The position numbers were made by a program, and so were the translations under genes. The notes beneath the pieces are model-generated. The model was not told where the DNA came from and made no database searches. It saw only the letters and a program-made list of their open reading frames with translations. Of a stretch of DNA of 64,000 nucleotides, positions 1 through 64,000 are shown in pieces. The stretch's first letter is position 1, and every line of letters starts with the position of its first letter. The DNA is taken from the NCBI GenBank assembly GCA_026127935.1, contig JAJSLL010000002.1, positions 30,645 through 94,644 on the forward strand, given 5' to 3'. This DNA comes from Thermoplasmatales archaeon. GTDB taxonomy: Archaea; Thermoplasmatota; Thermoplasmata; Thermoplasmatales; GCA-001856825.

Positions 1-1072
1 ACTCGGCGTTGGACTGTCAAGACCTCCAAGAGATCGTTATCTTTCCATCATTGAAAGGATTAATAGTTCTGGAAAAAGGATCATATCAGTAGACGTGCCC
101 TCTGGATTCCCTTCACAACATTCTGTCAAAGCCGATTTCACCGTCACTATGCAGTTCCAGAAAGAGGGAATGAAGAAGTCCAACAGCGGGAAAATTGTCA
201 CTGCAGAAGTGGGATTCCCCCTTGAAGTCATCGATATGATTGGCCCAGGTGATACACTGGCTCTGCCTTCATCCGAGCAAAACTCCCACAAGGGGGACAA
301 TGGGATATGCGGGCTGGTTGGTGGAAGTAAAATGTACTATGGCGCCCCAACATATATGGCTAAATCTGCATTGCGTATGGGACCCGATCTTGTGAACCTG
401 TTTTCACCCTCTATCATTCACAATTACATTGCGTCCAACTGTGAGGGAATCATCCTGAAAAAATCAGGAATAGATTACATAGAGTTCAACTATGAACTAA
501 TGAAATTCATCAAGGAAAGAGCAAACGCACTAGCAATCGGACCCGGTATTTCGAGGAATGAGGCTGCGCTCGATGAGGCCTCAAAGATTATCCAGTTCGC
601 TCATTCTCAGAAGAAGAGCATAGTGATTGATGCGGATGCTTTGGAGTCGGCAAGATCTATCAGTGATTTCAGAGGAAATGCAGTATTGACCCCTCACAGA
701 GGGGAATTCAGATCCACTTTCGGACTGGAACCAGATGAAGAGAGCGTGAAAAAGGTCGCCAGAAAGATCAATGCCGTCATCCTTTTGAAGGGGGAAATAG
801 ACATTGTCACTGATGGAGAAATGATGAAAAAGAACAAGTCTTACCATCACCAGAGCATGACCAGGGGAGGAACTGGGGATCTAGTCACTGGTGCGGTTGC
901 GGGACTGCTTTCAAGAAAGGTAGATCCGCTGCACTCGGCCTCCCTGGCGTCTTATATCATAGGTACTGCTGGCGTCACTGCATTTAACAGGATGGGCTAC
1001 TCATACCTGATTTCTGATATGGTGGACATTATTCCAGAGATATTGGCTACTGGAAGTAAACAAAATTATTAA
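1..1072 (+). CDS. nnr: Bifunctional NAD(P)H-hydrate repair enzyme Nnr (end of epimerase domain plus ADP-dependent dehydratase); 5'-partial, continues upstream of the window
   Basis: The reading frame is open from nt 2 ('LGVGLSRPPRDRYLSIIERINSSGKRIISVDVPSGF' = YjeF-N epimerase end) and is in frame with the tracked ORF 95-1072. The dehydratase domain carries the motifs 'AIGPGISRN', 'VIDADAL', 'VLTPHRGEF', 'LLKGEIDIV' and 'GGTGDLVTG'. Confidence 0.85.
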   Translation, partial: LGVGLSRPPRDRYLSIIERINSSGKRIISVDVPSGFPSQHSVKADFTVTMQFQKEGMKKSNSGKIVTAEVGFPLEVIDMIGPGDTLALPSSEQNSHKGDNGICGLVGGSKMYYGAPTYMAKSALRMGPDLVNLFSPSIIHNYIASNCEGIILKKSGIDYIEFNYELMKFIKERANALAIGPGISRNEAALDEASKIIQFAHSQKKSIVIDADALESARSISDFRGNAVLTPHRGEFRSTFGLEPDEESVKKVARKINAVILLKGEIDIVTDGEMMKKNKSYHHQSMTRGGTGDLVTGAVAGLLSRKVDPLHSASLASYIIGTAGVTAFNRMGYSYLISDMVDIIPEILATGSKQNY

Positions 1073-1093
1073 CCAACTTAGCAATCGACAAGC

Positions 1094-2194
1094 ATGGTGT
1101 CGGTAGGAGAAATTATGACTACCAAGCTGATCACACTGACTACCGAAGATTTCATTTCTAGTGCGATCGCTAAGATGAGTGACCACAAGATGCATCACAT
1201 CCCCATACTCGATGAGAAGGGAGATTATGTAGGAATGCTTGACTACAACCTCCTCTACAAGAGGGAATCAATTACTGTCACGACAAAAATCAAGACAATA
1301 ATGGAACGTACGCCCTCTATTACTGCAGAGGCTTCAATAGCTGATACTGCAAGAGTCATGATAGATAGTGGACTGAGAGCTCTTCCGGTCCTCGAAAAGA
1401 AGAAGATAAAGGGTATTGTTACATCGACCGACATTGTCCACGCGGTGAATTCCATTCCAGAAGTGGCGGGCATGCTTGCATCAGAAATCATGTCTGGGGA
1501 GCCGATCACTGTCTCCGAAAATGATGATCTAATGGAGGCACTCAGAAGGATGAGGGATATTGGCGAAACTAGCATACCTGTGGTCAACAAAGATGGGAGA
1601 ATTTCTGGCATCGTGAACATCAACGATATCAGCAAGGAGCTGTGGAGAGAGAGAGGAAAGATGAGACAGGGTCAATATTATAGGGACAAAGTGAGACCTT
1701 TGGTTAAGGAAGTGATGGTTTCACCTCACGTGATACGTCCTGACAAGAATATCTCATCCTGCATGGATGGTATGATCGATACTGAAGCCAGGATATGCAC
1801 GGTGGTAGACGAAAATATGGTCCCGCTGGGAGTGATTGGACAAGGTGACATTCTCGGAGAGATAGTCAAAGGATCGACAGGCAAATCTGTCTTAGTCAAC
1901 CTGTCTGGGATGAGATTTGAGGATCCTGAAGTGTACGACAACATCTACTCTATAATTGAGAAATCTGCAAAGTCCATAGCGAAGTTCAAGCGAATGCGGC
2001 CGATGCTGATAAATGTCCATGTAGAGGAGTATGACACTTCTGGAAAGGAAACCAAGTATTCTGTCAGGGGGAAGATGGTGACGGAATCAAGGACCTTCTT
2101 CTCGAAGAGCTGGGACTGGAACATTTTCAGGGCTGTCAAGGAATTGATGGGACAGTTAGAAAAAATGGCACAGAAGAACAAGGAATACAAATAG
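1094..2194 (+). CDS. Four-CBS-domain protein with a C-terminal HPF/RaiA-like domain
   Basis: Four CBS units are present ('HHIPILDEKGDYVGMLD', 'ALPVLEKKKIKGIVTSTDI', 'SIPVVNKDGRISGIVNINDI', 'CTVVDENMVPLGVIGQGDIL'). The last ~100 aa (nt 1886-2194) align by eye to the HPF beta-alpha-beta3-alpha pattern (see findings). Confidence 0.8.
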   Translation: MVSVGEIMTTKLITLTTEDFISSAIAKMSDHKMHHIPILDEKGDYVGMLDYNLLYKRESITVTTKIKTIMERTPSITAEASIADTARVMIDSGLRALPVLEKKKIKGIVTSTDIVHAVNSIPEVAGMLASEIMSGEPITVSENDDLMEALRRMRDIGETSIPVVNKDGRISGIVNINDISKELWRERGKMRQGQYYRDKVRPLVKEVMVSPHVIRPDKNISSCMDGMIDTEARICTVVDENMVPLGVIGQGDILGEIVKGSTGKSVLVNLSGMRFEDPEVYDNIYSIIEKSAKSIAKFKRMRPMLINVHVEEYDTSGKETKYSVRGKMVTESRTFFSKSWDWNIFRAVKELMGQLEKMAQKNKEYK

Positions 2195-2207
2195 GTAGAG
2201 TGATAAG

Positions 2208-3590
2208 TTGGAGGAATTCGTAGAGAGAGCGCTAGATTACGCTTCAAAGAAAGCAACTTATGCCGAAGCTAGATACTGTTCGTCCCAAAGAAACGTTGTG
2301 CTGATGAAGAATGGGACCGTTTCAGCTACAGGCTATTCTGTCGATTCTGGCCTAGCAATTAGGTTGCTCAACAGATCAATTGCTTTTTCGTCCGTCAACG
2401 TACCAGACTGGGGTGTGATCAGGGAAGAAATTGACAAAGCTGCAAAGGCATCTGAGATGATTGGGAGAAACAAATTTTCATCAGAAGTTCCAGTAAAGGA
2501 TTCTTGGAAGGTTGACCAGAAGAAAAAGATAGAAGACTTTTCTTTCGAGGATAGAGTCCAGAAAATGAGAGAGCTGGACGATCTCTTGGCTGGCGAGAAA
2601 ATCTCAATGAGAATCTTGTCTTTGAACGATAACATTGAGGAAGAGTACAACACGAGTTCTGAAGGTATGTCACTGAGATCTAGACTTCCCAAGATTTCAT
2701 TCTTCGCTATGATAGGATTCATGGAAAACGGAAGCTTTGAGCAAGGTACCGTGGAGGTTGGTTATTCTGGAGGATATGAAGCGCTTGATGTCTGGAAACT
2801 GGAACAGAGGCTCAAGCACGAATCTGACGTATTGAAGAAAGCTGCAAGGGCAAAGAAAGTGAGTGATGGTAAATACGATCTAGTTGCAGGACCGGAAATC
2901 TCTGGAATAGTGGCCCACGAGAGCTGTGGCCATCCAACAGAGTTAGACAGAATATTCGGTAGGGAAATGGCACAGGCAGGGGAGTCATTCATCAAGAAAA
3001 ACAATAGAGGAATGAGAGTAGGATCAGACATAGTTAATCTGGTCGACGACCCGACGCTCGATCACAGCTTCGGATTCTATAGGTACGACAGGGACGGAGT
3101 GAGAGCGAAAAAGAGGTATCTGTACAAGAATGGCTTGATTAACGATTTTCTGAGTAACCGTGAGAGCGCGGGTAGAATGGAGGAGAAGAGTAACGGAGCT
3201 TCGCGGTCCTCCGAATGGGATAAAGAACCACTCGTGAGAATGAGCACCACATACATAGAACCAAAAGATCATAATTTCGAAGAATTGATTGAGAGCGTAA
3301 AGGAGGGGATCTACATGAAGAGTTTCACTGAATGGAACATAGACGATATAAGGTTCAATGAGAAGTACGTGGGAAGGGAGGCATACCATATTCAGAATGG
3401 AGTGATAAAAGAGGTGATAAGAAGACCGGTCATTGAAACGACAACGATCAACTTCTATTCCTCCATAGACGCCATTGGGAAGGATTTGGAATTTTCTGCA
3501 GGTACTTGCGGGAAGGGTGATCCGATGCAGGGAGTTGATGTCTGGATGGGTGGACCACACATACGTCTTAGAGACCTAAACGTGAGGTGA
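2208..3590 (+). CDS. tldD: TldD-family metalloprotease
   Basis: 460 aa with the 'HESCGHPTELDR' metal-binding motif and a 'GTCGKGDPMQ...GGPHIRL' C-terminus typical of TldD. TTG start, with 'GTGAT' SD-like sequence upstream. Confidence 0.9.
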   Translation: MEEFVERALDYASKKATYAEARYCSSQRNVVLMKNGTVSATGYSVDSGLAIRLLNRSIAFSSVNVPDWGVIREEIDKAAKASEMIGRNKFSSEVPVKDSWKVDQKKKIEDFSFEDRVQKMRELDDLLAGEKISMRILSLNDNIEEEYNTSSEGMSLRSRLPKISFFAMIGFMENGSFEQGTVEVGYSGGYEALDVWKLEQRLKHESDVLKKAARAKKVSDGKYDLVAGPEISGIVAHESCGHPTELDRIFGREMAQAGESFIKKNNRGMRVGSDIVNLVDDPTLDHSFGFYRYDRDGVRAKKRYLYKNGLINDFLSNRESAGRMEEKSNGASRSSEWDKEPLVRMSTTYIEPKDHNFEELIESVKEGIYMKSFTEWNIDDIRFNEKYVGREAYHIQNGVIKEVIRRPVIETTTINFYSSIDAIGKDLEFSAGTCGKGDPMQGVDVWMGGPHIRLRDLNVR

Positions 3591-3596
3591 TAGATC

Positions 3597-4895
3597 GTGG
3601 AAATAGAAACAATTTACAAGAGGGTCGAGAGAAATGTCGATCAGGCTGCTGTAAAGCTCATAAGATCAAAGATAACACAAATAAGATTCTCAAACAACAA
3701 CATCGATATCAGCAATGAATGGAACGAAGAGCTAGCGTCAGTCTTCCTGGCGAAGAATGGGAGGACATTCATTTTCGAATTGAAGAACGAAAAAGATCTC
3801 GAGAAGATTGTTCCAGTCTCTATATCTGCAATTGACAAGTTAGAAAAGAATGACGACTTCGTGAGCCTGAACGATAAGAAGAACACCTACAGGAAAAAGA
3901 GGATGAGAGACGAAAAATTGAGGGAGATCGAGGGACATGAATTTGTCAACTCCTTCATCGATGAGGTGAAACCATTTGTCAAGAGGGTCGGGGGTGTATT
4001 TTACAAGAAAGAAATCGAAGACAGCGTTCTTACCCCATTCAACAGCGGCACCCAAAAACAATTCGGAGTAGAGTTTGTGTCCAGGGCATTTGATGAGAAT
4101 GATTACCCCGTCCAGCTATCTATTGCAACATCCACAGATGAAGAGCTACCTGAACTGCTTAAACAGGGTGAAGAAGTTCTGGATCTGGCAAAGAAAATCC
4201 GGAACGTCAAAGAGGGTGTTGAAGGCAAGTACAACGTCATCTTCAGCCCGCTGTGTTTTGCATCCCTGGTATCTTACACCATCCCGATGGCATCAGCTTT
4301 TCAAATAGACTCGGGTATGTCCATGTTTGCTGACAGAATGGGAGAGAGGATCGGGAAGAGTTCCTTCACAGTCTATGACGACCCATCTGATGATTCCATG
4401 TTCAACTCCGGAGCTTTCGATGATGAAGGCAGTCCAACCAAGAAGACTCCCGTAATAGAGAAGGGAGTCGTGAAGAATTTCTTGCATAACTTTTCGACTG
4501 CCAAGAAATATGACGTAGAGACTACTGGAAATGCCGGAATTGTGAACCCTAGCCCGTGGCAGATATCGGTAGAACCGGGAAACGAAGAGGTTGAAGACAT
4601 GATTTCCTCAATGAGAAGGGGGCTTTTCATCAACAACACATGGTATACCAGATTCCAGGACTACAGGGAGGGAGTCCTTTCGACCATTCCAAGAGATGGA
4701 ATCTTCCTAATAGAGAATGGAGAAATAAAGGAGAGTTGGGGAGGAATCAGGATTTCAGATTCTTTGCTGAATATGTACAAGAACATTGAGGGACTAAGCC
4801 GGGAAACGAAGAAAGTAAAATGGTGGGACGAAACTATGCACACGAAGTCTCCGTTTGTAGAAGTCGGAGATGTGAATATTTCTAGGAGCAAGTAA
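3597..4895 (+). CDS. pmbA: PmbA/TldE-family protein (TldD partner)
   Basis: 432 aa, starting 6 nt after tldD. Has the PmbA_TldD fold signature ('FDDEGSPTKKTPVIEKGVVKNFLH', 'NNTWYTRF'). Confidence 0.85.
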   Translation: MEIETIYKRVERNVDQAAVKLIRSKITQIRFSNNNIDISNEWNEELASVFLAKNGRTFIFELKNEKDLEKIVPVSISAIDKLEKNDDFVSLNDKKNTYRKKRMRDEKLREIEGHEFVNSFIDEVKPFVKRVGGVFYKKEIEDSVLTPFNSGTQKQFGVEFVSRAFDENDYPVQLSIATSTDEELPELLKQGEEVLDLAKKIRNVKEGVEGKYNVIFSPLCFASLVSYTIPMASAFQIDSGMSMFADRMGERIGKSSFTVYDDPSDDSMFNSGAFDDEGSPTKKTPVIEKGVVKNFLHNFSTAKKYDVETTGNAGIVNPSPWQISVEPGNEEVEDMISSMRRGLFINNTWYTRFQDYREGVLSTIPRDGIFLIENGEIKESWGGIRISDSLLNMYKNIEGLSRETKKVKWWDETMHTKSPFVEVGDVNISRSK

Positions 4896-4896
4896 G

Positions 4897-4939
4897 GAAA
4901 CGCAAAGAAGCTGTTATTTGCGAGTTGAATTGCGTTTTT
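4897..4939 (+). terminator. Hairpin plus T5 run immediately after pmbA
   Basis: 'AAACGCAA' (4898-4905) pairs with 'TTGCGTTT' (4930-4937), which runs into TTTTT (4935-4939). Confidence 0.4.
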
Positions 4940-5350
4940 CAATATCAGAAATGTAAATATATTAAGTTAAGTTAGGTAATAGCTCACTGCCCCTTGGCCC
5001 CTCCTATCGGGCAGTGAGTTTAAATTCATCTTGCTGAATCCCGTTGCTGTAGGTTCAGTTCCGAAACTGTAGCTCCATGACTTATTGCTGCCTTCCCGCT
5101 CAAGTCCATTTGCGAGTTAAACTCCATTGAATGGAAATTGCAAATCTTTTCAGCCCATTTGAATTGATATTTGTATATCTTTTAGTCCCCGGGTTCATAC
5201 CCGTCATAACCACTTCCCAGATTGGAGAAGTATTACAAAAGGTAGGTTAACTTAGTAATGCAAAACCGGGGATAGTGGAGACCCGTGTTTCAATCTCCTG
5301 ATCTATCTCCATACCCCCAACCTTGAGGCTCTGGTGTGTATGGTTTTCAG

Positions 5351-5974
5351 TCAAAGCAACCTCTCAAGTTTCTTGTTCGCTTCATCCCAGTTGACTATGT
5401 GCCACCAGGCACCTACGTAGTCTGCTCTCTTGTTCTTGTATTGGAGATAATATGCGTGCTCAAACTCGTCCAAAATCAGGACAATTGGCATCTCTGCGAG
5501 ATGGTTCATGAAATGATTTTCTACTGTCATTATGTTTAGATTGCTATTCTCCTTGTCATACGCTAGGACCGCCCATCCTGTACCGGGATTTGAGTTTGCA
5601 GCCTCGGTGAATATCTTCCTGAACTTTTCATAGCTACCATATTGCTGCTCTATCATGTCTCCAAGCTTTCCGCCGGGTTTGTCCCCGCCTTTGCCTTCTG
5701 GCGCCATGTTGTTCCAGTATAGCGTATGGAGCTTGTCACCGTTAATGTTGAATGTGAGATTTCTCAAGACCCCGTGAATGTCGTAGCTTTTTACCTCCTC
5801 CTTTATAATGCCGTTGAGCCGGTCAATAAGAGTGTTGGCTGTATTTACGTATCCTTTGTGGTGGCCGTTGTAATGAACATCCACTATGTCCTTGTTAATG
5901 TGGGGTTCTAGTCCGTCAATTCGGTACGGCAACTGGGGTAGCTCGTATTTGTTCAATCCCTTAAATTCCACCAT
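5351..5974 (-). CDS. sod: Fe/Mn superoxide dismutase
   Basis: '[13 protein letters not shown]....[11 protein letters not shown]', 'WAVL', '[19 protein letters not shown]'. The ATG at 5974 (with 'GGTGAT' SD 5 nt upstream) is preferred over the tracked start at 6076. Confidence 0.9.
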
Positions 5975-6341
5975 TAAATCACCGCAATAAGATATGAAAG
6001 TTCGTTTTAATACTTTTGTTAGGATACTTGGAAATGCCTTTTGAATCTCTTTGTGTCCCTCGAAAAAATATAGCACCTAAATACAGCTCTTAGGTGAATT
6101 TTGGTTGCAGATGGAGAAAGTGGGTTATGGGGGGATTTCTCACTCCTTAAAAGGTGAACCTCATAGACTTGCAGTGGATCATTGCTCACTACATTCCTAA
6201 TCCCGCAGATACATTCAAAATTTTGGAAATCCGTCTGAAGTATATCTTATTAGTCAAGTTGTTACCTGAAGTCCACACGAAAGCGTAGGTTTCACCCTAA
6301 ACTTCTCGTGACTATTTTGGATTGATTATTCCATCAAACAT

Positions 6342-7469
6342 CTATCTCTTAAGAAGAGCCTTCGCGATGACTATTTTTCTTATCTCAGTAGTTCCTGCTC
6401 CTATCTCATACAATATTGCATCACGCAAGTATCGCTCCAGGGGATAATCTTCCGTGTACCCATAACCGCCGAATATCTGAAGGGCTTCCTTTGCTATCTG
6501 GGTTGCTGTTTCGGAGGCCATCATGATCGATGCAGCGGCGTAGGAAGGGTCAGATATCGTCTCGCCTACTAATGAAGCTGCCTTGTATGCGAGAAGTCTA
6601 GCTGCCTCCAGTCTAGTAAACATGTAAGCCAGTTTTTCTTGAATCAACTCAAATTCACCGATCCTCTTACCGAACTGTTCCCTCTGGTTGCTGTAACTCA
6701 ATGCTTCATCTAGTGCCCTCCTGGCAATACCAAGGGGGCCAAAGGCAAGAACCGCCCTTTCTGCGTTCAAGCCGTTGTAAATGATACTCCGTGCGTGCCC
6801 CTCCCCCTTCAAAATCCTGTCCTTCTCCACCCTCACGTTCCTAAAGACCACTTCTCCAGTCGGAGACCCCCTCATTCCAAGTTTCTTAATCTTCTTTGGT
6901 GTTTCTACTCCATCACTTCTCTCCAGAATGAATGCAGAATATGACTTACCGTTCCGAGCATAAACGAGGAAGACATCTGCGAGAGGCGCGTTAGTGATGA
7001 AAGTCTTGGATCCGTTTATCTCATAGCCTTCTTCCTTTGATTCATAAACTGTTTTCATCCCACCCAGAGCGTCTGATCCCGCCCCAGGTTCTGTGAGGCA
7101 CAAAGAGCCAATCCTCTCTCCCGAGACTAGACCCGGAAGATAATTTTCCTTCTGTTCTTTGTTTGCATTCCGGTATATGTTATCTACTACCAGATTGTTG
7201 TGTGCTCCATACGAGAGACCGAATGACCCCGAGTAGTAAGATATTTCCTCCAGGGCAACTCCCTCTGTAAGGTAGTCCAAACCCGCGCCACCGTATTCCT
7301 GCGCTATCGTGAGGCCAAGCATTCCAAGCTTCCCCATTTCTCTGAATATTTGGACTGGAAACTCATCCTCTCTGTCGATCTTCGCAGCGATAGGCTCAAT
7401 CTTTCTCTGTGAAAATTCTCTCACGAGATCCCTAATCGCTGCCGTTTCTTCTGGAAGCTTGAAATCCAT
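6342..7469 (-). CDS. Acyl-CoA dehydrogenase (short/branched-chain type)
   Basis: 375 aa with 'CLTEPGAGSD', 'ITNA', 'QIFGGYGYTEDYPLERYLRDA.LYEIGAGT.EI'. Confidence 0.9.
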   Translation of the reverse strand: MDFKLPEETAAIRDLVREFSQRKIEPIAAKIDREDEFPVQIFREMGKLGMLGLTIAQEYGGAGLDYLTEGVALEEISYYSGSFGLSYGAHNNLVVDNIYRNANKEQKENYLPGLVSGERIGSLCLTEPGAGSDALGGMKTVYESKEEGYEINGSKTFITNAPLADVFLVYARNGKSYSAFILERSDGVETPKKIKKLGMRGSPTGEVVFRNVRVEKDRILKGEGHARSIIYNGLNAERAVLAFGPLGIARRALDEALSYSNQREQFGKRIGEFELIQEKLAYMFTRLEAARLLAYKAASLVGETISDPSYAAASIMMASETATQIAKEALQIFGGYGYTEDYPLERYLRDAILYEIGAGTTEIRKIVIAKALLKR

Positions 7470-7556
7470 GATTATTCGATTTCATTATCTGTAACCGAAT
7501 TAAAATATTTCTGTGAAAGAAAGGTTATAAGCTTCAAAAAAGTATGGTGATACTCG

Positions 7557-8291
7557 ATGGAAATAGTATTTCCTGACATACCGGAATATCATTTCATACT
7601 CAAGGGCCTATACTCCAACCAGTTCCCATCATATCCAAGATTCCAGTGCGAACCCGTTACTGACTTTGAAACAACTTTGAAAGCTGATGTCGCGTTTGTT
7701 CCTGCTCCTGTGGCGATCCTTAATTCTGGAGATTATTTATTTCTAAAGACGGGTAATATTTTCTCCTACTTTTCCGGGCCCCAAATATATTCAAATGAAC
7801 CTACGGGCGACGAACTCTTTGTCAACGAAAAGGACTTTGTTTCTGAATACTACGCGAAAATACTCTTGAACGGTGTAAGTGTCAGGAAGGGGGACGGTTA
7901 TCCAAAGATCGTGGAGCCCAGGATAGCATTGCTCAACCACCAACCAGGACTTCCGAAGATAGACCTTTACGGGAAATGGAATAACTTTGCTGACGATCTC
8001 CCTTTCCCACTTTATTCTGCAATGATCAAGAGATCCCTCAGTAACTTGAAGGGGATCGTTGAGGAAGCGATCCATTCTTCCATCAAATATGCACTTGACA
8101 ACTCCCCCTCAATAATCAAAGACATTGCAACGATGTACGGCATAGAAAATGTTGAGATGCTCAAGCGAGTGATGTTTCAGTTCATCAACAAAAATACTCT
8201 TTCAATTTCTGAAGAAGAAGTAGAGTCGTTGAAGGCACTCAATCGGGAAATGGATGATAAGGGTTACCGAGTCAATGACCTGAAATTTTAA
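7557..8291 (+). CDS. MqnA/MqnD-family (futalosine-pathway, periplasmic-binding-protein-like fold) protein
   Basis: 244 aa. 'ADVAFVPAPVAILNSGDYLFL' resembles the 'D.alipsieyarl.dy.llp' block of the VitK2_biosynth family. This is a weak motif-level call only. Confidence 0.45.
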   Translation: MEIVFPDIPEYHFILKGLYSNQFPSYPRFQCEPVTDFETTLKADVAFVPAPVAILNSGDYLFLKTGNIFSYFSGPQIYSNEPTGDELFVNEKDFVSEYYAKILLNGVSVRKGDGYPKIVEPRIALLNHQPGLPKIDLYGKWNNFADDLPFPLYSAMIKRSLSNLKGIVEEAIHSSIKYALDNSPSIIKDIATMYGIENVEMLKRVMFQFINKNTLSISEEEVESLKALNREMDDKGYRVNDLKF

Positions 8292-8351
8292 ATCTCAGAA
8301 GAAGAAAACTGCTTGGTTACCTATTAATATTTAGAAATTCCATGACGATCG

Positions 8352-9281
8352 ATGGAATACATTGAAGAAATTACCTCCCTGAAGAATCAGGTATCGTTTC
8401 GAGGAACCTTGGAGGCCCCAGAAGGTATCGAGAATGTGGTGATAGCGGGGATGGGTGGTTCGGGTATTGCTGGCAAGATATTTCAGGAACTTTACACAAA
8501 GAAGCCTGTAAGTCTTGTCACCTCGTATGACGTTCCTGAGTTCATTGGCAAGAAGACCCTGTTTGTTGCAATAAGCTATTCTGGAAACACGGAAGAGACC
8601 ATTCAGGCCGTGAATAAGGCAAAGAAGAAGGGCGCACAAATTGGAGCCATCTCGTCTGGCGGTAAACTTGCAGAATTAGTCGAGAATACGGTCATAGTGC
8701 CAAGGGGGTTCCAACCGAGATCGGCTGTGGGTTATCTCAGCATACCCCTACTGAGAGGTTTTGGACTGCTGGACGATAAGGACGTTGAACTTACAAAGAA
8801 TTTGCTGAGCGACCTGGATACACACCAATCTCAGTTTGAGAAATTCGGCAATGATATTTTCCAGAACAAGAGCATCCCTGTGATCTTTGGCACCCCGGGA
8901 CTCAACGCGATCGCCTACAGATGGAAAACCCAATTTAATGAGAACGCGAAGGTGCTCGCTTATTCAACTTCTTTCCCTGAACTAAATCATAACGACACCA
9001 TGGCTCTGGAAAACACATACAGAAAAGATGAGTTCTACTTCTTTGTTCTCACCTCTCGAATGCTTGAAAAGGAAATATCCAATAGGATAAGGATAACTTC
9101 TGAACTCTGCAATATTGAAATGCATAAGGTTGAGGGCGATGGGAACACCGTGTTTGCCAACACATTTACCCTGATACACAAGGGAGACTACATCTCGTAC
9201 TTCCTTGCAAAGAAGAGGGGGGTTGATCCCAGAGACGTCGCGATTATTGAAAATCTCAAGAGGGAGCTTGCAGAGTCTTAG
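8352..9281 (+). CDS. pgi: Bifunctional phosphoglucose/phosphomannose isomerase (archaeal SIS-domain PGI/PMI)
   Basis: 309 aa with 'GMGGSGIAG', 'ISYSGNTEET' and 'RWKTQFNENAK' motifs. Confidence 0.8.
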   Translation: MEYIEEITSLKNQVSFRGTLEAPEGIENVVIAGMGGSGIAGKIFQELYTKKPVSLVTSYDVPEFIGKKTLFVAISYSGNTEETIQAVNKAKKKGAQIGAISSGGKLAELVENTVIVPRGFQPRSAVGYLSIPLLRGFGLLDDKDVELTKNLLSDLDTHQSQFEKFGNDIFQNKSIPVIFGTPGLNAIAYRWKTQFNENAKVLAYSTSFPELNHNDTMALENTYRKDEFYFFVLTSRMLEKEISNRIRITSELCNIEMHKVEGDGNTVFANTFTLIHKGDYISYFLAKKRGVDPRDVAIIENLKRELAES

Positions 9282-9380
9282 CGTGTTATAAAGTAACGGT
9301 GAATCCAATAATACACGCAGTTATCGAACAGTGCTTGACATAATTATTAATATAACGCCAACTTAAACCATGAAATCGAG

Positions 9381-9734
9381 ATGACGGTTATAAAAAGGGA
9401 GGAGCTGGTAACTGCCCTGAACGTCATATTCAAACCGTCTGGAATGAACCAAAAAGAGATTGAAGAATTGGCAGACTATGTACTGAGCTTCTTTGGTTTT
9501 GAGGACACATTGGTAGATAACATCCTGTCACAACAGGACAGAGATGTCTTTTACACCCTTGAAGAGACTGGAATACTTTCAACGAGCAGCGAGGACATTA
9601 CCCTTATGAAAGGGAAGACCTGGAGAATACACTACTGGCACATCAACGACCCGAAAATCAAGACGATCCTAAACAGCAGGAAAGAGGACGAAGAAAACAT
9701 CTACGACAAGATATTCAAAGAAGAACTTAGATAA
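9381..9734 (+). CDS. Hypothetical protein
   Basis: 117-aa ORF with coding-like composition. I recognise no family. Confidence 0.45.
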   Translation: MTVIKREELVTALNVIFKPSGMNQKEIEELADYVLSFFGFEDTLVDNILSQQDRDVFYTLEETGILSTSSEDITLMKGKTWRIHYWHINDPKIKTILNSRKEDEENIYDKIFKEELR

Positions 9735-9814
9735 ACCTGCACTTGAGCACAATGAGCGAAGAGCATCTGAAGATCAATCGTTTTTTCTTGATGGAGTAGG
9801 TTGATTTGGTTAAT

Positions 9815-9824
9815 TTATAAATAT
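9815..9824 (+). promoter_or_regulatory. TATA-like box for the PNPOx-UbiA gene (leaderless geometry)
   Basis: 'TTTATAAATA' ends 22 nt before the ATG at 9846. Confidence 0.35.
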
Positions 9825-9845
9825 TGATTTCGCATTTTCTAATCA

Positions 9846-11195
9846 ATGGAAAACGAGGTTCTGAGCATTCTGCGAAAGGGTAGAACCATGGTACTTTCTA
9901 CCGAAGGGGTAGCCCTTTGGTCTGCGAAGGTGTTTTATGCTCTTGAGGGAGGACTCGTTTTCTTGGTAGAGAAGGGCAGTCTGACCCTTAAGAATATACA
10001 GAAAAATGATAGCGTCGTTTTCACGATCGATTTTGAAACTCCGGACCTGTTCATACAGGGAACCGGCAAGGTCACGGTTCTTGGGGAACCGAAGGACTTC
10101 CATAAAGAGAGAGGGACGTTGTTGTACAAGGTCCCGGAAGATACCCTGTTTGTGAAATCAGGGCACGTCCTGATTGCTAAATTATTACCAGATAACGTGA
10201 GATTCAGCGATTTTACAGCACAGCCGAAGAAAACGGATAACAAATTCAAGCCGGAGGAACTCACCGAAAATAAAACATTCAGGTACTGGAGAGCTCTAAG
10301 ACCGTGGTCATTCCAGCAGAGCGTCACCTCTCTGATATTCGGTGCCTTGCTTGCATTCCAAGTCAGCTTTTCATATCGGATCAATCTTTATCTCCTCTTC
10401 CTTTCAGTTGCAACGCTCGTCCTCGTTCACGGGGCTTTTAACGCTTACAGTGATTATTTCGATTTTACTTTGAAGACGGATAAACCTGAAGGAATGGGAT
10501 CTGCTGGAGCCAGAGTACTCATAGACAGACTCATTCCAACTGACAAATTCCTCTATTTCACAACGGGGATTTTTTTACTGGGACTCGCGCTGGGCGTCTA
10601 CCTGATTGTACTGAGACCTGTAATTATTCCTTACGTTGTTATCGGACTGATTGCTGGCCTCATCTACGGGCTACCAAAATTTGGATGGAAAAGGATCGCA
10701 CTGGGAGATCTTGCAGTCTTTCTTGCATTCGGGCCTGGAATCTTCCTAGGCTCGCTCGTTCTCCAGGGAGGAGTTGTTGGGACCCCCCAACTTCTGATCT
10801 CACTCTCACTGGGGATGATAATAGTTGCAATCCTTCACGGGAACAACTGGAGAGATATTAAGGACGACAGAGAAGCTGGGGTCAAGACAGTGGCACTCTA
10901 TCTGGGAGACAGAGGCTCTCTAATCTACTATGTATCCCTTATCTGGCTTTCCTATCCTCTATTCATCATTGCAGTAATACTGGAACCCAGACTCTTTCCT
11001 ATTCTGGGGGCTCTTCTGACGATTCCTTGGGCAATAAGACTTACTAGAATAGCAAGGAACGCAAGAAACATGAAAAGAAATCTTCTAGATATGCTGACTG
11101 CAAACTTTACATCTCTTCACATCTATTTCTCTGTGGTGTTCCTCGCAGTCTTTCTTGCAATAATTCACTTTTTCCCAACGCTACATCTCCCGTAG
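9846..11195 (+). CDS. Fusion of a PNPOx-like FMN-binding split-barrel domain and a UbiA/MenA-family polyprenyltransferase
   Basis: The N-terminal ~130 aa are soluble and PNPOx/GSP26-like. The C-terminal ~300 aa carry 8-9 TM segments with 'NAYSDYFD' and 'NNWRDIKDDREAGVKTVA' (the two Asp-rich UbiA/MenA motifs). Confidence 0.8.
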   Translation: MENEVLSILRKGRTMVLSTEGVALWSAKVFYALEGGLVFLVEKGSLTLKNIQKNDSVVFTIDFETPDLFIQGTGKVTVLGEPKDFHKERGTLLYKVPEDTLFVKSGHVLIAKLLPDNVRFSDFTAQPKKTDNKFKPEELTENKTFRYWRALRPWSFQQSVTSLIFGALLAFQVSFSYRINLYLLFLSVATLVLVHGAFNAYSDYFDFTLKTDKPEGMGSAGARVLIDRLIPTDKFLYFTTGIFLLGLALGVYLIVLRPVIIPYVVIGLIAGLIYGLPKFGWKRIALGDLAVFLAFGPGIFLGSLVLQGGVVGTPQLLISLSLGMIIVAILHGNNWRDIKDDREAGVKTVALYLGDRGSLIYYVSLIWLSYPLFIIAVILEPRLFPILGALLTIPWAIRLTRIARNARNMKRNLLDMLTANFTSLHIYFSVVFLAVFLAIIHFFPTLHLP

Positions 11196-11213
11196 CGTCA
11201 GTTCAAGAACAGG

Positions 11214-11780
11214 TCATTTTGCTAATGTCTTTTGATTTTTGACTTCAAGCACGAGATTGTTTAGCAAATCCCTCATGAACTTCTCCGCGTTTCCGTCCAC
11301 GAACTCCCCTATTTCATTAATTTTCTTGTCGACGAAATTTATGATAACTTCTGGTCTGTTTACGATCCTTGCATCAAGAAACACGAAGGATTGCCGCAGG
11401 TGGTATTGGGCTCTTGCTCCTCCCATCATGCCTGTTGAGGAGCTCATTATCGCGCCAATTTTCTTTGCAAACACATTGTTCGGAACGGATGCCCAGTCAA
11501 TTGCGTTCTTCAGGTAGCCCGGAACAGAATAATTGTATTCTGGAGTAACTATTAGGAATCCATCGGAACTGGCAATGAGATTCCTGAAATCTACGACAGG
11601 TGCATCGGGTTCCTTCAAGTGATCTGCGTTGAAAATCGGGATACTGGATATATCGGCTAACTCAAGGCTCGAGCCTTCCGGCATCAATTTTCCTGCCTTT
11701 TCCAATACCTTTTTGCTAAAGGATCCGTTTCTTAGGCTTCCTCCGATCCCCGCTATGACTGTCTTATTCCGTTGATTCAT
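11214..11780 (-). CDS. NAD(P)H-dependent FMN reductase family protein
   Basis: 188 aa with 'IAGIGGSLRNGSFSK' and 'TPEYNYSVPGYLKNAIDW'. Confidence 0.8.
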   Translation of the reverse strand: MNQRNKTVIAGIGGSLRNGSFSKKVLEKAGKLMPEGSSLELADISSIPIFNADHLKEPDAPVVDFRNLIASSDGFLIVTPEYNYSVPGYLKNAIDWASVPNNVFAKKIGAIMSSSTGMMGGARAQYHLRQSFVFLDARIVNRPEVIINFVDKKINEIGEFVDGNAEKFMRDLLNNLVLEVKNQKTLAK

Positions 11781-11913
11781 GCATCCACATTTAAACTAAG
11801 TAATTAACTTTCTTTAGTTTAGTTAAATATTCTTTAAATCTCTCTTGCCCTGGAACTCTTAGGATGCGACTTCCCATGTCATTTTAGACTCGACCAAAAT
11901 TCTTAATTGATGA

Positions 11914-12729
11914 TTGGTTGCCGTAGTCATGGAAAGTGACTTTCCGAAAATAGATACAAGGAAAATGGGTTCTACTGGAGAGAAAGTCTCTGCAATAGGA
12001 CTTGGAACTTATGGAATAAGCAATTACAAGAAAGGAGAGGAGGCATTCGCTTATGCAGTAGAGAGGGGAGTTAACCTGATCGACACCGCCGAGATCTACA
12101 ACACTGAAGATTTTGTTGGCAACGTAATAAGAAAGGTGGGAAGGGAAAATTTGTTCATAACCACTAAGGTTGCCCCCAAGAACCTAATCTCCAAGGAAAG
12201 TACTCTCAGATCAGCCAGAGGATCACTTAAAAAGTTGGGGATCAAGATAGTGGATCTTATTCTGATTCATTGGCCCCACGATACGATGAGCATCTCTGAA
12301 CAAGTGAAAAACATAGAGTCAGTCCAGAAGGAAGGGCTCACAAGATACATAGGCGTCAGCAACTTTTCGGTCGAACAAATGGAAGAAGCTAGGAGTTCCA
12401 CAAACTCTTCAGAAATTGTGTGCAACCAAGTCGAGTACAATATGTCAAAAAGGGATGTTGAAAAAGACGTGATACCATATTGTGAAGAAAATGAAATGAG
12501 TGTGGTAGCATATACGCCTATTGAAAAAGGGACTCCTAAAAGGTACAAGGGAATGAAGGAGGTGTCGATTAGCACGGGTAAGACCTCTATTCAAATCTCT
12601 CTAAATTTCCTGATGCGATATACAAGCGTAATACCGATTCCAAAATCAGAAAATTTGGAACATGTAAAGGAGATACTCGGCTCAACTGGCTGGAGATTAA
12701 AGGACAAGGAGATCGCTCTCTTAGATTGA
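11914..12729 (+). CDS. Aldo/keto reductase
   Basis: 'GLGTYG', 'IDTAEIYNTE', 'LILIHWP', 'IGVSNF', 'NQVEYN'. The real start is probably the ATG at 11929. Confidence 0.85.
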   Translation: MVAVVMESDFPKIDTRKMGSTGEKVSAIGLGTYGISNYKKGEEAFAYAVERGVNLIDTAEIYNTEDFVGNVIRKVGRENLFITTKVAPKNLISKESTLRSARGSLKKLGIKIVDLILIHWPHDTMSISEQVKNIESVQKEGLTRYIGVSNFSVEQMEEARSSTNSSEIVCNQVEYNMSKRDVEKDVIPYCEENEMSVVAYTPIEKGTPKRYKGMKEVSISTGKTSIQISLNFLMRYTSVIPIPKSENLEHVKEILGSTGWRLKDKEIALLD

Positions 12730-12769
12730 GGTTGAACCAGGGTGGAGAGTAGATCCTTCGATCAGTAAA

Positions 12770-13025
12770 TGCACTCTTTGATTCGTCGCCTGTAAATTTG
12801 CCTCCTCCCAAATAAATGGTCCTTCAAGGCAAAATAACCCTGGGCAGATTCGCTTAAATATCTAAGCGAAGCCTTTAAACATATCTCTCATGTTCATATG
12901 CAGTGTAACAAGGATTCTTACCAAATAAGCTCCTGCACTCTCTTAGGTAAATTAACAAAGATGAGTACTACTATCTTTTTCCGACAATGTTTCGGGAATG
13001 AATTGAACACAGGTAATTAGAGGCA
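12770..13025. repeat. Copy A of the dispersed junction repeat (tRNA-Gln 3'-end-like core, 22-nt palindrome, then ~170 bp homologous to the left end of the IS256-like remnant)
   Basis: 'CCCTGGGCAGATTCGCTTAAATATCTAAGCGAAGCCTTTAAAC..' compares with 24281 'CCCCGGGCAGATTCGCTTAATTATTTAAGCGAAGCCTATAAGC..'. Homology of about 70% continues to ~13025 / ~24470. Confidence 0.6.
12849..12870. repeat. 22-nt palindromic motif
   Basis: 'TTCGCTTAA-ATAT-CTAAGCGAA' followed by GCC. Confidence 0.75.
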
Positions 13026-13334
13026 GGTAAGCATAGATTATGAGTGCCAATGGTGCAGGAAGGGGACTTTATGCTGCCAAGCATTTAGAGGAGGTTGAAA
13101 GATTGAGGCAGACAGACGAAACTGAATCCACTACTACCTCTCCTGAGTCTTCAAGTATCATTCTTCAGCTTTGTCATTTTATTTGTGACTGTCGGAGTGA
13201 ATCAATCCTTACTTGATGAATGGAAGTCTGGTAAATTCCGATAGCTGAGAACGTTCCCCGCTAGTTCTACTGGATTGAGTTTTGGAGAATGTACAAGTAT
13301 TCCCCGCGTCATTAAGCTTAAATGAAGAATAAGA

Positions 13335-13763
13335 TTGATGAACCTTATGCGTAGAGAAGTTTCGCCCCTTATAGTAAAATATGGATACAGAACTCTAGCT
13401 ATACTAATTCTACTGGCTATCTTCTCCACATATCTCCTTACAGAATATTTTCTATCGGGCGAAAAAAATACTTTCTTACTTGCCCTTTCTATTATATTTT
13501 ACCCCATAACTATCATTCTATTTGTTGGTTTCAGACTGACTGTAGTTGACAGGATTCATAAGAAATATTTCCATAACGAAACTTTACTGAATAAGAGTGG
13601 AAGAGTCTCAAAGGAATCAGGGGTCGGTACCAAGGGATCTGCAAACATTTCGAATGAGGACTGGAGCTTCATATGCGACTCAAGCACGAACGTAGGAGAT
13701 ACAGTGGAGGTTGTTGGGATATTGGAAGATAATGTAACATTGAGGGTCAAAAAGGTTGCCTAA
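13335..13763 (+). CDS. NfeD-like membrane protein (2-3 TM plus C-terminal OB-fold)
   Basis: N-terminal TM helices. The C-terminus 'NEDWSFICDSSTNVGDTVEVVGILEDNVTLRVKKV' matches the NfeD C-terminal pattern. Confidence 0.5.
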   Translation: MMNLMRREVSPLIVKYGYRTLAILILLAIFSTYLLTEYFLSGEKNTFLLALSIIFYPITIILFVGFRLTVVDRIHKKYFHNETLLNKSGRVSKESGVGTKGSANISNEDWSFICDSSTNVGDTVEVVGILEDNVTLRVKKVA

Positions 13764-13958
13764 CCATCAATATTTTTCACTTCGACAATACACGCCTATT
13801 ATGGACTTTTCTATACGCGTAAAAATTATTAATTCAGACCAGAAATATCTTTTAGGAGATGCCATGTAAGAGTTATTGTAATGTTGTTTGGTGCCACGTA
13901 AATTAGTTACTTGGTGTATGTAAGTTTATTTAATATACTTTAAACGCTTTCTGGATAC

Positions 13959-14300
13959 ATGACAAAAGTTTTGTTTCTATTGATGACAGGAAAGGAGGCG
14001 CCGGAGAAGGCTTATCTGTCACTTATGACTGTGTCGAGGCAAATAAAGGCAAAGAGGTATGAAGATGCCAAGGTTCTACTGTATGGGCCGAGTGAAGAGT
14101 TTGTTGCAAATTTAGAAGGAGAGGGGAAGGACATTTTTAACGAAATAGTAAAAGCCGGAGCGGTAGACTCTGCCTGTGTCTTTATTGCCAAGAAATTCGA
14201 CGTTGAATTGAAGCTTAAATCCATGAGTGTCGATCTCCTTCCGTTTGGAGAAAGGTTGGCACATTATGTAAATAACGGCTACGAGGTAATCACTTTTTGA
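13959..14300 (+). CDS. DsrE/DsrF-like family protein
   Basis: 113 aa. 'KVLFLLMTG....AYLSL', 'VLLYGPS', 'ACVFIAK' is a pattern-level resemblance only. Confidence 0.45.
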   Translation: MTKVLFLLMTGKEAPEKAYLSLMTVSRQIKAKRYEDAKVLLYGPSEEFVANLEGEGKDIFNEIVKAGAVDSACVFIAKKFDVELKLKSMSVDLLPFGERLAHYVNNGYEVITF

Positions 14301-15490
14301 GGAGTGCTAGCGAAAGAGGTAATAAAGTATCTAAAGAGTCAGTACTCATAACCATCTTAATCATTTTATCTACCACTTTTTTTATAAGGGCCAGTAACAA
14401 TATGATGGTTACGTCAGTCCCTCTGTTGGCAAAATACTACCTTAATTTTTCTCAAACGGAAATTGGAATGATTTCCGCATTAAGTTATTTTAGTACTTTT
14501 CTGACAACATCTATCTTGAATGTTAGGCTTAATGCTGAAAAAAGGAGAATTGCATTCATCCTCTCTAACCTGATTTATGCTGTTGTGTTTATAGGATTTT
14601 GGAGATCGAATTTCATTTCAGTATGGATTCTTTCAGCGATTGGAGGGGGGGTTCTTGGACTGATAATGCCAAACATAATAACAGCTGCGAGTCTGTTCAA
14701 AGACCCAAAAGTGAGAGAGAGGGTTTTGTCTTTATACACAGTAGCTCTCAGTCTTTCGCTTGTAGCTGGTCCTGCCTTTGAATCCTATGTCTTGAAATTC
14801 TACCCTCTAAAGACTGCGTTCTTGATCTTTTCCTCTTTTGCCGTTGTTTCCGTTTCCATTTCCCCATTCATTAAGTTTCCAGAGGAGAATAGGATAAAAG
14901 GGAAAGTCAGAGTATTCAGTAATTATGGTTTCAGGTCCTCCATCCTGAATATAATGGCCTACAACATCCCTTTCGCTCTTTTAATAGCCTTCGGAGGGAT
15001 TTACGAACATGACACATATGGCATCTCCCTTTCACTTGTAACACTCTTCTTCTCCCTATTCTTCCTCTCATCCTTCATATCTAGAATGTTTCTCTTTTTT
15101 GTCCCTCCGAAAAGCATCAAGAGGCAGATGGTTCTCGCGATGACACTCTCTATAATTGGTATTACAATTATGGTGCTTTCAAGGAATATTTTTACGTTTA
15201 TTCTGTCGCTGGTCATACTTGGAATTCCTCATGGGTTTACGTATCCCCTTTCTATACTTTCGATAGCTAGGTCTTTTGAACCAAAGGAACGAAATATTGC
15301 AAATAGCTACTTCTTCTCAATTATGACAGCAATAGGGGTGGCTCTCCCACTTGTCGGAGGGACAGTTATACAAGGATATGGATTTGACTCCACTTTTACC
15401 GGCATACTTGTTCTCATTCTCATCCTTATGATAGCTCTCAATTTAAACTTCAGAGCGGAAAGAAGGTCAGGTGCTGTGATTGCAAAGTGA
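14297..15490 (+). CDS. MFS transporter
   Basis: 397 aa with ~12 TM segments. Overlaps the upstream gene by 4 nt. Confidence 0.8.
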   Translation: MRSASERGNKVSKESVLITILIILSTTFFIRASNNMMVTSVPLLAKYYLNFSQTEIGMISALSYFSTFLTTSILNVRLNAEKRRIAFILSNLIYAVVFIGFWRSNFISVWILSAIGGGVLGLIMPNIITAASLFKDPKVRERVLSLYTVALSLSLVAGPAFESYVLKFYPLKTAFLIFSSFAVVSVSISPFIKFPEENRIKGKVRVFSNYGFRSSILNIMAYNIPFALLIAFGGIYEHDTYGISLSLVTLFFSLFFLSSFISRMFLFFVPPKSIKRQMVLAMTLSIIGITIMVLSRNIFTFILSLVILGIPHGFTYPLSILSIARSFEPKERNIANSYFFSIMTAIGVALPLVGGTVIQGYGFDSTFTGILVLILILMIALNLNFRAERRSGAVIAK

Positions 15491-15624
15491 ATATACATTG
15501 CAGCCTGCTTTGGCTTTCGGCTTCATCAGGCATTGGTTAGTTTCGTCCTAAAACCCTTGAAGGTATGAGCATTCTCGATTCTGTTACGCCAACCAGCTGA
15601 AACTATTTAACTCTGCTCCGTTAA

Positions 15625-15761
15625 GTGAAATTACCTTGAAAATAGCTTATGAAGCATACCGAGATGCCTTTCCTGAGGTTGGCTGCTTTACCAACATTTG
15701 AAAGTTCATCTTTGTGACTGGAAGCGAGATAGTCATAGATGGAGGTTATTCCTCAATCTAG
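15625..15761 (+). pseudogene. C-terminal remnant of a short-chain dehydrogenase/reductase
   Basis: Translation gives '..EVGCFTNI*KFIFVTGSEIVIDGGYSSI*', the canonical SDR C-terminus ('..fvTG..i.vDGG') with an internal stop and no upstream body. Confidence 0.4.
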
Positions 15762-15915
15762 ATAATGCCCCGGTTGGACTCCTCTCTGAAAGTCGGGAAA
15801 TAAGAGGCTAGGACCACCTTGCAACCGGCGCTACTTTCGAAGTTTTTTGCAAGATTTGTATACAAATCTGAATAACTGTATTTATGCATGGCGAATTCAT
15901 TGATCAGGTGATTGA

Positions 15916-17058
15916 TTGAACGGAAAAGCAGCAATAGGAGTGATATTGGTTGTGATTATAGTGGCTGCCGTGCTGGGTTATGCATACGCAGCTGAAATGG
16001 AACAGTCAAACGGTCTCAGGAGTAGCAACAGTACTCTAGATCAGAAGGTAGCTGGTCTAAGCACGCAGGTTTCTGCGCTAACATCCAATTACACGTCACT
16101 CAAGTCAAGCTACGTAGCACTGCAGAGTGAGGTCTCACAGCTTAACGGTAACATATCTCAGCTGAATGCCGATCTCCAAAACAACCAGACTAACGTTGTC
16201 CTGGACCAGGCGTTTGCTCACTGGGATTACATAGCCATTGAAAACAAAACGCTCCTTGCACCACAGTATACACCCAATGCAACTCTCATGTGGATAGGCG
16301 GTCCACTCGCGGGAACCTACAGCGGTCTGAATTCCATAGAGTCTACATGGAACAAGTTTTTCGGACTGTGGAGCGCAGTATGGTTCTATACGGAATCGCC
16401 ACCAGTGGTCACCAGTAGCGGTGGAACATATACAGTGAATGCCACAGTGCAATGGGGATTGACATCCTTCGCCACCCCGCAGCAGGTGAACACCATTGTA
16501 ACAAACTATACAATTGAGATGCATTATTTCGGCGGGAAACCGTTGATAATCATGGAAGTATGGCATATAGTTGGTGTTGGAGTTATATCCTATCCAGCAA
16601 AAGAGGTTGAGAATCTTCAAACGGAGGCTATGATGAATGCTTCGTTTTCGCACTGGAACAATATAGCCATTGAGAACATTTCACTTGTTATGTCGCAGTA
16701 CATGCAGAACTCATCACTGCAGTGGATTGGAGGCAAACTTGCCGGAAACTACACAAATTATTCACAGATACAGTCTGTGTGGACAAAATTCTTCGGACTC
16801 TGGAATGCTGTATGGTTCTATTCAGAGGCGCCCCCCTTGATAACCATGAACTTCACGCAGGGCAGTGCTGTTTCAGGGACGGTAACTGCAGACATACAGT
16901 TCGTGGTTCAGAGTTCATCGAACACCAGTGCCTTTGACTACATCAACGTAGTTTATACCACAGACTTCGTTGTGATCAACGGGAGTTTGATAATAACCCA
17001 TGAGATATTCGATAATGTAGGCATTGGTCCTCTCTCACAGGTGTCCGCGTTTGCCTGA
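15916..17058 (+). CDS. Membrane-anchored extracellular protein: coiled coil plus two tandem NTF2/SnoaL-like domains
   Basis: N-terminal TM segment, then a heptad-like Ser/Leu/Gln region. An internal duplication is visible: 'AFAHWDYIAIENKTLLAPQYTPNATLMWIGGPLAGTYSGLNSIESTWNKFFGLWSAVWFYTESPP' vs 'SFSHWNNIAIENISLVMSQYMQNSSLQWIGGKLAGNYTNYSQIQSVWTKFFGLWNAVWFYSEAPP'. Many N-x-S/T sequons. Confidence 0.6.
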   Translation: MNGKAAIGVILVVIIVAAVLGYAYAAEMEQSNGLRSSNSTLDQKVAGLSTQVSALTSNYTSLKSSYVALQSEVSQLNGNISQLNADLQNNQTNVVLDQAFAHWDYIAIENKTLLAPQYTPNATLMWIGGPLAGTYSGLNSIESTWNKFFGLWSAVWFYTESPPVVTSSGGTYTVNATVQWGLTSFATPQQVNTIVTNYTIEMHYFGGKPLIIMEVWHIVGVGVISYPAKEVENLQTEAMMNASFSHWNNIAIENISLVMSQYMQNSSLQWIGGKLAGNYTNYSQIQSVWTKFFGLWNAVWFYSEAPPLITMNFTQGSAVSGTVTADIQFVVQSSSNTSAFDYINVVYTTDFVVINGSLIITHEIFDNVGIGPLSQVSAFA

Positions 17059-17084
17059 ACATATTTACTTTTCTTCTATACTTT

Positions 17085-17092
17085 TTTATAAA
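17085..17092 (+). promoter_or_regulatory. TATA-like box upstream of the ArsR-type regulator
   Basis: 'TTTATAAA' lies 22-29 nt upstream of the candidate TTG start at 17114. Confidence 0.3.
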
Positions 17093-17113
17093 GATTATTC
17101 ATCCACACTAGCG

Positions 17114-17440
17114 TTGAGGTACAGGGTAAACTTCCATGACGTAGAGATTGGTGATATTGAGCTGAAGAAATCGCTTTTCTGGCTTCTCATAGCCTCTCGG
17201 GGAGGCGACACGAGAATCAAGATTCTCAGCCTTCTACTAAATAACCCAACGAACAGGAATGAGCTGAGTAAAAGTCTTGGCCTGAACTACAGGACTGTGA
17301 CCCATCACCTTAGCGTGCTTTCAGAGAACAACCTAATACGTGAGGATCAGAGATATGGAGGATTGGTTTATGTGAATAGCATGTTGGAAGTGGAATTGAA
17401 GAAAATAATTGGCAAACTCATAGGGGGCAAAACGGAATGA
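17114..17440 (+). CDS. ArsR/SmtB-type winged-helix transcriptional regulator
   Basis: 'RIKILSLLLNNPTNRNELSKSLGLNYRTVTHHLSVLSENNLI'. The tracked ORF (from 17024) overlaps the upstream gene, so the internal TTG at 17114 is preferred. Confidence 0.7.
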   Translation: MRYRVNFHDVEIGDIELKKSLFWLLIASRGGDTRIKILSLLLNNPTNRNELSKSLGLNYRTVTHHLSVLSENNLIREDQRYGGLVYVNSMLEVELKKIIGKLIGGKTE

Positions 17441-17724
17441 TCGGAATACCATGGCTTGTGAACCTTGTGATGGAGGGAGCTGAAATAGCCATATTTTTGG
17501 CCATCCTTCTTTCATTCGTCGATACCTACAGGAGAAATGGGCAGGGAGTGATGCTTAAGCTCATACTGTTCTCGGCGTTCATGGTCGTGTTTGAATCACT
17601 TCTTGTCTACCTTACGTACTTCCTCTCTGCAAGGTTCGGTCTGAGTCTAGCTTCTATGGTTATGTTGCTGAACGCTTTCCTGATAGCTGCATTGTACTTA
17701 ATGCTCCGCGTAGTCAGCTCCTGA
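17437..17724 (+). CDS. Small 3-TM membrane protein, translationally coupled to the ArsR-type regulator
   Basis: ATGA start/stop overlap at 17437-17440. 95 aa, strongly hydrophobic. Confidence 0.5.
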   Translation: MIGIPWLVNLVMEGAEIAIFLAILLSFVDTYRRNGQGVMLKLILFSAFMVVFESLLVYLTYFLSARFGLSLASMVMLLNAFLIAALYLMLRVVSS

Positions 17725-17972
17725 TGAGATTCGCTCTATTAATATCGATTTCTAATTTCAAAGGCTCCTCGTTCATAATGTGAAAAGGGAGGTCCTCATA
17801 TTGAATTTACGAGTTTATTCTGGGAATATGATAAGTTAAGGAGAATCAATGGACATTGCATCTAGAAAGGTCTTGATATAGCTCTTTGACTACTTGAAAA
17901 ATGACCACTTATAGTGATCTTCAACACAGTTCCTGATACATTTATAGTTCAAATAAGAATCATCACATTGGA

Positions 17973-18768
17973 TCATCGTAAGATGTTTCCCCTTAGTCTA
18001 TCGAAGAACTTCCCTGCCTCCTCGTAATCTCTAGCAAGGATTATATCTTTCAGGTACTCTAACCTGGAGGTTATCGTTTCTAGCTGCTTTATTGATTCTG
18101 GGCTGAAAAGTATTTCAGAAAGGAGACTGTTGTCTTCTGACAATATACCTTTCGCTAGTTCCATATGTTTCCTGAAGTTGGTTCCTGGTATGTCCTTTGT
18201 GTCTACACACGCAACGAATACCATTGAAGAAGAGAATGGTAACGTCAGGGAATATGTCATCATGGAGTCATGTTCACTGAACGAAATTCGTACAACTTCA
18301 ACCCCATCTTTTCGTAAAATCCGCGAAAAATGTTCTTCCCAACTTCGTGTGATTCTCTTATGATTATTGCGCTCTCGCCCTTTGGTTCCTTCATATCCGC
18401 GTTAGTAGGCCCAAACATGGGGTAAGTCGAAACGAACCTGTACCCGCTGTGAAGATAATAAGTTGACATATCTCACTTGATAGATGATATATCCGCCAAT
18501 GTGCACCCCTTTGAAATGTATGGAACAACATCCTCAAACACTCTTACTGTGTTTCCAAGGGTGACAGCGTTGATCAGTATGTCTGGCCGATAGCCGCTGA
18601 TATCACTGGGCGACGATAGCACCTCCACCCCAAGATTCCGGCCCTTTTATTCGGATCAGCATCGTATACAGCTATATCCCAGTCCTCTTTCAGAACATTG
18701 ACAAGCCACTTTCCCTTCCTTCCCGTGCCTACGATTGTTGCCCTCTTAATTCCCAACTCCCATGGCAT
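17973..18768 (-). pseudogene. tyrA: Prephenate dehydrogenase (TyrA), frameshifted into at least 3 pieces
   Basis: The pieces are 'ATIVGTGRKGKW' (NAD fold, 18574-18768), 'STYPMFGPTNADMKEPKGESAIII' (18260-18469) and the C-terminal helical part (17973-18263). A linker piece 'LINAVTLGNTVRVFEDVVPYISKGVHIGG' lies in a third frame. Confidence 0.7.
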
Positions 18769-19130
18769 CCCAACAGTCTAAATCCAACAGTACCACGCTT
18801 AATTTTCTTCAGGGCTCTTTCTACGTTGCTTTCGGAATAATGCCCCTTAAAGTCTATCAGGAACTTTGATCTGCCAGTAGAGTCCCTCGAGGGAATAGAC
18901 TCGATCATTGTCAAATTTATCCCCTCATCCTTAAATACGTTCAGTACCGTTGTTAGCGCGCCGACTCTGTCATCTGTCAAGAACGTGATGGAGCACTTAT
19001 TTCCCTTTCTACGGAGCTTCTCTCTAGAAAGAACGATGAATCTGGTATAATTGTATCTTGAATCCTCAATCTCCTCCTTGAGGACGTTTAATCCATAGAT
19101 ACTGGAGCATGCTTTACTTGCGATGGACAT
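18729..19130 (-). pseudogene. pheA: Prephenate dehydratase remnant (only the end of the PDT domain plus the ACT domain)
   Basis: 'IASKACSSIYGLNVLKEEIEDSRYNYTRFIVL' plus ACT with 'IESIPSRD' (the ESRP-like motif). About 130 N-terminal residues are missing and not recoverable upstream. Confidence 0.7.
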
Positions 19131-19157
19131 ACTAGGGGATATCTCTTACACCAAATG

Positions 19158-19230
19158 TCAGATTCCTGAAGGATTCCCTTGCTAATTTAAGCAAAGCCAT
19201 TAAATCTAATCTTCACTCTTAGATAAAATA
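19158..19230. repeat. Degenerate copy D of the junction repeat
   Basis: 'TCAGATTCC[TGAAGGATTCC]CTTGCTAATTTAAGCAAAGCCATTAAATC' compares with 'GCAGATTCGCTTAATTATTTAAGCGAAGCCTATAAGC'. Confidence 0.35.
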
Positions 19231-19378
19231 GCGCTAGAACTCATAGCAGGTTTTCAAACTCCTCGGCAATTGGTCCTGATTGAGTAATTATTGCTCTGGA
19301 CGTACCCCTTTTCAGTTCTCTATGTAGAGGAACCGTTATTGTTCGGTTTCCTCTCCTTCCCGACGCATAATCATATGG

Positions 19379-19926
19379 CTACCTGTTCAGTGCTTTGACG
19401 ACTTCATAACCAGAGACTACCGGAAATTTAGTCAGTTCCACGGCCATTTTCACTGGTATGGGTTGACCATGTTTCCTAAATCTCTCTATATATATACTGC
19501 TATTGCATTCTTTATGTACTCGATTGTCCCATCTAACACTAATTATTTGATCGACAAATTCTGGACCTCTAGATGGTTCATACCTTACATTGTAGAGCTC
19601 TGGCGCGAATTCGTAGAAATCGTATATCTGCTTTAGCTTCAAGAGGAAACTAGTCGAAATGAGTCGTAGGTCTGGAAATGGGGCGCCATTACTACAATTG
19701 CATCAATCTCACCAACAAGGAATTCGCCGGAGGACTTCACGGCAGCCACGGTTTCTGAGTGGTCATTACCCAAGTTTCCTATGAGTGTAGGAGAGTTTGG
19801 TACGAAGGCCACAGGCTTTATTAGGCCAAAAAATCTGTTTATGCTATTAGTACATTTTGCCGTGAAATTTCTTGCGACCCTTTTGCTAAAAGGAGTAATT
19901 CTGTAGGTAGAGACAATGAGGCTCAT
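19379..19926 (-). pseudogene. Class III extradiol ring-cleavage dioxygenase (LigB / 4,5-DOPA-dioxygenase-like), frameshifted and truncated
   Basis: Two abutting ORFs: '..IDAIVVMAPHFQTYD' and 'YDFYEFAPELYNVRYEPSRGPEFVDQI' (the DFxGFPxxxYxxxYxxxGxPxLA block). The total of ~180 aa compares with ~260 expected. Confidence 0.55.
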
Positions 19927-19997
19927 TTAATCTTGCTCCTCCCGTCTGAGCTCATTGACCGGGATCTTGCAGGCGAGTCATTTTGTTAATCAAGGTC

Positions 19998-21338
19998 TCA
20001 TCCATCATTCCTGGATATTATACTCTGAACGCGGCGAATCATTTCCCTCCTTGGTTTACTCCAAGAATAAACTAACTTCGTCCTTTTCGTCTTCGCATAC
20101 GAGATTTCTTTGCTAACAACTGATCTATATTCCATAGGTTCATGATAATCAAGGGGAATACCCTTCCTTATCTTCTCCCCGACTATCGCGTACGATTCCT
20201 TCCAAGATTTTCCAGATTGAAAGATTGAGAATGCTTCTGCAGTAGAATTTACAGAATTTTCCATTAACTCCATAGCCTTCTTCTCGTCTAGCTTGAATTC
20301 CAGAATGAAGTCTTGATAGTGATTAAGAATTTTTTCTACTAGGATTACATATTTTATGGTTCTATCCTTTGATATTTGGAATTCTCTGTGATAACCAGAT
20401 TGTCTATTCAACAAGATCGTGGCAGTTGAAACCAGATGTCCAATAGCTTCAGATGCATAACCTTGAACCATTTCAAGGAAGTCTGGGTTTCTCTTGTTTG
20501 GCATTAGTGAACTACCCGTAGAAAATCCGGGAGGTAGTATTATGAATGACTCTTTGTCGCCACTAAAACCTATAAAATCCTGTGATATTCTTGATAGAAA
20601 AAGCATTATTTTAATTAGGAACGCTAACACATTAAGATCGTCAAATCCACGGTAAAAGCTTTCAGCCATCGGATTTTGTGGATATGATTTGAAACCCAAA
20701 TTCTTAGCCACAATATTAAAATTTATAGGAGAAAGTGAACCAAAGCCAGACCCATAGCCGAATGGAGAAGTAACTGTAAATTTTTCACACATCTCAAGTG
20801 CATCAAGTGACGTATCTAGGGATACCCTGGATAAATAGTCGAAATAGGTAGAAATTGTTACTGGCATTGCTTGCCGATTGTGTGTATAACCTGGCATTAC
20901 TCCTTTGAAATTTCCCCTTTTGGCATTCATTCGCTCTGAGATTGAGATAAGATACTTTGAAATCTTGAGAAGATGATCGATGTAGAAGGACTTTATATTT
21001 GTGTGGCTCTGCTCATTTCTTGAAAGGAAGATGCGAAGATTCTTGTAAGCATTACCACCTTTTTCCTTCAGGTATTCCTCTACAAACCCGTGCACATCCT
21101 CAAGACGTGGATCTATCTTGATCTTCTTGCCTAGCAAACTAAATAGTCCAGTTAATATCGCATCACTATCCTCTAAGGAAATTTTGGATTCATTTCTAAG
21201 CTGCAAATGGTAGACAAGGAGAGAAATTACTTCGTAGTCAAGAAGCATAGAATCAATTTGTGCGTCATCATCTGTCATTATGTCTGAGAGATCTCTTTGC
21301 CCCTCATCTGAAGCCCCGCCACTCCATATTTTTACCAT
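19998..21338 (-). CDS. argH: Argininosuccinate lyase (divergent)
   Basis: 446 aa with the fumarate-lyase signature 'GSSLMPNKRNPD' and 'MPGYTHNRQAMP'. Lies 4 nt downstream of argG. Confidence 0.85.
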   Translation of the reverse strand: MVKIWSGGASDEGQRDLSDIMTDDDAQIDSMLLDYEVISLLVYHLQLRNESKISLEDSDAILTGLFSLLGKKIKIDPRLEDVHGFVEEYLKEKGGNAYKNLRIFLSRNEQSHTNIKSFYIDHLLKISKYLISISERMNAKRGNFKGVMPGYTHNRQAMPVTISTYFDYLSRVSLDTSLDALEMCEKFTVTSPFGYGSGFGSLSPINFNIVAKNLGFKSYPQNPMAESFYRGFDDLNVLAFLIKIMLFLSRISQDFIGFSGDKESFIILPPGFSTGSSLMPNKRNPDFLEMVQGYASEAIGHLVSTATILLNRQSGYHREFQISKDRTIKYVILVEKILNHYQDFILEFKLDEKKAMELMENSVNSTAEAFSIFQSGKSWKESYAIVGEKIRKGIPLDYHEPMEYRSVVSKEISYAKTKRTKLVYSWSKPRREMIRRVQSIISRNDG

Positions 21339-21342
21339 GGAG

Positions 21343-22560
21343 TCACTCTTTAATGATCATTTCTTCTAAATGTTTCTTTCTCACTTTTCTCGTAGCAATT
21401 GTTTGGCTTCCGAATATGTATATGAAACCTGGGGCTTTGCTCTGATCAAAGGTCTGGTTTTTGCCATATGTAGACACAGACATATCATAAAGAGAATTTG
21501 TGCTTTCTACTCCAACAGGTATAATATTTCCCTTATACAGCTTGAGTTTTACCCTCCCATTTACAGCGGCATTAATACTCTGCTGGAATACCTTTATGTG
21601 ATCCATTAAGGGATCAAACCAAAGTCCACTGTAAACCATTTCAGCAAACTGTTGATCCATGAACTTCTTAAGTTGGCTTTCTCTTTTGCTCAGTACTAAG
21701 GATTCTAGATATCTATGGCCGGTTATAATTGTGACAGCTGCAGGACATTCATAGAATTCGTGACTCTTTATGCCTACAACTCTGTCCTCTATCATATCAA
21801 TCGCTCCTATACCGCTTTGGCCAGCTACATAATTCAATTCTGCAATCAAATCCTTGAGTGGCATTTGCTTTCCATTAAGTTCAACAGGTAGTCCACCCCT
21901 ATAAGTAATTGATAGACCTACCGGCTTATCGACTGATTTCTCAACAGGTAGGACCCACTTATACGCATCTTCTGGAACTCCTTCGTTTATGAACTCAATG
22001 TCTGATCCTTCAACTGACCTCCCCCACAAGTTCTCGTCGACTGAGTATTTCCCCCCATTGGGTACTTCTATATTCTTCAATTTGGCATACTCTATTTCCT
22101 CGTCCCTGTTCATGTTCATTTCTCTCACGGGTGCGATTATAGTAAGATCCTCATTCAGTGCCTTTATAGAAACTTCAAATCTGACCTGGTCGTTTCCCTT
22201 TCCCGTTGAACCATGCGCGATAATATTGCAATCGTTCTGTTCCGCAAATTTCACCGCTTCCATAGACATTAGAGGTCTAGCTAGACTTGTAGAAAGAGGG
22301 TATTTATCAAGATAAAGCCCATCGTTCAGTATCCCCTGTGCTACGAACTCTTCAGAAAACTTATCCTTAACGTCTTCCGTAATTGTCTTTATCGCTCCGA
22401 GTTTCTTTGCCTTCGCTGCTATGCGTTGGAGGTCATTTTTCTCCTGACCAACATCAAGAGTCAAAGTCAGCACATCAAAATTCTGCTGCTCCTGCAACCA
22501 TTTTATCATCACGGATGTGTCTAAACCCCCCGAATACAGCAGAAGTACTTTTTCCTTCAT
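21343..22560 (-). CDS. argG: Argininosuccinate synthase
   Basis: 'LLYSGGLDTSV', 'IAHGSTGKGNDQVRFE', 'YSVDENLWGRS'. Confidence 0.95.
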   Translation of the reverse strand: MKEKVLLLYSGGLDTSVMIKWLQEQQNFDVLTLTLDVGQEKNDLQRIAAKAKKLGAIKTITEDVKDKFSEEFVAQGILNDGLYLDKYPLSTSLARPLMSMEAVKFAEQNDCNIIAHGSTGKGNDQVRFEVSIKALNEDLTIIAPVREMNMNRDEEIEYAKLKNIEVPNGGKYSVDENLWGRSVEGSDIEFINEGVPEDAYKWVLPVEKSVDKPVGLSITYRGGLPVELNGKQMPLKDLIAELNYVAGQSGIGAIDMIEDRVVGIKSHEFYECPAAVTIITGHRYLESLVLSKRESQLKKFMDQQFAEMVYSGLWFDPLMDHIKVFQQSINAAVNGRVKLKLYKGNIIPVGVESTNSLYDMSVSTYGKNQTFDQSKAPGFIYIFGSQTIATRKVRKKHLEEMIIKE

Positions 22561-22646
22561 ATACCACGATTTACCATTAATATATTAGATTAGTTAAAAA
22601 ATTCGGTATTTTAGATATTCTTATTATCAATTTGGAGTACAAAATG

Positions 22647-22656
22647 TTAAAATATA
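22647..22656 (+). promoter_or_regulatory. TATA-like box for the ACT-domain gene
   Basis: 'TTAAAATATA' ends 19 nt before the ATG at 22675. Confidence 0.3.
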
Positions 22657-22674
22657 CACGGAGTATGTATTTTT

Positions 22675-23271
22675 ATGAAAGATTTCGAAGAGACCAAGTA
22701 TACTGTTGAAAACAAGGTTGCTCGGTTCCTCAGAGAAAACCCAGATTATATGCTTTCAATGAAAGTTGGGATAATTAACGTTAGTAAATTAGCACAGCTT
22801 ATATTAAAAGAAAACGAAGATCTGAATCCAATATCTGTAAGAGCTGCGCTAAATAGGTTCAAGGGTAGGTTGGACGAAGAAACCGGGAAAACCAAGGCAG
22901 ACGATCTTCTAAAGAAAAGTAGAATTTCTTTGCAAGACAGGATTTGCGTAGTCACATCGAAAACTCCCCAAAATATGAAATATATATCCGCAACCCACCT
23001 TCATGACAGCATCGTCTATATTGTAGACGAAATTGAAAGCAAAATACCACCCACCACAGTGAATATCATGGTCGACAGAGATGTTAGTTTGATTCACATA
23101 TTCTCTTCAAAGGAAATAGAGAAGACACCGGGATTTGTAATGCGTATAACTCATAAACTCTACGCAAGAGGTATCAATATCCTTCAACTTATCTCATGTT
23201 CCAACGAAACGATACTTATATTGAACAAGAAAGATTCCACTCTCGCTTACGAAATTTTGACATCGGAATAA
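22675..23271 (+). CDS. ACT-domain protein with an N-terminal HTH-like region (putative amino-acid-responsive regulator)
   Basis: 198 aa. C-terminal ACT: 'VSLIHIFSSKEIEKTPGFVMRITHKLYARGINILQLISCSNETILIL'. Divergent from argG. Confidence 0.55.
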   Translation: MKDFEETKYTVENKVARFLRENPDYMLSMKVGIINVSKLAQLILKENEDLNPISVRAALNRFKGRLDEETGKTKADDLLKKSRISLQDRICVVTSKTPQNMKYISATHLHDSIVYIVDEIESKIPPTTVNIMVDRDVSLIHIFSSKEIEKTPGFVMRITHKLYARGINILQLISCSNETILILNKKDSTLAYEILTSE

Positions 23272-24094
23272 CCATGCCACCTTTTCCAAAGTAAATTATG
23301 GATTTAATTGAGCTTGAATTGTTTTGGCGGCTTCGGAGTTTTTTGAGGAGGACTTAATTATAGTATTTGTATAGCTGAAATCCAGACATGTATATACTGA
23401 ATTGTATTTCAGAATATGATGAGTCTTCTGTCTGGCATAATATTTGGAATCAGGTTGGAGGGCTTCTCTCCCTTTGATCGAACAAGATTCAACAAGAAGG
23501 TCCTTGGATATACAGATAAATCCCAGATCGGTAAATACTCATATTCATGATCCGGCTTCATGTCGGATGTACCGCACGTTCATCTCTCTAATTCCATCTT
23601 CATCATACTGGAAGAGAACCTTGACAGGGTGAAGGGTTTCTGCGAAACGTTCATGGTAGATCTGTCTTTGAGAAAGGTCATTCTCACAGCATCAGACCTG
23701 GAGGTTCTGCTATGAACAGCGATGAGTATATCATGCACTTGGAAAGCACTGTTGCCCAACTCACAGCGGAGACATTATCATTAAGGACTGAGAACGAAGA
23801 TCTGAAGAGGCGTCTCATTCTCTATGAGAATCCTCATACACCGCAGTCAAAACAGATGTTCAGACCCTGAGACGACAATACCCATGGGAAAGAGTGGTGC
23901 ACCATCTGGTCACAAGGGTGTAACTCGTATTCTTGACAAGCCTGATGAGATTATTCACCTGTCAATCGAGAAGAAGATAATATCCGCATCCCTCCGCCAC
24001 AGAAGATAAGGGTAACCGAATACGATCTTGAAGTCTATAGAGACAGCAACTGCGGGATGTGTGTGAAATCAAAGCACATGGACTGCCCTCAGGG

Positions 24095-24294
24095 AAGGAA
24101 AATGGGCATATACCTTCTCAATTACATCACAATGCTGAAATACAATCTTCGTTTGAAAAATGGTAAATGTGAAGAATTGAATGGGACGGTTTCGCTTAAT
24201 CTATTAATCGAATCTATTTCGGATTCATCATATCGTGCTTTGTCAGCGTGGAAAATACAGGTCCGAAAAGTCACAATAGCCCCGGGCAGATTCG
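24095..24294. repeat. Direct repeat copy 1 (homologous to 31040-31244); its last 18 nt equal the 3' end of tRNA-Gln
   Basis: ~80% identity over about 150-200 bp. 24273-24294 'ACAATAGCCCCGGGCAGATTCG' is identical to 31223-31244. Confidence 0.85.
24191..24212. repeat. 22-nt palindromic motif (degenerate copy)
   Basis: 'TTCGCTTAA-TCTA-TTAATCGAA'. Confidence 0.6.
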
Positions 24295-25290
24295 CTTAAT
24301 TATTTAAGCGAAGCCTATAAGCAAACCTCTCATTTCTTTATGCGTCGCAACAAGTTTTCTTATCAAATAGTTTCCAATATTTCTTTTGGCAAATAAATAA
24401 AGAAGAGTGCTGCTATCTTCTCCTCAAGCGTCATAGCGCCACGAATCAATTGTAACAGATTCCTGGTACAGAAAACTTAGGTCTGCTAAACACAAACGGA
24501 GCCATGTACAAGTATGGAATAGATGAATAAGAAAGTAAAGTAAGCTGCAAGGATTGCAGTAAAGGAGTACTTTGAAATTTAATGAGAACAGAAACGAATG
24601 TATTTCTTGAGTAACATAGCGGTCTGAGGAATGGATTCTATGAGAGGAGCATAAAGATCAAGCTGGGAGAGACAGACAGTATTAACGTGCCACGAGACAG
24701 AGAAGTTTTGTTCAAGACTGGAGTATTCAAGCTTTATAGCAGGTCCGTTGGAGAAGACTAGCTAGTAATATCCCTCTACTCTAAGGGGATATCCACAAGA
24801 AAAGGTTCTGAAATACTTAAAACAATATTCTAGAACAGACACTCAACGTTATCCATAACACGCATCACTGATGCCACAATGGAGGAGGTGAAGAGATTCC
24901 AGTTAAGGCCTCTTAATTATAGATACATGGCCTCATTTTTGGATGCATTGCCCTTCTTTCTTAGAAGGGATGCAGTTGAAAAGGAGCCAGTGATGTTTGG
25001 AATGTTAGTTGAGGAAACGGAGGAATGCGAGGTGCTGGGATTCTATATAGCCTCAAAGGAATCGCACAACTCATACGTGGATGTGATCAACGACCTCTAT
25101 GAAAGGGGAGTGAGCGATTTCATTTATAGCTGATGGAATACTAAAACTTAAGGGGAAATAAGGGAGATATTCCCAGTGGCGGACTTGCAGTTGTGTACCA
25201 TCCACGCATCAAGAAACTTCTAAACAGAAGCGAGCAAGCCTGCACCCCAACCATGCGCGGCTACGGGGAAGTCGGATTATCGAGGGATGA
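24286..25290 (+). mobile_element. IS256/Mutator-family transposase pseudogene (multiple stops and frameshifts, 3' part missing)
   Basis: Blocks are found across three frames: 'RNGFYERSIKIKLGETDSINVPRDREVLFKTGVFKLYSRS', 'SLYSKGISTRKGSEILKTIF*', 'RPLNYRYMASFLDALPFFLRRD..VLGFYIASKESHNSYVDVINDLYERGVSD' and 'IREIFPVADLQLCTIHASRNF*'. Confidence 0.75.
24291..24312. repeat. 22-nt palindromic motif (perfect 9-4-9)
   Basis: 'TTCGCTTAA-TTAT-TTAAGCGAA' followed by GCC, exactly 100 bp from the copy at 24191. Confidence 0.8.
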
Positions 25291-25294
25291 AGTA

Positions 25295-25972
25295 TTACGT
25301 CCTCTGGGCACCGAGATTTTTTTCGAGTTCACCCCTCAGGAGGATAAGAAAAACTCCCGTGATTATCAAGCCAAATATTATCCCCATTACCCCCCACATT
25401 ATGGTGTCTTCCCGGTAAGCCTCCTGATACCGTCTCTGCTTCACCATATTATAAATTTTCCACGTCTTCAGGAATACGAATATCCCTATCACCATTACTA
25501 CAAGATATATGAAAATGGCAACATAGGCGCCTGCAATGGCTCCGGAATAAAGGTAAGAATAGGAAGGCCCCAGGGAAGCAGCATACGCGCTTAGGGAAAG
25601 GAGTGAAATTACGGAATAGATCGTTTCAATAAAGAAAACAAGCACAGATATGCCGGAGAATATTAGCGCCATCAGTATAGTATTGTCCACAGAAAGAAAT
25701 TCAGAGAACTGCTGTCTCGGAATTGAGCCGTAGGGAGGCGGATAATTCCCCTGAGGAGGATTGGACTGCGGAGGATTCTGACCCGATTGCATTCCTGGCT
25801 GCTGAATGTTATTAGGGGACTGCGGGGGTGTCTGAACCTGCTGATACGTGCCTGTTGGAACACTCTGCTGCTGCCGAGGTGGAACGCTCTCCATAGGCAG
25901 CGGGCTTCCACACTGTTTACAGAAAACAGCATCATCTTCGTTGGGTGCTCCGCACTTCGTGCAGTATTTCAT
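25295..25972 (-). CDS. Zinc-ribbon membrane protein (N-terminal zinc ribbon, P/Q-rich linker, 4 TM)
   Basis: 'CTKCGAPNEDDAVFCKQCGSP', then a ~60-aa Pro/Gln-rich low-complexity stretch, then four hydrophobic helices. Confidence 0.7.
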   Translation of the reverse strand: MKYCTKCGAPNEDDAVFCKQCGSPLPMESVPPRQQQSVPTGTYQQVQTPPQSPNNIQQPGMQSGQNPPQSNPPQGNYPPPYGSIPRQQFSEFLSVDNTILMALIFSGISVLVFFIETIYSVISLLSLSAYAASLGPSYSYLYSGAIAGAYVAIFIYLVVMVIGIFVFLKTWKIYNMVKQRRYQEAYREDTIMWGVMGIIFGLIITGVFLILLRGELEKNLGAQRT

Positions 25973-26262
25973 TGTCTTACTCTCCCTGAATGACCAAAAA
26001 TAGTATTTGGGTTCAGCTATTTAACTTTTATACGTGATTCCGACTATTATGGCAAAACTGACCTTTTTCACCGAGCCTGAAGAAACAAGAAATATTCACC
26101 CATCTAAAAACATCATTCACACTCCAATCAAAAGCACTAAGTCTCATGTTAAAGAATGAAACCTCACAGAAGCATGGACTATTAGAAAGTAGAAGGCTAA
26201 GTTTTCAATGTTCGAACTACTGTTAGCACGCCGAAATTATTGTCATCACAGCATTGTCCCTC

Positions 26263-27651
26263 TCATCTCAGGCTTCTTATGATCGTATTGACATTGTTGT
26301 TCAGATAACTGACTTCCTCATGCTTCAGGGTCGTTCCTCCCGGCGAACCCCGTCCCATAAAGCCGAACAGTACGAGACTTCCGGAAGCATCAGTCCCATT
26401 GGGCCTTACCTGGTCAGCGACGTCAATTTCAATTTTGCCTGGACGCCAAAAAGTCGAGGGGAATGCGTTTATTTTTCTGATACTTCTAAGCTCTACCGAG
26501 AATGAGCCCGGATTGCGGAGCGTGTCATTTATCTCGCTTTCATCCACTTTTGTTGTAGTCTTTGAAAGGAGTCCCCACGTAAGCGGGCCTCCGAGCAATG
26601 CCGTAGCAGCGGTACCCCCCCTGCCTCTCGATAAAAACATGAATCTTCTGTCCGTTATAACAACTGAACCAGAATGGGGAGGGATACTTACCCTCTTTCT
26701 GTCTATTGTCGCAAGGTTTGCGCCGGGATGAATAAAGAGAATTGTTTCGTTGCCTCCTCCAGAATCCGAAACAGGAGGAACTGCAGGGGAAGACCAAACT
26801 CCCGGCTGCCCACCCTGTGAATTCGAAAAGTTTTGCTGTTCACTACGGCTTAAAAATTCTGAGCCTGTTCTTGGCTGAAAGGAAGAGGTCGGAGGCTGCT
26901 GGAGGTCTGGTTGAGTACCTTGGAAGACGGGAGGCATACCCACAGAAGCTGCAGGGCTGACATTTGGCGCAGGGAACGCGAGGGTTTTCCTCAAACCAAA
27001 AAAGGTCAGGAAATACGCTATTGCCCAGAGTATTAAGAACAGGGCTACGAATCCATCGAGGTTGTGTGCAACAGATGAGAAAACACCTAAGTTAGAAAAT
27101 GTCACTGGTTGGTAGTAAAGTCCGTTGAGAGTGTTCATCGATGAATAAATTCCCAGTGAAACAACAAGAAACGATATTATGTAAAATACCCACAAAACAA
27201 TCCTCCCTTTCCTGGGGAATACCGAATATACCGCTAGAAATAGGGAGGCGTCTATAATTACGTATACAAAGGATATAAAGAAGAGAAAAGGATCTGTATA
27301 TTTTACGATTGTAGAGTAGGAGATCGATGTTGCGGATGAAATTATTGCGATTAGCGAGTTGTATCTGAGCACACTGGTCAGCCCCACTCCTGTAGCGACA
27401 ATAAATAGAATCATCGAAATTATGCTCATCCTTCTGTGAAGCTTTGAGATTTCCGATGATCCCAGGACCAAGATAACAAGCCCGACGAGTATGAGGAGAC
27501 TCAGGAAATCTCCCACACTTGGAATCGCAGTGAGGATCAGCCCAATGGCAATCAGCAGTATGCCAGTTCGCGTCCTGCTCTTCTTCCTTCCTCCCGGGTA
27601 GCCTCCATAAGGATAAGGCTGATTCCCTTGGCTAAGGCTCATTCCCTTCAC
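26263..27651 (-). CDS. Polytopic membrane protein with a Pro-rich linker and a C-terminal PH/GRAM-like soluble domain
   Basis: 462 aa. The N-terminal ~210 aa hold 6-7 TM segments. A 'PPVFQGTQPDLQQPPTSSFQP' linker follows. The C-terminus 'VVITDRRFMFLSRG...' is PH-like by pattern only. Confidence 0.55.
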   Translation of the reverse strand: MKGMSLSQGNQPYPYGGYPGGRKKSRTRTGILLIAIGLILTAIPSVGDFLSLLILVGLVILVLGSSEISKLHRRMSIISMILFIVATGVGLTSVLRYNSLIAIISSATSISYSTIVKYTDPFLFFISFVYVIIDASLFLAVYSVFPRKGRIVLWVFYIISFLVVSLGIYSSMNTLNGLYYQPVTFSNLGVFSSVAHNLDGFVALFLILWAIAYFLTFFGLRKTLAFPAPNVSPAASVGMPPVFQGTQPDLQQPPTSSFQPRTGSEFLSRSEQQNFSNSQGGQPGVWSSPAVPPVSDSGGGNETILFIHPGANLATIDRKRVSIPPHSGSVVITDRRFMFLSRGRGGTAATALLGGPLTWGLLSKTTTKVDESEINDTLRNPGSFSVELRSIRKINAFPSTFWRPGKIEIDVADQVRPNGTDASGSLVLFGFMGRGSPGGTTLKHEEVSYLNNNVNTIIRSLR

Positions 27652-29407
27652 CTCTTCTTAACATAATTATAGCTAACGTGAGAACAACAAACAGCACAAA
27701 CGAAAATGCAATTTCCATGACAGGTGAGTAATATGGAGACATACCCGCTGGGCTCACGAAGGAAAAAGTGACCAGAACGGAGACATTTCTGCCAGACACT
27801 GAGACCTTACCGATAGCTTGCGAAATGCGATAGCCTGTTATATTTGCTACGCTAAACGTATAGGTACCATTTCCTTCCTTCAAAATTATAGAATCATTGG
27901 AAGATGACTCGGAGACTCCGTTGACGCTTATTTCCCACGATGCTCCGGGTGGGAGACCTGTCTCCCTGAATGTTATAGTATAGGACTTGAACGTGATTAA
28001 GACCGTCAGGTTGTTTCCATTAACGTTGACGGTTCCGTTCTGGGGGGAGGGTGTGAAACCATTTACCGAAGGAACGGAGTAGGGGTAGTTTCCATCATAC
28101 ACAGAGAATGTGATGTTGCTATAGGGAGAAGATTGAACATTCCCATTCAAGTTCACTGACCAAAGAGTGCCTGATGGCAACCCCACTTCTACAAAGGATA
28201 CGCTGTACTTTTCAGCTGTGAAAGAAATACTATCTGTAACGTTTTCACTATTCACGTTTATCACGCCTGTTGATGGCGTAGAGATATACCCCGTTAGCTT
28301 GCCGACCTCAAAATCATATTTACCATTAACCTCACTGAAAGTCAGTGTGGTATTGCTGGAATCCTCTGTTAGGCCACCAAGCGTAATGTACCAGACTGTG
28401 CCGGTGGGGAGTCCCGATTCAATAAACGTAACACTGTAATGTACCAGCGTAAATGTTACACTCTCTTCTATATTACCTCCGTTAACTGTAAATGAACCGG
28501 AAGAAGGAAAGGCGCTATAAACAGTATTAGAACTCACCGAATAGTAGTAAGTGCCGTTATATGCCTGAAATGATATCGTCGAAGTGGTGGAACTATAGGA
28601 GAGACCATTACTCAAATTCACGTACCACGTGCTCCCGCTCGGGAGGCCGGACTCCGAGAACGTCACGTTGTATTCCCGAGCAGATACTTGTGAGAAAACG
28701 TAGACTACTGCACCCACGGATGAAGCGTACGAATCCCCGGGGCCAGTTGCATAATTTACTGTGAAACTGTACTGTCCGCTGTTAACGAACGCAGAAGCTA
28801 TAACAATCCCAGCGTATGAGCCGGCATTCCCGTAAGTGCCGCGTGTAAAAGCATCGTACGTGAAGGGAGCATTAGAAGTTACTGATCCGTTGTAGCTGTT
28901 AGATGCCGCTGACACGATAACTACCAAGGAACCATTGTACTGGACACTGAAAGTTCCGGTCGTTGAATTTGCACCTGTACTGTCATTGAAAAAAGTATAG
29001 TTCTCGTAAATTAAGCTGGTGACCCTTGCGCCACCAATGGCATAATAGGCCCCAGCAGTCGAAAAATTTCCTGTATTGTTCGACGAATGACCTATAGCGA
29101 TCACCGGGCCTGTTATGTATGGATTTGAATCCGACACGAAGAGATCGGTAATGTATGACTCACTGGAGATCGGTTGCCCCCCTCCCGTCACAGCGGCATA
29201 CAGGTATACGGCACCGCCTGGGCTTAGCGTCAACGAATTTGACTGAGACTCAGCATACGCCGTGACGGATGTCGACAGGCTACTCGAATCAAGGTAGCCA
29301 GGCTTTGAAGAATTTTGGATCTGTGCATGCACTACAACCGTGGCCGCAGATGAAATTGCTAGCGCAAGAATAAGAGTAGTGACGACTAACGCACGGAACT
29401 CTTTCAT
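27632..29407 (-). CDS. Secreted, C-terminally TM-anchored surface protein with four tandem ~76-aa 'Y-x-V-T-F-x-E-x-G-L-P' repeats
   Basis: Signal peptide 'ALAISSAATVVVHA'. Repeats (nt 27758-28672) begin 'YNVTFSESGLPSGSTWYVNL', 'YSVTFIESGLPTGTVWYITL', 'YSVSFVEVGLPSGTLWSVNL' and 'YTITFRETGLPPGASWEISV', a repeat type seen in the C-terminal regions of archaeal thermopsin-family and surface proteins. Dense N-glycosylation sequons and a C-terminal TM segment. Confidence 0.65.
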   Translation of the reverse strand: MKEFRALVVTTLILALAISSAATVVVHAQIQNSSKPGYLDSSSLSTSVTAYAESQSNSLTLSPGGAVYLYAAVTGGGQPISSESYITDLFVSDSNPYITGPVIAIGHSSNNTGNFSTAGAYYAIGGARVTSLIYENYTFFNDSTGANSTTGTFSVQYNGSLVVIVSAASNSYNGSVTSNAPFTYDAFTRGTYGNAGSYAGIVIASAFVNSGQYSFTVNYATGPGDSYASSVGAVVYVFSQVSAREYNVTFSESGLPSGSTWYVNLSNGLSYSSTTSTISFQAYNGTYYYSVSSNTVYSAFPSSGSFTVNGGNIEESVTFTLVHYSVTFIESGLPTGTVWYITLGGLTEDSSNTTLTFSEVNGKYDFEVGKLTGYISTPSTGVINVNSENVTDSISFTAEKYSVSFVEVGLPSGTLWSVNLNGNVQSSPYSNITFSVYDGNYPYSVPSVNGFTPSPQNGTVNVNGNNLTVLITFKSYTITFRETGLPPGASWEISVNGVSESSSNDSIILKEGNGTYTFSVANITGYRISQAIGKVSVSGRNVSVLVTFSFVSPAGMSPYYSPVMEIAFSFVLFVVLTLAIIMLRRGEGNEP

Positions 29408-29599
29408 TTAAATAGTAATGGTAAAACCCATATTAGATTGTTCTGGATTCTTCAGTATCCTTAAAAATTTTAATAAAACAAAATTTCCCTGAATGGTACA
29501 ACACTTCTCCATAAATACCAAATACTCAAAAATAGAATAATCTATGATGAAAAGGATTTCTGATTTTGCAAATATAAAAAATAAGGCCAGGACACAAAA

Positions 29600-30589
29600 T
29601 CAGGGAGGGACAAACGTCGCGATGAACACGATGTTGCCCTCGAAAGATATTTCGAATGCCCACTGGCTTCCTATGATATTCTGATTGGGCGCTCCAGAAA
29701 AGGATAGAGAATAGTTGAAGGAATCCCTGCCGCCGAAAGAAGTGTCATTAACAGTGCTGAAGTTTAGATGCTGACCAAGCACCTCGGCGGAAGAAGGGAA
29801 GTTCGATACCACCAGCGCTGGACTGGAGAATGTTGTTACATTGTAAGAGGACATAACGCTATAATCTGTTAGGTTCACGACAGAGAACACAAAGGGCAGG
29901 TTTATGTGACCAGTATTAACAGTCTTGTTGGCTGTGGTGAAATGAAGGACAGAAGTGTTATTTGAAAAGGTCGTCCACCAGTTTCCGGATATTGACATCC
30001 CGTCGATGTAGTTTGTGTCCCCTATAACCCCAGTCAATTCACCGCTATGACCCGCTGAACTTATACCCATCCCAACCCCTACCCATCCCATCAGCCCGAA
30101 TGGTGCAGGATTCAAGATGATAGTATTTCCTGAAAAACTTACGTTAGCGTAGACCACATCAAGCTGAGTTCCAGTAGAGATAGACCCACTGGGAGAAGGA
30201 AGTGGAAAAAGCGCAACAAACATATCACCCGTACTGGCAGAAGATGAAGCCCAGAAGTAGTTTAATGAGACGGATTCTGATATTCCGCTCCCCTCGGGAT
30301 AGTGCATTACGTAGCTCCCTTTATAGGCGTTCATTGGAGTTTCGTTTAGGTACAGGGCCAGATTATCTATGCTCGCTGACGTAGGGCTGGTCATTATCAG
30401 AGAAAGATATGCCATTGCAATTGTGTTGTTTGTACTGCCTATACGATATGTGGGCACTACTGCGCCAGTTAAAATGCCGTTAATTATTGCGCTTTTGCCC
30501 TCGCCCATATAATGCATTGCAATCCCAGTTAAGGCAATAGCGCCAACCACTACAACGATTATGATTATAATAACAAAAACCCCCCTCAT
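29600..30589 (-). CDS. Signal-anchored extracellular protein, unknown family
   Basis: 329 aa with an N-terminal TM 'VFVIIIIIVVVVGAIALTGIA', Ser/Thr/Asn-rich composition and sequons. Confidence 0.5.
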   Translation of the reverse strand: MRGVFVIIIIIVVVVGAIALTGIAMHYMGEGKSAIINGILTGAVVPTYRIGSTNNTIAMAYLSLIMTSPTSASIDNLALYLNETPMNAYKGSYVMHYPEGSGISESVSLNYFWASSSASTGDMFVALFPLPSPSGSISTGTQLDVVYANVSFSGNTIILNPAPFGLMGWVGVGMGISSAGHSGELTGVIGDTNYIDGMSISGNWWTTFSNNTSVLHFTTANKTVNTGHINLPFVFSVVNLTDYSVMSSYNVTTFSSPALVVSNFPSSAEVLGQHLNFSTVNDTSFGGRDSFNYSLSFSGAPNQNIIGSQWAFEISFEGNIVFIATFVPP

Positions 30590-31039
30590 CGTTTAAAGCC
30601 ATTGGAGTTGCATTATTAATATATTGCGGTTTGTCTACTCCCTCTGGGCCCCATAATGAGTGTTCAGTATCATCCACCTTTTTCCAGCAATACTATGCAT
30701 TGCTTAATGCCACTGGAAGGAGAAGTTAGAAGAAAAGAACATTTACCAGATGTCTTTTGCCGCACGCTTTTACTTGTTGTGTCATTGGTCAATGATTTGT
30801 GTTGCTCTAAATGGCCTGATGGTATGAACGTTCTCTGTTCGTTACGGGAAATCGCCGGGGAAAGCCCTGAATTGAGAAACTGAATATTGTACTTAACAAA
30901 CACCTGCGGGAAAGAGACTGACAGGAGTCTTGAGATTATGGAGTCTGCGTGTTTCGTAAAGATCCGGTTCTCTCATATGTCTTTAGTTATATACAAGCTT
31001 AAGGGAGGAGGAAAAGATCTACTGATGAAGCCGTCTGAA

Positions 31040-31244
31040 ATAAACCTCAATTTTTTAGAGGAAAGTAATATACGGCCACAATGCGCTAAGACAGAATCTT
31101 CGTTTGAAAAATGGTAAATGTGAAGAATTGAATAAGACGGCTTCGCTTAAACATTTAAGCGAATATTTTTGGGTTCATCACATCGTGCTTCGTCACCTTG
31201 TATAATACGGCTCCGTAAAATTACAATAGCCCCGGGCAGATTCG
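31040..31244. repeat. Direct repeat copy 2 (homologous to 24095-24294), running into the 3' end of the intact tRNA-Gln
   Basis: Contains the decayed IS66-like coding remnant '..NLRLKNGKCEELNKTASL..'. The offset to copy 1 is 6950-6951 bp. Confidence 0.85.
31142..31163. repeat. 22-nt palindromic motif (perfect 9-4-9)
   Basis: 'TTCGCTTAA-ACAT-TTAAGCGAA' preceded by GGC. Confidence 0.8.
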
Positions 31245-31299
31245 AACTGCCGTCGTCGGATTCAAAGTCCGAAATGCTTGTCCACTACACCACGGGGCT
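31227..31299 (-). tRNA. tRNA-Gln (UUG), no encoded CCA
   Basis: The reverse complement folds as a cloverleaf: acceptor AGCCCCG/CGGGGCT, anticodon stem TCGGA/TCCGA with loop CTTTGAA, T-arm GGCAG-TTCGAAT-CTGCC, discriminator A. Confidence 0.9.
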
Positions 31300-31330
31300 T
31301 CGACTACTCTATTTCTCTGCGATTAAAAAT

Positions 31331-32566
31331 CTATCCTGATTTATAACTGAGAAACTCCTTTCCAAGAAGCTCTCTGGCTATTATCAGTTTCATTATGTTT
31401 ATACCGCCTTCCGCTCCTACATAGTACGACATTACACCGCCCTGTGCTGCACCGAGCGGAAGATCCTTTGTATATGCCATCGCTCCATGCCATACCATCA
31501 CTTTTGTAATAATCTCGTGTGCGGTCGGAGGCCCGGTCATCTTTGCAAGCGATACGGCAAGATTCTGCTCAGAAAGCGGCACCTTCTCTTTGTTCTTGTA
31601 TACTCTATCCAATATCCATGAAGCTTTCTGCGTTAGCAGTCTTGAAGATTCCAGTTTACCGTAGAGTTCTGATAGTTCAAACTGCAACCCCTCCTGCTTC
31701 CCCAGGGGCTGGTCAAAAAGCATCTTCGACTTCAGATGCTCCCTCCCCATGTCCAGAGCTTCTAGCGCGGCACCATTGCATGCTGCTGCAACGTATATCC
31801 TTGCGATATTGAACCCTTCCATTATTATGCGGAATCCCTGTCCGATCTCCCCCACCCTGTACTTATCATCCAAATCCAAATTGTTAAAAGAAAAACCACC
31901 GGTTGACAGGCCTTCCCTCGCAATATTATTGAAAACGGTAGTTGATATTTCGCTGTTCAGTTTTCCGTCAGTGCCCTTGATCATGAATGCAAATGTAGTG
32001 AATGCCTTTGACCCAGCATTCTTATCTCCTGTTCTTAAAAGCGTAAGGAAGCCGCCTCCGCCTGAGAGATTAAGTGCTTCCCTAACTCCACTGATATATA
32101 CCTTTTCTCCAGATACTGACCAACCATTCCCCCTTCTCACGGCATTTGATTTCTCGTTCATCACGTCAGAGCCGCCCGATGGTTCAGTCGATCCTATTCC
32201 CATGAACGTCCTTCCTTTAACTATGGAAGGAAGCATTTCTTCCTTGATCTCCTCTGATCCATATTTTTCAAGCATTGCAGGCCATCCGTTCAAAAGAAGC
32301 ACGTAGACTGGGAGAGCCATGGATACATCCCCCCTAGCTAATTCCTCAACAATTGCAGCCATTTGAGAAATTGAGCCGCCTGCTCCCCCGTATTTCTCAG
32401 ATACGGTGAATCCGATAAAACCTGCATCGGCCGCCTTTTGAATTATATCTTCTGGAATATTGTTGGTGTAGGAAATCTTGTCTCTCTTAGGAATCACATA
32501 TTTCTGGACGAACTCCTTCGCATTTTCCCTTATAAGTCGATCTTCTTCTGAGGTGCCAAAGTCCAT
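31331..32566 (-). CDS. Acyl-CoA dehydrogenase family protein
   Basis: 411 aa with 'GSTEPSGGSD', 'YISG' and 'MVWHGAMAYTKDLPLG'. Confidence 0.85.
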   Translation of the reverse strand: MDFGTSEEDRLIRENAKEFVQKYVIPKRDKISYTNNIPEDIIQKAADAGFIGFTVSEKYGGAGGSISQMAAIVEELARGDVSMALPVYVLLLNGWPAMLEKYGSEEIKEEMLPSIVKGRTFMGIGSTEPSGGSDVMNEKSNAVRRGNGWSVSGEKVYISGVREALNLSGGGGFLTLLRTGDKNAGSKAFTTFAFMIKGTDGKLNSEISTTVFNNIAREGLSTGGFSFNNLDLDDKYRVGEIGQGFRIIMEGFNIARIYVAAACNGAALEALDMGREHLKSKMLFDQPLGKQEGLQFELSELYGKLESSRLLTQKASWILDRVYKNKEKVPLSEQNLAVSLAKMTGPPTAHEIITKVMVWHGAMAYTKDLPLGAAQGGVMSYYVGAEGGINIMKLIIARELLGKEFLSYKSG

Positions 32567-32787
32567 TGTTATCTATTAGTGATTGATTCTAGATATTTTA
32601 ATTCTAAACTTCAAAACGAAACTGTTTAGAAATTAGTTATACTTTTATCATTAATTCAGAAAAAATATCGAATCCTACAGGGGAGGTTTTAGATCGTGCG
32701 GGAAGATATCTTAGATAGGAATCTTTTCCCCCACCCAGTAGGATCATTTAGCTTTTGCTGGTTCTGATTTTCTCTGTGTCAGTTTGC

Positions 32788-33483
32788 TCAGTGAACAAAT
32801 ACCGTTCCTGCCATCCACCCATTTGTGTTCATCGCGCCTTCCCACCCACTCGAACCTGTACCGCAAGCAACTTCGCATTGCCAGGAGTATGTCCCTGAAG
32901 CAAGAGTGAATGATGCCTGAATCACGCTTGACTCGACTATGGGTAGGTTCAATACTTCTTTGCTTCCATTGAATACAGTGAATGTGTGAGCTATTATGTT
33001 AGGATTAACAGATGTGACCTGCTGGCTGCCGTTAACTGCAATCTGACTTCCACTGTTCGTGGAATTGATGTTGGTGTTGTTGTAAATAGTCTCTTTTCCA
33101 TTCAGCGTTCCAGTTACATTGGCGTATATCGAAGCAACAGATCCATTTCCGTCATCATAGTTGATTATTGTAAGGTCGATCTGTCTATTTGCTGGGAGAG
33201 ATATGTTAGAAGTAGATTCGAGAGTTCCATTGTTCAGCAAAAAGAACGCAGGTTGTGCCCCGACCGTACTATTGTATATGTTATTTGTAGTGATCACCAT
33301 TACCAGCGAGTATGGAGCAGCGCTTGCCGGTCCCGTATTCACGTTCCCTTGGGAGTGTTCTATAGGGGCATTTGTCATAAAATAACCTGCAAAGAGACCC
33401 GTACCTATTCCCACTGCGATTATCGCAACTACGGCTGCAACCGCAAGGGCATTAGAGATGTTTGATTTCAATTTAATCCCCAT
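32788..33483 (-). CDS. Membrane-anchored cupredoxin-like protein with a CuA-like C-x3-C-G motif
   Basis: TM anchor 'ALAVAAVVAIIAVGIGTGLFAGYF'. 'AHTF' followed 36 residues later by 'CEVACG....M'. The ATG at 33483 is preferred over the tracked start at 33537. Confidence 0.5.
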   Translation of the reverse strand: MGIKLKSNISNALAVAAVVAIIAVGIGTGLFAGYFMTNAPIEHSQGNVNTGPASAAPYSLVMVITTNNIYNSTVGAQPAFFLLNNGTLESTSNISLPANRQIDLTIINYDDGNGSVASIYANVTGTLNGKETIYNNTNINSTNSGSQIAVNGSQQVTSVNPNIIAHTFTVFNGSKEVLNLPIVESSVIQASFTLASGTYSWQCEVACGTGSSGWEGAMNTNGWMAGTVFVH

Positions 33484-33705
33484 TAAAGAATTACATCGTT
33501 GGGTATCTTTTATCGTGCACGTACACGTGCATCCCAACTTATACTAACTCTAGTTCTTGAATGCATGGAAACGGCAATTTTCCTCCATATTATGCCCTAA
33601 ATGCCTTAATTCTTGGAATGAAACCTCAATTTTTTTGGCACCGCGAAATCAAAACTGTACAGTAATGCGCAAGAAGTTAAATTCAGAAGAAACATTTGCC
33701 CCAAT

Positions 33706-33790
33706 GCGGGGGTTGCCGAGCCAGGTTAAAGGTACCAGACTTAAGATCTGGTTCCGTAGGGATTCGGGGGTTCAAATCCCCTCCCCCGCA
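33706..33790 (+). tRNA. tRNA-Leu (UAA), long variable arm, no encoded CCA
   Basis: Acceptor GCGGGGG/CCCCCGC, anticodon stem CCAGA/TCTGG with loop CTTAAGA, variable arm 'TTCCGTAGGGATTC', T-arm GGGGG-TTCAAAT-CCCCT. Confidence 0.9.
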
Positions 33791-34024
33791 TAGCAAATAA
33801 GGTCTAATACGTCACCATCGTTCCACTCTCTTTATTCAAAGGGTATATAAAGAAACATTAAAAATGATTAATTATATATTATTAACACTCTCATGACTTT
33901 ACATGGATGCCTCTTAAGGATGTCAAGATATAATATTCGAGTTTTAATCTGGAATAACTGTGATTATACATAGCGTCATAACTTATTTTGTATACTTCAA
34001 ATACAACTATACATTATTTTAATT

Positions 34025-34557
34025 ATGAGGAAGCTCACAATTTCAGATGATAAGAAGAAAGAAATAATAGAAGAGATAAGACGCAGCGACGAATCAAAGT
34101 ACGATCACAGGTTGCATGGAATACTCCTCGTTGCCAACGGTATGAGCCCTTACAGCGTATCCAAGGTCATAGGGAACAGCCCCAGGAGCATAGAGAATTG
34201 GACCAACCTGTTCCTGACGCATGGCTTCAACAGACTGAGGGAGTCAAGTAGGTCAGGCAGACCCCCAAGGCTATCGAGCGTTTGAAAAACATATCGGATG
34301 ACGTGAGGAAGAATCCCATTGACCTGGATTATTCTCAGAACCTATGGGACGGGAAGCTGCTCAGCCACCATCTCGCCATGAAGTACGACATAGCTCTGGG
34401 AACGAGGCAGTGCCAGAGGGTATTCAGGAAGCTCAAATTCAGGCTGAGGAAACGGAGACCGAAGATAGCGAAGGGAGACGATGACAGAGGAATAAACCTC
34501 CATGTTGAAGGGGGTGGGCCCGGCACTGTATCGAAGGTTCATCATAAGATAGCTTAA
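34025..34557 (+). mobile_element. IS630-family transposase remnant (HTH N-terminus only, -1 frameshift at ~34282, DDE domain absent)
   Basis: '..ANGMSPYSVSKVIGNSPRSIENWTNLFLTHGFNRLRESSRSGRPPRLS' followed by '..DLDYSQNLWDGKLLSHHLAMKYDIALGTRQCQRVFRKLKFRLRKRRP'. Confidence 0.7.
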
Positions 34558-34571
34558 AGTGGCTCTGAGAT

Positions 34572-36242
34572 TCATACTCTTATGGACAGTCTCTTCCTCA
34601 ATTCATCCTTAAGTGCCTTTCCTACGGGATTTCTTGGAATCGATGTTATCACTTCCACCCTTTCTGGCCACTTGTAGATTGCAACTTCGTTCGCCTTCAT
34701 GATACCCTTAACTTCCTCAAGTCCCACCTTTTCTCCTGCTCTAGGAACCACAAAGAGACACACCTTCTCTCCAAGTACCTCATCGGGCAAGGGAATCGCG
34801 GCTGCGTCAGCAATTCTTGGATCTCTCTTGGCAATGTCCTCAATTTCCGCAGAGCTTATATTGAAGCCTCCGCGTATTATGATGTCTTTCAGACGGTCAA
34901 AGAATGCTATCCTGTCTTTCGAGACGATCGTGAACAAATCCCCTGTGTGGAAAAACCCGTCTTTGTCGAAGACATTTCTCGTCAGATCGGGTTGATTGTA
35001 GTACTCTGGGATGGTGAATGGACTGCGGAAGCAAAGTTCACCAACGCTTCCTATTTCGGTAATTTCTCTTCCCGTATTTGGATCAATTATCTTTGTTTCA
35101 GTGGCCTTGAAAAAGGGTATATCTTCCATCTTACCCGGGCCTGGCCAAGGAAAGCTTCTCGCTCTATCTGAAAGATCTTGTACCGTGTCTTTAGTGGAGA
35201 AGAGCCCAGTTCCCTCATTCTGCCCCCACACGTTGATAGACTCTATTCCCCATCTCTTCTTGAATTCCAGGAAGGTCCAGGGTGGTGGAGGGGCAGATCC
35301 TTGAACGAAGAACTCGGTCGCACTCAGGTCAAATTTATCCACGTCTGGATGCTTGAGCATTGCCACTGCCACCGCTGGCGGTGCCAGGGTGAAGTTGACT
35401 TTCTCTCCTACCAGTTGCTTGAGGTATAAGACTGGATCAAAAGGATGGTGAAGGATAAAGGTACCCGCTACCATTAGCCAGGGTACGATTCCTACTCCTA
35501 TCCCGGTCATGTTCACGAGTGGTGCAGGATTCATAACAACGGCTCCATCACTCAAAATTCCACCCTTGAATTCTTTCCTAAAGAAAAATCTAAGAAATCC
35601 CCAGTTGTTGTGGCTCATAGGGCAAGCCTTTGGCTCCTTCTCTGTTCCTGAGGTCCACTCTATCACGGCAACATCATCTCCCTGAACTCTACTTGTGACT
35701 CTATCTAATTCAGGTGAGATGGCTTCATTTGCCATTGCCTCTCTTATTTCCGATGGTGAAAGCAATGTAGGAGCTGGTAAACTCCTGATACCTAGATTCT
35801 TCACCATTTCGAGATGGTCAAAGTTTTTGAAATTCATGGAAACGTACATCGATGCTCTAGTGGTCTCAAATACGCTCGCAAGTTCGTGAGCTCTCCACTG
35901 CATCGGAACTGGCGATATTATCCCCCCTAAACGCCAAACTGCCAAATATATTGTCAGTAGTTCGTTTATGTTAGGGAGCTGAATCACCATTACATTATCT
36001 CTTTTAAACCCCTTACGAATCAAAAAAGAAGATAATCTGTCCACCCTTTCCTTAAGTTCTCTATAAGTTATCCTTTCATCTTTTAACCCAACAAGAGCTT
36101 CCTTGTTCGGTGGATCTACAATTGCAGTTCTGTCGGGATTCCTAGAAACGTTGTCTAGAAATATTCCTATGAGTGTCTTGTTATCCCACCATCCTTCCCT
36201 GACGTATTTTTCAATTCTTTCCTTTGAAACAAGAATGACCAT
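34572..36242 (-). CDS. AMP-dependent acyl-CoA synthetase/ligase
   Basis: 556 aa with 'WTSGTEKEPKACPMSH' (AMP-binding motif I), 'GQNEGTG' and 'FHTGDL'. Confidence 0.9.
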   Translation of the reverse strand: MVILVSKERIEKYVREGWWDNKTLIGIFLDNVSRNPDRTAIVDPPNKEALVGLKDERITYRELKERVDRLSSFLIRKGFKRDNVMVIQLPNINELLTIYLAVWRLGGIISPVPMQWRAHELASVFETTRASMYVSMNFKNFDHLEMVKNLGIRSLPAPTLLSPSEIREAMANEAISPELDRVTSRVQGDDVAVIEWTSGTEKEPKACPMSHNNWGFLRFFFRKEFKGGILSDGAVVMNPAPLVNMTGIGVGIVPWLMVAGTFILHHPFDPVLYLKQLVGEKVNFTLAPPAVAVAMLKHPDVDKFDLSATEFFVQGSAPPPPWTFLEFKKRWGIESINVWGQNEGTGLFSTKDTVQDLSDRARSFPWPGPGKMEDIPFFKATETKIIDPNTGREITEIGSVGELCFRSPFTIPEYYNQPDLTRNVFDKDGFFHTGDLFTIVSKDRIAFFDRLKDIIIRGGFNISSAEIEDIAKRDPRIADAAAIPLPDEVLGEKVCLFVVPRAGEKVGLEEVKGIMKANEVAIYKWPERVEVITSIPRNPVGKALKDELRKRLSIRV

Positions 36243-36311
36243 AAAATGAATATTAAACTCTTCACATTAATATCTTTTTAGTGGATTTTCTCAAGAACCA
36301 GAAAAGAGCGG

Positions 36312-36821
36312 TCAGGTTTTCCTATTTTCAAAGTATCTTGGCTTGGACCCTAAGAGTTTCTCGTTTCTATAAAGCCCTGAAGTTCCTCCGGTGGATATCA
36401 TCAATCTGTTCCAGCAGTTTATGATGTTGACGGCCATAATCAATGCAACGTAATGATTATCGTTGAATTCCTTTCTCACCCTTCTGTACAGGTCCTCAGT
36501 CACTTCTCTCTTTGAGACTTCAGTAAGTGCCTCGGTGAATTCAAGAGCTAACCTTTCTCTAGCCGAAAAGAAAGGTGACTCTCTCCATACAGAAACGCAA
36601 TTTACTTTCTGTATTGAATCTCCATCTGCTATCGCATCTTGCGTGTGCATATCTATACAGAATGCACATCCGTTGATCTGCGAAGCCCTCAAGTAGATTA
36701 AATTTCGAAGGGAGACCTCCAGACCAGACTTCTTTACAAAATCAGTCATTTGGTAAATTCCCTTATCCGACTCTGGTGCGACTTCATCATAATTCATCCA
36801 CATGATATCAACAAACTCCAT
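36312..36821 (-). CDS. Carboxymuconolactone decarboxylase / AhpD-like family protein
   Basis: 169 aa with 'SQINGCAFCIDMH' (the CxxC of AhpD-like proteins). Confidence 0.8.
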   Translation of the reverse strand: MEFVDIMWMNYDEVAPESDKGIYQMTDFVKKSGLEVSLRNLIYLRASQINGCAFCIDMHTQDAIADGDSIQKVNCVSVWRESPFFSARERLALEFTEALTEVSKREVTEDLYRRVRKEFNDNHYVALIMAVNIINCWNRLMISTGGTSGLYRNEKLLGSKPRYFENRKT

Positions 36822-37021
36822 TCAATTCAAATTCTTGCATCAAATATGTCGAACTTATTCAACCTTTAAAGATATGTTAGTTGATATAACTAATGAAATT
36901 AGATCTAGTCAAACCGGTAAATTTTCCATGCAATTTACACTAAAGTTTAAGCATTACTGCTTCAACGGTTGGCAGAATCCAATCCAGCAAGTTTATCTTT
37001 TAGATTCAATTATAAATTGCA

Positions 37022-37630
37022 ATGGAAGAATTCGAAATAGTTGAGCATGTCCCTGATAAATCCGGGAACGGGTTTCTGGTTGCAGCTATTGATTTTAAGG
37101 GTCCAAAATACGTTAGAGCTTTGGCAAGTGAAGAACCCAAAGCATACACCAGCATCCAGGTAGATGGGGAAAAGGTATTTTATGGCACAAAGGAGATAGG
37201 TAAAGTTATCGAGAGAAAAGACTCGAACCAGGTGAAAGTTAGCACGAAATATGACATCAAGTACACAGGAGGTTATTCCCTTGACGGGAAGACAGTCTAT
37301 CTTGACGAGCACTTTCCAAAGGTGTTGAAGGTAGAAGGGAAAGACATAAGCACGGAGGAGAGCATAGGACTGCACCACGAACTTCCAGAAAAGTGGATGT
37401 CGGATATAGGTTACGAGTATCCACATGCGCACCAGATAGCGACAGGAATAGAGAAAAAGTACGTTGAATTCCAAGGTGTGACCTGGAAGGGTTACTGCAA
37501 TGAAGTAGACAAGAACCTTCGGCTAGTTTACAGGAACAAATTGGAAAAGTCTCCTCCCACTCTGGATCTTGCACCATACTTGTATTGCAGAGATCAAGAA
37601 GCCCTAAGGGAAATTAGAGAAAGTAAGTAA
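37022..37630 (+). CDS. Hypothetical protein (orphan)
   Basis: 202-aa ORF with good coding composition, preceded by a 200-bp AT-rich spacer. I recognise no family. Confidence 0.5.
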   Translation: MEEFEIVEHVPDKSGNGFLVAAIDFKGPKYVRALASEEPKAYTSIQVDGEKVFYGTKEIGKVIERKDSNQVKVSTKYDIKYTGGYSLDGKTVYLDEHFPKVLKVEGKDISTEESIGLHHELPEKWMSDIGYEYPHAHQIATGIEKKYVEFQGVTWKGYCNEVDKNLRLVYRNKLEKSPPTLDLAPYLYCRDQEALREIRESK

Positions 37631-37711
37631 CGTTTCCATAGTATTTTCTGAATAGTGCCCCTAAGTTAGAATAAGGATTAATAGATGTATTTCCATTAAG
37701 AATCGAAGGCC

Positions 37712-37885
37712 ATGTCACGTCGGAGTGCAAAGTTATCGTTTTTCTTGGTGTTATTGTCATTTTTCATAGTAACACTGGGTGTCTGGTATATAACTGGGAT
37801 TAACGTCAAGTATTTCGCACTGGCAACCAAGGATCACTTCCTTGCTTTCTTCAAGTATGTAGTCAATTTCTTCAGTGTATTCTAG
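37712..37885 (+). CDS. Possible small single-TM protein (57 aa), below the ORF-track cutoff
   Basis: 'MSRRSAKLSFFLVLLSFFIVTLGVWYITGINVKYF..' has a positive N-terminus plus one TM. There is no other support. Confidence 0.2.
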   Translation: MSRRSAKLSFFLVLLSFFIVTLGVWYITGINVKYFALATKDHFLAFFKYVVNFFSVF

Positions 37886-37972
37886 TAGTTTGACAAAAAG
37901 CTGTTTTTACGGCGACAATATCTTCAGTCGAATCTTTAGAAGAGTAAATTTAGTCAATTGCAATTCCCTAGC

Positions 37973-39136
37973 ATGGGTCAAAGAATCCTGCTATATACAG
38001 GAAAGGGTGGAGTTGGAAAGACCAGCATTGCAGCTTCTACTGCTTGTTCCATAGCGAAAAGCAGGAAGAAAACTTTAGTGATTTCTACTGACCCAGCCCA
38101 TAGCCTAGGTGACGTTTTTGGGACCGAAATAGGACCAAAGCCTAAGAAGATGGCAGAGAACCTGTACGCCCAGGAAGTCAGTGTAAACGAAGCCATAAAT
38201 ACTCACTGGAACGAGTTGAAAGGATATCTTACCGGACTCTTCCAAACTGAGGGCCTAGATCCCATATCTGCAGAAGAAATAGCTACCCTCCCTGGTTTTG
38301 ACGAGGCCTCTCAACTGCTCTATCTGAGGCAATATTATGAGGAGAAGGATTTTGATGCCATAGTTATCGACAGCGCACCTACCGGGGAATCTCTAAAGCT
38401 CCTCTCTTTCCCGGAAGCAATGACGTGGTACATGGACAAGATATTCCCGATGGGTAGATTTGCGGCAAAACTGGTCAGACCTATGTGGAATACTGTATCC
38501 AATATCACGATCCCTGACGATGAGGTGTTCAAGAGCGTTGAGACCCTTTATGAATATCTCAGAAGAATAAGATCCATCCTGACGGACCCGAAGGTCTCCA
38601 CCATCAGATTGGTGATGAATCCTGACAAGATGTCCCTCAGCGAAACGAAGAGAGCATTCACGTACTTACTCCTCTACGGTTACCCTGTTGACTCTGTTTT
38701 TGTAAACAAGATTTACGACGACAGCACTGGAACATTCTTCAAGGGATGGAGATCTAATCAGGGGGAAATTATCAAGGACGTCAACGACTCTTTCTCAGAT
38801 GTGAAGATATTCAAGGTACCAATGCTGAAGGAAGAACCAATCGGGATAGAGAGATTGGAAGAGATGTCTTCCCTGATCTATTCTGATTCGGATCCACTTG
38901 ACACATTCTCGAGAGAGAAGAACATACAGTTTGTTAAAGAGCACGGAAAGTACTTTGTAAGACTGAAATTGCCATTTGCAGATAAAAAGAATCTTGAGGT
39001 TTTCAACAAGGGAGGAGAGCTCATAATCCAGATAGGGAACTGGAAGAGGGTGTTCTATCTACCAACTGTGTATTCTGACAAGAATCCCATCAAGGCAGAG
39101 TTTATTAACGGCGTTCTGGATATAGAAATGAAGTAA
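37973..39136 (+). CDS. ArsA/Get3-family ATPase with a C-terminal HSP20-like (alpha-crystallin) domain
   Basis: 'LLYTGKGGVGKTS' P-loop, 'STDPAHSL' and 'DSAPTGESL'. C-terminus 'YFVRLKLPFADKKNLEVFNKGGELIIQIGNWKRVFYLP....AEFINGVLDIEM'. The ATG at 37973 is preferred. Confidence 0.85.
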   Translation: MGQRILLYTGKGGVGKTSIAASTACSIAKSRKKTLVISTDPAHSLGDVFGTEIGPKPKKMAENLYAQEVSVNEAINTHWNELKGYLTGLFQTEGLDPISAEEIATLPGFDEASQLLYLRQYYEEKDFDAIVIDSAPTGESLKLLSFPEAMTWYMDKIFPMGRFAAKLVRPMWNTVSNITIPDDEVFKSVETLYEYLRRIRSILTDPKVSTIRLVMNPDKMSLSETKRAFTYLLLYGYPVDSVFVNKIYDDSTGTFFKGWRSNQGEIIKDVNDSFSDVKIFKVPMLKEEPIGIERLEEMSSLIYSDSDPLDTFSREKNIQFVKEHGKYFVRLKLPFADKKNLEVFNKGGELIIQIGNWKRVFYLPTVYSDKNPIKAEFINGVLDIEMK

Positions 39137-39137
39137 T

Positions 39138-39326
39138 ATGGCAGGAGAAGAGAAGGAAGACAGGATTACGATTGAGATCAAGATAACGGTTCCTTCGATG
39201 AGCCACGGAGTGGGCGAGGCTCTGAATCACTTTCTCAAGGCGTCCGAGGAGATAATGAAGGCTGGCAAGTCAGTAGTAATGAAACCAGAAATCAAGACAA
39301 GGATGAAAAAAGTAGAGATAAAGTGA
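39138..39326 (+). CDS. Small charged protein immediately downstream of the ArsA-like ATPase
   Basis: 62 aa, with a 1-nt gap from the arsA-like stop. Confidence 0.4.
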   Translation: MAGEEKEDRITIEIKITVPSMSHGVGEALNHFLKASEEIMKAGKSVVMKPEIKTRMKKVEIK

Positions 39327-39447
39327 TCTTTTAACACCAGGAAGATACGTCATAAACAACCAGAATATTTGACATTCTCTGCATTTCCTGTTGAGGAAAA
39401 GGAAGAACCACGAGCTGAGGAGATTATTCCCAAGCTCAGAAATAGCT

Positions 39448-40317
39448 CTATCTAGAACTGATGAAGATACCGACAGCAATAAGTGCGAACCCGCCGATGT
39501 TTGTTATGCTCATGGTTTCTCTTGTCAGGAACGCGGAGAAAAGGATTGAGAGGGCAGGCACAACGAAAAGATAGGGTGAGACGTGGGAAACCCTGTACTT
39601 CTTGATTAGACTCCAATAGATGAAGTATGCAAGTGAAGATCCTATCGCACCCATGTAGAGTGTTATCAGGATGAAGTTGAGAGTTAGGGGTTTGAACCCT
39701 CCATAGATCAATGAAACTAGAAGAACCACTGGGAGCGAGAAAAGAAACTGGTACGTGTTTACAGCTCCCATATCGGCATTCCTCAGGTACTTCTTGTAAT
39801 ATATTGTTCCAGTTGCCCATGATATAGAGGACCCGATCAGAAGGAAGAGTCCTACGTTGTATTCAATCGAAAGCTGGTGTAGGAATATGATAACAACTCC
39901 TGCAAATCCTATCGCAATTCCCACAAGTTTCCCGGTAGACAGTTTTTCCTGTAGGAACAGTCCCGAAAAAAGAACAGAAACAATCGGGTAAGTATATACC
40001 AAAATAGAGGAAATTGACGAGGTTTCAGTTCTCTCCCCTATAAACCATAGACTCATGAATACGGAGATGTTGAAAATACTCATAAGGAACAAGTTCAGTG
40101 CCCCGATGTTCCTGAGCAGTTTTAGTGTGGAGTACGAAAATGGTATGGAAAATATTGCCCCGAATAATATCCTGAACAGTAGTGCAACCATCGGAGGCTC
40201 GTAATAAAGTGCAAACTTCAGTAGAGGATAATTTAGAGCCCACGCGGAAGCCATTACCAGGAATAGAATTACATCAAGTGCCCTCGTCCCTTTGTAGTTC
40301 ACCTGCGGTCTAACCAC
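39448..40317 (-). CDS. EamA/DMT-family transporter
   Basis: 289 aa with 10 TM segments in two EamA-like halves. Confidence 0.85.
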   Translation of the reverse strand: MVRPQVNYKGTRALDVILFLVMASAWALNYPLLKFALYYEPPMVALLFRILFGAIFSIPFSYSTLKLLRNIGALNLFLMSIFNISVFMSLWFIGERTETSSISSILVYTYPIVSVLFSGLFLQEKLSTGKLVGIAIGFAGVVIIFLHQLSIEYNVGLFLLIGSSISWATGTIYYKKYLRNADMGAVNTYQFLFSLPVVLLVSLIYGGFKPLTLNFILITLYMGAIGSSLAYFIYWSLIKKYRVSHVSPYLFVVPALSILFSAFLTRETMSITNIGGFALIAVGIFISSR

Positions 40318-40457
40318 TGCAACCTTAAATCATTTTTTGGGACCTTTGGCAAAACGATGGACAACTCCTGATCTTCTTCGTCTATTATTTCCTAAGCAAT
40401 ATCAAGACCTGAAAAGTGTGTTGGTTAATTATTTAAACTTAGTTCACATGTACTGCT

Positions 40458-40817
40458 ATGCAACACAGCCATTATGACATGGAGACCAGAAAAAATTCCA
40501 CGTGTCCGGTGGAACGCACCCTATACATTCTGAGGGATGTCTGGACTTTCATGATATTAAGGGATTTGTGTACCGAATCAAGAGGATTCAATCAGCTCAA
40601 GAAATCTGTAGAAGGTATTTCATCCAGGATGCTTTCTGAAAAGTTGAAATTCTTAGAAGAAGAGGGAATACTGAACAGGAAGGTCAGTGAAAGTAGACCA
40701 GTCAGGGTCACCTATGACCTCACAGAAAAAGGGCAATCACTCAGCACTGTAGTGGAATCAATGAGAACCTGGGGGGAATCCTGGATAGGTTCTAATTCTG
40801 AGAACTGTGACAACTGA
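40458..40817 (+). CDS. HxlR-family transcriptional regulator
   Basis: 'CPVERTLYILRDVWTFMILRDL', 'FNQLKKSVEGISSRMLSEKLKFLEEEGIL', 'VTYDLTEKG'. Confidence 0.85.
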   Translation: MQHSHYDMETRKNSTCPVERTLYILRDVWTFMILRDLCTESRGFNQLKKSVEGISSRMLSEKLKFLEEEGILNRKVSESRPVRVTYDLTEKGQSLSTVVESMRTWGESWIGSNSENCDN

Positions 40818-41387
40818 TACTTTGTATTTAGAGGGCGAAGAGGAGTTCGGACCAGTAACTTCTTTTCTGTTTGGAGTGGGTTCTTTATTGCTTAACAAGT
40901 ATTACAGTACAATAATTGTTGATCTTGAGGAAAAGAAATTCAACAACTTGCTCGACATAGGCTGCGGTAACGGCACTCTCATCAGCAAACTTGCCAACAA
41001 TTTTCAATCTTCTCATTTCTATGGAATTGACCCGTCCCTGTATATGCTTGGTATTGCGAAAAAAAGATGTCTAGGATGGGACTAACTTCCAGAACTGAAC
41101 TCAAACTTGGAAGCAGCAGGTCTGTTCCATTTGATTTTAAATTTGATGCCATTGTTTCTTCCTTTTCTTACCATCACTGGAAAGAGCGAGACAATTCCCT
41201 TGTCAATCTCGCCTCTCATTTAAACGATGGAGGCTTCATCTCCATTTATGAATTCAACAATACATCTAGAAGATACCGTTCATCTCATGGAATAGATGAA
41301 AAGGAATGGGCTCCGATTGAGATAGAAGGATTGAGTAAATCGATTATCCAAAAGAATGGTCTCATCATTCTTACTCTTAAAAAGTAA
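40807..41387 (+). pseudogene. Class I SAM-dependent methyltransferase split by a frameshift at an A7 tract (41059-41065)
   Basis: The first ORF has 'LLDIGCGNGTL' (motif I) and '..YGIDPS..ML'. The second ORF has 'VPFDFKFDAIVSSFSYHHW' and 'LNDGGFISIYEF'. The junction is 'GCGAAAAAAAGATG'. Confidence 0.7.
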
Positions 41388-41495
41388 AATTTTAGCTCAA
41401 TTTAATCGACCCAATTCTTTTATCTCCCGTGCCACTAATCGATTCTGAAAAATAATAAAGGTAAACTCACTATCAATGGCTATATCACTATAGCG

Positions 41496-42653
41496 GTGAC
41501 ACTCCAGGTAAGTGTACTGCTAATCAGAATAGCCGGTACATTAATCTATGGAAATTTCGCCCTCCTTTTCGAAAGTTTCCACATTCTTACAGATCTGCTA
41601 GTAACTATAGCCGTCTATGCTGCGATACGATTATCTCACAGTAAGTATAGCAAGAAGTACTCTTACGGTCTTTTCAGGGTAGAAGATCTTGTTTCCCTAT
41701 CGATAGCAGTCATTATCGCATTCACTGCAGTCGACCTTCTCCGTTCGGTTCCAACTGTTAACCAAGAATATAACCTTCAGTCAGCGGCCTTTCAGCTAGT
41801 TTCAATAGTTCCACTTTTATTGTCCGGAGTGGTGAAGATTATAGGGGGAAGGAATCTGAATTCCCCCTCCCTCGTTTCCGATGGATATCATAATTATTCA
41901 GATGTTTTCGTGGGCCTTGGAGTAGGTGCTGGTCTCTTGATTAGCTTTGCAACCAAGGTTGGGCTGTTTTACTATGCGGCAATAGTTATTGCTGCAATTG
42001 GAATTCTCTACACTTCATTCAAAATAGGAAGGGACAGTGTGATAGGAATAATGGACCTTCCCAAGGACAAAAGGGTAGTACCGAAGATAACAGAAATAGT
42101 AAATGAAAATGAAGAGGTGACCGAAGTCAGGTCTATCAAGGCTAGATGGGCTGGACCAGCAATTTTTGCGCAGATAGTTGTCACGGTGAACAGCAAGCTG
42201 ACCATCGAAGAAGCCCATGACGTTGCAGATTTACTTGAGAAAAAAATCCTCAATGAAATATCGGACGTCAGAGATGTGGTCATTCACATTGAGCCTTCTA
42301 GGAATCCAGAGAGAGTGGTAATCGTACCTATTTCTGAGTCGGGAAAAATTGAAGAAAAAACATCCAGGTCTCATAGCTATCTTGTGGTCGCCTTCAAGGA
42401 AATACAGAAGATTTCTTCAAAAGAAGTGCAAATTCCACAGGAAACCATTGGACTGGAACGGAATTCCCAGAGAGTACTCTTGATTGCCCGGCAGAATCTT
42501 GTAACGGATGCAATAGTCCTTAATGCTGGTGAAATATTTTCCTCTTTGTTTCGGGTAAATCACATAGAATTGTGGAAGGCTCAATCTAATTCCGTCCAAG
42601 AGAACCTGGAATTGCTCCTTCAAAACAAGCTTGAAAAGCTACCTTCTCCTTGA
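41496..42653 (+). CDS. Cation diffusion facilitator (CDF) transporter with an extra C-terminal NifX/NifB-like (DUF of the dinitrogenase FeMo-cofactor-binding fold) domain
   Basis: 'FHILTDLLVT', 'HNYSDVFVGLGV' and a cytoplasmic domain ending 'VVIHIEP'. About 100 further aa follow: 'RVVIVPISESGKIEEKTSRSHSYLVVAF....LVTDAIVLNAGEIFSSLFRVNHIELW'. Confidence 0.75.
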   Translation: MTLQVSVLLIRIAGTLIYGNFALLFESFHILTDLLVTIAVYAAIRLSHSKYSKKYSYGLFRVEDLVSLSIAVIIAFTAVDLLRSVPTVNQEYNLQSAAFQLVSIVPLLLSGVVKIIGGRNLNSPSLVSDGYHNYSDVFVGLGVGAGLLISFATKVGLFYYAAIVIAAIGILYTSFKIGRDSVIGIMDLPKDKRVVPKITEIVNENEEVTEVRSIKARWAGPAIFAQIVVTVNSKLTIEEAHDVADLLEKKILNEISDVRDVVIHIEPSRNPERVVIVPISESGKIEEKTSRSHSYLVVAFKEIQKISSKEVQIPQETIGLERNSQRVLLIARQNLVTDAIVLNAGEIFSSLFRVNHIELWKAQSNSVQENLELLLQNKLEKLPSP

Positions 42654-42670
42654 GCATAACCAAATAATTT

Positions 42671-43699
42671 TTACAGCATGTTTTTTAGGTGATACATGAA
42701 CAACTGGTCTTTTTGGCCAACTTTTTCTGCAATATAAGTCAGATCTTCCTCTTTTACTCCATAGTCGGAGAGTCTTTTGTGTAGGTCCATTTCCTTGATG
42801 AAAGTTTCAATCTTGTCAGCAAGAGACTTCACTGATTCTGCGGAGTCGGTATTTCCATCCAGTGCCATTGCAAGACTAGCCAATCCCTTTGGTGGAGAGG
42901 AGGAGTAGTATCTGAGCATCTCAGGTAACGTAATACAGGAAGTCATTCCGTGAGGGATGTCAAACTTCGCCCCGATGACCTTGCCGATTTTGTGGCTGTA
43001 ACCCATCTCGCTGTCATACTCATCCATGTAGGAGTACCACGATGCGATCTGGCATTCCTGTCTGTGGTCGACCCAGTTGCCCTCTAGATTTGCGAGCATT
43101 TTTTCGACCGAAATCTTTGACAGATTTGCTCTCAGATCGACGAAACCGTCTCCAAGGGTAGCTTCTATTGCATGATCTATAGATCGAATGCCCGTGGATC
43201 TCCATAGGGCAGTTGGCGTTTCAAGCGTTGCGTTTGGATCCAGAAATATGTACTTGGGGACTAACTCCTTCGCCCTTATTCCCTTCTTCTCACCATTTTC
43301 AGAGTAACCTGCGATGTGAGAGAATTCAGCTGCGGACAAAGTTGTGGGAATCGCAACTTGAGTGATCGATGTTTCTACCTTCGATCTAATTACTTTTGTC
43401 GAGTCTATTACACTCCCACCTCCTATGGACACTATGAATTTCACGTTACTCCCCCTTATTTCATTCGCGATGCTTTCGATCTCTTCTATCGGTGAGTGCT
43501 GGGAGATATTGTTGAAGATTCTTGATTCCGAGAGTTCATCAGCTGCCTTCTTGAAGAATGCGTTTTGAGATACAGAGTTGCTTGTCGTGATAACAGAATC
43601 CTTGAGCCTATCCCTACCTATTAGAGAAATGACCCCTTCAATCGACTGTTCACCGATCGATACCCGGTCTATTGGTAGGTAATTGAAGCTTTTACTCAT
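42671..43699 (-). CDS. Iron-containing alcohol dehydrogenase family protein (maleylacetate-reductase-like)
   Basis: 342 aa with 'VSIGGGSVIDSTK' and 'HAIE....', 'HGMTSC'. It is the last gene of the homogentisate operon, with a 4-nt overlap. Confidence 0.75.
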   Translation of the reverse strand: MSKSFNYLPIDRVSIGEQSIEGVISLIGRDRLKDSVITTSNSVSQNAFFKKAADELSESRIFNNISQHSPIEEIESIANEIRGSNVKFIVSIGGGSVIDSTKVIRSKVETSITQVAIPTTLSAAEFSHIAGYSENGEKKGIRAKELVPKYIFLDPNATLETPTALWRSTGIRSIDHAIEATLGDGFVDLRANLSKISVEKMLANLEGNWVDHRQECQIASWYSYMDEYDSEMGYSHKIGKVIGAKFDIPHGMTSCITLPEMLRYYSSSPPKGLASLAMALDGNTDSAESVKSLADKIETFIKEMDLHKRLSDYGVKEEDLTYIAEKVGQKDQLFMYHLKNML

Positions 43700-44835
43700 T
43701 CATACCATGTCATCATGTAATTTTTGTTTTCTAAGCTTTTCGCTTCTTTTGAGATACCCAATCTGTCATAACTCTCGACCATAACTGCAGTCTCATCCGT
43801 GCTTTCCTTCCCTATTGATCTTTCTATAGAGCCAGGTTGAGGACCATGGACCATACCCCTGACGTGGAGCGTAATTGAGCCCTCACTTATCCCCTTCCTG
43901 CTCATGAAGTTTCCAGACGCATAGTAGAGGAATTCATCGGTATCTACGTTGCTGTGGTAGTATGAGATTGGGACTGCTTTCTCGTGGAAATCAAACTTTC
44001 TCGGGAGGAATGTTCCAACCATGAAACTCTCAGTGGAGAAAGTCTCGTTGACTGGAGGAGGTTGGTGGACCTTACCAACTATTGGCATCATTTGTCTTAC
44101 GTTGATCGCGAATGGATAGAGATATCCGTCCCATCCCTCCAAGTCGAATGGATGATCTTCTCGTGTTTCTACAATATATTTATCGTCGAAATCCACGTAC
44201 ACTTCGTAGTTTCCCTTTCCGTACTTTGCGCTCTTTAGGATGGGGGGCCGAATGTCTCTCGAATAGTAGGGGACTCCCTCCTTTATCTGACCATACTTGT
44301 TGAGGTATCTCTGCGGTATTGAGATGCTGTCCCTGGACTCTACCATCAGGAGTACTGAATTCCTCAGATTTTGAAGTTTATAGAGCGTTCCCTTTGGCAC
44401 CAAAATGTAATCTCCAGTCCCAAAATCTATCTCACCCTGGGTGCAAATGAATTTGCCACCCCCCTTATGGACAAAAATCAGCTGATCCCTGACTCCGTGT
44501 CTGAATAAAAGATCTGTTTCGCTTGAAGGTTTTGACACTGAAATTATCAGATTATCATTGCCGACAATCGGTACCCTTCCATTGATATAGTTACCACCCC
44601 TCTCGACTTTGGCAGTATCGATTAGCTTGTGTATCTTCTGAAATTCGAACCTTGGTACCTTCTTTTCAACTTCCCTAATGGACTTTATTCTCGTTGGCTC
44701 ATTCCTGTGGTACAGCAGCGAATATGGACCCTCAAAACTTTCTTCACCGAGCAGTTCCTCTCTTAGCAGCTTTCCCTTGTTTTCATAAGTGTGTCTCGTT
44801 ACTGGCATCTTTCCCTGTTTCACATAAAAAACCAT
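43696..44835 (-). CDS. hmgA: Homogentisate 1,2-dioxygenase (short prokaryotic type)
   Basis: 379 aa cupin with 'YYHSNVDTDEFLYYASG', 'SITLHVRGMVHGPQPG' and 'EGWDGYLYPF'. Confidence 0.85.
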   Translation of the reverse strand: MVFYVKQGKMPVTRHTYENKGKLLREELLGEESFEGPYSLLYHRNEPTRIKSIREVEKKVPRFEFQKIHKLIDTAKVERGGNYINGRVPIVGNDNLIISVSKPSSETDLLFRHGVRDQLIFVHKGGGKFICTQGEIDFGTGDYILVPKGTLYKLQNLRNSVLLMVESRDSISIPQRYLNKYGQIKEGVPYYSRDIRPPILKSAKYGKGNYEVYVDFDDKYIVETREDHPFDLEGWDGYLYPFAINVRQMMPIVGKVHQPPPVNETFSTESFMVGTFLPRKFDFHEKAVPISYYHSNVDTDEFLYYASGNFMSRKGISEGSITLHVRGMVHGPQPGSIERSIGKESTDETAVMVESYDRLGISKEAKSLENKNYMMTWYE

Positions 44836-45699
44836 TCAGACGACCTCATTTGTGAGCTCTCCAAGTATCGGGCTTTTCATAGTTACGACATCTCCCTTCT
44901 TCAGCCACGGGAATTCCTCAGGACCTAATTCAAGAATACAACCGGTCGAAACCGTTCCAGACATTATAATATCCCCCTTTCTCAATCTTGTTTCCTTTGA
45001 TGCATATTCAACAAGTTCTGAAAACGACCAGTGCATGTCTTTCACATTTCCGGATGAATATCTTTTTCCGTTCACAAATGTCTCAACGGGTATGTCAAAC
45101 CTGTCACCCATTTCTGTCACTTCTTCAAGCGCATCCAACGTTGTGATGTAGGGTCCTATGCTCGTTGCGAAATCTTTGGACTTGGATGGTCCTAGCCCAA
45201 TCTTCATTTCCTTCCTTTGAAGGTCTCTTGCAGACCAGTCATTTGCAAGGGTCAAACCCATTATGTGTGAAAGTGCATTTTCTCTCCTTATGTTCATCCC
45301 TTCCTTACCAATCACGGCTGCCACTTCCATCTCATAATCCAGTTCGGCGGTGAAGTTGGGATATGGTATGGGCGAGCCAGAGGGATAGATCATGGAAGTG
45401 CCGGAGTAGTAATATGAAGGTATTTCATACCACTCAGGAGCCATGTCGAGGCCTCTTCTCACTCTTGATTTCCTTACGTGTTCCTCGAACGTATAGAAAT
45501 CCCTGATCGATGTCACTTTCGGGATTGGAACTAAGAAGTCCTTGTTGCTGAAAGACTGGAGAAGTGGTTCTTGCCCATCAATAGTTTCCTCAGAAAGGTC
45601 ATAGAAACTGGCTGACTCTTCAAATGGTATGCACTTGTTCTCGCTTTTGATCACTACTGTCCTGATCTTTCCCCCGAGATTCATTCTCGCAATCTTCAT
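44836..45699 (-). CDS. Fumarylacetoacetate hydrolase (FAH) family protein
   Basis: 287 aa with 'DYEMEVAAVIGKEG', 'NDWSARDLQ', 'GPSKSKDF' and 'GDIIMSGT'. Confidence 0.85.
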   Translation of the reverse strand: MKIARMNLGGKIRTVVIKSENKCIPFEESASFYDLSEETIDGQEPLLQSFSNKDFLVPIPKVTSIRDFYTFEEHVRKSRVRRGLDMAPEWYEIPSYYYSGTSMIYPSGSPIPYPNFTAELDYEMEVAAVIGKEGMNIRRENALSHIMGLTLANDWSARDLQRKEMKIGLGPSKSKDFATSIGPYITTLDALEEVTEMGDRFDIPVETFVNGKRYSSGNVKDMHWSFSELVEYASKETRLRKGDIIMSGTVSTGCILELGPEEFPWLKKGDVVTMKSPILGELTNEVV

Positions 45700-45704
45700 A
45701 GGAT

Positions 45705-46790
45705 TCAGAGGTTTCCTCTCTTCTCTTGCTCCCTTTCTATGCTTTCGAAGAGTGCCTTGAAATTCCCCTTTCCAAAGGAAGTGGCTCCCTTCCTCTGGAT
45801 CACTTCGTAAAAGAAGGTGGGTCTGTCGCCTATAGGTTGCGTAAAAATTTGCAGAAGATACCCTTGGTCGTCTCTGTCCACAAGTATGTTCAATTCCCTC
45901 AGGACATCTAGGTCCTCATCTATCTTTCCCACCCTGTCTTCTAGTTCGTCGTAATAGCTGCCAGGCGTTTCGAGGAACTGTATTCCGTTTGCCTTCAACT
46001 TCCTGACCGTTTCTATGATGTTGTCTGTTCCAAGGGCAATGTGTTGCACCCCTGGGGTTTCATAATAGTCGAGATATTCCTGTATCTGGGATTTCTTTAG
46101 TCCCAGAGCCGGCTCATTGATCGGAAACACAATCTTCCTTCCGCCATACTCCACCACTTTGCTCTTGAGTGCTGAATATTTGGTGCTGATGTCCTTGTCA
46201 TCAAAACTCATGAACATTTTGAACCCTAGTCCCTTCACGTAATAGTTGACCCATGGGTCCATCTTGTTTTCCTCAACATTCCCTACTACGTGATCGATCT
46301 TCTTAACTCCCAGGCTATTGTCAACTGATTCTATCTCTTTGAATCCTGGTGGAAGTTCCGAATCCCACTCGCCATAATCCCTAAGGGTATGGACCGTATC
46401 CCCAAACGTCTTCAGTTCTGCCTTTGATATTATCCCACCTTCCCCTCTTTGCTTTGCAACAATTCCTGGATTGACGACTCCGTTTTCCTTTATGAAAGAG
46501 ATCGTGTCGTTTATATCGTTGACGTCTATGGAAATATCTTTTACACCATCGCCGTGCAATTCAACGTGTCTCGATATCTCGGACTGTCTATAGAGAAAAC
46601 CAGTGAACATCAGCCTCACATCTCCTTGCAGCATCAGGTATGACGCCCTATCCCTGACTCCTGTCTCTGGTCCAGAATAACCTACCAACTTGAATCCCAT
46701 CGCCTTCTCGTGAAAGTAGGCCCATTGCTTAGCCGAACCTACATAGAACTCTATCGAATCCACTGAATTGAAAAGACTATCGGTTGACAT
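45705..46790 (-). CDS. hppD: 4-hydroxyphenylpyruvate dioxygenase
   Basis: 'IDHVVGNVE', 'GVQHIAL', 'FFYEVIQRKGATSFGKGNFKALFESIEREQ'. The ATG at 46790 is preferred over the TTG at 46802. Confidence 0.9.
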   Translation of the reverse strand: MSTDSLFNSVDSIEFYVGSAKQWAYFHEKAMGFKLVGYSGPETGVRDRASYLMLQGDVRLMFTGFLYRQSEISRHVELHGDGVKDISIDVNDINDTISFIKENGVVNPGIVAKQRGEGGIISKAELKTFGDTVHTLRDYGEWDSELPPGFKEIESVDNSLGVKKIDHVVGNVEENKMDPWVNYYVKGLGFKMFMSFDDKDISTKYSALKSKVVEYGGRKIVFPINEPALGLKKSQIQEYLDYYETPGVQHIALGTDNIIETVRKLKANGIQFLETPGSYYDELEDRVGKIDEDLDVLRELNILVDRDDQGYLLQIFTQPIGDRPTFFYEVIQRKGATSFGKGNFKALFESIEREQEKRGNL

Positions 46791-46812
46791 CGGTCTATAC
46801 AATAAAAAAGGG

Positions 46813-46820
46813 TATTTTAA
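46813..46820 (-). promoter_or_regulatory. TATA-like box for the hppD operon
   Basis: The minus-strand 'TTAAAATA' lies 23-30 nt upstream of the ATG at 46790. Confidence 0.3.
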
Positions 46821-46951
46821 CTTAGCTTAATGCTTTTAACCTTGTTTAACACTAATGTTTCTTCTCTGCTCATCTCTTGACATCCCATTTATTTCGAGAT
46901 TACGAACAAAAACGAAAATGAAATTAGGTTCGTTTGTATCATTACCCAATC

Positions 46952-47191
46952 ATGTTAGATTTTGCTCAGGGTGTCGAAAAGGTCAAGAAACACATGAAAC
47001 TTGCATTCAACATAGAAGATTTCAACATAACAATGGCCAAACGGGAGAAAGACCAGACAAATGAAAGAGAGGTGTGGCGGTACAACATAGAGTTCTTCTC
47101 TGGAGACAAACCCAGCAAGGCGATGATCGAGATCAATGCTACCACGGGAGATGTCACACTTTTCCAGAAAGAGTCTCAGTGGAGGCTTTGA
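46952..47191 (+). CDS. Small hypothetical protein (PepSY-like pattern)
   Basis: 79 aa with '..VWRYNIEFFSGDKPSKAMIEINATTGDV'. Weak call. Confidence 0.35.
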   Translation: MLDFAQGVEKVKKHMKLAFNIEDFNITMAKREKDQTNEREVWRYNIEFFSGDKPSKAMIEINATTGDVTLFQKESQWRL

Positions 47192-47284
47192 GCCTTCGAT
47201 ATCACCTTACGTCACGAAATTGCATGTCTGCGAGCTAAGTTTTTTATCTCTTTGGTTTATGGGATTCGAAGCCTGGGTGAATAA

Positions 47285-49177
47285 ATGAAAGTACTGCAAC
47301 TCGACGTTGAGAACATGTCTTACGAGCTAATAGAGCCGGAGGCAAGCGTCTACGATGAGAGCGAAGAGAAGAATTTTAAGGTTGAAGATGCAGTGGTAAT
47401 GCTCATTTCCATAGAGAAAGGAGATGACGAGGAAGTTGCCACTGAAGCGATCAAAGAAACCACGGGTTTCATGCAGAAACAGAAGAGGAAATTGTTACTG
47501 ATCTATCCCTTTGCGCACCTAAGCAGAAACCTCGAATCGCCGAGAGAGGCGAGTGAGTTGCTTGAGTTCATGCGCAGGACTGCATCGGAGAGTTGTGATG
47601 TTATAAAAGCTCCTTTCGGATGGAACAAGAAATGGAGTATCAAGATAAAGGGACATCCACTTGCTGAACAGTTGAAGAGCTATGTAGGAGCAGGTGAAGA
47701 ACCCGTACATTCTCATGGAGCTCATAAGACCGGAGCCAAAGAAGAAATCTCAGATGCTATTAAGCAGGAGGAGAAGGTTAAGTCGACTTGGTATATCCTC
47801 ACGCCTGAAGGAGAGCTGGTTCCAAGAGCGGATTTCAGGAGCGAGGGGTATGAGAACCTAAAGAAATTTGCAGATTATGAGATCACGAAGGTGAGGACGT
47901 ATCAACAGGCCCCACCACACATCAAACTAATGCAGAAACTGCAGCTGGTCGATTACGAGCCTGGCTCCGACCAAGGTAACATGCGGTTCTACCCTAACGG
48001 AAGATTGATGAAGAGTCTACTTGAGAAGTACGTTACAGAGAAGACGATTGGCTATGGTGCCATCGAGGTGGAAACTCCGATAATGTACGACTATGGACAC
48101 CCAGCCCTAAAGGAGTATCTCAACAGGTTCCCTTCAAGGCACTACATCGTGAAATCCGACGACAAAGAGTTCTTCCTCAGGTTTTCGGCCGATTTCGGCC
48201 AGTTTCTCTTGATGAGCGATGCGACTGTTTCATACAAACAACTACCCTTCAGGTTCTATGAGATTACGAGGTACAGTTTCAGGAGGGAACTTAGCGGGGA
48301 ACTCACCGGATTGAAGCGATTGAGGGCATTCACAATGCCGGATATGCACACCATGTGCGCCGATATTGATCAGGCTAAGGATGAATTCAAGAACCAGTTC
48401 GATTTCTGCAGAGCAGTTCTCGACTCCATTGGCATACAGCAAGGGTCCTATGAGGCGGCTATAAGGTTGACGGAAGAGTTCTGGAGAGAAAACGGAGATT
48501 TCATAAAGTATCTCGTGAAAACATTCGGCAAACCGGTCTTAATTGAGATGTGGAATTTCAGATATGCATACTTTGATCCGAAATTTGAATTCAACATCGT
48601 GGATTCGATGGGAAAAGCAACTGCCCTTTCAACTGTCCAAATGGACCACGAGAACGGTAAGAGATACAATATGACATATATAGATGCGAACAGCAACAGA
48701 CAGTTCCCTATAATACTTCACGATTCTCCTAGTGGTGCCATCGAGAGGGTTATCTACGCATTACTCGAACAGGCAGCTGAAGAAGAAAAGAAAGGGAAGA
48801 CACCATCTCTTCCACTGTGGCTCTCTCCTACTCAGGTAAGACTTATACCACTGGCAGACAGACATCTAGAAAAGTGTGTAGAGACAGCAAAGTCGATGAG
48901 TGAAAGGGGATTAAGGGTCGACGTGGACGACACTGACGCGTCCCTGGGGAAGAAGGTTAGGAACGCTGAGCAGAACTGGGTTCCATATGTATGCGTCATA
49001 GGGGACAGAGAAATTGAGTCCAATAGACTGTCAGTGCGAATACGAGGAAAGCAGAGACAAAGTGAGATGTCCCGTGAAGAGCTGGAACAGGAAATCCTGG
49101 TATCGGTCGGAGAAATGCCAAAAGCGCCTCTGTCCCTATCAATGATGCTCTCCAAGAGACCCATATTTAGAGGATGA
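47285..49177 (+). CDS. thrS: Threonyl-tRNA synthetase, archaeal type with an N-terminal editing domain
   Basis: 630 aa. The N-terminal ~140 aa form the archaeal editing domain. The class II core has 'FRFYEITRYSFRRELSGELTGLKRLRAFTMPDMH', followed by an anticodon-binding domain. Confidence 0.95.
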   Translation: MKVLQLDVENMSYELIEPEASVYDESEEKNFKVEDAVVMLISIEKGDDEEVATEAIKETTGFMQKQKRKLLLIYPFAHLSRNLESPREASELLEFMRRTASESCDVIKAPFGWNKKWSIKIKGHPLAEQLKSYVGAGEEPVHSHGAHKTGAKEEISDAIKQEEKVKSTWYILTPEGELVPRADFRSEGYENLKKFADYEITKVRTYQQAPPHIKLMQKLQLVDYEPGSDQGNMRFYPNGRLMKSLLEKYVTEKTIGYGAIEVETPIMYDYGHPALKEYLNRFPSRHYIVKSDDKEFFLRFSADFGQFLLMSDATVSYKQLPFRFYEITRYSFRRELSGELTGLKRLRAFTMPDMHTMCADIDQAKDEFKNQFDFCRAVLDSIGIQQGSYEAAIRLTEEFWRENGDFIKYLVKTFGKPVLIEMWNFRYAYFDPKFEFNIVDSMGKATALSTVQMDHENGKRYNMTYIDANSNRQFPIILHDSPSGAIERVIYALLEQAAEEEKKGKTPSLPLWLSPTQVRLIPLADRHLEKCVETAKSMSERGLRVDVDDTDASLGKKVRNAEQNWVPYVCVIGDREIESNRLSVRIRGKQRQSEMSREELEQEILVSVGEMPKAPLSLSMMLSKRPIFRG

Positions 49178-49268
49178 TAGAACAAAAAAGTTTCTCCACG
49201 GAAAGCAATTCATATTTTAATTCGATAACTTTTTTAAGTAGTCAAATTTTACGCTTAGAGCTGGAAAA

Positions 49269-49673
49269 ATGACAGTAAATCAAACTCTAAACAACACTGT
49301 TGTAAGTGATGGCGAAGTGCTTGAAGAATTAAGGAAGATCAGGACACTGCTTGAGCCCAAACCTGCACCTCCTGCTCCCGCTCCTCCAAAGGGTCTTGTA
49401 AAGGAGTTCAAAGTTTTTCTGGAGCAGTACAAAGTGATGGGAATGGCGGTAGCCTTTATCCTAGGCATATATCTAGGACAGCTAGTAGTAGGCTTAGTCG
49501 ATGATTTCATTATGCCGCTCATCAATCTCGCCATGCCGGGAGTGAATTGGACAACAATCTACATTGGTCCATTCCTTGTGGGACAATTTTTAGCGACCCT
49601 TATAACGTTCCTGATCGTTGCATTCGTAATTTTCCTGATGGTAAGAACCACATCAAAGTACGGTATCAAGTAA
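49269..49673 (+). CDS. mscL: Large-conductance mechanosensitive channel MscL with an N-terminal helix/Pro-Ala extension
   Basis: 'VKEFKVFLEQYKVMGMAVAFILG' and 'DDFIMPLI...FLIVAFVIFLMV' compare with E. coli '[23 protein letters not shown]' and 'ADIIMPPL...FLIVAFAIFMAI'. Confidence 0.8.
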   Translation: MTVNQTLNNTVVSDGEVLEELRKIRTLLEPKPAPPAPAPPKGLVKEFKVFLEQYKVMGMAVAFILGIYLGQLVVGLVDDFIMPLINLAMPGVNWTTIYIGPFLVGQFLATLITFLIVAFVIFLMVRTTSKYGIK

Positions 49674-49766
49674 TTTCTTTTATTTTTGTTTTTTTTAAAG
49701 ATCCGTTCGTACAATTTTCATGTAGAGTTAAGTTATTATTATATACTAAGTGTTACTAACGTATCT

Positions 49767-50306
49767 ATGCAGACAACAGAAGATCAGAACAAGTGGGAGA
49801 TAGATAAAGCACATAGCAATCTGGAATTCTCAGTTAGGCACATGATGATTTCTAACGTGAAGGGCAGATTTAAGAATTTTGGTGGAGATTTTAGGCTAAA
49901 CCTAGATAAGATTGAAAATTCTGCGGTAAAGCTCGAAATCGAAGCAAGTTCAATCTTCACTAACGAAGAAGATAGAGATAAACATCTGAAATCGAAAGAC
50001 TTCCTTCACGTTGAACAATATCCTCTAGTACTATTCGAGAGTACTAAATTGGGGAAGACTGGCAATAGAATAGATGTTGAGGGAAAGTTAACGATCAGGG
50101 ATGTTACGAAGAACGTTGCAATTTCTGGGGAGCTCCAAGGACCGATTACGGATCCATATGGAAAAAAGAGAGTAGGATTTGATGGTGAGACCACCATTGC
50201 GAGGAAAGACTTTGGATTGATGTGGAACATGATACTTGAAGGGGGAGGCCTCATGGTGGGAGACAACGTCAAAATTGACATCCACATGGAGCTAACCGCT
50301 CCCTAA
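49767..50306 (+). CDS. YceI-family (polyisoprenoid-binding) protein
   Basis: 'WEIDKAHSNLEFSVRHMMISNVKGRFKNFGG', 'LTIRDVTK' and 'DFGLMWN'. The ATG at 49767 is preferred. Confidence 0.85.
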   Translation: MQTTEDQNKWEIDKAHSNLEFSVRHMMISNVKGRFKNFGGDFRLNLDKIENSAVKLEIEASSIFTNEEDRDKHLKSKDFLHVEQYPLVLFESTKLGKTGNRIDVEGKLTIRDVTKNVAISGELQGPITDPYGKKRVGFDGETTIARKDFGLMWNMILEGGGLMVGDNVKIDIHMELTAP

Positions 50307-50393
50307 TTTTTTTTTGAATTCGCACATTCTTTATTTACAAGGAAGAAGCTCTGACGCAATAAGGTTTAATCTAGGTTCTAATTAGACTTTCCG

Positions 50394-52001
50394 TTGAATT
50401 ATAAAATCAATGCCTATTCCATCAGATCCTTTATAGAGGATCTGAGAAAGAACCATCCGGAAGAAATTTTTGAAGTGGATGAGAAGGTTAAGGTGGGTTT
50501 TGAAACTACCGCCTACTTTCTAAATCTTAGGAAGAGAAATCCAGTACTTCTGTTCAACAATATTGATGGTTATGATGGCTTCACCCTGGTCACAAACATT
50601 TTTGGAAGTGAAGAAAGATTCGCTAGAATAGCTGGATTCAAATCGATAGGAGGAGCTATGGATCGATTGACAACCGTGGCAGCTAGCGTTCCTACCGAAT
50701 CAATAATTGTCTCCAGAAAACAAGATTCTTTTCAGAAAACGATCACCGGTGAAGATATCAACCTTTTCGATCTCCCCATTCCATCTCACTACGAAATGGA
50801 TGGATCCAAGAAAGGTCTCAGCAGATACATAACTGCCGGCCTTACCACCACAATAGACCCGGAAAGTGCAGACATCGTAAACCTGAGCTTTTCAAGAATT
50901 CAACCATTTAAAAGAAACAAGTTCGCATTTGATGCTGGTAGCCACGGTAATCTCTGGAGACACTTGAATGTCTCAAAACTAAGGGGTGAACGACTTAGGA
51001 TGACCATCCTTGTAGGAACCAATCCGATACTCTACATCTTAGGGGCATCCTTCATAGATAATGAGTTTGCAAAGGCAAACAAGTTCTTTAACTTCTCTTT
51101 TGAACCGGGTCGTCTGAACTCAATTCCAATACCTAGAGACACAGAGATTGCGATAGAGGCTGAATTCCAACCAGATGAAACATTTGATGAAGGTCCCTTT
51201 GCGGAATATGTCGGATATATGGGATACGATTCTACGAAATTTGTTGCAGAAGTCAAATCTATTCTGATGAAAAAGAATCCAGTTTACTATGATATTCAAC
51301 CTTCAAATTCAAGCGAGCACGTTAATCTCTTCTCGATACCCAGATCATCAATTGTTATGAAGTCAGTAAGTCAGACACTTCCAAAGGGTCTTAGATTTGA
51401 TATCAAATGGCCTCACTATGGTGGAAGATTCATCTCGTTTGCGTATCTGGACAATCCCAATCCTGGTATGGCCAAACAACTCGGAATTTCAATACTCGGA
51501 CTTGATCCTCTGTGGAACAAGATCGTATTTGTGAATGAAGGAATGACTCGATTAAACATTGAGACTGCTCTGACTAATCTTGCACAGATAAAGAAGTACT
51601 CAGAGAACAATATCGTGAGAATTTTGGATGTTTTCGTAATCAGTTCCGATCCTACTCGGGATAAGCTTGGAAGAACTGGAAAGATTGTATTTGTTACCAA
51701 GGCTAAGCCTCTAAAAATTGAGAAGTTGATAAGAGAAGATCGTATGATACTTAAGACAAAGGAAGGGACCGTTCTTATCTCACATGATAATCTTGACGAC
51801 TGTAAGGTTGGTGTTGTTGTGGGTGACGATATTGATATAAGAGACGAAGAGCAAGTAGGATGGGCTATTGCAACTCGATTGAATCCTAAAACGGACATTG
51901 AAATACAGGATGACAGAATCACTTTTTTGGCAACACGGAAAGTACCACCAGTCGCAAGAATACCTAAAAAAGTTGAAGAAAAAATTAAAAGAAAATTTTA
52001 G
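50394..52001 (+). CDS. UbiD-family (prenylated-FMN-dependent) decarboxylase
   Basis: 535 aa with 'IRSFIEDLRKNHPEEIFEVDEKV', 'PVLLFNNIDGY' and 'FAEYVGYMG'. Confidence 0.8.
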   Translation: MNYKINAYSIRSFIEDLRKNHPEEIFEVDEKVKVGFETTAYFLNLRKRNPVLLFNNIDGYDGFTLVTNIFGSEERFARIAGFKSIGGAMDRLTTVAASVPTESIIVSRKQDSFQKTITGEDINLFDLPIPSHYEMDGSKKGLSRYITAGLTTTIDPESADIVNLSFSRIQPFKRNKFAFDAGSHGNLWRHLNVSKLRGERLRMTILVGTNPILYILGASFIDNEFAKANKFFNFSFEPGRLNSIPIPRDTEIAIEAEFQPDETFDEGPFAEYVGYMGYDSTKFVAEVKSILMKKNPVYYDIQPSNSSEHVNLFSIPRSSIVMKSVSQTLPKGLRFDIKWPHYGGRFISFAYLDNPNPGMAKQLGISILGLDPLWNKIVFVNEGMTRLNIETALTNLAQIKKYSENNIVRILDVFVISSDPTRDKLGRTGKIVFVTKAKPLKIEKLIREDRMILKTKEGTVLISHDNLDDCKVGVVVGDDIDIRDEEQVGWAIATRLNPKTDIEIQDDRITFLATRKVPPVARIPKKVEEKIKRKF

Positions 52002-53456
52002 TCATTTGCTTACTGTATCCATTGATGATTCCATTGACCTTGTACCCTTGAGTTCTTTGAGCCTTCGCCTCTTTATGTACATAAATGCGACTGTGATAAC
52101 CGTCCATAAGATAAATGCGAGCGAGCCTGTTAACACCGGGTCGGTTATGAAGACGGTCAAACCTACCACAGCTGGATTTGGGACTCCCATGAATGTTGAC
52201 CCAAAGATGAACAGAAAAATAACAATTGAGACAGAACTGAGTAAGATGTTTCTTAATCCGAATCTTCCAATGAACTTCTTGTTGATTGACGGGAAGGCAG
52301 AGTTGATAATGATGTGAACAAAAAGTGTTCCAAGCGTTGCACCGATAGCTGCCATTATGAATGCGTTGAATCCGCCTAATATTTCAACACCTATAGCTGA
52401 AATTGCAAAAGCAGACAATGTGACGATACCTGCCGAAATATATGGAGTCAATCTCTTACCGTGTGTTTTGGACAGTGCCTTTGGAACAAGACCGTCCCTT
52501 CCCATTGTCATTAGTACTCTGGATGTTGCATTAGTCAAAACAACAAGTCCGGTCAGTAGACTGTTTATGAAAAGTACTGTAATGAGTATCGCTGCACCAC
52601 CACCAACGAAGCTACCCATGATGGATATACCTGGTACAAGGGCTCCAGCATAGTTGGCCATGTTTGTTGGCCCATAAGCAACGGTGAAAAAGTAAGCAGT
52701 GAAGACGTAGAAGATTCCTAAGATGATCACCGAATACAAAACGGATTTACTAATAGACACCTTTGGATTCTTAGTCTCCTCGCCAAGCGGAGTTGATGCG
52801 CCGAATCCTGCAAATGAAGTATACATCAACAAAACTCCAAGTGCGACACCTATGATTGGATTTGGAGAGTAATCTGAGAACCTGAGAGAAAATACAGAAG
52901 GGTTGTTTATGGAAGGGTGTGTGGCGAGTACGTAGAAACCCATGGCGACGATTACCCCAATTTCTATAAGCGCCATCATCATAGTATAGGAGGTGGATAT
53001 CCTAATCCCCCTTACAGAAACAACAAACCCGTACAACAAGGCAGCTAGTAGAAGGGGAACGGCGAAGATTGGCGAAATGTTAATGTTGAAAAGGTAAGAA
53101 AGTGCCGCTGGTACGAATACGGCTATGCTAAGTGCTACAAAGGCTATCGCCATTATTTGGTAAAAGATGTACATGTAACCTGTAAACAAACCTACTGAGG
53201 GGCCGTGTCCTACTTTTACGTAATCATAGTAACCTCCAGAACCAGAGACTTTCATGGAGATTTTGCTTATTATATACCCGTTCAGGAGCACAACGAAGAA
53301 CGCAATCAGAGCTGTGAGTGGTAGGGCACCTCTTGCATAAAAAGCTGCCCCTGTAAAAGTCGCAACTGCAGCACCGGCAGGTGCAGCGCTTGCAACTCCC
53401 TGTAACAAAGAGTGTCTAAGGCCGATTGCATTCGAATGAAGCTTAGACTGGAACAT
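52002..53456 (-). CDS. APC-superfamily amino acid permease
   Basis: 484 aa with ~12-13 TM segments. Confidence 0.85.
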   Translation of the reverse strand: MFQSKLHSNAIGLRHSLLQGVASAAPAGAAVATFTGAAFYARGALPLTALIAFFVVLLNGYIISKISMKVSGSGGYYDYVKVGHGPSVGLFTGYMYIFYQIMAIAFVALSIAVFVPAALSYLFNINISPIFAVPLLLAALLYGFVVSVRGIRISTSYTMMMALIEIGVIVAMGFYVLATHPSINNPSVFSLRFSDYSPNPIIGVALGVLLMYTSFAGFGASTPLGEETKNPKVSISKSVLYSVIILGIFYVFTAYFFTVAYGPTNMANYAGALVPGISIMGSFVGGGAAILITVLFINSLLTGLVVLTNATSRVLMTMGRDGLVPKALSKTHGKRLTPYISAGIVTLSAFAISAIGVEILGGFNAFIMAAIGATLGTLFVHIIINSAFPSINKKFIGRFGLRNILLSSVSIVIFLFIFGSTFMGVPNPAVVGLTVFITDPVLTGSLAFILWTVITVAFMYIKRRRLKELKGTRSMESSMDTVSK

Positions 53457-53591
53457 TAAACTCCCTCCCTTTTTCCGTCTTCCAGGGCACCGTTTCTATT
53501 AATGGATGCTTTCATACAAGATTGTACATATTTTAGCAACATAGTCATCATTTCTACTTCATGGTAAGATTACCCACTATATTAAACTTCT

Positions 53592-54283
53592 CTAATTCGA
53601 TAGCGTGTTAGGAAGCAGTTGTGAGAATCTATGAGAACCAATAAGGGAGACAATCGCCCTTTCTAGAAACTGTGATGTACAACAGTACCATCCTAAGACT
53701 GCCCCTTTTCTGAAGATACTCGATTTCTCTCCATTGAAGACCTTGGCTGAACTAGGTCCAATCACGAGTATTTCGTGGTTTTTTACTCGCATTCCAGTAC
53801 TATCTCCTAAGGCTATGGTTGGTATTCCTGTTCTTTCTGAGTACTCGGCTGCGAAATGGTCATACTTAAGATCATTGTGATGGCAGGCTATTGAATACCC
53901 TCTTGCAACATCCAATCCTTTCAGAACTTTTAGTCCTACCTCATTCTGTCAGCATCTCCCCCAAAATATGCAGTTCCGATGACTCTTCCGAGAATTATAG
54001 CACCAACGCTTCCACCGAAAACTGGCAGGCCTTTCGTGATGTATTTGACAAGCAAGCGGTCAAATCCCGTCCCCCTTACCTGTTTTATTAGGCTGAGCGT
54101 ATTTCCGTCTCCAATAAAGACGCCATAATATCTTGCCAAGTCTTCAAAACTCCTGTTCTAAGCGAGAGAAATTGCTACTGGAATGTAAAGCAATCTACCA
54201 TTTTCTGGAACCGATTTAGCTAGAAGTTTCACAAGACTAACGTCGCTTATATTACCACTCCCAGAAAGTAGAATGTTCACCAT
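53592..54283 (-). pseudogene. Peptidase S51 (dipeptidase E-like) pseudogene: one in-frame stop plus one frameshift
   Basis: 'MVNILLSGSGN..LLYIPVAISLA*', then 'VFIGDGNTLSLIKQVRGTGFDRLLVKYITKGLPVFGGSVGAIILG', then a third piece 'GLDVARGYSIACHHN..' in another frame. Confidence 0.6.
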
Positions 54284-54600
54284 TCGATGTTTAATGTCAA
54301 TCCAAATAACTAGATTTTGTGAAGGGTTTTTTCCAGACAGCTACAGCAGAAAGGGAATGGCTGGGGACGACTCATAATAGGCATAGAAGAAATAATCCAT
54401 TTTCAGAGAGAAAGCAAAAATGGTATCAGAATTACGAGATGAGATAGATAGGTATTTCGGGACTTGGAGACAATAAACTTGAAGGATGAATTAAATCCTC
54501 TCAGACTGGGCTGCAATTTCATTTAAGCCAGAGAACTATGTCAAATACGCTTTGACATTCCTCAAGAGTTATTACACAACCAGGCTAGATTTTAAATCTG

Positions 54601-55113
54601 TCAGTAAATAGTCACTCCCTTGATTTTGCTAGACTTTTTCAATTCAGGGATGATAGAAGCAGGTATCGGCGATTCCGTGATTATGTACAACTTCGGGTCG
54701 CTCACCAGGTCTGGGTCATCTCCTATAGCTTGTCTAATACTTACCTTGTGTTTGTAGAGCACTTCGACCGTCTGATAAATGATCCCGTAATCCTTTGCAT
54801 CATAGGGTTCTATAACTATTTCGCCAAATCCAAGGTAAGGAGCAACTTTTCCGAGATGGATATTGGATCTGAGGTTTTGAAAAATCTTTGATAGTTTCTT
54901 GTCAGCTTCTATGTTGCTTATCGTAGATTTCACTGCTCTCACATCAACTTGACAGACTTTGGCAAGAGCTCTTGGTTCAACTTCTAAGTCATTGCATAAT
55001 ACATTTCCCTTCTCAACCCTGAGCCCATACTCCAAGATTTTGAGAGCAACCAGTTTCTGAGAGTGATATCTTGAAAACTTTTGTTCGATTGTTTCGCTTA
55101 GACTTGGCATCAA
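54601..55113 (-). CDS. Archaeal ACT-like-domain putative regulator of amino-acid metabolism (COG2150-like)
   Basis: 170 aa. An N-terminal wHTH-like region is followed by a C-terminal 'GEIVIEPYDAKDYGIIYQTVEVLYKHKVSIRQAI'. Pattern-level call. Confidence 0.45.
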   Translation of the reverse strand: MMPSLSETIEQKFSRYHSQKLVALKILEYGLRVEKGNVLCNDLEVEPRALAKVCQVDVRAVKSTISNIEADKKLSKIFQNLRSNIHLGKVAPYLGFGEIVIEPYDAKDYGIIYQTVEVLYKHKVSIRQAIGDDPDLVSDPKLYIITESPIPASIIPELKKSSKIKGVTIY

Positions 55114-55475
55114 TAGCTATTTCCTTGCTAATATATTTGCTTTTATCTTCTGATTCCGTTAAAGATCCAGAAGTTCAGTAAAAGAGATCAAGTTTCAGTT
55201 CAAATCTATAAGACGTCATTTCCTGAAGAATCTTAACACTTGAAGAGCTCATCTGCGAAATTTCGATGCAGATGATTTTACTTGTTTTCCCCCAGCGATA
55301 GAGGCCCACCACGTGTGTCGAGGATCATATCCTTTTTTCCATGTTTTCATTGGAATGTTTGCAGCACAACGTTTGATATCAACTTTCCCCCCTTCAGAAC
55401 GTTAGTCAATGATTAACCGTTCATAATCCCAATTTATTATTCTTGGGATATTTCCATTATACCTTATTGCTTAAT

Positions 55476-55504
55476 CAAAAAACATGGGTTCCAATTTGGA
55501 ACCC
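55476..55504 (-). terminator. Perfect 9-bp hairpin followed by T6 (minus strand)
   Basis: 'GGGTTCCAA-T-TTGGAACCC' (55486-55504). A6 on the plus strand at 55477-55482 reads as T6 on the minus strand. Confidence 0.4.
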
Positions 55505-55545
55505 GCAAATATTTAGTCCCAATTAATTTTCTTCAGTAAACTTCG

Positions 55546-55614
55546 TCACTTCTTTTTCTTTGGAGCAGCTTTCTTTTTGGGTGCTGCTTTCTTTGCTTTC
55601 TTTTTAGTTGGCAT
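55546..55614 (-). CDS. Candidate 22-aa lysine-rich micro-protein 'MPTKKKAKKAAPKKKAAPKKKK'
   Basis: ATG to TGA ORF with an AT-rich TATA-like stretch ~15-25 nt upstream, and a perfect hairpin plus T6 about 45 nt downstream on the same strand. Confidence 0.3.
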   Translation of the reverse strand: MPTKKKAKKAAPKKKAAPKKKK

Positions 55615-56075
55615 CAATAATGAAATAGTTTTAATGTTACTTTAGTTTTGCCCTTCGGCAGGTGACCTCTAAAATTTATTACACAATTACACTTCAATAT
55701 TCACTCATAATTTACATTTAGGAGATCCAGATAATTTAAGATTTCAGTTTCGATTGACTTCTACAAAAAGAGATACAGTTCAACCGCTTAACTTTAGGTC
55801 CCTGTAATGACTTTTTATTTTTCTATGATGTTTACTTTTCTCGATTATCATAGCAACAAAATTTTATTATCTATTTTCTCAACTCTGAATAAGTTGATTG
55901 CCTATGTAATATCTATTTGCACAGACAATGTAGCTCGTTATCAGTTTTATAATTTCAAGGAACTGCGTGACTCATAAACATTTAAATTTCGAGAGCTGAC
56001 TTCGGATGGGAGAACCATAGCTGGCTAAATAAAGTCCGAATGACAGAACGAATTCCATCTTTCCAGATTTTAGGC

Positions 56076-56441
56076 TCAGCTCCTATGGAAGGCATTTGCA
56101 ACAAACGTACCAAGGAGAGCACCAGAAAGACAGAGACCTCCATTGATTAAAAATATGAGGGCTATTAGTAAATCTGAGGGAATTCCTGCAATTGATCCTA
56201 CCTCTCCCATTAACGCTCCGATGTGTCCAGTTGGAAGAGTGAGAAAAATCAGGAGAATGACTGTTACTCCCCCAAGGAACCCAGAAAGTGTAGATATCAA
56301 GTACCCTTTTCTGATTATGAGGGAAGCAACAACCCCCGAAAAGAGGACCAGATACCAGACGTTGGTAAAAAGCAGGGCTGTTCCTAGAATCACCACTATC
56401 AAAAGGGAAACCACAAACCCCAGAATTCCATTAAATTTCAT
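56076..56441 (-). CDS. Small 4-TM membrane protein downstream of the acylase
   Basis: 121 aa, hydrophobic, overlapping the acylase stop by 1 nt. Confidence 0.5.
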   Translation of the reverse strand: MKFNGILGFVVSLLIVVILGTALLFTNVWYLVLFSGVVASLIIRKGYLISTLSGFLGGVTVILLIFLTLPTGHIGALMGEVGSIAGIPSDLLIALIFLINGGLCLSGALLGTFVANAFHRS

Positions 56442-58645
56442 TAAGATCCCCCCGGCACGAGTGTGATTGTATCCATAGTTTCATTGGAAGGAATGGAAGT
56501 TGGTGTAGGATAGTAAAGCAGAGGCAAATATGTGCCATTTATCCAGTCATTAACATAGTTCGCATAGAGGGGACTGGCTGGATCTTCGCTCTCTCCTCCA
56601 GGATAGATTCCAAAGGAACGAGATACATTGGACATATTGACCACCATTTCCCAACTCTGGCCTCCTGTAGGGTAATTGTTCGGGCCAACACCAGAAGCGT
56701 CGTTAGGAGTGTTGAAGTCCCCTCCTTTTGAAAACGGTCCAACGTTAAACTCACTCAATCCGAATAGATTAGGGAATAAGAATCCATAGAATTTTCCCCA
56801 TGAGTAGTTGCCGGATGGATACTTCTGGTCAAGGTAACTCATTGCTTGTACTACTGCCTCTGTAACTAGGTTCTTCATACTGACGTTGGAGAAGGGAGAA
56901 GCGTTTCCCGTTAGGATTGCGTTTAGCAAGTCTATCTCCATAGAAGCCGAGCCTGCGGTATTGGGATAGCTCCCTCCCATTCCTGAAGGGGTTCCTAAGG
57001 TAGCATTAAATTCCGGCAGTATGCCGTATTGTTCAAGGAAAGGAAGAAACGTATCATTGAAGAGATACATATAACTGAAGAACCAGACGGATGCTGCAAG
57101 GGAATCCCCACTCATGTTGTAATTCCATGTCGACAGCAGAGAATATGCTCTCTCCACAGATGCATTGGTATTACCCTGAAGGTAACTTAGGATATGGGGA
57201 ACGGCTGCCTGTGCCTCGTAGTCTGTATAGTTGGTTCCCTGGAAATTCACAATATTTGTTTCAGAAACCATCGAGTGGTTTAGAAGATAGTTTACCTCCA
57301 TCTGCGCCCTAAACCCATCGGAAAAGCTTTCCGTTGTCCCAAACCAGTATGGATATCCCGTACCCACTTGCCTTTGGTTAGAACTGACAATGAACCCCTG
57401 GGAGGGGTTCACGACCTGAGGAACCTTGTTGTAGGGGATAGACCCGGAAATGTACTCAGTTCCATTCCCAGGCATTATTGATGAAGGATTGTAAGCTGTC
57501 CCTCCAAAGATCGGATAATAAGAAGGTGAAATGTCTGCTATCACGGACTTGTTCGCGAAAGCGAAATTTTGGTAAGGTGCAACCCAAGACGATAAGTCAC
57601 TTCTAAACTGAGTCCAGTTAGCTGCAGTGTTGATTTGGAGAAGGGTTCCAATCTCGTCGCTGACCATATTGCCTACCCAATCCATGACGAGTGCGGTGTC
57701 CCCTTGTTGGGCCATAATAGGTCCAAAGTTAGTCCAGTTCTCATCAAATCCGTTGATCTTGTACGACTTCAATGGATAAGCTGTGCCATTCCAGATGTAA
57801 GAGTCTCCTTGCAACTGCTGAACAAAGAAGAAAGTACCCGAAGATATTGCCTGTGTGTCGGTAAGGGTCCACGCAATGTTTTGATTGAAACCGATTATTA
57901 TAGCTGGGGCACCTGGCAGGACAACTCCATAAACGTCCAACCCTGGCCCAACCAGCTGAACTTGAAACCATATTGCAGGAAGCGAGAATCCCAGGACAGG
58001 TCCTCCCATGAGCAGAGGAGACCCCGTTGTCGTCCTATTCCCCGCAACTACTATCTCATTGCTGTGATCGCTCGTGCTGAAGTTGAAATAGGTTGGAGGA
58101 TCGTACTTGAATTGTTGAAGCAAGTTTTTTGCAAGAGAGAGGACTGTGGAATTAATTGGATATGTGTTGTGTGACAGGCTCAGAACTGAATGATTTGTCG
58201 AGCCTCCGTAACCTCCATAGTAATAGTTTTGAACGGGGGAAAAGGTTGGGATCAAATCGTAAGTCAAATTTCCTAAAGTGCTGTAAAGAACAGCAAATTG
58301 AAGGGAATCGGAGCCAAATTCCAATTGCTGTGTCAGTAATTCCTGAACAGCGTACGAATATACAGGAGTCCAGTAATACGGCTTAACTCCTAATAACTTA
58401 AACAAAACCGGAACCGTGTGATGAGATTCCGAATAGTTTATGGATGCATTTATTCCACTCGAGTAGGATTGCATAGCTTCTTCCGTCAAAAGATCCGTTG
58501 CATTTACGGACGCATTGTTTACTACGCTATTCCAGTCTTTCTGGGCAGTTATAGGTGCACCAGTTAGGGTCTGGAATTTATCGTAGTTGTAGTACGAGCT
58601 CCCAAAGATCGACTGCATTTGACCCATACCTTCAAGACCAAACAC
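56441..58645 (-). CDS. Penicillin acylase / peptidase S45 family (body)
   Basis: 734 aa. Upstream in the same frame, '..DSYGVYHIYASSTKDLYYALGFTQAKERLEEIEVFGLEG' matches the 'rD..GvphI.a....D...alGy.hAqDRl.qm' block. Extracellular-type composition with many sequons. Confidence 0.85.
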   Translation of the reverse strand: MFGLEGMGQMQSIFGSSYYNYDKFQTLTGAPITAQKDWNSVVNNASVNATDLLTEEAMQSYSSGINASINYSESHHTVPVLFKLLGVKPYYWTPVYSYAVQELLTQQLEFGSDSLQFAVLYSTLGNLTYDLIPTFSPVQNYYYGGYGGSTNHSVLSLSHNTYPINSTVLSLAKNLLQQFKYDPPTYFNFSTSDHSNEIVVAGNRTTTGSPLLMGGPVLGFSLPAIWFQVQLVGPGLDVYGVVLPGAPAIIIGFNQNIAWTLTDTQAISSGTFFFVQQLQGDSYIWNGTAYPLKSYKINGFDENWTNFGPIMAQQGDTALVMDWVGNMVSDEIGTLLQINTAANWTQFRSDLSSWVAPYQNFAFANKSVIADISPSYYPIFGGTAYNPSSIMPGNGTEYISGSIPYNKVPQVVNPSQGFIVSSNQRQVGTGYPYWFGTTESFSDGFRAQMEVNYLLNHSMVSETNIVNFQGTNYTDYEAQAAVPHILSYLQGNTNASVERAYSLLSTWNYNMSGDSLAASVWFFSYMYLFNDTFLPFLEQYGILPEFNATLGTPSGMGGSYPNTAGSASMEIDLLNAILTGNASPFSNVSMKNLVTEAVVQAMSYLDQKYPSGNYSWGKFYGFLFPNLFGLSEFNVGPFSKGGDFNTPNDASGVGPNNYPTGGQSWEMVVNMSNVSRSFGIYPGGESEDPASPLYANYVNDWINGTYLPLLYYPTPTSIPSNETMDTITLVPGGS

Positions 58646-58744
58646 CTCGATCTCCTCAAGTCTCTCTTTTGCTTGGGTGAACCCGAGCGCATAGTATAAG
58701 TCCTTTGTGCTTGATGCGTATATGTGATAAACACCATAACTGTC

Positions 58745-58942
58745 CTAGACTACCACCACCTTGCCAGTAATACCTGGTAATGATATTGACTCATTGCCTA
58801 TCACCAGGTTTCTAGTATTTTGAATTACTCCCGTTGACGGGTTCAGTATGGAAATCAGAGGGGAGAAAGAACCTAAGACAACTATAATTACTACAATCAA
58901 GACTCCGACTATAGGAGCTATTAATGCTCTCTTTCTCATCAA
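58745..58942 (-). pseudogene. N-terminal signal-anchor fragment of the same acylase, separated from the body by a single in-frame TAG (58745-58747)
   Basis: 'MMRKRALIAPIVGVLIVVIIVVLG...GKVVVV*DSYGVYHIY'. 56441-58942 is 2502 nt (834 codons) in one frame. Confidence 0.7.
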
Positions 58943-58996
58943 AAAACATTGATTTTCGCATATATAACTATTCTTAGCTTTAACAAGTATCTTCTA

Positions 58997-59078
58997 GAAG
59001 ATCTTGAAAGGCAAAGTGAACATCATGGAAACAAGAAACAATTTGACCTATTGGAACGCGAGGAGGGGGAATCGAACC
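58997..59078. repeat. Direct repeat copy 1 (homologous to 60846-60927); contains a copy of the last 22 nt of tRNA-Ser
   Basis: 'ATGGAAACAAGAAACAATTTGACCTATTGGAACGCGAGGAGGGGGAATCGAACC' compares with 'ATGAGAACAAGAAACAATTTGACCTATTGGAACGCGGGGAGGGGGAATCGAACC'. The offset is 1849 bp. Confidence 0.85.
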
Positions 59079-59495
59079 AATACCTTTTCCCCTAAGATCT
59101 CTTCGATATTATGGGATGCAAACTGCCAACCACATTCTGGGAATAATACTGTTCCAGTAGAATGAGGGAGCAGGCCACTGAACTCTAACGGGATGATTAA
59201 GAGGTCCAGTAGTACTAACAGTTTCTCAGAAATGAGTTCGTTATATGGCCGGCAACAGCCAATAAAGTTGAGAGAAGCTAGATCAACAGACCCTCCGTTC
59301 GTATGCTCAATTTTGACCTACGGATGGAATGATTTCTATTTCCAAATTTCAGCATTATAGACACGCTGGAAACTATGCTCAACTTGGAGATACTGTGAAA
59401 TATTCAATCCTAGGAGAGGAGCTGGTTATATTAATTTCTTCCTTATAAAGGAAATATTTACATATATTTACTTCATGACAATATAAGATATATAT

Positions 59496-60755
59496 ATGGA
59501 ACGGAGCGAGATAATAGATTATTTCAACGAATACAGGGGCTTTGTACCAAAGGTGATAGATAGAGAACTGAACGTCCCCCTGGATGGTCACTTCATAATA
59601 TCACTCATTGGCCCTAGAAGAGCGGGCAAAACATACTATTTTTTTCAGATATCGAAAATGCTGGAGAGGAGCATATACCTGAACTTCGAGGATTCAAGGC
59701 TGAGAGGAGTCACTTACAAAGAGATAAGGGAAGTTATACGCCTTTACATAGAACTCTACGGCATCAATCCGGAATCAATATTGCTCGATGAGGTGCAGAA
59801 CATAGAAGGTTGGGAGGTCGTCGTCAGGGAGCTCCATGACCTTAAGAAATACAGATTGTTTATAACCGGCTCATCGTCAAAGCTTCTCTCTGGAGAAATT
59901 GCTACGCAGCTCAGGGGTAGGACACTTTCCTACACGTTGCTACCATTCAGTTTTAGGGAATTTCTAAACTTAAAGGGAATCCAGACTGAAAACATCTCTA
60001 AGGATTACGAGGCAAGAATAAAGAATCTGCTCTTTGAATACATGGATTATGGGGGCTTCCCCGAGGTCGTCTTGAACAGTGACAAGATAAAGATCTTGAA
60101 GGAGTACTCTGACCTGATTCTTTTCAGGGATTTCATAGAAAGGCACAGTATAAAGAATATCGGGCTCGCAAGGTACATACACGAGAGCATAATGCAGAAT
60201 TTTTCAAAGGAGATTTCATCAAATTCGATATTCAGGAAGGCAAAGTCGGCTGGAATACGCATCTCCAACAATACTGTCTACGACTATCTGGAAAAGCTTA
60301 ATGATACAGTAATCTTCTTCTTTCTTGAAAGGTATTCCAGGAAAGCTCACGAGCGAGCGTCATGGCCAAAAAAAATTTACCTCGCAGACACAGGACTTTC
60401 GAAGACTGTGAGGTTTGCAGAAGATATAGGTAAGATTGTTGAGAATGTAGCTTTTCTAGAGATTGTGAGGTCCAAGAACAAAAGTCCACTGCTTGAAATG
60501 TACTATCTGAAGGTCGCAAATGGCGAGGTTGACTTTCTGCTGAAAGAGGGTAATAAGATAAAGGAACTCATACAGGTCACATACGAGATAAACGACGGTA
60601 ATTTTCACAGGGAAGTCGGACCACTTGTCGAGGCATCATTATCTTTGAACTGCGATAATCTCACATTGTTGACCTGGGATAGCGAAGGGGTGATAGAGTA
60701 TCAGGGTAAGAAGATAGAGAAGATCCCCTTGTGGAAGTGGTTGTTAAGGACATAA
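59496..60755 (+). CDS. AAA-type ATPase of the COG1373 family (AAA_14 plus DUF4143)
   Basis: 419 aa with 'LIGPRRAGKTY' (Walker A), 'ILLDEVQ' (Walker B) and 'ITGSSS'. The C-terminal DUF4143-like region includes 'EVDFLL'. Confidence 0.8.
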   Translation: MERSEIIDYFNEYRGFVPKVIDRELNVPLDGHFIISLIGPRRAGKTYYFFQISKMLERSIYLNFEDSRLRGVTYKEIREVIRLYIELYGINPESILLDEVQNIEGWEVVVRELHDLKKYRLFITGSSSKLLSGEIATQLRGRTLSYTLLPFSFREFLNLKGIQTENISKDYEARIKNLLFEYMDYGGFPEVVLNSDKIKILKEYSDLILFRDFIERHSIKNIGLARYIHESIMQNFSKEISSNSIFRKAKSAGIRISNNTVYDYLEKLNDTVIFFFLERYSRKAHERASWPKKIYLADTGLSKTVRFAEDIGKIVENVAFLEIVRSKNKSPLLEMYYLKVANGEVDFLLKEGNKIKELIQVTYEINDGNFHREVGPLVEASLSLNCDNLTLLTWDSEGVIEYQGKKIEKIPLWKWLLRT

Positions 60756-60845
60756 CTGTGATATTTCGTCTGTATTGCAATATGTGAAGTTGGGGGAGGA
60801 CATCGAAATGATAGCAAAATGGGAACTGTTTCGGCCGTTCTTAAA

Positions 60846-60927
60846 GAACTTTTTGAAAAGCATGGTGAAATGATATGAGAACAAGAAACAATTTGACCTA
60901 TTGGAACGCGGGGAGGGGGAATCGAAC
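60846..60927. repeat. Direct repeat copy 2, running into the 3' end of the intact tRNA-Ser
   Basis: See copy 1. Confidence 0.85.
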
Positions 60928-60985
60928 CCCCGATCCCATAGGGAATGGCTTAGCAGGCCATCGCCTTACCGCTCGGCTATCCCCG
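60906..60985 (-). tRNA. tRNA-Ser (GCU), long variable arm, no encoded CCA
   Basis: Reverse complement 'GCGGGGATAGCCGAGCGGTAAGGCGATGGCCTGCTAAGCCATTCCCTATGGGATCGGGGGTTCGATTCCCCCTCCCCGCG'. Anticodon stem ATGGC/GCCAT with loop CTGCTAA, T-arm GGGGG-TTCGATT-CCCCC. Confidence 0.9.
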
Positions 60986-61195
60986 CTGTATCTTACCGTA
61001 TTTATCAGACAGCTCAGTAGCTAGTTGTTCAAGAATTTCTTCCAAATCTTCACCTTCTAGAACCAATTCGTCTCCGTTCGAGTAAGAGATGACTACCCTG
61101 AATGACTCGCCATCGTGGTAAACATCGACCTCTCCAAGCTTCTGCATCACAATCAAACGTGATAAATGCTCTATATTAACATTTTCTGTTCTCAA
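60977..61195 (-). CDS. Small acidic hypothetical protein
   Basis: 72-aa ORF. Its last 9 nt overlap the 5' end of tRNA-Ser, which lowers confidence. Confidence 0.3.
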   Translation of the reverse strand: MRTENVNIEHLSRLIVMQKLGEVDVYHDGESFRVVISYSNGDELVLEGEDLEEILEQLATELSDKYGKIQRG

Positions 61196-61232
61196 TTAGC
61201 TCAAAACACTGCATGAATCTTTATTTATTGAA

Positions 61233-61775
61233 TTGAATTCATTGAGAGAAATGGAACGAACTGATGAGGAAGAGCGAAAGATAGTTTACACAGGTCTGGC
61301 GACATATGCCAAAGATCCGTATGTAAGCGAGTCGTTCGCTGATCTCCTGAAAGTTCTTGAGTCTGAGAAGAGGGATGGACTGGTGAATGTAGTCATAGCT
61401 GATAGGGAAGTGGGCACCCTGCGGATTGAAGCAGGCAAGATATTTTTGAACGAGATAGTGGATCAGACGCCTCAAGAACTGGGATTGCTGAAGAAGTATC
61501 CGGTTTATGGAAGAATCGCCATGAAATCCTTGATGGAGAAGTACATTGATACCGTCGCCAACGATGCAATTGAGGATACTGCTTTCCTCGATGGTATAAG
61601 GAGCGACCCAGACAACAGAAAGGTAGACGAACAGAGCTTCATCCTCCTCCTGTGGGATAGATACTGGAACGTGTTTTCTAGATTCAAGGGCGATTCTAAA
61701 GACGGAATCTACATTGTATCCGAAAGAAATATCTGGGATGAGGGAGACACGAATTCTTTCAACGAACCAAGTTAG
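61233..61775 (+). CDS. Hypothetical protein
   Basis: 180-aa ORF with coding-like composition. I recognise no family. Confidence 0.5.
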   Translation: MNSLREMERTDEEERKIVYTGLATYAKDPYVSESFADLLKVLESEKRDGLVNVVIADREVGTLRIEAGKIFLNEIVDQTPQELGLLKKYPVYGRIAMKSLMEKYIDTVANDAIEDTAFLDGIRSDPDNRKVDEQSFILLLWDRYWNVFSRFKGDSKDGIYIVSERNIWDEGDTNSFNEPS

Positions 61776-63034
61776 TCTTTACCCCTGACCAGTTTCAGCA
61801 TTTCGGCGGCTACGTCTGCTCTTATTTTCCTTTCCTTCACCATCATTTCTGCCACTCTGTCAATTTCAGTTCCTTTTGCCCCAGCGGATACTGCAACATT
61901 CCTCGCATGAAGTTCCATGTGCCCTTTCTGGATTCCTTCCATTGCAAGCGCTCTGATTGCTCCAAAATTTTGGGCAAGTCCAACTGATGCTAGAACATTC
62001 GCAAATTCCTTTGCTGATCCTATCCCCAGTATCTTCCTCATAAGTTTGGCTTTAGGATGGGTGGCCGTTGCCCCTCCAACAATACCTACAGCAAGAGGTA
62101 GTTCAAGGTACCCCGTCAAGTCCCCTTCATCATTTATTTCCCACCTGCTAAGAGAAGTGTATCCGTTGATGGCTGCGTACGAGTGAGCTCCGGCCTCAAT
62201 GGCCCTCCAATCGTTTGCTGTAGCCAAGAGGACAGCGTCAATTCCATTCATGATTCCTTTGTTGTGAGTGGTCGCCCTGTAGGAGTCATCTCTCGCGAAC
62301 TTGTATGCCTCCACTATACCTTCAACTGCTTCATCCCCGCCAATTGTCTTCTTGTCGAATACGGCATAAGAACTTGTCATCCTGTACGTCGCAAGATTGC
62401 TAAGAATCCTCAGCCTGACCTTACCCCCTGAAATCTCAGAAATGTGCGGGGCGAGGTATTCTGCCATGGTATTCACTGCATTTGCTCCCATTGCGTCTCT
62501 GACATCAACGAGAAGATGAACAACCACCATTGGTTCTTTCTCATCGATGACTCTCACTTCTATGTCCTTGGCTCCTCCTCCGAACTTTACAAGTACGGGA
62601 TCCTGTGTGTTAGCCATTTCTAGAAGTTCATTCTTTTTTTCCAGTATCCTGAATTTAGCCCCGAACGGATCTGGTACTCCCGTGAGTTCAATCTGCCCTA
62701 TCATAATCGGTTCTGTGGACACGGACCTGAACCCTCCCTTGACTCTCGCCATCCTGGCAGCATTCGAGGCGGCGGCAACTACACTTGGCTCCTCGATTGC
62801 CATGGGCACTAGGTAGTCCTTCCCATTTACAAGAAAATTTACTGCGATACCAACAGGGACTTCCATAACAGAAACAACGTTCTCTATCATGTGGTCTGCA
62901 GAACTTTCCCCGAGTCCTCCCATGTTCTTAAGAATGGACATCTCTTCGTCGTTTAGATTCCCCACCTTTTTCAAGATCTCTCTTCGCTCTTCCACTGACA
63001 GCTTATAGAATCCAGAAATGCTTGAACTGGGCAT
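61772..63034 (-). CDS. mvaA: HMG-CoA reductase, class II
   Basis: 'ENVVSVMEVPVGIAVNFLVNGKDYLVPMAIEEPSVVAAASNAARMA', 'DAMGANAVNTM' and 'ATHNKGIMNGIDAV' are class II hallmarks. The ATG at 63034 is preferred over the GTG at 63079. Confidence 0.9.
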   Translation of the reverse strand: MPSSSISGFYKLSVEERREILKKVGNLNDEEMSILKNMGGLGESSADHMIENVVSVMEVPVGIAVNFLVNGKDYLVPMAIEEPSVVAAASNAARMARVKGGFRSVSTEPIMIGQIELTGVPDPFGAKFRILEKKNELLEMANTQDPVLVKFGGGAKDIEVRVIDEKEPMVVVHLLVDVRDAMGANAVNTMAEYLAPHISEISGGKVRLRILSNLATYRMTSSYAVFDKKTIGGDEAVEGIVEAYKFARDDSYRATTHNKGIMNGIDAVLLATANDWRAIEAGAHSYAAINGYTSLSRWEINDEGDLTGYLELPLAVGIVGGATATHPKAKLMRKILGIGSAKEFANVLASVGLAQNFGAIRALAMEGIQKGHMELHARNVAVSAGAKGTEIDRVAEMMVKERKIRADVAAEMLKLVRGKD

Positions 63035-63086
63035 GGGAGATGATGGAGGGGGCAAATAAAGATTTATCTTTATTCTCACTTCAAAT

Positions 63087-63575
63087 TTGATGGTTAGGAA
63101 CCAGCCACTGATCCTTTACAAGAACGAGGATGATCCGAAGAAGTGCACTGCTAGAAAACTCAAGAGGTTCGGACTTGCAACCTTCATCAGCAGGATCCCG
63201 TCAAACAGCATCATACTCTATTCTGATGCGCAGTTGAGGCTATCACCGGAAGATTCACATCACCAGCACCTTGTTGCTATAGACGTGTCATGGGAGAATG
63301 TGGATAACTACCACTTCGACCGATATTCGGTGAGATCGCTGCCTTTCTTGCTCGCTGCAAATCCTGTGAACTATGGAAAGCCGTACAAGCTGTCAACTGT
63401 TGAGGCGATATCGGCTTCGTACTACATACTTGGAAAGAGGGACGTGGCACTCAAGCTGTTGGAGAAGTTCTCGTGGGGGATCCAATTCATAAATTTGAAT
63501 GGGAACCCACTCGACGATTATTCAAAGGCAAAGAATTCTAATGAAATAATTGAAATTGAAAAACAGTACTTCTAA
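63087..63575 (+). CDS. tsr3: 16S rRNA aminocarboxypropyltransferase Tsr3
   Basis: 'DDPKKCTARKLKRFGL', 'IDVSW' and 'LPFLLAANPVNYGKPYKLSTVEAISASYYILG'. Confidence 0.85.
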   Translation: MMVRNQPLILYKNEDDPKKCTARKLKRFGLATFISRIPSNSIILYSDAQLRLSPEDSHHQHLVAIDVSWENVDNYHFDRYSVRSLPFLLAANPVNYGKPYKLSTVEAISASYYILGKRDVALKLLEKFSWGIQFINLNGNPLDDYSKAKNSNEIIEIEKQYF

Positions 63576-64000
63576 GTCCACTCACCATTCTCGAGGTGAG
63601 TAGTTCCCTTGGTATACTCCTTGAGGATTGCCATTACCTTATCCCGCCACATTCCGTCTATCAACTGACTGTCGCTGAACTCAGGGTCTTCGTGTATTTT
63701 TTCCACGTGTTCTTTATAAGTCCCCTTTGATCCCTTGGATATTAAATATCTTGCATGCTGTATCTCATCCTCGTCCAACCTGAATTTCCTCTCCAGGTAG
63801 GTGTTGGAAAAATCAAGTATGTCCTGTTCCCTGTAGTTGATGATTCTTGGATCGAGCGAGCTTGCGCTGAGAAACAGGAGAATTCCGTCACATTTGGTGC
63901 ACCTACCGCACGGAACTATCTGCCCTCCCTCGTCGTGGCAGCTATGACAAGACCTTTGCAACTTCGCCAGTTCCGGATAACGGTTGAATAATATTCTCTC
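63572..64000 (-). CDS. Cys-cluster protein, 5'-partial (continues beyond the window end)
   Basis: The frame is open to nt 64000. 'CHSCHDEGGQIVPCGRCTKC' is reminiscent of the C-terminal Zn site of PP-loop/QueC-like ATPases, but the family was not identified. Confidence 0.4.
   Translation of the reverse strand, partial: ERILFNRYPELAKLQRSCHSCHDEGGQIVPCGRCTKCDGILLFLSASSLDPRIINYREQDILDFSNTYLERKFRLDEDEIQHARYLISKGSKGTYKEHVEKIHEDPEFSDSQLIDGMWRDKVMAILKEYTKGTTHLENGEWT

Follow-up and report, generated by a model that had tools for sequence, protein, structure and literature searches.

Integrative elements and genomic islands of the tyrosine-integrase type occupy tRNA 3' ends, and in archaea both tandem and integrase-less ones are described, with integrase loss or absence documented for integrated archaeal elements (PMC8371274; PMC6563490). 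Cis-mobilizable elements (CIMEs) and accretion-mobilization are known from streptococcal integrative and conjugative elements, ICEs (IME review, PMC5704250). In archaeal integrases of the SSV type ('suicidal') attP lies within the integrase gene, which integration therefore splits in two (PMC7253208, PMC8371274), and dif sites have an 11-6-11 geometry of 28 bp (PMC8371274, PMC5357621).

The locus compared here lies in a 64 kb window, the whole stretch of DNA that was analyzed, from an uncultured Thermoplasmatales archaeon. As in tRNA 3'-end islands, one side is bounded by an intact tRNA and the other by a partial 3' copy in the same orientation, the block of identity runs from the T-loop to beyond the 3' end, presence/absence polymorphism has its junction inside the repeat, and blocks are stacked in tandem at one tRNA. 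Unlike those islands, no integrase or integrase fragment was found in seven different blocks seen beside tRNA-Gln, the cargo is cellular, without replication, virion or conjugation genes, and two conserved palindromes of 28 bp are present in the att arms. The likeness to CIMEs lies in att-bounded segments without recombination and transfer genes, in tandem arrays as formed by successive site-specific integrations, and in segments that would be movable only if a related element supplied the integrase; the host here, however, is an archaeon, and no helper element was found. The best reading is that the blocks are decayed or cis-mobilizable elements. SSV-type integration shares the tRNA 3'-half target and, in the left copy here, an open reading frame through the att core, but this frame is a truncated IS66 transposase pseudogene with non-homologous read-through, it has no recombinase domain, it is not kept in the other copy, and there is no int(C) fragment at the other junction. 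IMEX (Xer/dif) elements and integron attC cassettes likewise have no recombinase of their own, insert serially with the newest nearest the site, and use recombination sites with dyad symmetry; the palindromes here even have the geometry of dif. However, they match only 3/11 arm positions of Pyrococcus abyssi dif (PMC2958812), the crossover lies beside the palindrome and not within the spacer, there is no linked IntI or Xer gene, and the blocks are multi-gene units of 5–7 kb.

The tRNA-Gln gene and its partial copies

The target and the sites related to it are:

31227–31299, minus strand: intact tRNA-Gln(UUG), the integration target (ARAGORN and Rfam)
31223–31244, no strand: right core copy, attL-type, 22 nt (repeat and L001 comparison)
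24273–24294, no strand: left core copy, attR-type, 22 nt (repeat and L001 comparison)
31077–31222, no strand: X(B) arm, trailer-like, imported with block B; palindrome GGCTTCGCTTAAACATTTAAGCGAATAT at 31139–31166
24128–24272, no strand: X(A) arm, older trailer; 28-bp palindrome at 24188–24215
24288–24419, no strand: Y arm of block B; palindrome AGATTCGCTTAATTATTTAAGCGAAGCC at 24288–24315 plus a 104-nt extension
12810–12977, no strand: copy 3, distal (oldest) attR-type junction; core, Y' palindrome and Y' extension

An earlier note, made from the window alone, had placed an intact tRNA-Gln(UUG) on the minus strand, and both programs agree; the sequence of this gene does not differ among the related alleles compared (6/6). 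The same note had described a direct repeat containing the tRNA 3' end, which blastn within the window recovers at 24128–24294 and 31077–31244 (83% over 169 nt, E 7e-45), with weaker similarity continuing back to ~24110/31060. The longest identical run is 39 nt (24143–24181). The other is the 22-mer ACAATAGCCCCGGGCAGATTCG, the core, whose final 18 nt correspond, as reverse complement, to the tRNA-Gln 3' end, so that the duplication of the terminal 18 nt claimed before is real and is held within a 22-nt block common to both copies. In the right core, the final 18 nt of the tRNA, from T-loop to discriminator, occupy 31227–31244, and the first 4 nt of its trailer occupy 31223–31226; the left core is a partial 3' end from which the tRNA 5' part is missing. 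Past the junction the copies diverge much as had been described: copy 2 continues into the tRNA T-arm, copy 1 into the palindrome at 24288–24315, which overlaps the end of the left core, and then into an IS256-family pseudogene.

Copy 3 did not figure in the earlier note. It is 74–81% identical to 24253–24419, including the 104-nt extension; its tRNA-like core (12835–12852) matches 16/18 nt, its Y' palindrome occupies 12846–12873, and it lies just downstream of an aldo-keto reductase gene (11914–12729). A decayed core remnant is present at this position in the related contigs L029 and L039, persisting even at the ~71% nucleotide identity of L039.

Four copies of the 28-bp palindrome are present in the window (at 12846, 24188, 24288 and 31139), compared with 0.03 expected by chance. 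The X(B) and Y palindromes are 92% complementary to each other, and the palindromes are kept across genomes only ~71% identical, which together suggests protein-binding sites; X and Y would be the sites bound by the recombinase. The complete X-core-Y unit is very rare, with 2 matches in 185,579 species genomes and 0 viral matches.

A variable array of blocks

The segment bracketed by the repeat, block B, is not a stand-alone island but the tRNA-proximal unit of an 18.4-kb, three-block, att-bounded array (12853–31244):

12853–17727, no strand: block C, the sole block by tRNA-Gln in L029-type strains; genes for an NfeD-like protein, a 113-aa protein, an MFS transporter, a 380-aa secreted protein, an ArsR-type regulator and a DUF8036 protein
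17728–24294 (17728–24272 short of the left core copy), no strand: block A, missing in L029-type strains
17973–18768: tyrA-like gene of block A, frameshifted
18729–19130: pheA C-terminal fragment of block A
19998–21338: argH of block A
21343–22560: argG of block A
22675–23271: ACT-domain gene of block A
23356–24152, plus strand: IS66-family 5' remnant, part of block A and not of the core (DNA homology to intact relatives)
24295–31244 (equivalently 24273–31222), no strand: block B, 6,950 bp, absent from L001
24505–25230, plus strand: IS256-family transposase pseudogene (domain match 24879–25133)
25295–25972, minus strand: cargo gene, 225 aa, N-terminal zinc ribbon, predicted membrane spans
26263–27651, minus strand: cargo gene, 462 aa, predicted polytopic membrane protein, no family match
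27632–29407, minus strand: cargo gene, 591 aa, secreted, no family match
29600–30589, minus strand: cargo gene, 329 aa, N-terminal anchor

The 7-kb, tRNA-linked accessory segment proposed earlier is a real and strain-variable insertion, but belongs to a stack of at least three blocks, of which it is the youngest. The right part of block A also holds X(A), beside the IS66 remnant.

L001, a metagenomic contig belonging to a strain of ~98% identity, supplies the empty tRNA-Gln site named beforehand as a test: it lacks precisely the 6,950-bp segment bracketed by the repeats. This contig matches the window at 33477–31077 (98.0%) and 24294–22555 (98.6%), has a single repeat copy, is of copy-1 type at all distinguishing positions up to 24272, and then runs into tRNA-Gln, which X(A) here adjoins. 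The crossover between the two alleles thus falls inside the 22-nt block and L001 is the empty-site allele, this being the one filled/empty pair that can place the crossover. The repeat copies are 83% identical to each other, against 98% between the strains; the repeat is therefore not a fresh duplication, and the right copy arrived with the insert.

Intermediate alleles are also found. Block C follows tRNA-Gln directly, with window positions 17721–31184 missing, in no fewer than 24 contigs, which come from many samples, and in four MAGs, at about 95% identity, and the graded states 0 (L038) and 1 (L001) are both present in sample ERZ27237452. Other relatives carry four further unrelated blocks at tRNA-Gln. 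In L039 and L041 the tRNA is followed by an Nramp block in place of block C, in L040, which shares 99.3% identity with L039 as far as the tRNA, by a phosphodiesterase block, and in L042 by a thrC-thrB-aro block; L041 shares its ACAD protein with L042. The tRNA-Gln gene is a hot spot with different blocks in different relatives, and the uniform arrangement that the earlier note had set against its own reading is not what the relatives show. In L003, an X-core-Y unit precedes the left edge of block A.

The trailer moves with the block: each block supplies its own ~95 nt following tRNA-Gln, and this trailer is only ~80% conserved between strains 95–99% identical elsewhere. On the far side, the palindrome directly abuts CGAATCTGCCCGGGGCTA in three independent filled/empty pairs, copy 3 being a fourth palindrome/core junction:

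Pair 1: window copy 1 and L001
Pair 2: L003 and L042, 84% colinear up to L003 4909
Pair 3: L004 and L040, 87.5% from L004 55

Within block B, the IS256-family match (24879–25133; Pfam Transposase_mut 1.3e-10, NCBIfam IS256 4e-14) falls in a frame that stop codons break up and that is cut short at the 3' end, the outer limits of the pseudogene being taken from three-frame translation. The four envelope or secreted protein genes noted before are present, all on the minus strand, and encode cell-envelope proteins with no assigned function. The 591-aa protein has a signal peptide, internal repeats and a C-terminal anchor, and the 329-aa protein has only three homologues in 5.8 billion proteins. 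In the k-mer and GC check suggested earlier, the cargo forms the most deviant tetranucleotide windows of the 64 kb (z about 2.5); the GC shift of block B is modest (0.454 compared with about 0.43). No integrase domain was found on the block B reading frames with Pfam, NCBIfam or PHROGs, as the note had said, and PF00589 is absent among called genes within 10 kb of tRNA-Gln at 14 related loci.

Probable recombination at the core and its alternatives

The explanation that we consider probable, if far from certain, is conservative recombination at the tRNA T-loop/3'-end att core by a recombinase acting in trans, by which the integrase-less block B was inserted into tRNA-Gln. The incoming DNA would carry an attP-like unit of about 128 bp, made up of the 28-bp palindrome X, trailer sequence of about 72 nt, the core from the tRNA 3' end, and a second palindrome of 28 bp, Y, which is inverted. 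Recombination with the chromosomal gene within the 22-bp core (T-loop to discriminator base plus 4 nt) would rebuild an intact tRNA joined to the element's trailer X(B), and would move the old tRNA 3' end, together with its former trailer X(A), to the far side, where it is abutted by Y. Repeating the reaction would stack blocks C, A and B with the newest by tRNA-Gln, leaving the oldest displaced end beside the aldo-keto reductase gene. The blocks presumably pass through a circular form, and the enzyme would be site-specific, probably of the tyrosine type, and encoded elsewhere (helper element or host); this enzymatic step is one we infer outright. The L001 empty site and the crossover in tRNA-derived sequence strongly support the earlier claim of an att configuration around an integrase-less segment, moved in trans or through its repeats, and block B appears to be immobilised, or mobilizable only in trans, as a CIME would be.

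Several observations count against this explanation. No recombinase was found anywhere, and no circular form was seen. The crossover can be placed in a single filled/empty pair, the window and L001, and a homologous crossover would by chance fall in the terminal 22-nt identical block perhaps 10–30% of the time, although a longer identical run of 39 nt is present. The X-core-Y unit expected at the C/A boundary (17721–17727) is missing, so that an extra deletion must be assumed. The blocks hold ordinary cellular genes (argG, argH, thrBC, transporters) and not plasmid or virus genes, a distant homologue of the 329-aa gene has a plain chromosomal context, the GC deviation of block B is modest, and the proposed check of the cargo for plasmid or virus matches found none in phage or plasmid collections.

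The main rival, possible but rather unlikely, is homologous recombination only: a circle with a diverged tRNA-Gln trailer and 3' end would enter by a single Campbell-type crossover, and L001 could equally have lost the segment by crossover between the repeats. No dedicated site-specific recombinase would operate today, and the Y palindrome would stem from one ancient integration, persisting only by abutting the core. The repeats are long enough (about 167 nt, 83%, identical runs of 39 and 22 nt), no integrase lies anywhere near, the cargo is cellular in character, and integrase-independent excision from tandem elements has been discussed for archaea (PMC8371274). In addition, X(A) and X(B) have the junction with the IS66 fragment in common, which makes them sister copies of one sequence, as expected if arrays re-excise blocks. 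However, homologous recombination cannot make the first partial-tRNA/palindrome junction, and at all four junctions, whose flanks are unrelated, the palindrome exactly abuts the core. Nor does neutral inheritance predict both the X/Y complementarity and its conservation at about 71% identity. The crossover also lies at the extreme end of the homology and not in the longest identical run.

Alternatively, a resident integrase may recombine tRNA-Gln with scattered X-core-Y units, translocating or inverting chromosomal blocks, so that block A (arg/tyr/phe genes) and the thrC block would be relocated core DNA and not imports. The pTN3 integrase of Thermococcales, which flips chromosomes at tRNA-related sites, is a precedent (PMC5495485), core biosynthetic genes are among the blocks by tRNA-Gln, and the X-core-Y unit of L003 lies between thrC and the tyrA block in apparently ordinary chromosome. 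We nevertheless regard this as improbable: the block B genes are nearly unique to this strain group, block B is simply missing from L001 and L029-type strains and turns up at no other place on the contigs seen, the tyrA and pheA copies of block A are pseudogenes, which fits a redundant import, and the X-core-Y unit is very rarely met in the species genomes.

An IS artefact, either a segmental IS duplication or a transposon bounded by the 28-bp inverted repeats 24288–24315 and 31139–31166, is suggested by the IS66 and IS256 remnants adjoining the left repeat and by palindromes complementary like terminal inverted repeats, but is very improbable, since IS66 homology stops at 24152 and IS66 has unlike terminal repeats, L001 sets the indel boundaries within the core and not at the palindromes, a transposon would need a 78-nt 'target duplication' 20% diverged between strains 98% alike, and, with 2 genome and 0 viral matches, the unit is no multicopy MITE (miniature inverted-repeat transposable element).

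The IS66 remnant beside the left repeat

The earlier note had seen the 3' part of an IS66-like transposase gene in both repeat copies, with a frame running through the tRNA-derived core. The part named and its presence in both copies are wrong. By comparison with intact relatives the remnant is a 5' part, with the left inverted repeat at ~23350–23379 followed by a transposase pseudogene (23712–24152) of ~163 N-terminal codons (zf-IS66 region), frameshifted. It flanks the left copy, reaching at most about 25 nt into the repeat, and no IS66 coding sequence is detectable in copy 2; positions 24153–24296 score −0.4 bits against the IS66 profile. The terminal repeats of IS66 (TTTGTACTTGTATAGCTA) bear no relation to the 28-bp palindrome. 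In copy 2 the frame is broken by a 1-nt indel and stop codons, and the reading frame through the core, considered as a split recombinase gene, was rejected as a truncated pseudogene with accidental read-through.

The direct repeat at tRNA-Gln and its empty site

The att-like feature that the earlier note had described at tRNA-Gln is real. A blastn comparison of the window with itself returns a direct repeat of 83% identity over 169 nt (E 7e-45), and the tRNA is called by both ARAGORN and Rfam:

31227-31299, minus strand: intact tRNA-Gln(UUG)
24128-24294: left repeat (copy 1)
31077-31244: right repeat (copy 2)

Both copies close with the identical 22-mer ACAATAGCCCCGGGCAGATTCG (24273-24294 and 31223-31244), here called the core, whose final 18 nt correspond to the stretch of the tRNA between T-loop and discriminator base. 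Rightward of the core, copy 2 runs into the tRNA and copy 1 into a 28-bp palindrome and then an IS256-family pseudogene. The segment thus has an intact tRNA on one side, while on the other the 3' part of that tRNA recurs as a direct repeat. This is the arrangement that marks a tRNA-integrated island, and the main interpretation of the note, a tRNA-linked, att-bounded accessory segment, holds.

The note had also proposed a search for an empty tRNA-Gln site in a relative, and one was found. L001, a metagenome contig of 3,974 nt, encodes the neighbouring acyl-CoA dehydrogenase (window 31331-32566) with identity at every residue. It aligns at 98.0% to window 33477-31077 and at 98.6% to 24294-22555, with the repeat in single copy. 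Across the repeat it carries the copy-1 variant at all distinguishing positions up to 24272 and then continues as tRNA, so that exactly the 6,950 bp between the cores are absent from a close relative and the crossover falls inside the 22-nt core. The divergence between the repeat copies is 17%, that between the window and L001 strains only 2%; the right-hand copy therefore came with the insert and not by duplication.

In the inserted DNA, block B, four genes on the minus strand encode membrane or secreted proteins, none of which has a Pfam (a zinc ribbon apart), NCBIfam or PHROG assignment. The 329-aa cargo protein has three homologues only, the distant one lying among housekeeping genes, and neither it nor the aldo-keto reductase (AKR) encoded further left has an exact-protein record. 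The plasmid or virus matches that the note suggested looking for did not appear when block B nucleotides were compared with phage and plasmid collections. The cargo holds the most deviant tetranucleotide windows in the window, if mildly so (z ~2.5), and the difference in GC is small (0.454 against ~0.43).

Blocks and allelic states

Leftward of block B the window holds two further blocks and a third copy of the core, and all three copies lie in the same direct orientation:

12810-12977: copy 3, core plus palindrome, just downstream of the AKR gene, matching copy 1 over the core and 125 nt rightward
12853-17727: block C
17728-24294: block A
24295-31244: block B
17973-18768, minus strand: tyrA-like (prephenate dehydrogenase) gene in block A, split into four consecutive ORFs
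18729-19130, minus strand: pheA in block A, with the PDT C-terminal end and the ACT domain left

The arms on either side of the core, the trailer arm X and the arm Y opposite to it, each with a palindrome, are common to blocks C, A and B. At least 24 long contigs, drawn from many samples and four MAGs, encode a dehydrogenase (P0019) that is 99% identical. On all of these contigs the gene at window 17437-17724 lies within ~320 nt after tRNA-Gln and window 17721-31184 is absent, the loci of this type being contigs L029-L038. Taken together, copy 3, L001 and these block-C-only contigs define three allelic states: block C only (12853-17727; state 0), block A adjoining the tRNA (L001; state 1), and blocks C, A and B (the window; state 2). 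The tRNA-proximal position is always held by the newest block, and one sample, ERZ27237452, holds both state 0 and state 1. The locus therefore shows, at population resolution, gene blocks accumulating one after another at a single tRNA gene of an uncultured archaeal lineage related to acidophiles, with three nested allelic states present in public metagenomes.

At the C/A boundary (17721-17727) an X-core-Y unit would be expected but is missing. The boundary falls right at the stop codon of a 95-aa gene and is followed by a degenerate palindrome-like sequence, GATTCGCTCTATTAATATCGATTTCT (17721-17760), which also starts the homologous block in L003 (5066-5095). In L029-type strains the Y arm of copy 3 is shorter by 83-89 nt, the 28-bp palindrome being among the missing sequence (window 12856-12938 against L029 16435-16440); the core and the distal arm sequence are retained, so that the old att scar shows a small indel polymorphism.

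Block A includes argG and argH, which look intact, beside the decayed tyrA and pheA copies. Given the broken tyrA-like gene and the pheA fragment, the block seems to be a decaying, possibly redundant biosynthetic copy. The X arms of blocks A and B share even the junction with an IS66 fragment, so the arm of block B descends from an A-like arm, an ancestry that would be expected if blocks leave arrays by renewed excision and are then inserted again.

Across the window and its relatives, this one tRNA-Gln site is occupied by at least seven different blocks. They include an Nramp block (L039/L041), which still reaches to the AKR gene and has a decayed remnant of the core there, a phosphodiesterase block (L040) and thrC-thrB-aro genes (L042). 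Up to the tRNA, L039 and L040 share 99.3% identity, and beyond the trailer they are unrelated; L041 and L042 encode the same dehydrogenase protein. The opposite side of the tRNA-Gln/dehydrogenase pair also differs among close relatives (L029-L038 versus L030/L036 versus L039 versus L041, 1-9000, upstream of the dehydrogenase): depending on the contig it holds radical-SAM/CMD genes, a run of unannotated ORFs or CoA-metabolism genes, and on another contig a SMODS/Cap17-like (CBASS-type defence) cluster with an IS630 element.

The junction unit and the probable mode of integration

The junctions recur between relatives. L003 and L042 align without a break (84%) over thrB-thrC and the trailer as far as the final base of the core, beyond which L003 has a palindrome and then a homologue of the left edge of block A (window 17728 onward); L004 and L040 stand in the same filled/empty relation (87.5%). 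In three independent filled/empty pairs (copy 1/L001, L003/L042 and L004/L040) the 28-bp palindrome abuts CGAATCTGCCCGGGGCTA, and copy 3 provides a fourth palindrome/core junction of the same type. The tRNA sequence is identical in 6/6 alleles compared. The ~95-nt trailer is homologous in all six as well, with a conservation of only ~80% between genomes that are 95-99% identical elsewhere, so the trailer moves with the incoming block; it has no conserved structure and no Rfam match, so a structured RNA was rejected.

From these junctions we infer an attP-like unit of ~128 bp, consisting of the X palindrome, ~72 nt, the core and the Y palindrome, the two palindromes being inverted copies of each other (82-92% complementary). 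Units of this form were met within chromosomal contigs only (L003, L004 and copy 1 of the window), and no excised circle was seen. They are rare, with 2 matches in 185,579 species genomes, a few palindrome-only matches in metagenomes and none in the viral-contig scans, and the unit is thus not a multicopy repeat. Copy number and indel boundaries rule it out as a MITE or an IS200/IS605-type palindrome element.

Judged from sequence, the anatomy is that of conservative site-specific integration at the T-loop/3' part of a tRNA gene, several times over. Tandem integration and integrase-less integrated copies are known for archaeal and bacterial integrative elements (PMC8371274); what is unusual here is that seven blocks are all integrase-less and that their cargo is ordinary cellular DNA. 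The note saw no integrase in the segment, and the wider search agrees: there is no recombinase domain in the block B ORFs (Pfam, NCBIfam, PHROGs), no PF00589 within 10 kb of tRNA-Gln in 14 loci, no integrase or integrase fragment in 7/7 different tRNA-proximal blocks, and no helper element carrying the unit, the viral-contig scans being empty. The lack of an integrase in seven blocks, together with the cellular cargo, favours a recombinase supplied in trans. The blocks are probably att-bounded, CIME-like (cis-mobilizable) segments that use such an enzyme, with the palindromes as candidate binding sites.

A much bolder proposal, to which we give only a small chance, is that the cassettes of a trans-acting system dock at tRNA-Gln in this Thermoplasmata clade. 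The gene for the recombinase would lie elsewhere, in the host or in a rare helper, and the enzyme would recognise the ~128-bp unit, in which two dif-shaped 28-bp palindromes flank a mimic of the tRNA 3' end; any DNA between two units, biosynthetic genes included, would be excised as a circle, and the circle would re-insert at the tRNA-Gln of another cell. If so, Archaea would have a counterpart to integron cassettes or IMEX elements, one in which multi-gene chromosomal blocks are shuffled among strains.

The main rival to a recombinase acting in trans is recombination by homology only, between the long trailer-plus-core repeats. This accounts for the missing integrase, but it leaves unexplained the origin of the partial-tRNA/palindrome junctions, their exact reproducibility and the conservation of the palindromes. 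A second rival is that a resident integrase does no more than exchange chromosomal blocks between tRNA-Gln and att-like units dispersed on the chromosome, a behaviour reported from Thermococcales (PMC5495485). Explanations of the segment by insertion sequences conflict with the positions of the indel boundaries and with the real ends of IS66.

Compared with known tRNA-integrated elements, the locus has the att repeat and the empty site but lacks an element-encoded integrase beside the att site. There is a likeness to CIMEs: block B is likewise att-flanked without recombination and transfer modules, and blocks C, A and B match the tandem accretion of related att-bounded units. Elements of the SSV type with a suicidal integrase leave int(N)/int(C) fragments at their att sites, whereas none is found here at 24295 or 31222. 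Integrons have IntI beside attI and single-gene cassettes between attC sites, whereas here no integrase lies on either side of tRNA-Gln and each block holds several genes; the likeness of the dyad-symmetric units to attC is no more than general. The palindrome has the geometry of dif, but its sequence is unlike that of P. abyssi dif, the sole archaeal dif compared (PMC2958812).

The kind of integration is known; a trans-acting mechanism is potentially interesting. Because all blocks lack an integrase yet share the same conserved att architecture, the locus is a place to seek a trans-acting archaeal recombination system, and it allows a test of whether housekeeping genes are exchanged between strains by site-specific or by homologous recombination.

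Insertion-sequence remnants and other partial matches

The note had placed the 3' part of an IS66-like gene in both repeat copies, with its frame running through the core. The pseudogene is instead the 5' part of an IS66-family element in the left flank of copy 1. Its relatives carry zf-IS66 and DDE_Tnp_IS66 domains; the remnant itself has the left inverted repeat and an N-terminal region 45-64% identical to PF13005/PF03050 proteins, and lacks the DDE domain and the right end. It is evidently a remnant, a non-functional family member. DNA homology to a related copy in L009 (83%) begins with the left terminal repeat at 23356 and stops exactly at 24152. The ~140 nt after that point, into and through the core, score -0.4 bits against the IS66 profile, and copy 2 holds at most ~25 nt of IS66-derived sequence; the frame that crosses the core in copy 1 is broken there by a 1-nt indel and by stop codons. 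The ORF at 24057-24299 is thus read-through of a truncated pseudogene and not an att-containing gene, and an SSV-type split recombinase gene was rejected on the same grounds. For annotation, the ORF through the core is no gene, and 24277-24294 and 12835-12852, each a partial copy of tRNA-Gln, are scars of att sites.

The palindromes are not IS66 terminal repeats, as the real ends taken from L005-L007 are of the TTTGTACTTGTATAGCTA type. A transposon or MITE bounded by the 28-bp palindromes was rejected since the indel edges lie in the core and there is no short target duplication. Nor is the Y arm an IS256 left end: the IS256 coding remnant begins at ~24505, and copy 3 has the arm without IS256. 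Just upstream of the 225-aa cargo gene, window 25973-26011 (minus strand) encodes the 11 residues KYYFWSFRESK, which resemble the KYWLWSFRSAE motif of IS66 transposases and were matched by three IS66 queries; the match is too short and weak to be called an IS66 remnant.

Pieces of the unit also turn up in other contexts. L004 has a second Y-side palindrome copy (4655-4945) with the same 30-nt outer flank, joined to what looks by eye to be the C-terminal remnant of an IS5-like transposase rather than to a tRNA-like core. The peat metagenome contigs L025-L028 share only ~30 nt, in the palindrome region. There (e.g. L028 1946-2040) the same 26-28-bp palindrome, ATTCGCTTAA..AAGCGAAGCC, is followed by TAT and lies ~25 nt from a sequence that looks like a reverse-complemented tRNA 3' end including CCA, at which ARAGORN and Rfam call no tRNA. 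Palindrome matches in L023 and L024 look like chance. The predicted viral contig L044 (IMG/VR UViG 3300035696_000233, 1-1400) starts with a tRNA-like 3' half, with the T-arm/acceptor sequence of this tRNA-Gln, followed by a 315-aa ORF. It was rejected as a viral carrier, having the bare tRNA half only and belonging to an unrelated organism with no nucleotide match to the window or related loci.

The window contains another insertion-sequence remnant that adjoins a tRNA gene. Just downstream of tRNA-Leu(UAA) (33705-33791), two short ORFs at 34025-34557 with HTH_23, HTH_29, HTH_32 and HTH_33 matches represent the N-terminal part, with no DDE part seen, of an IS630-like transposase.
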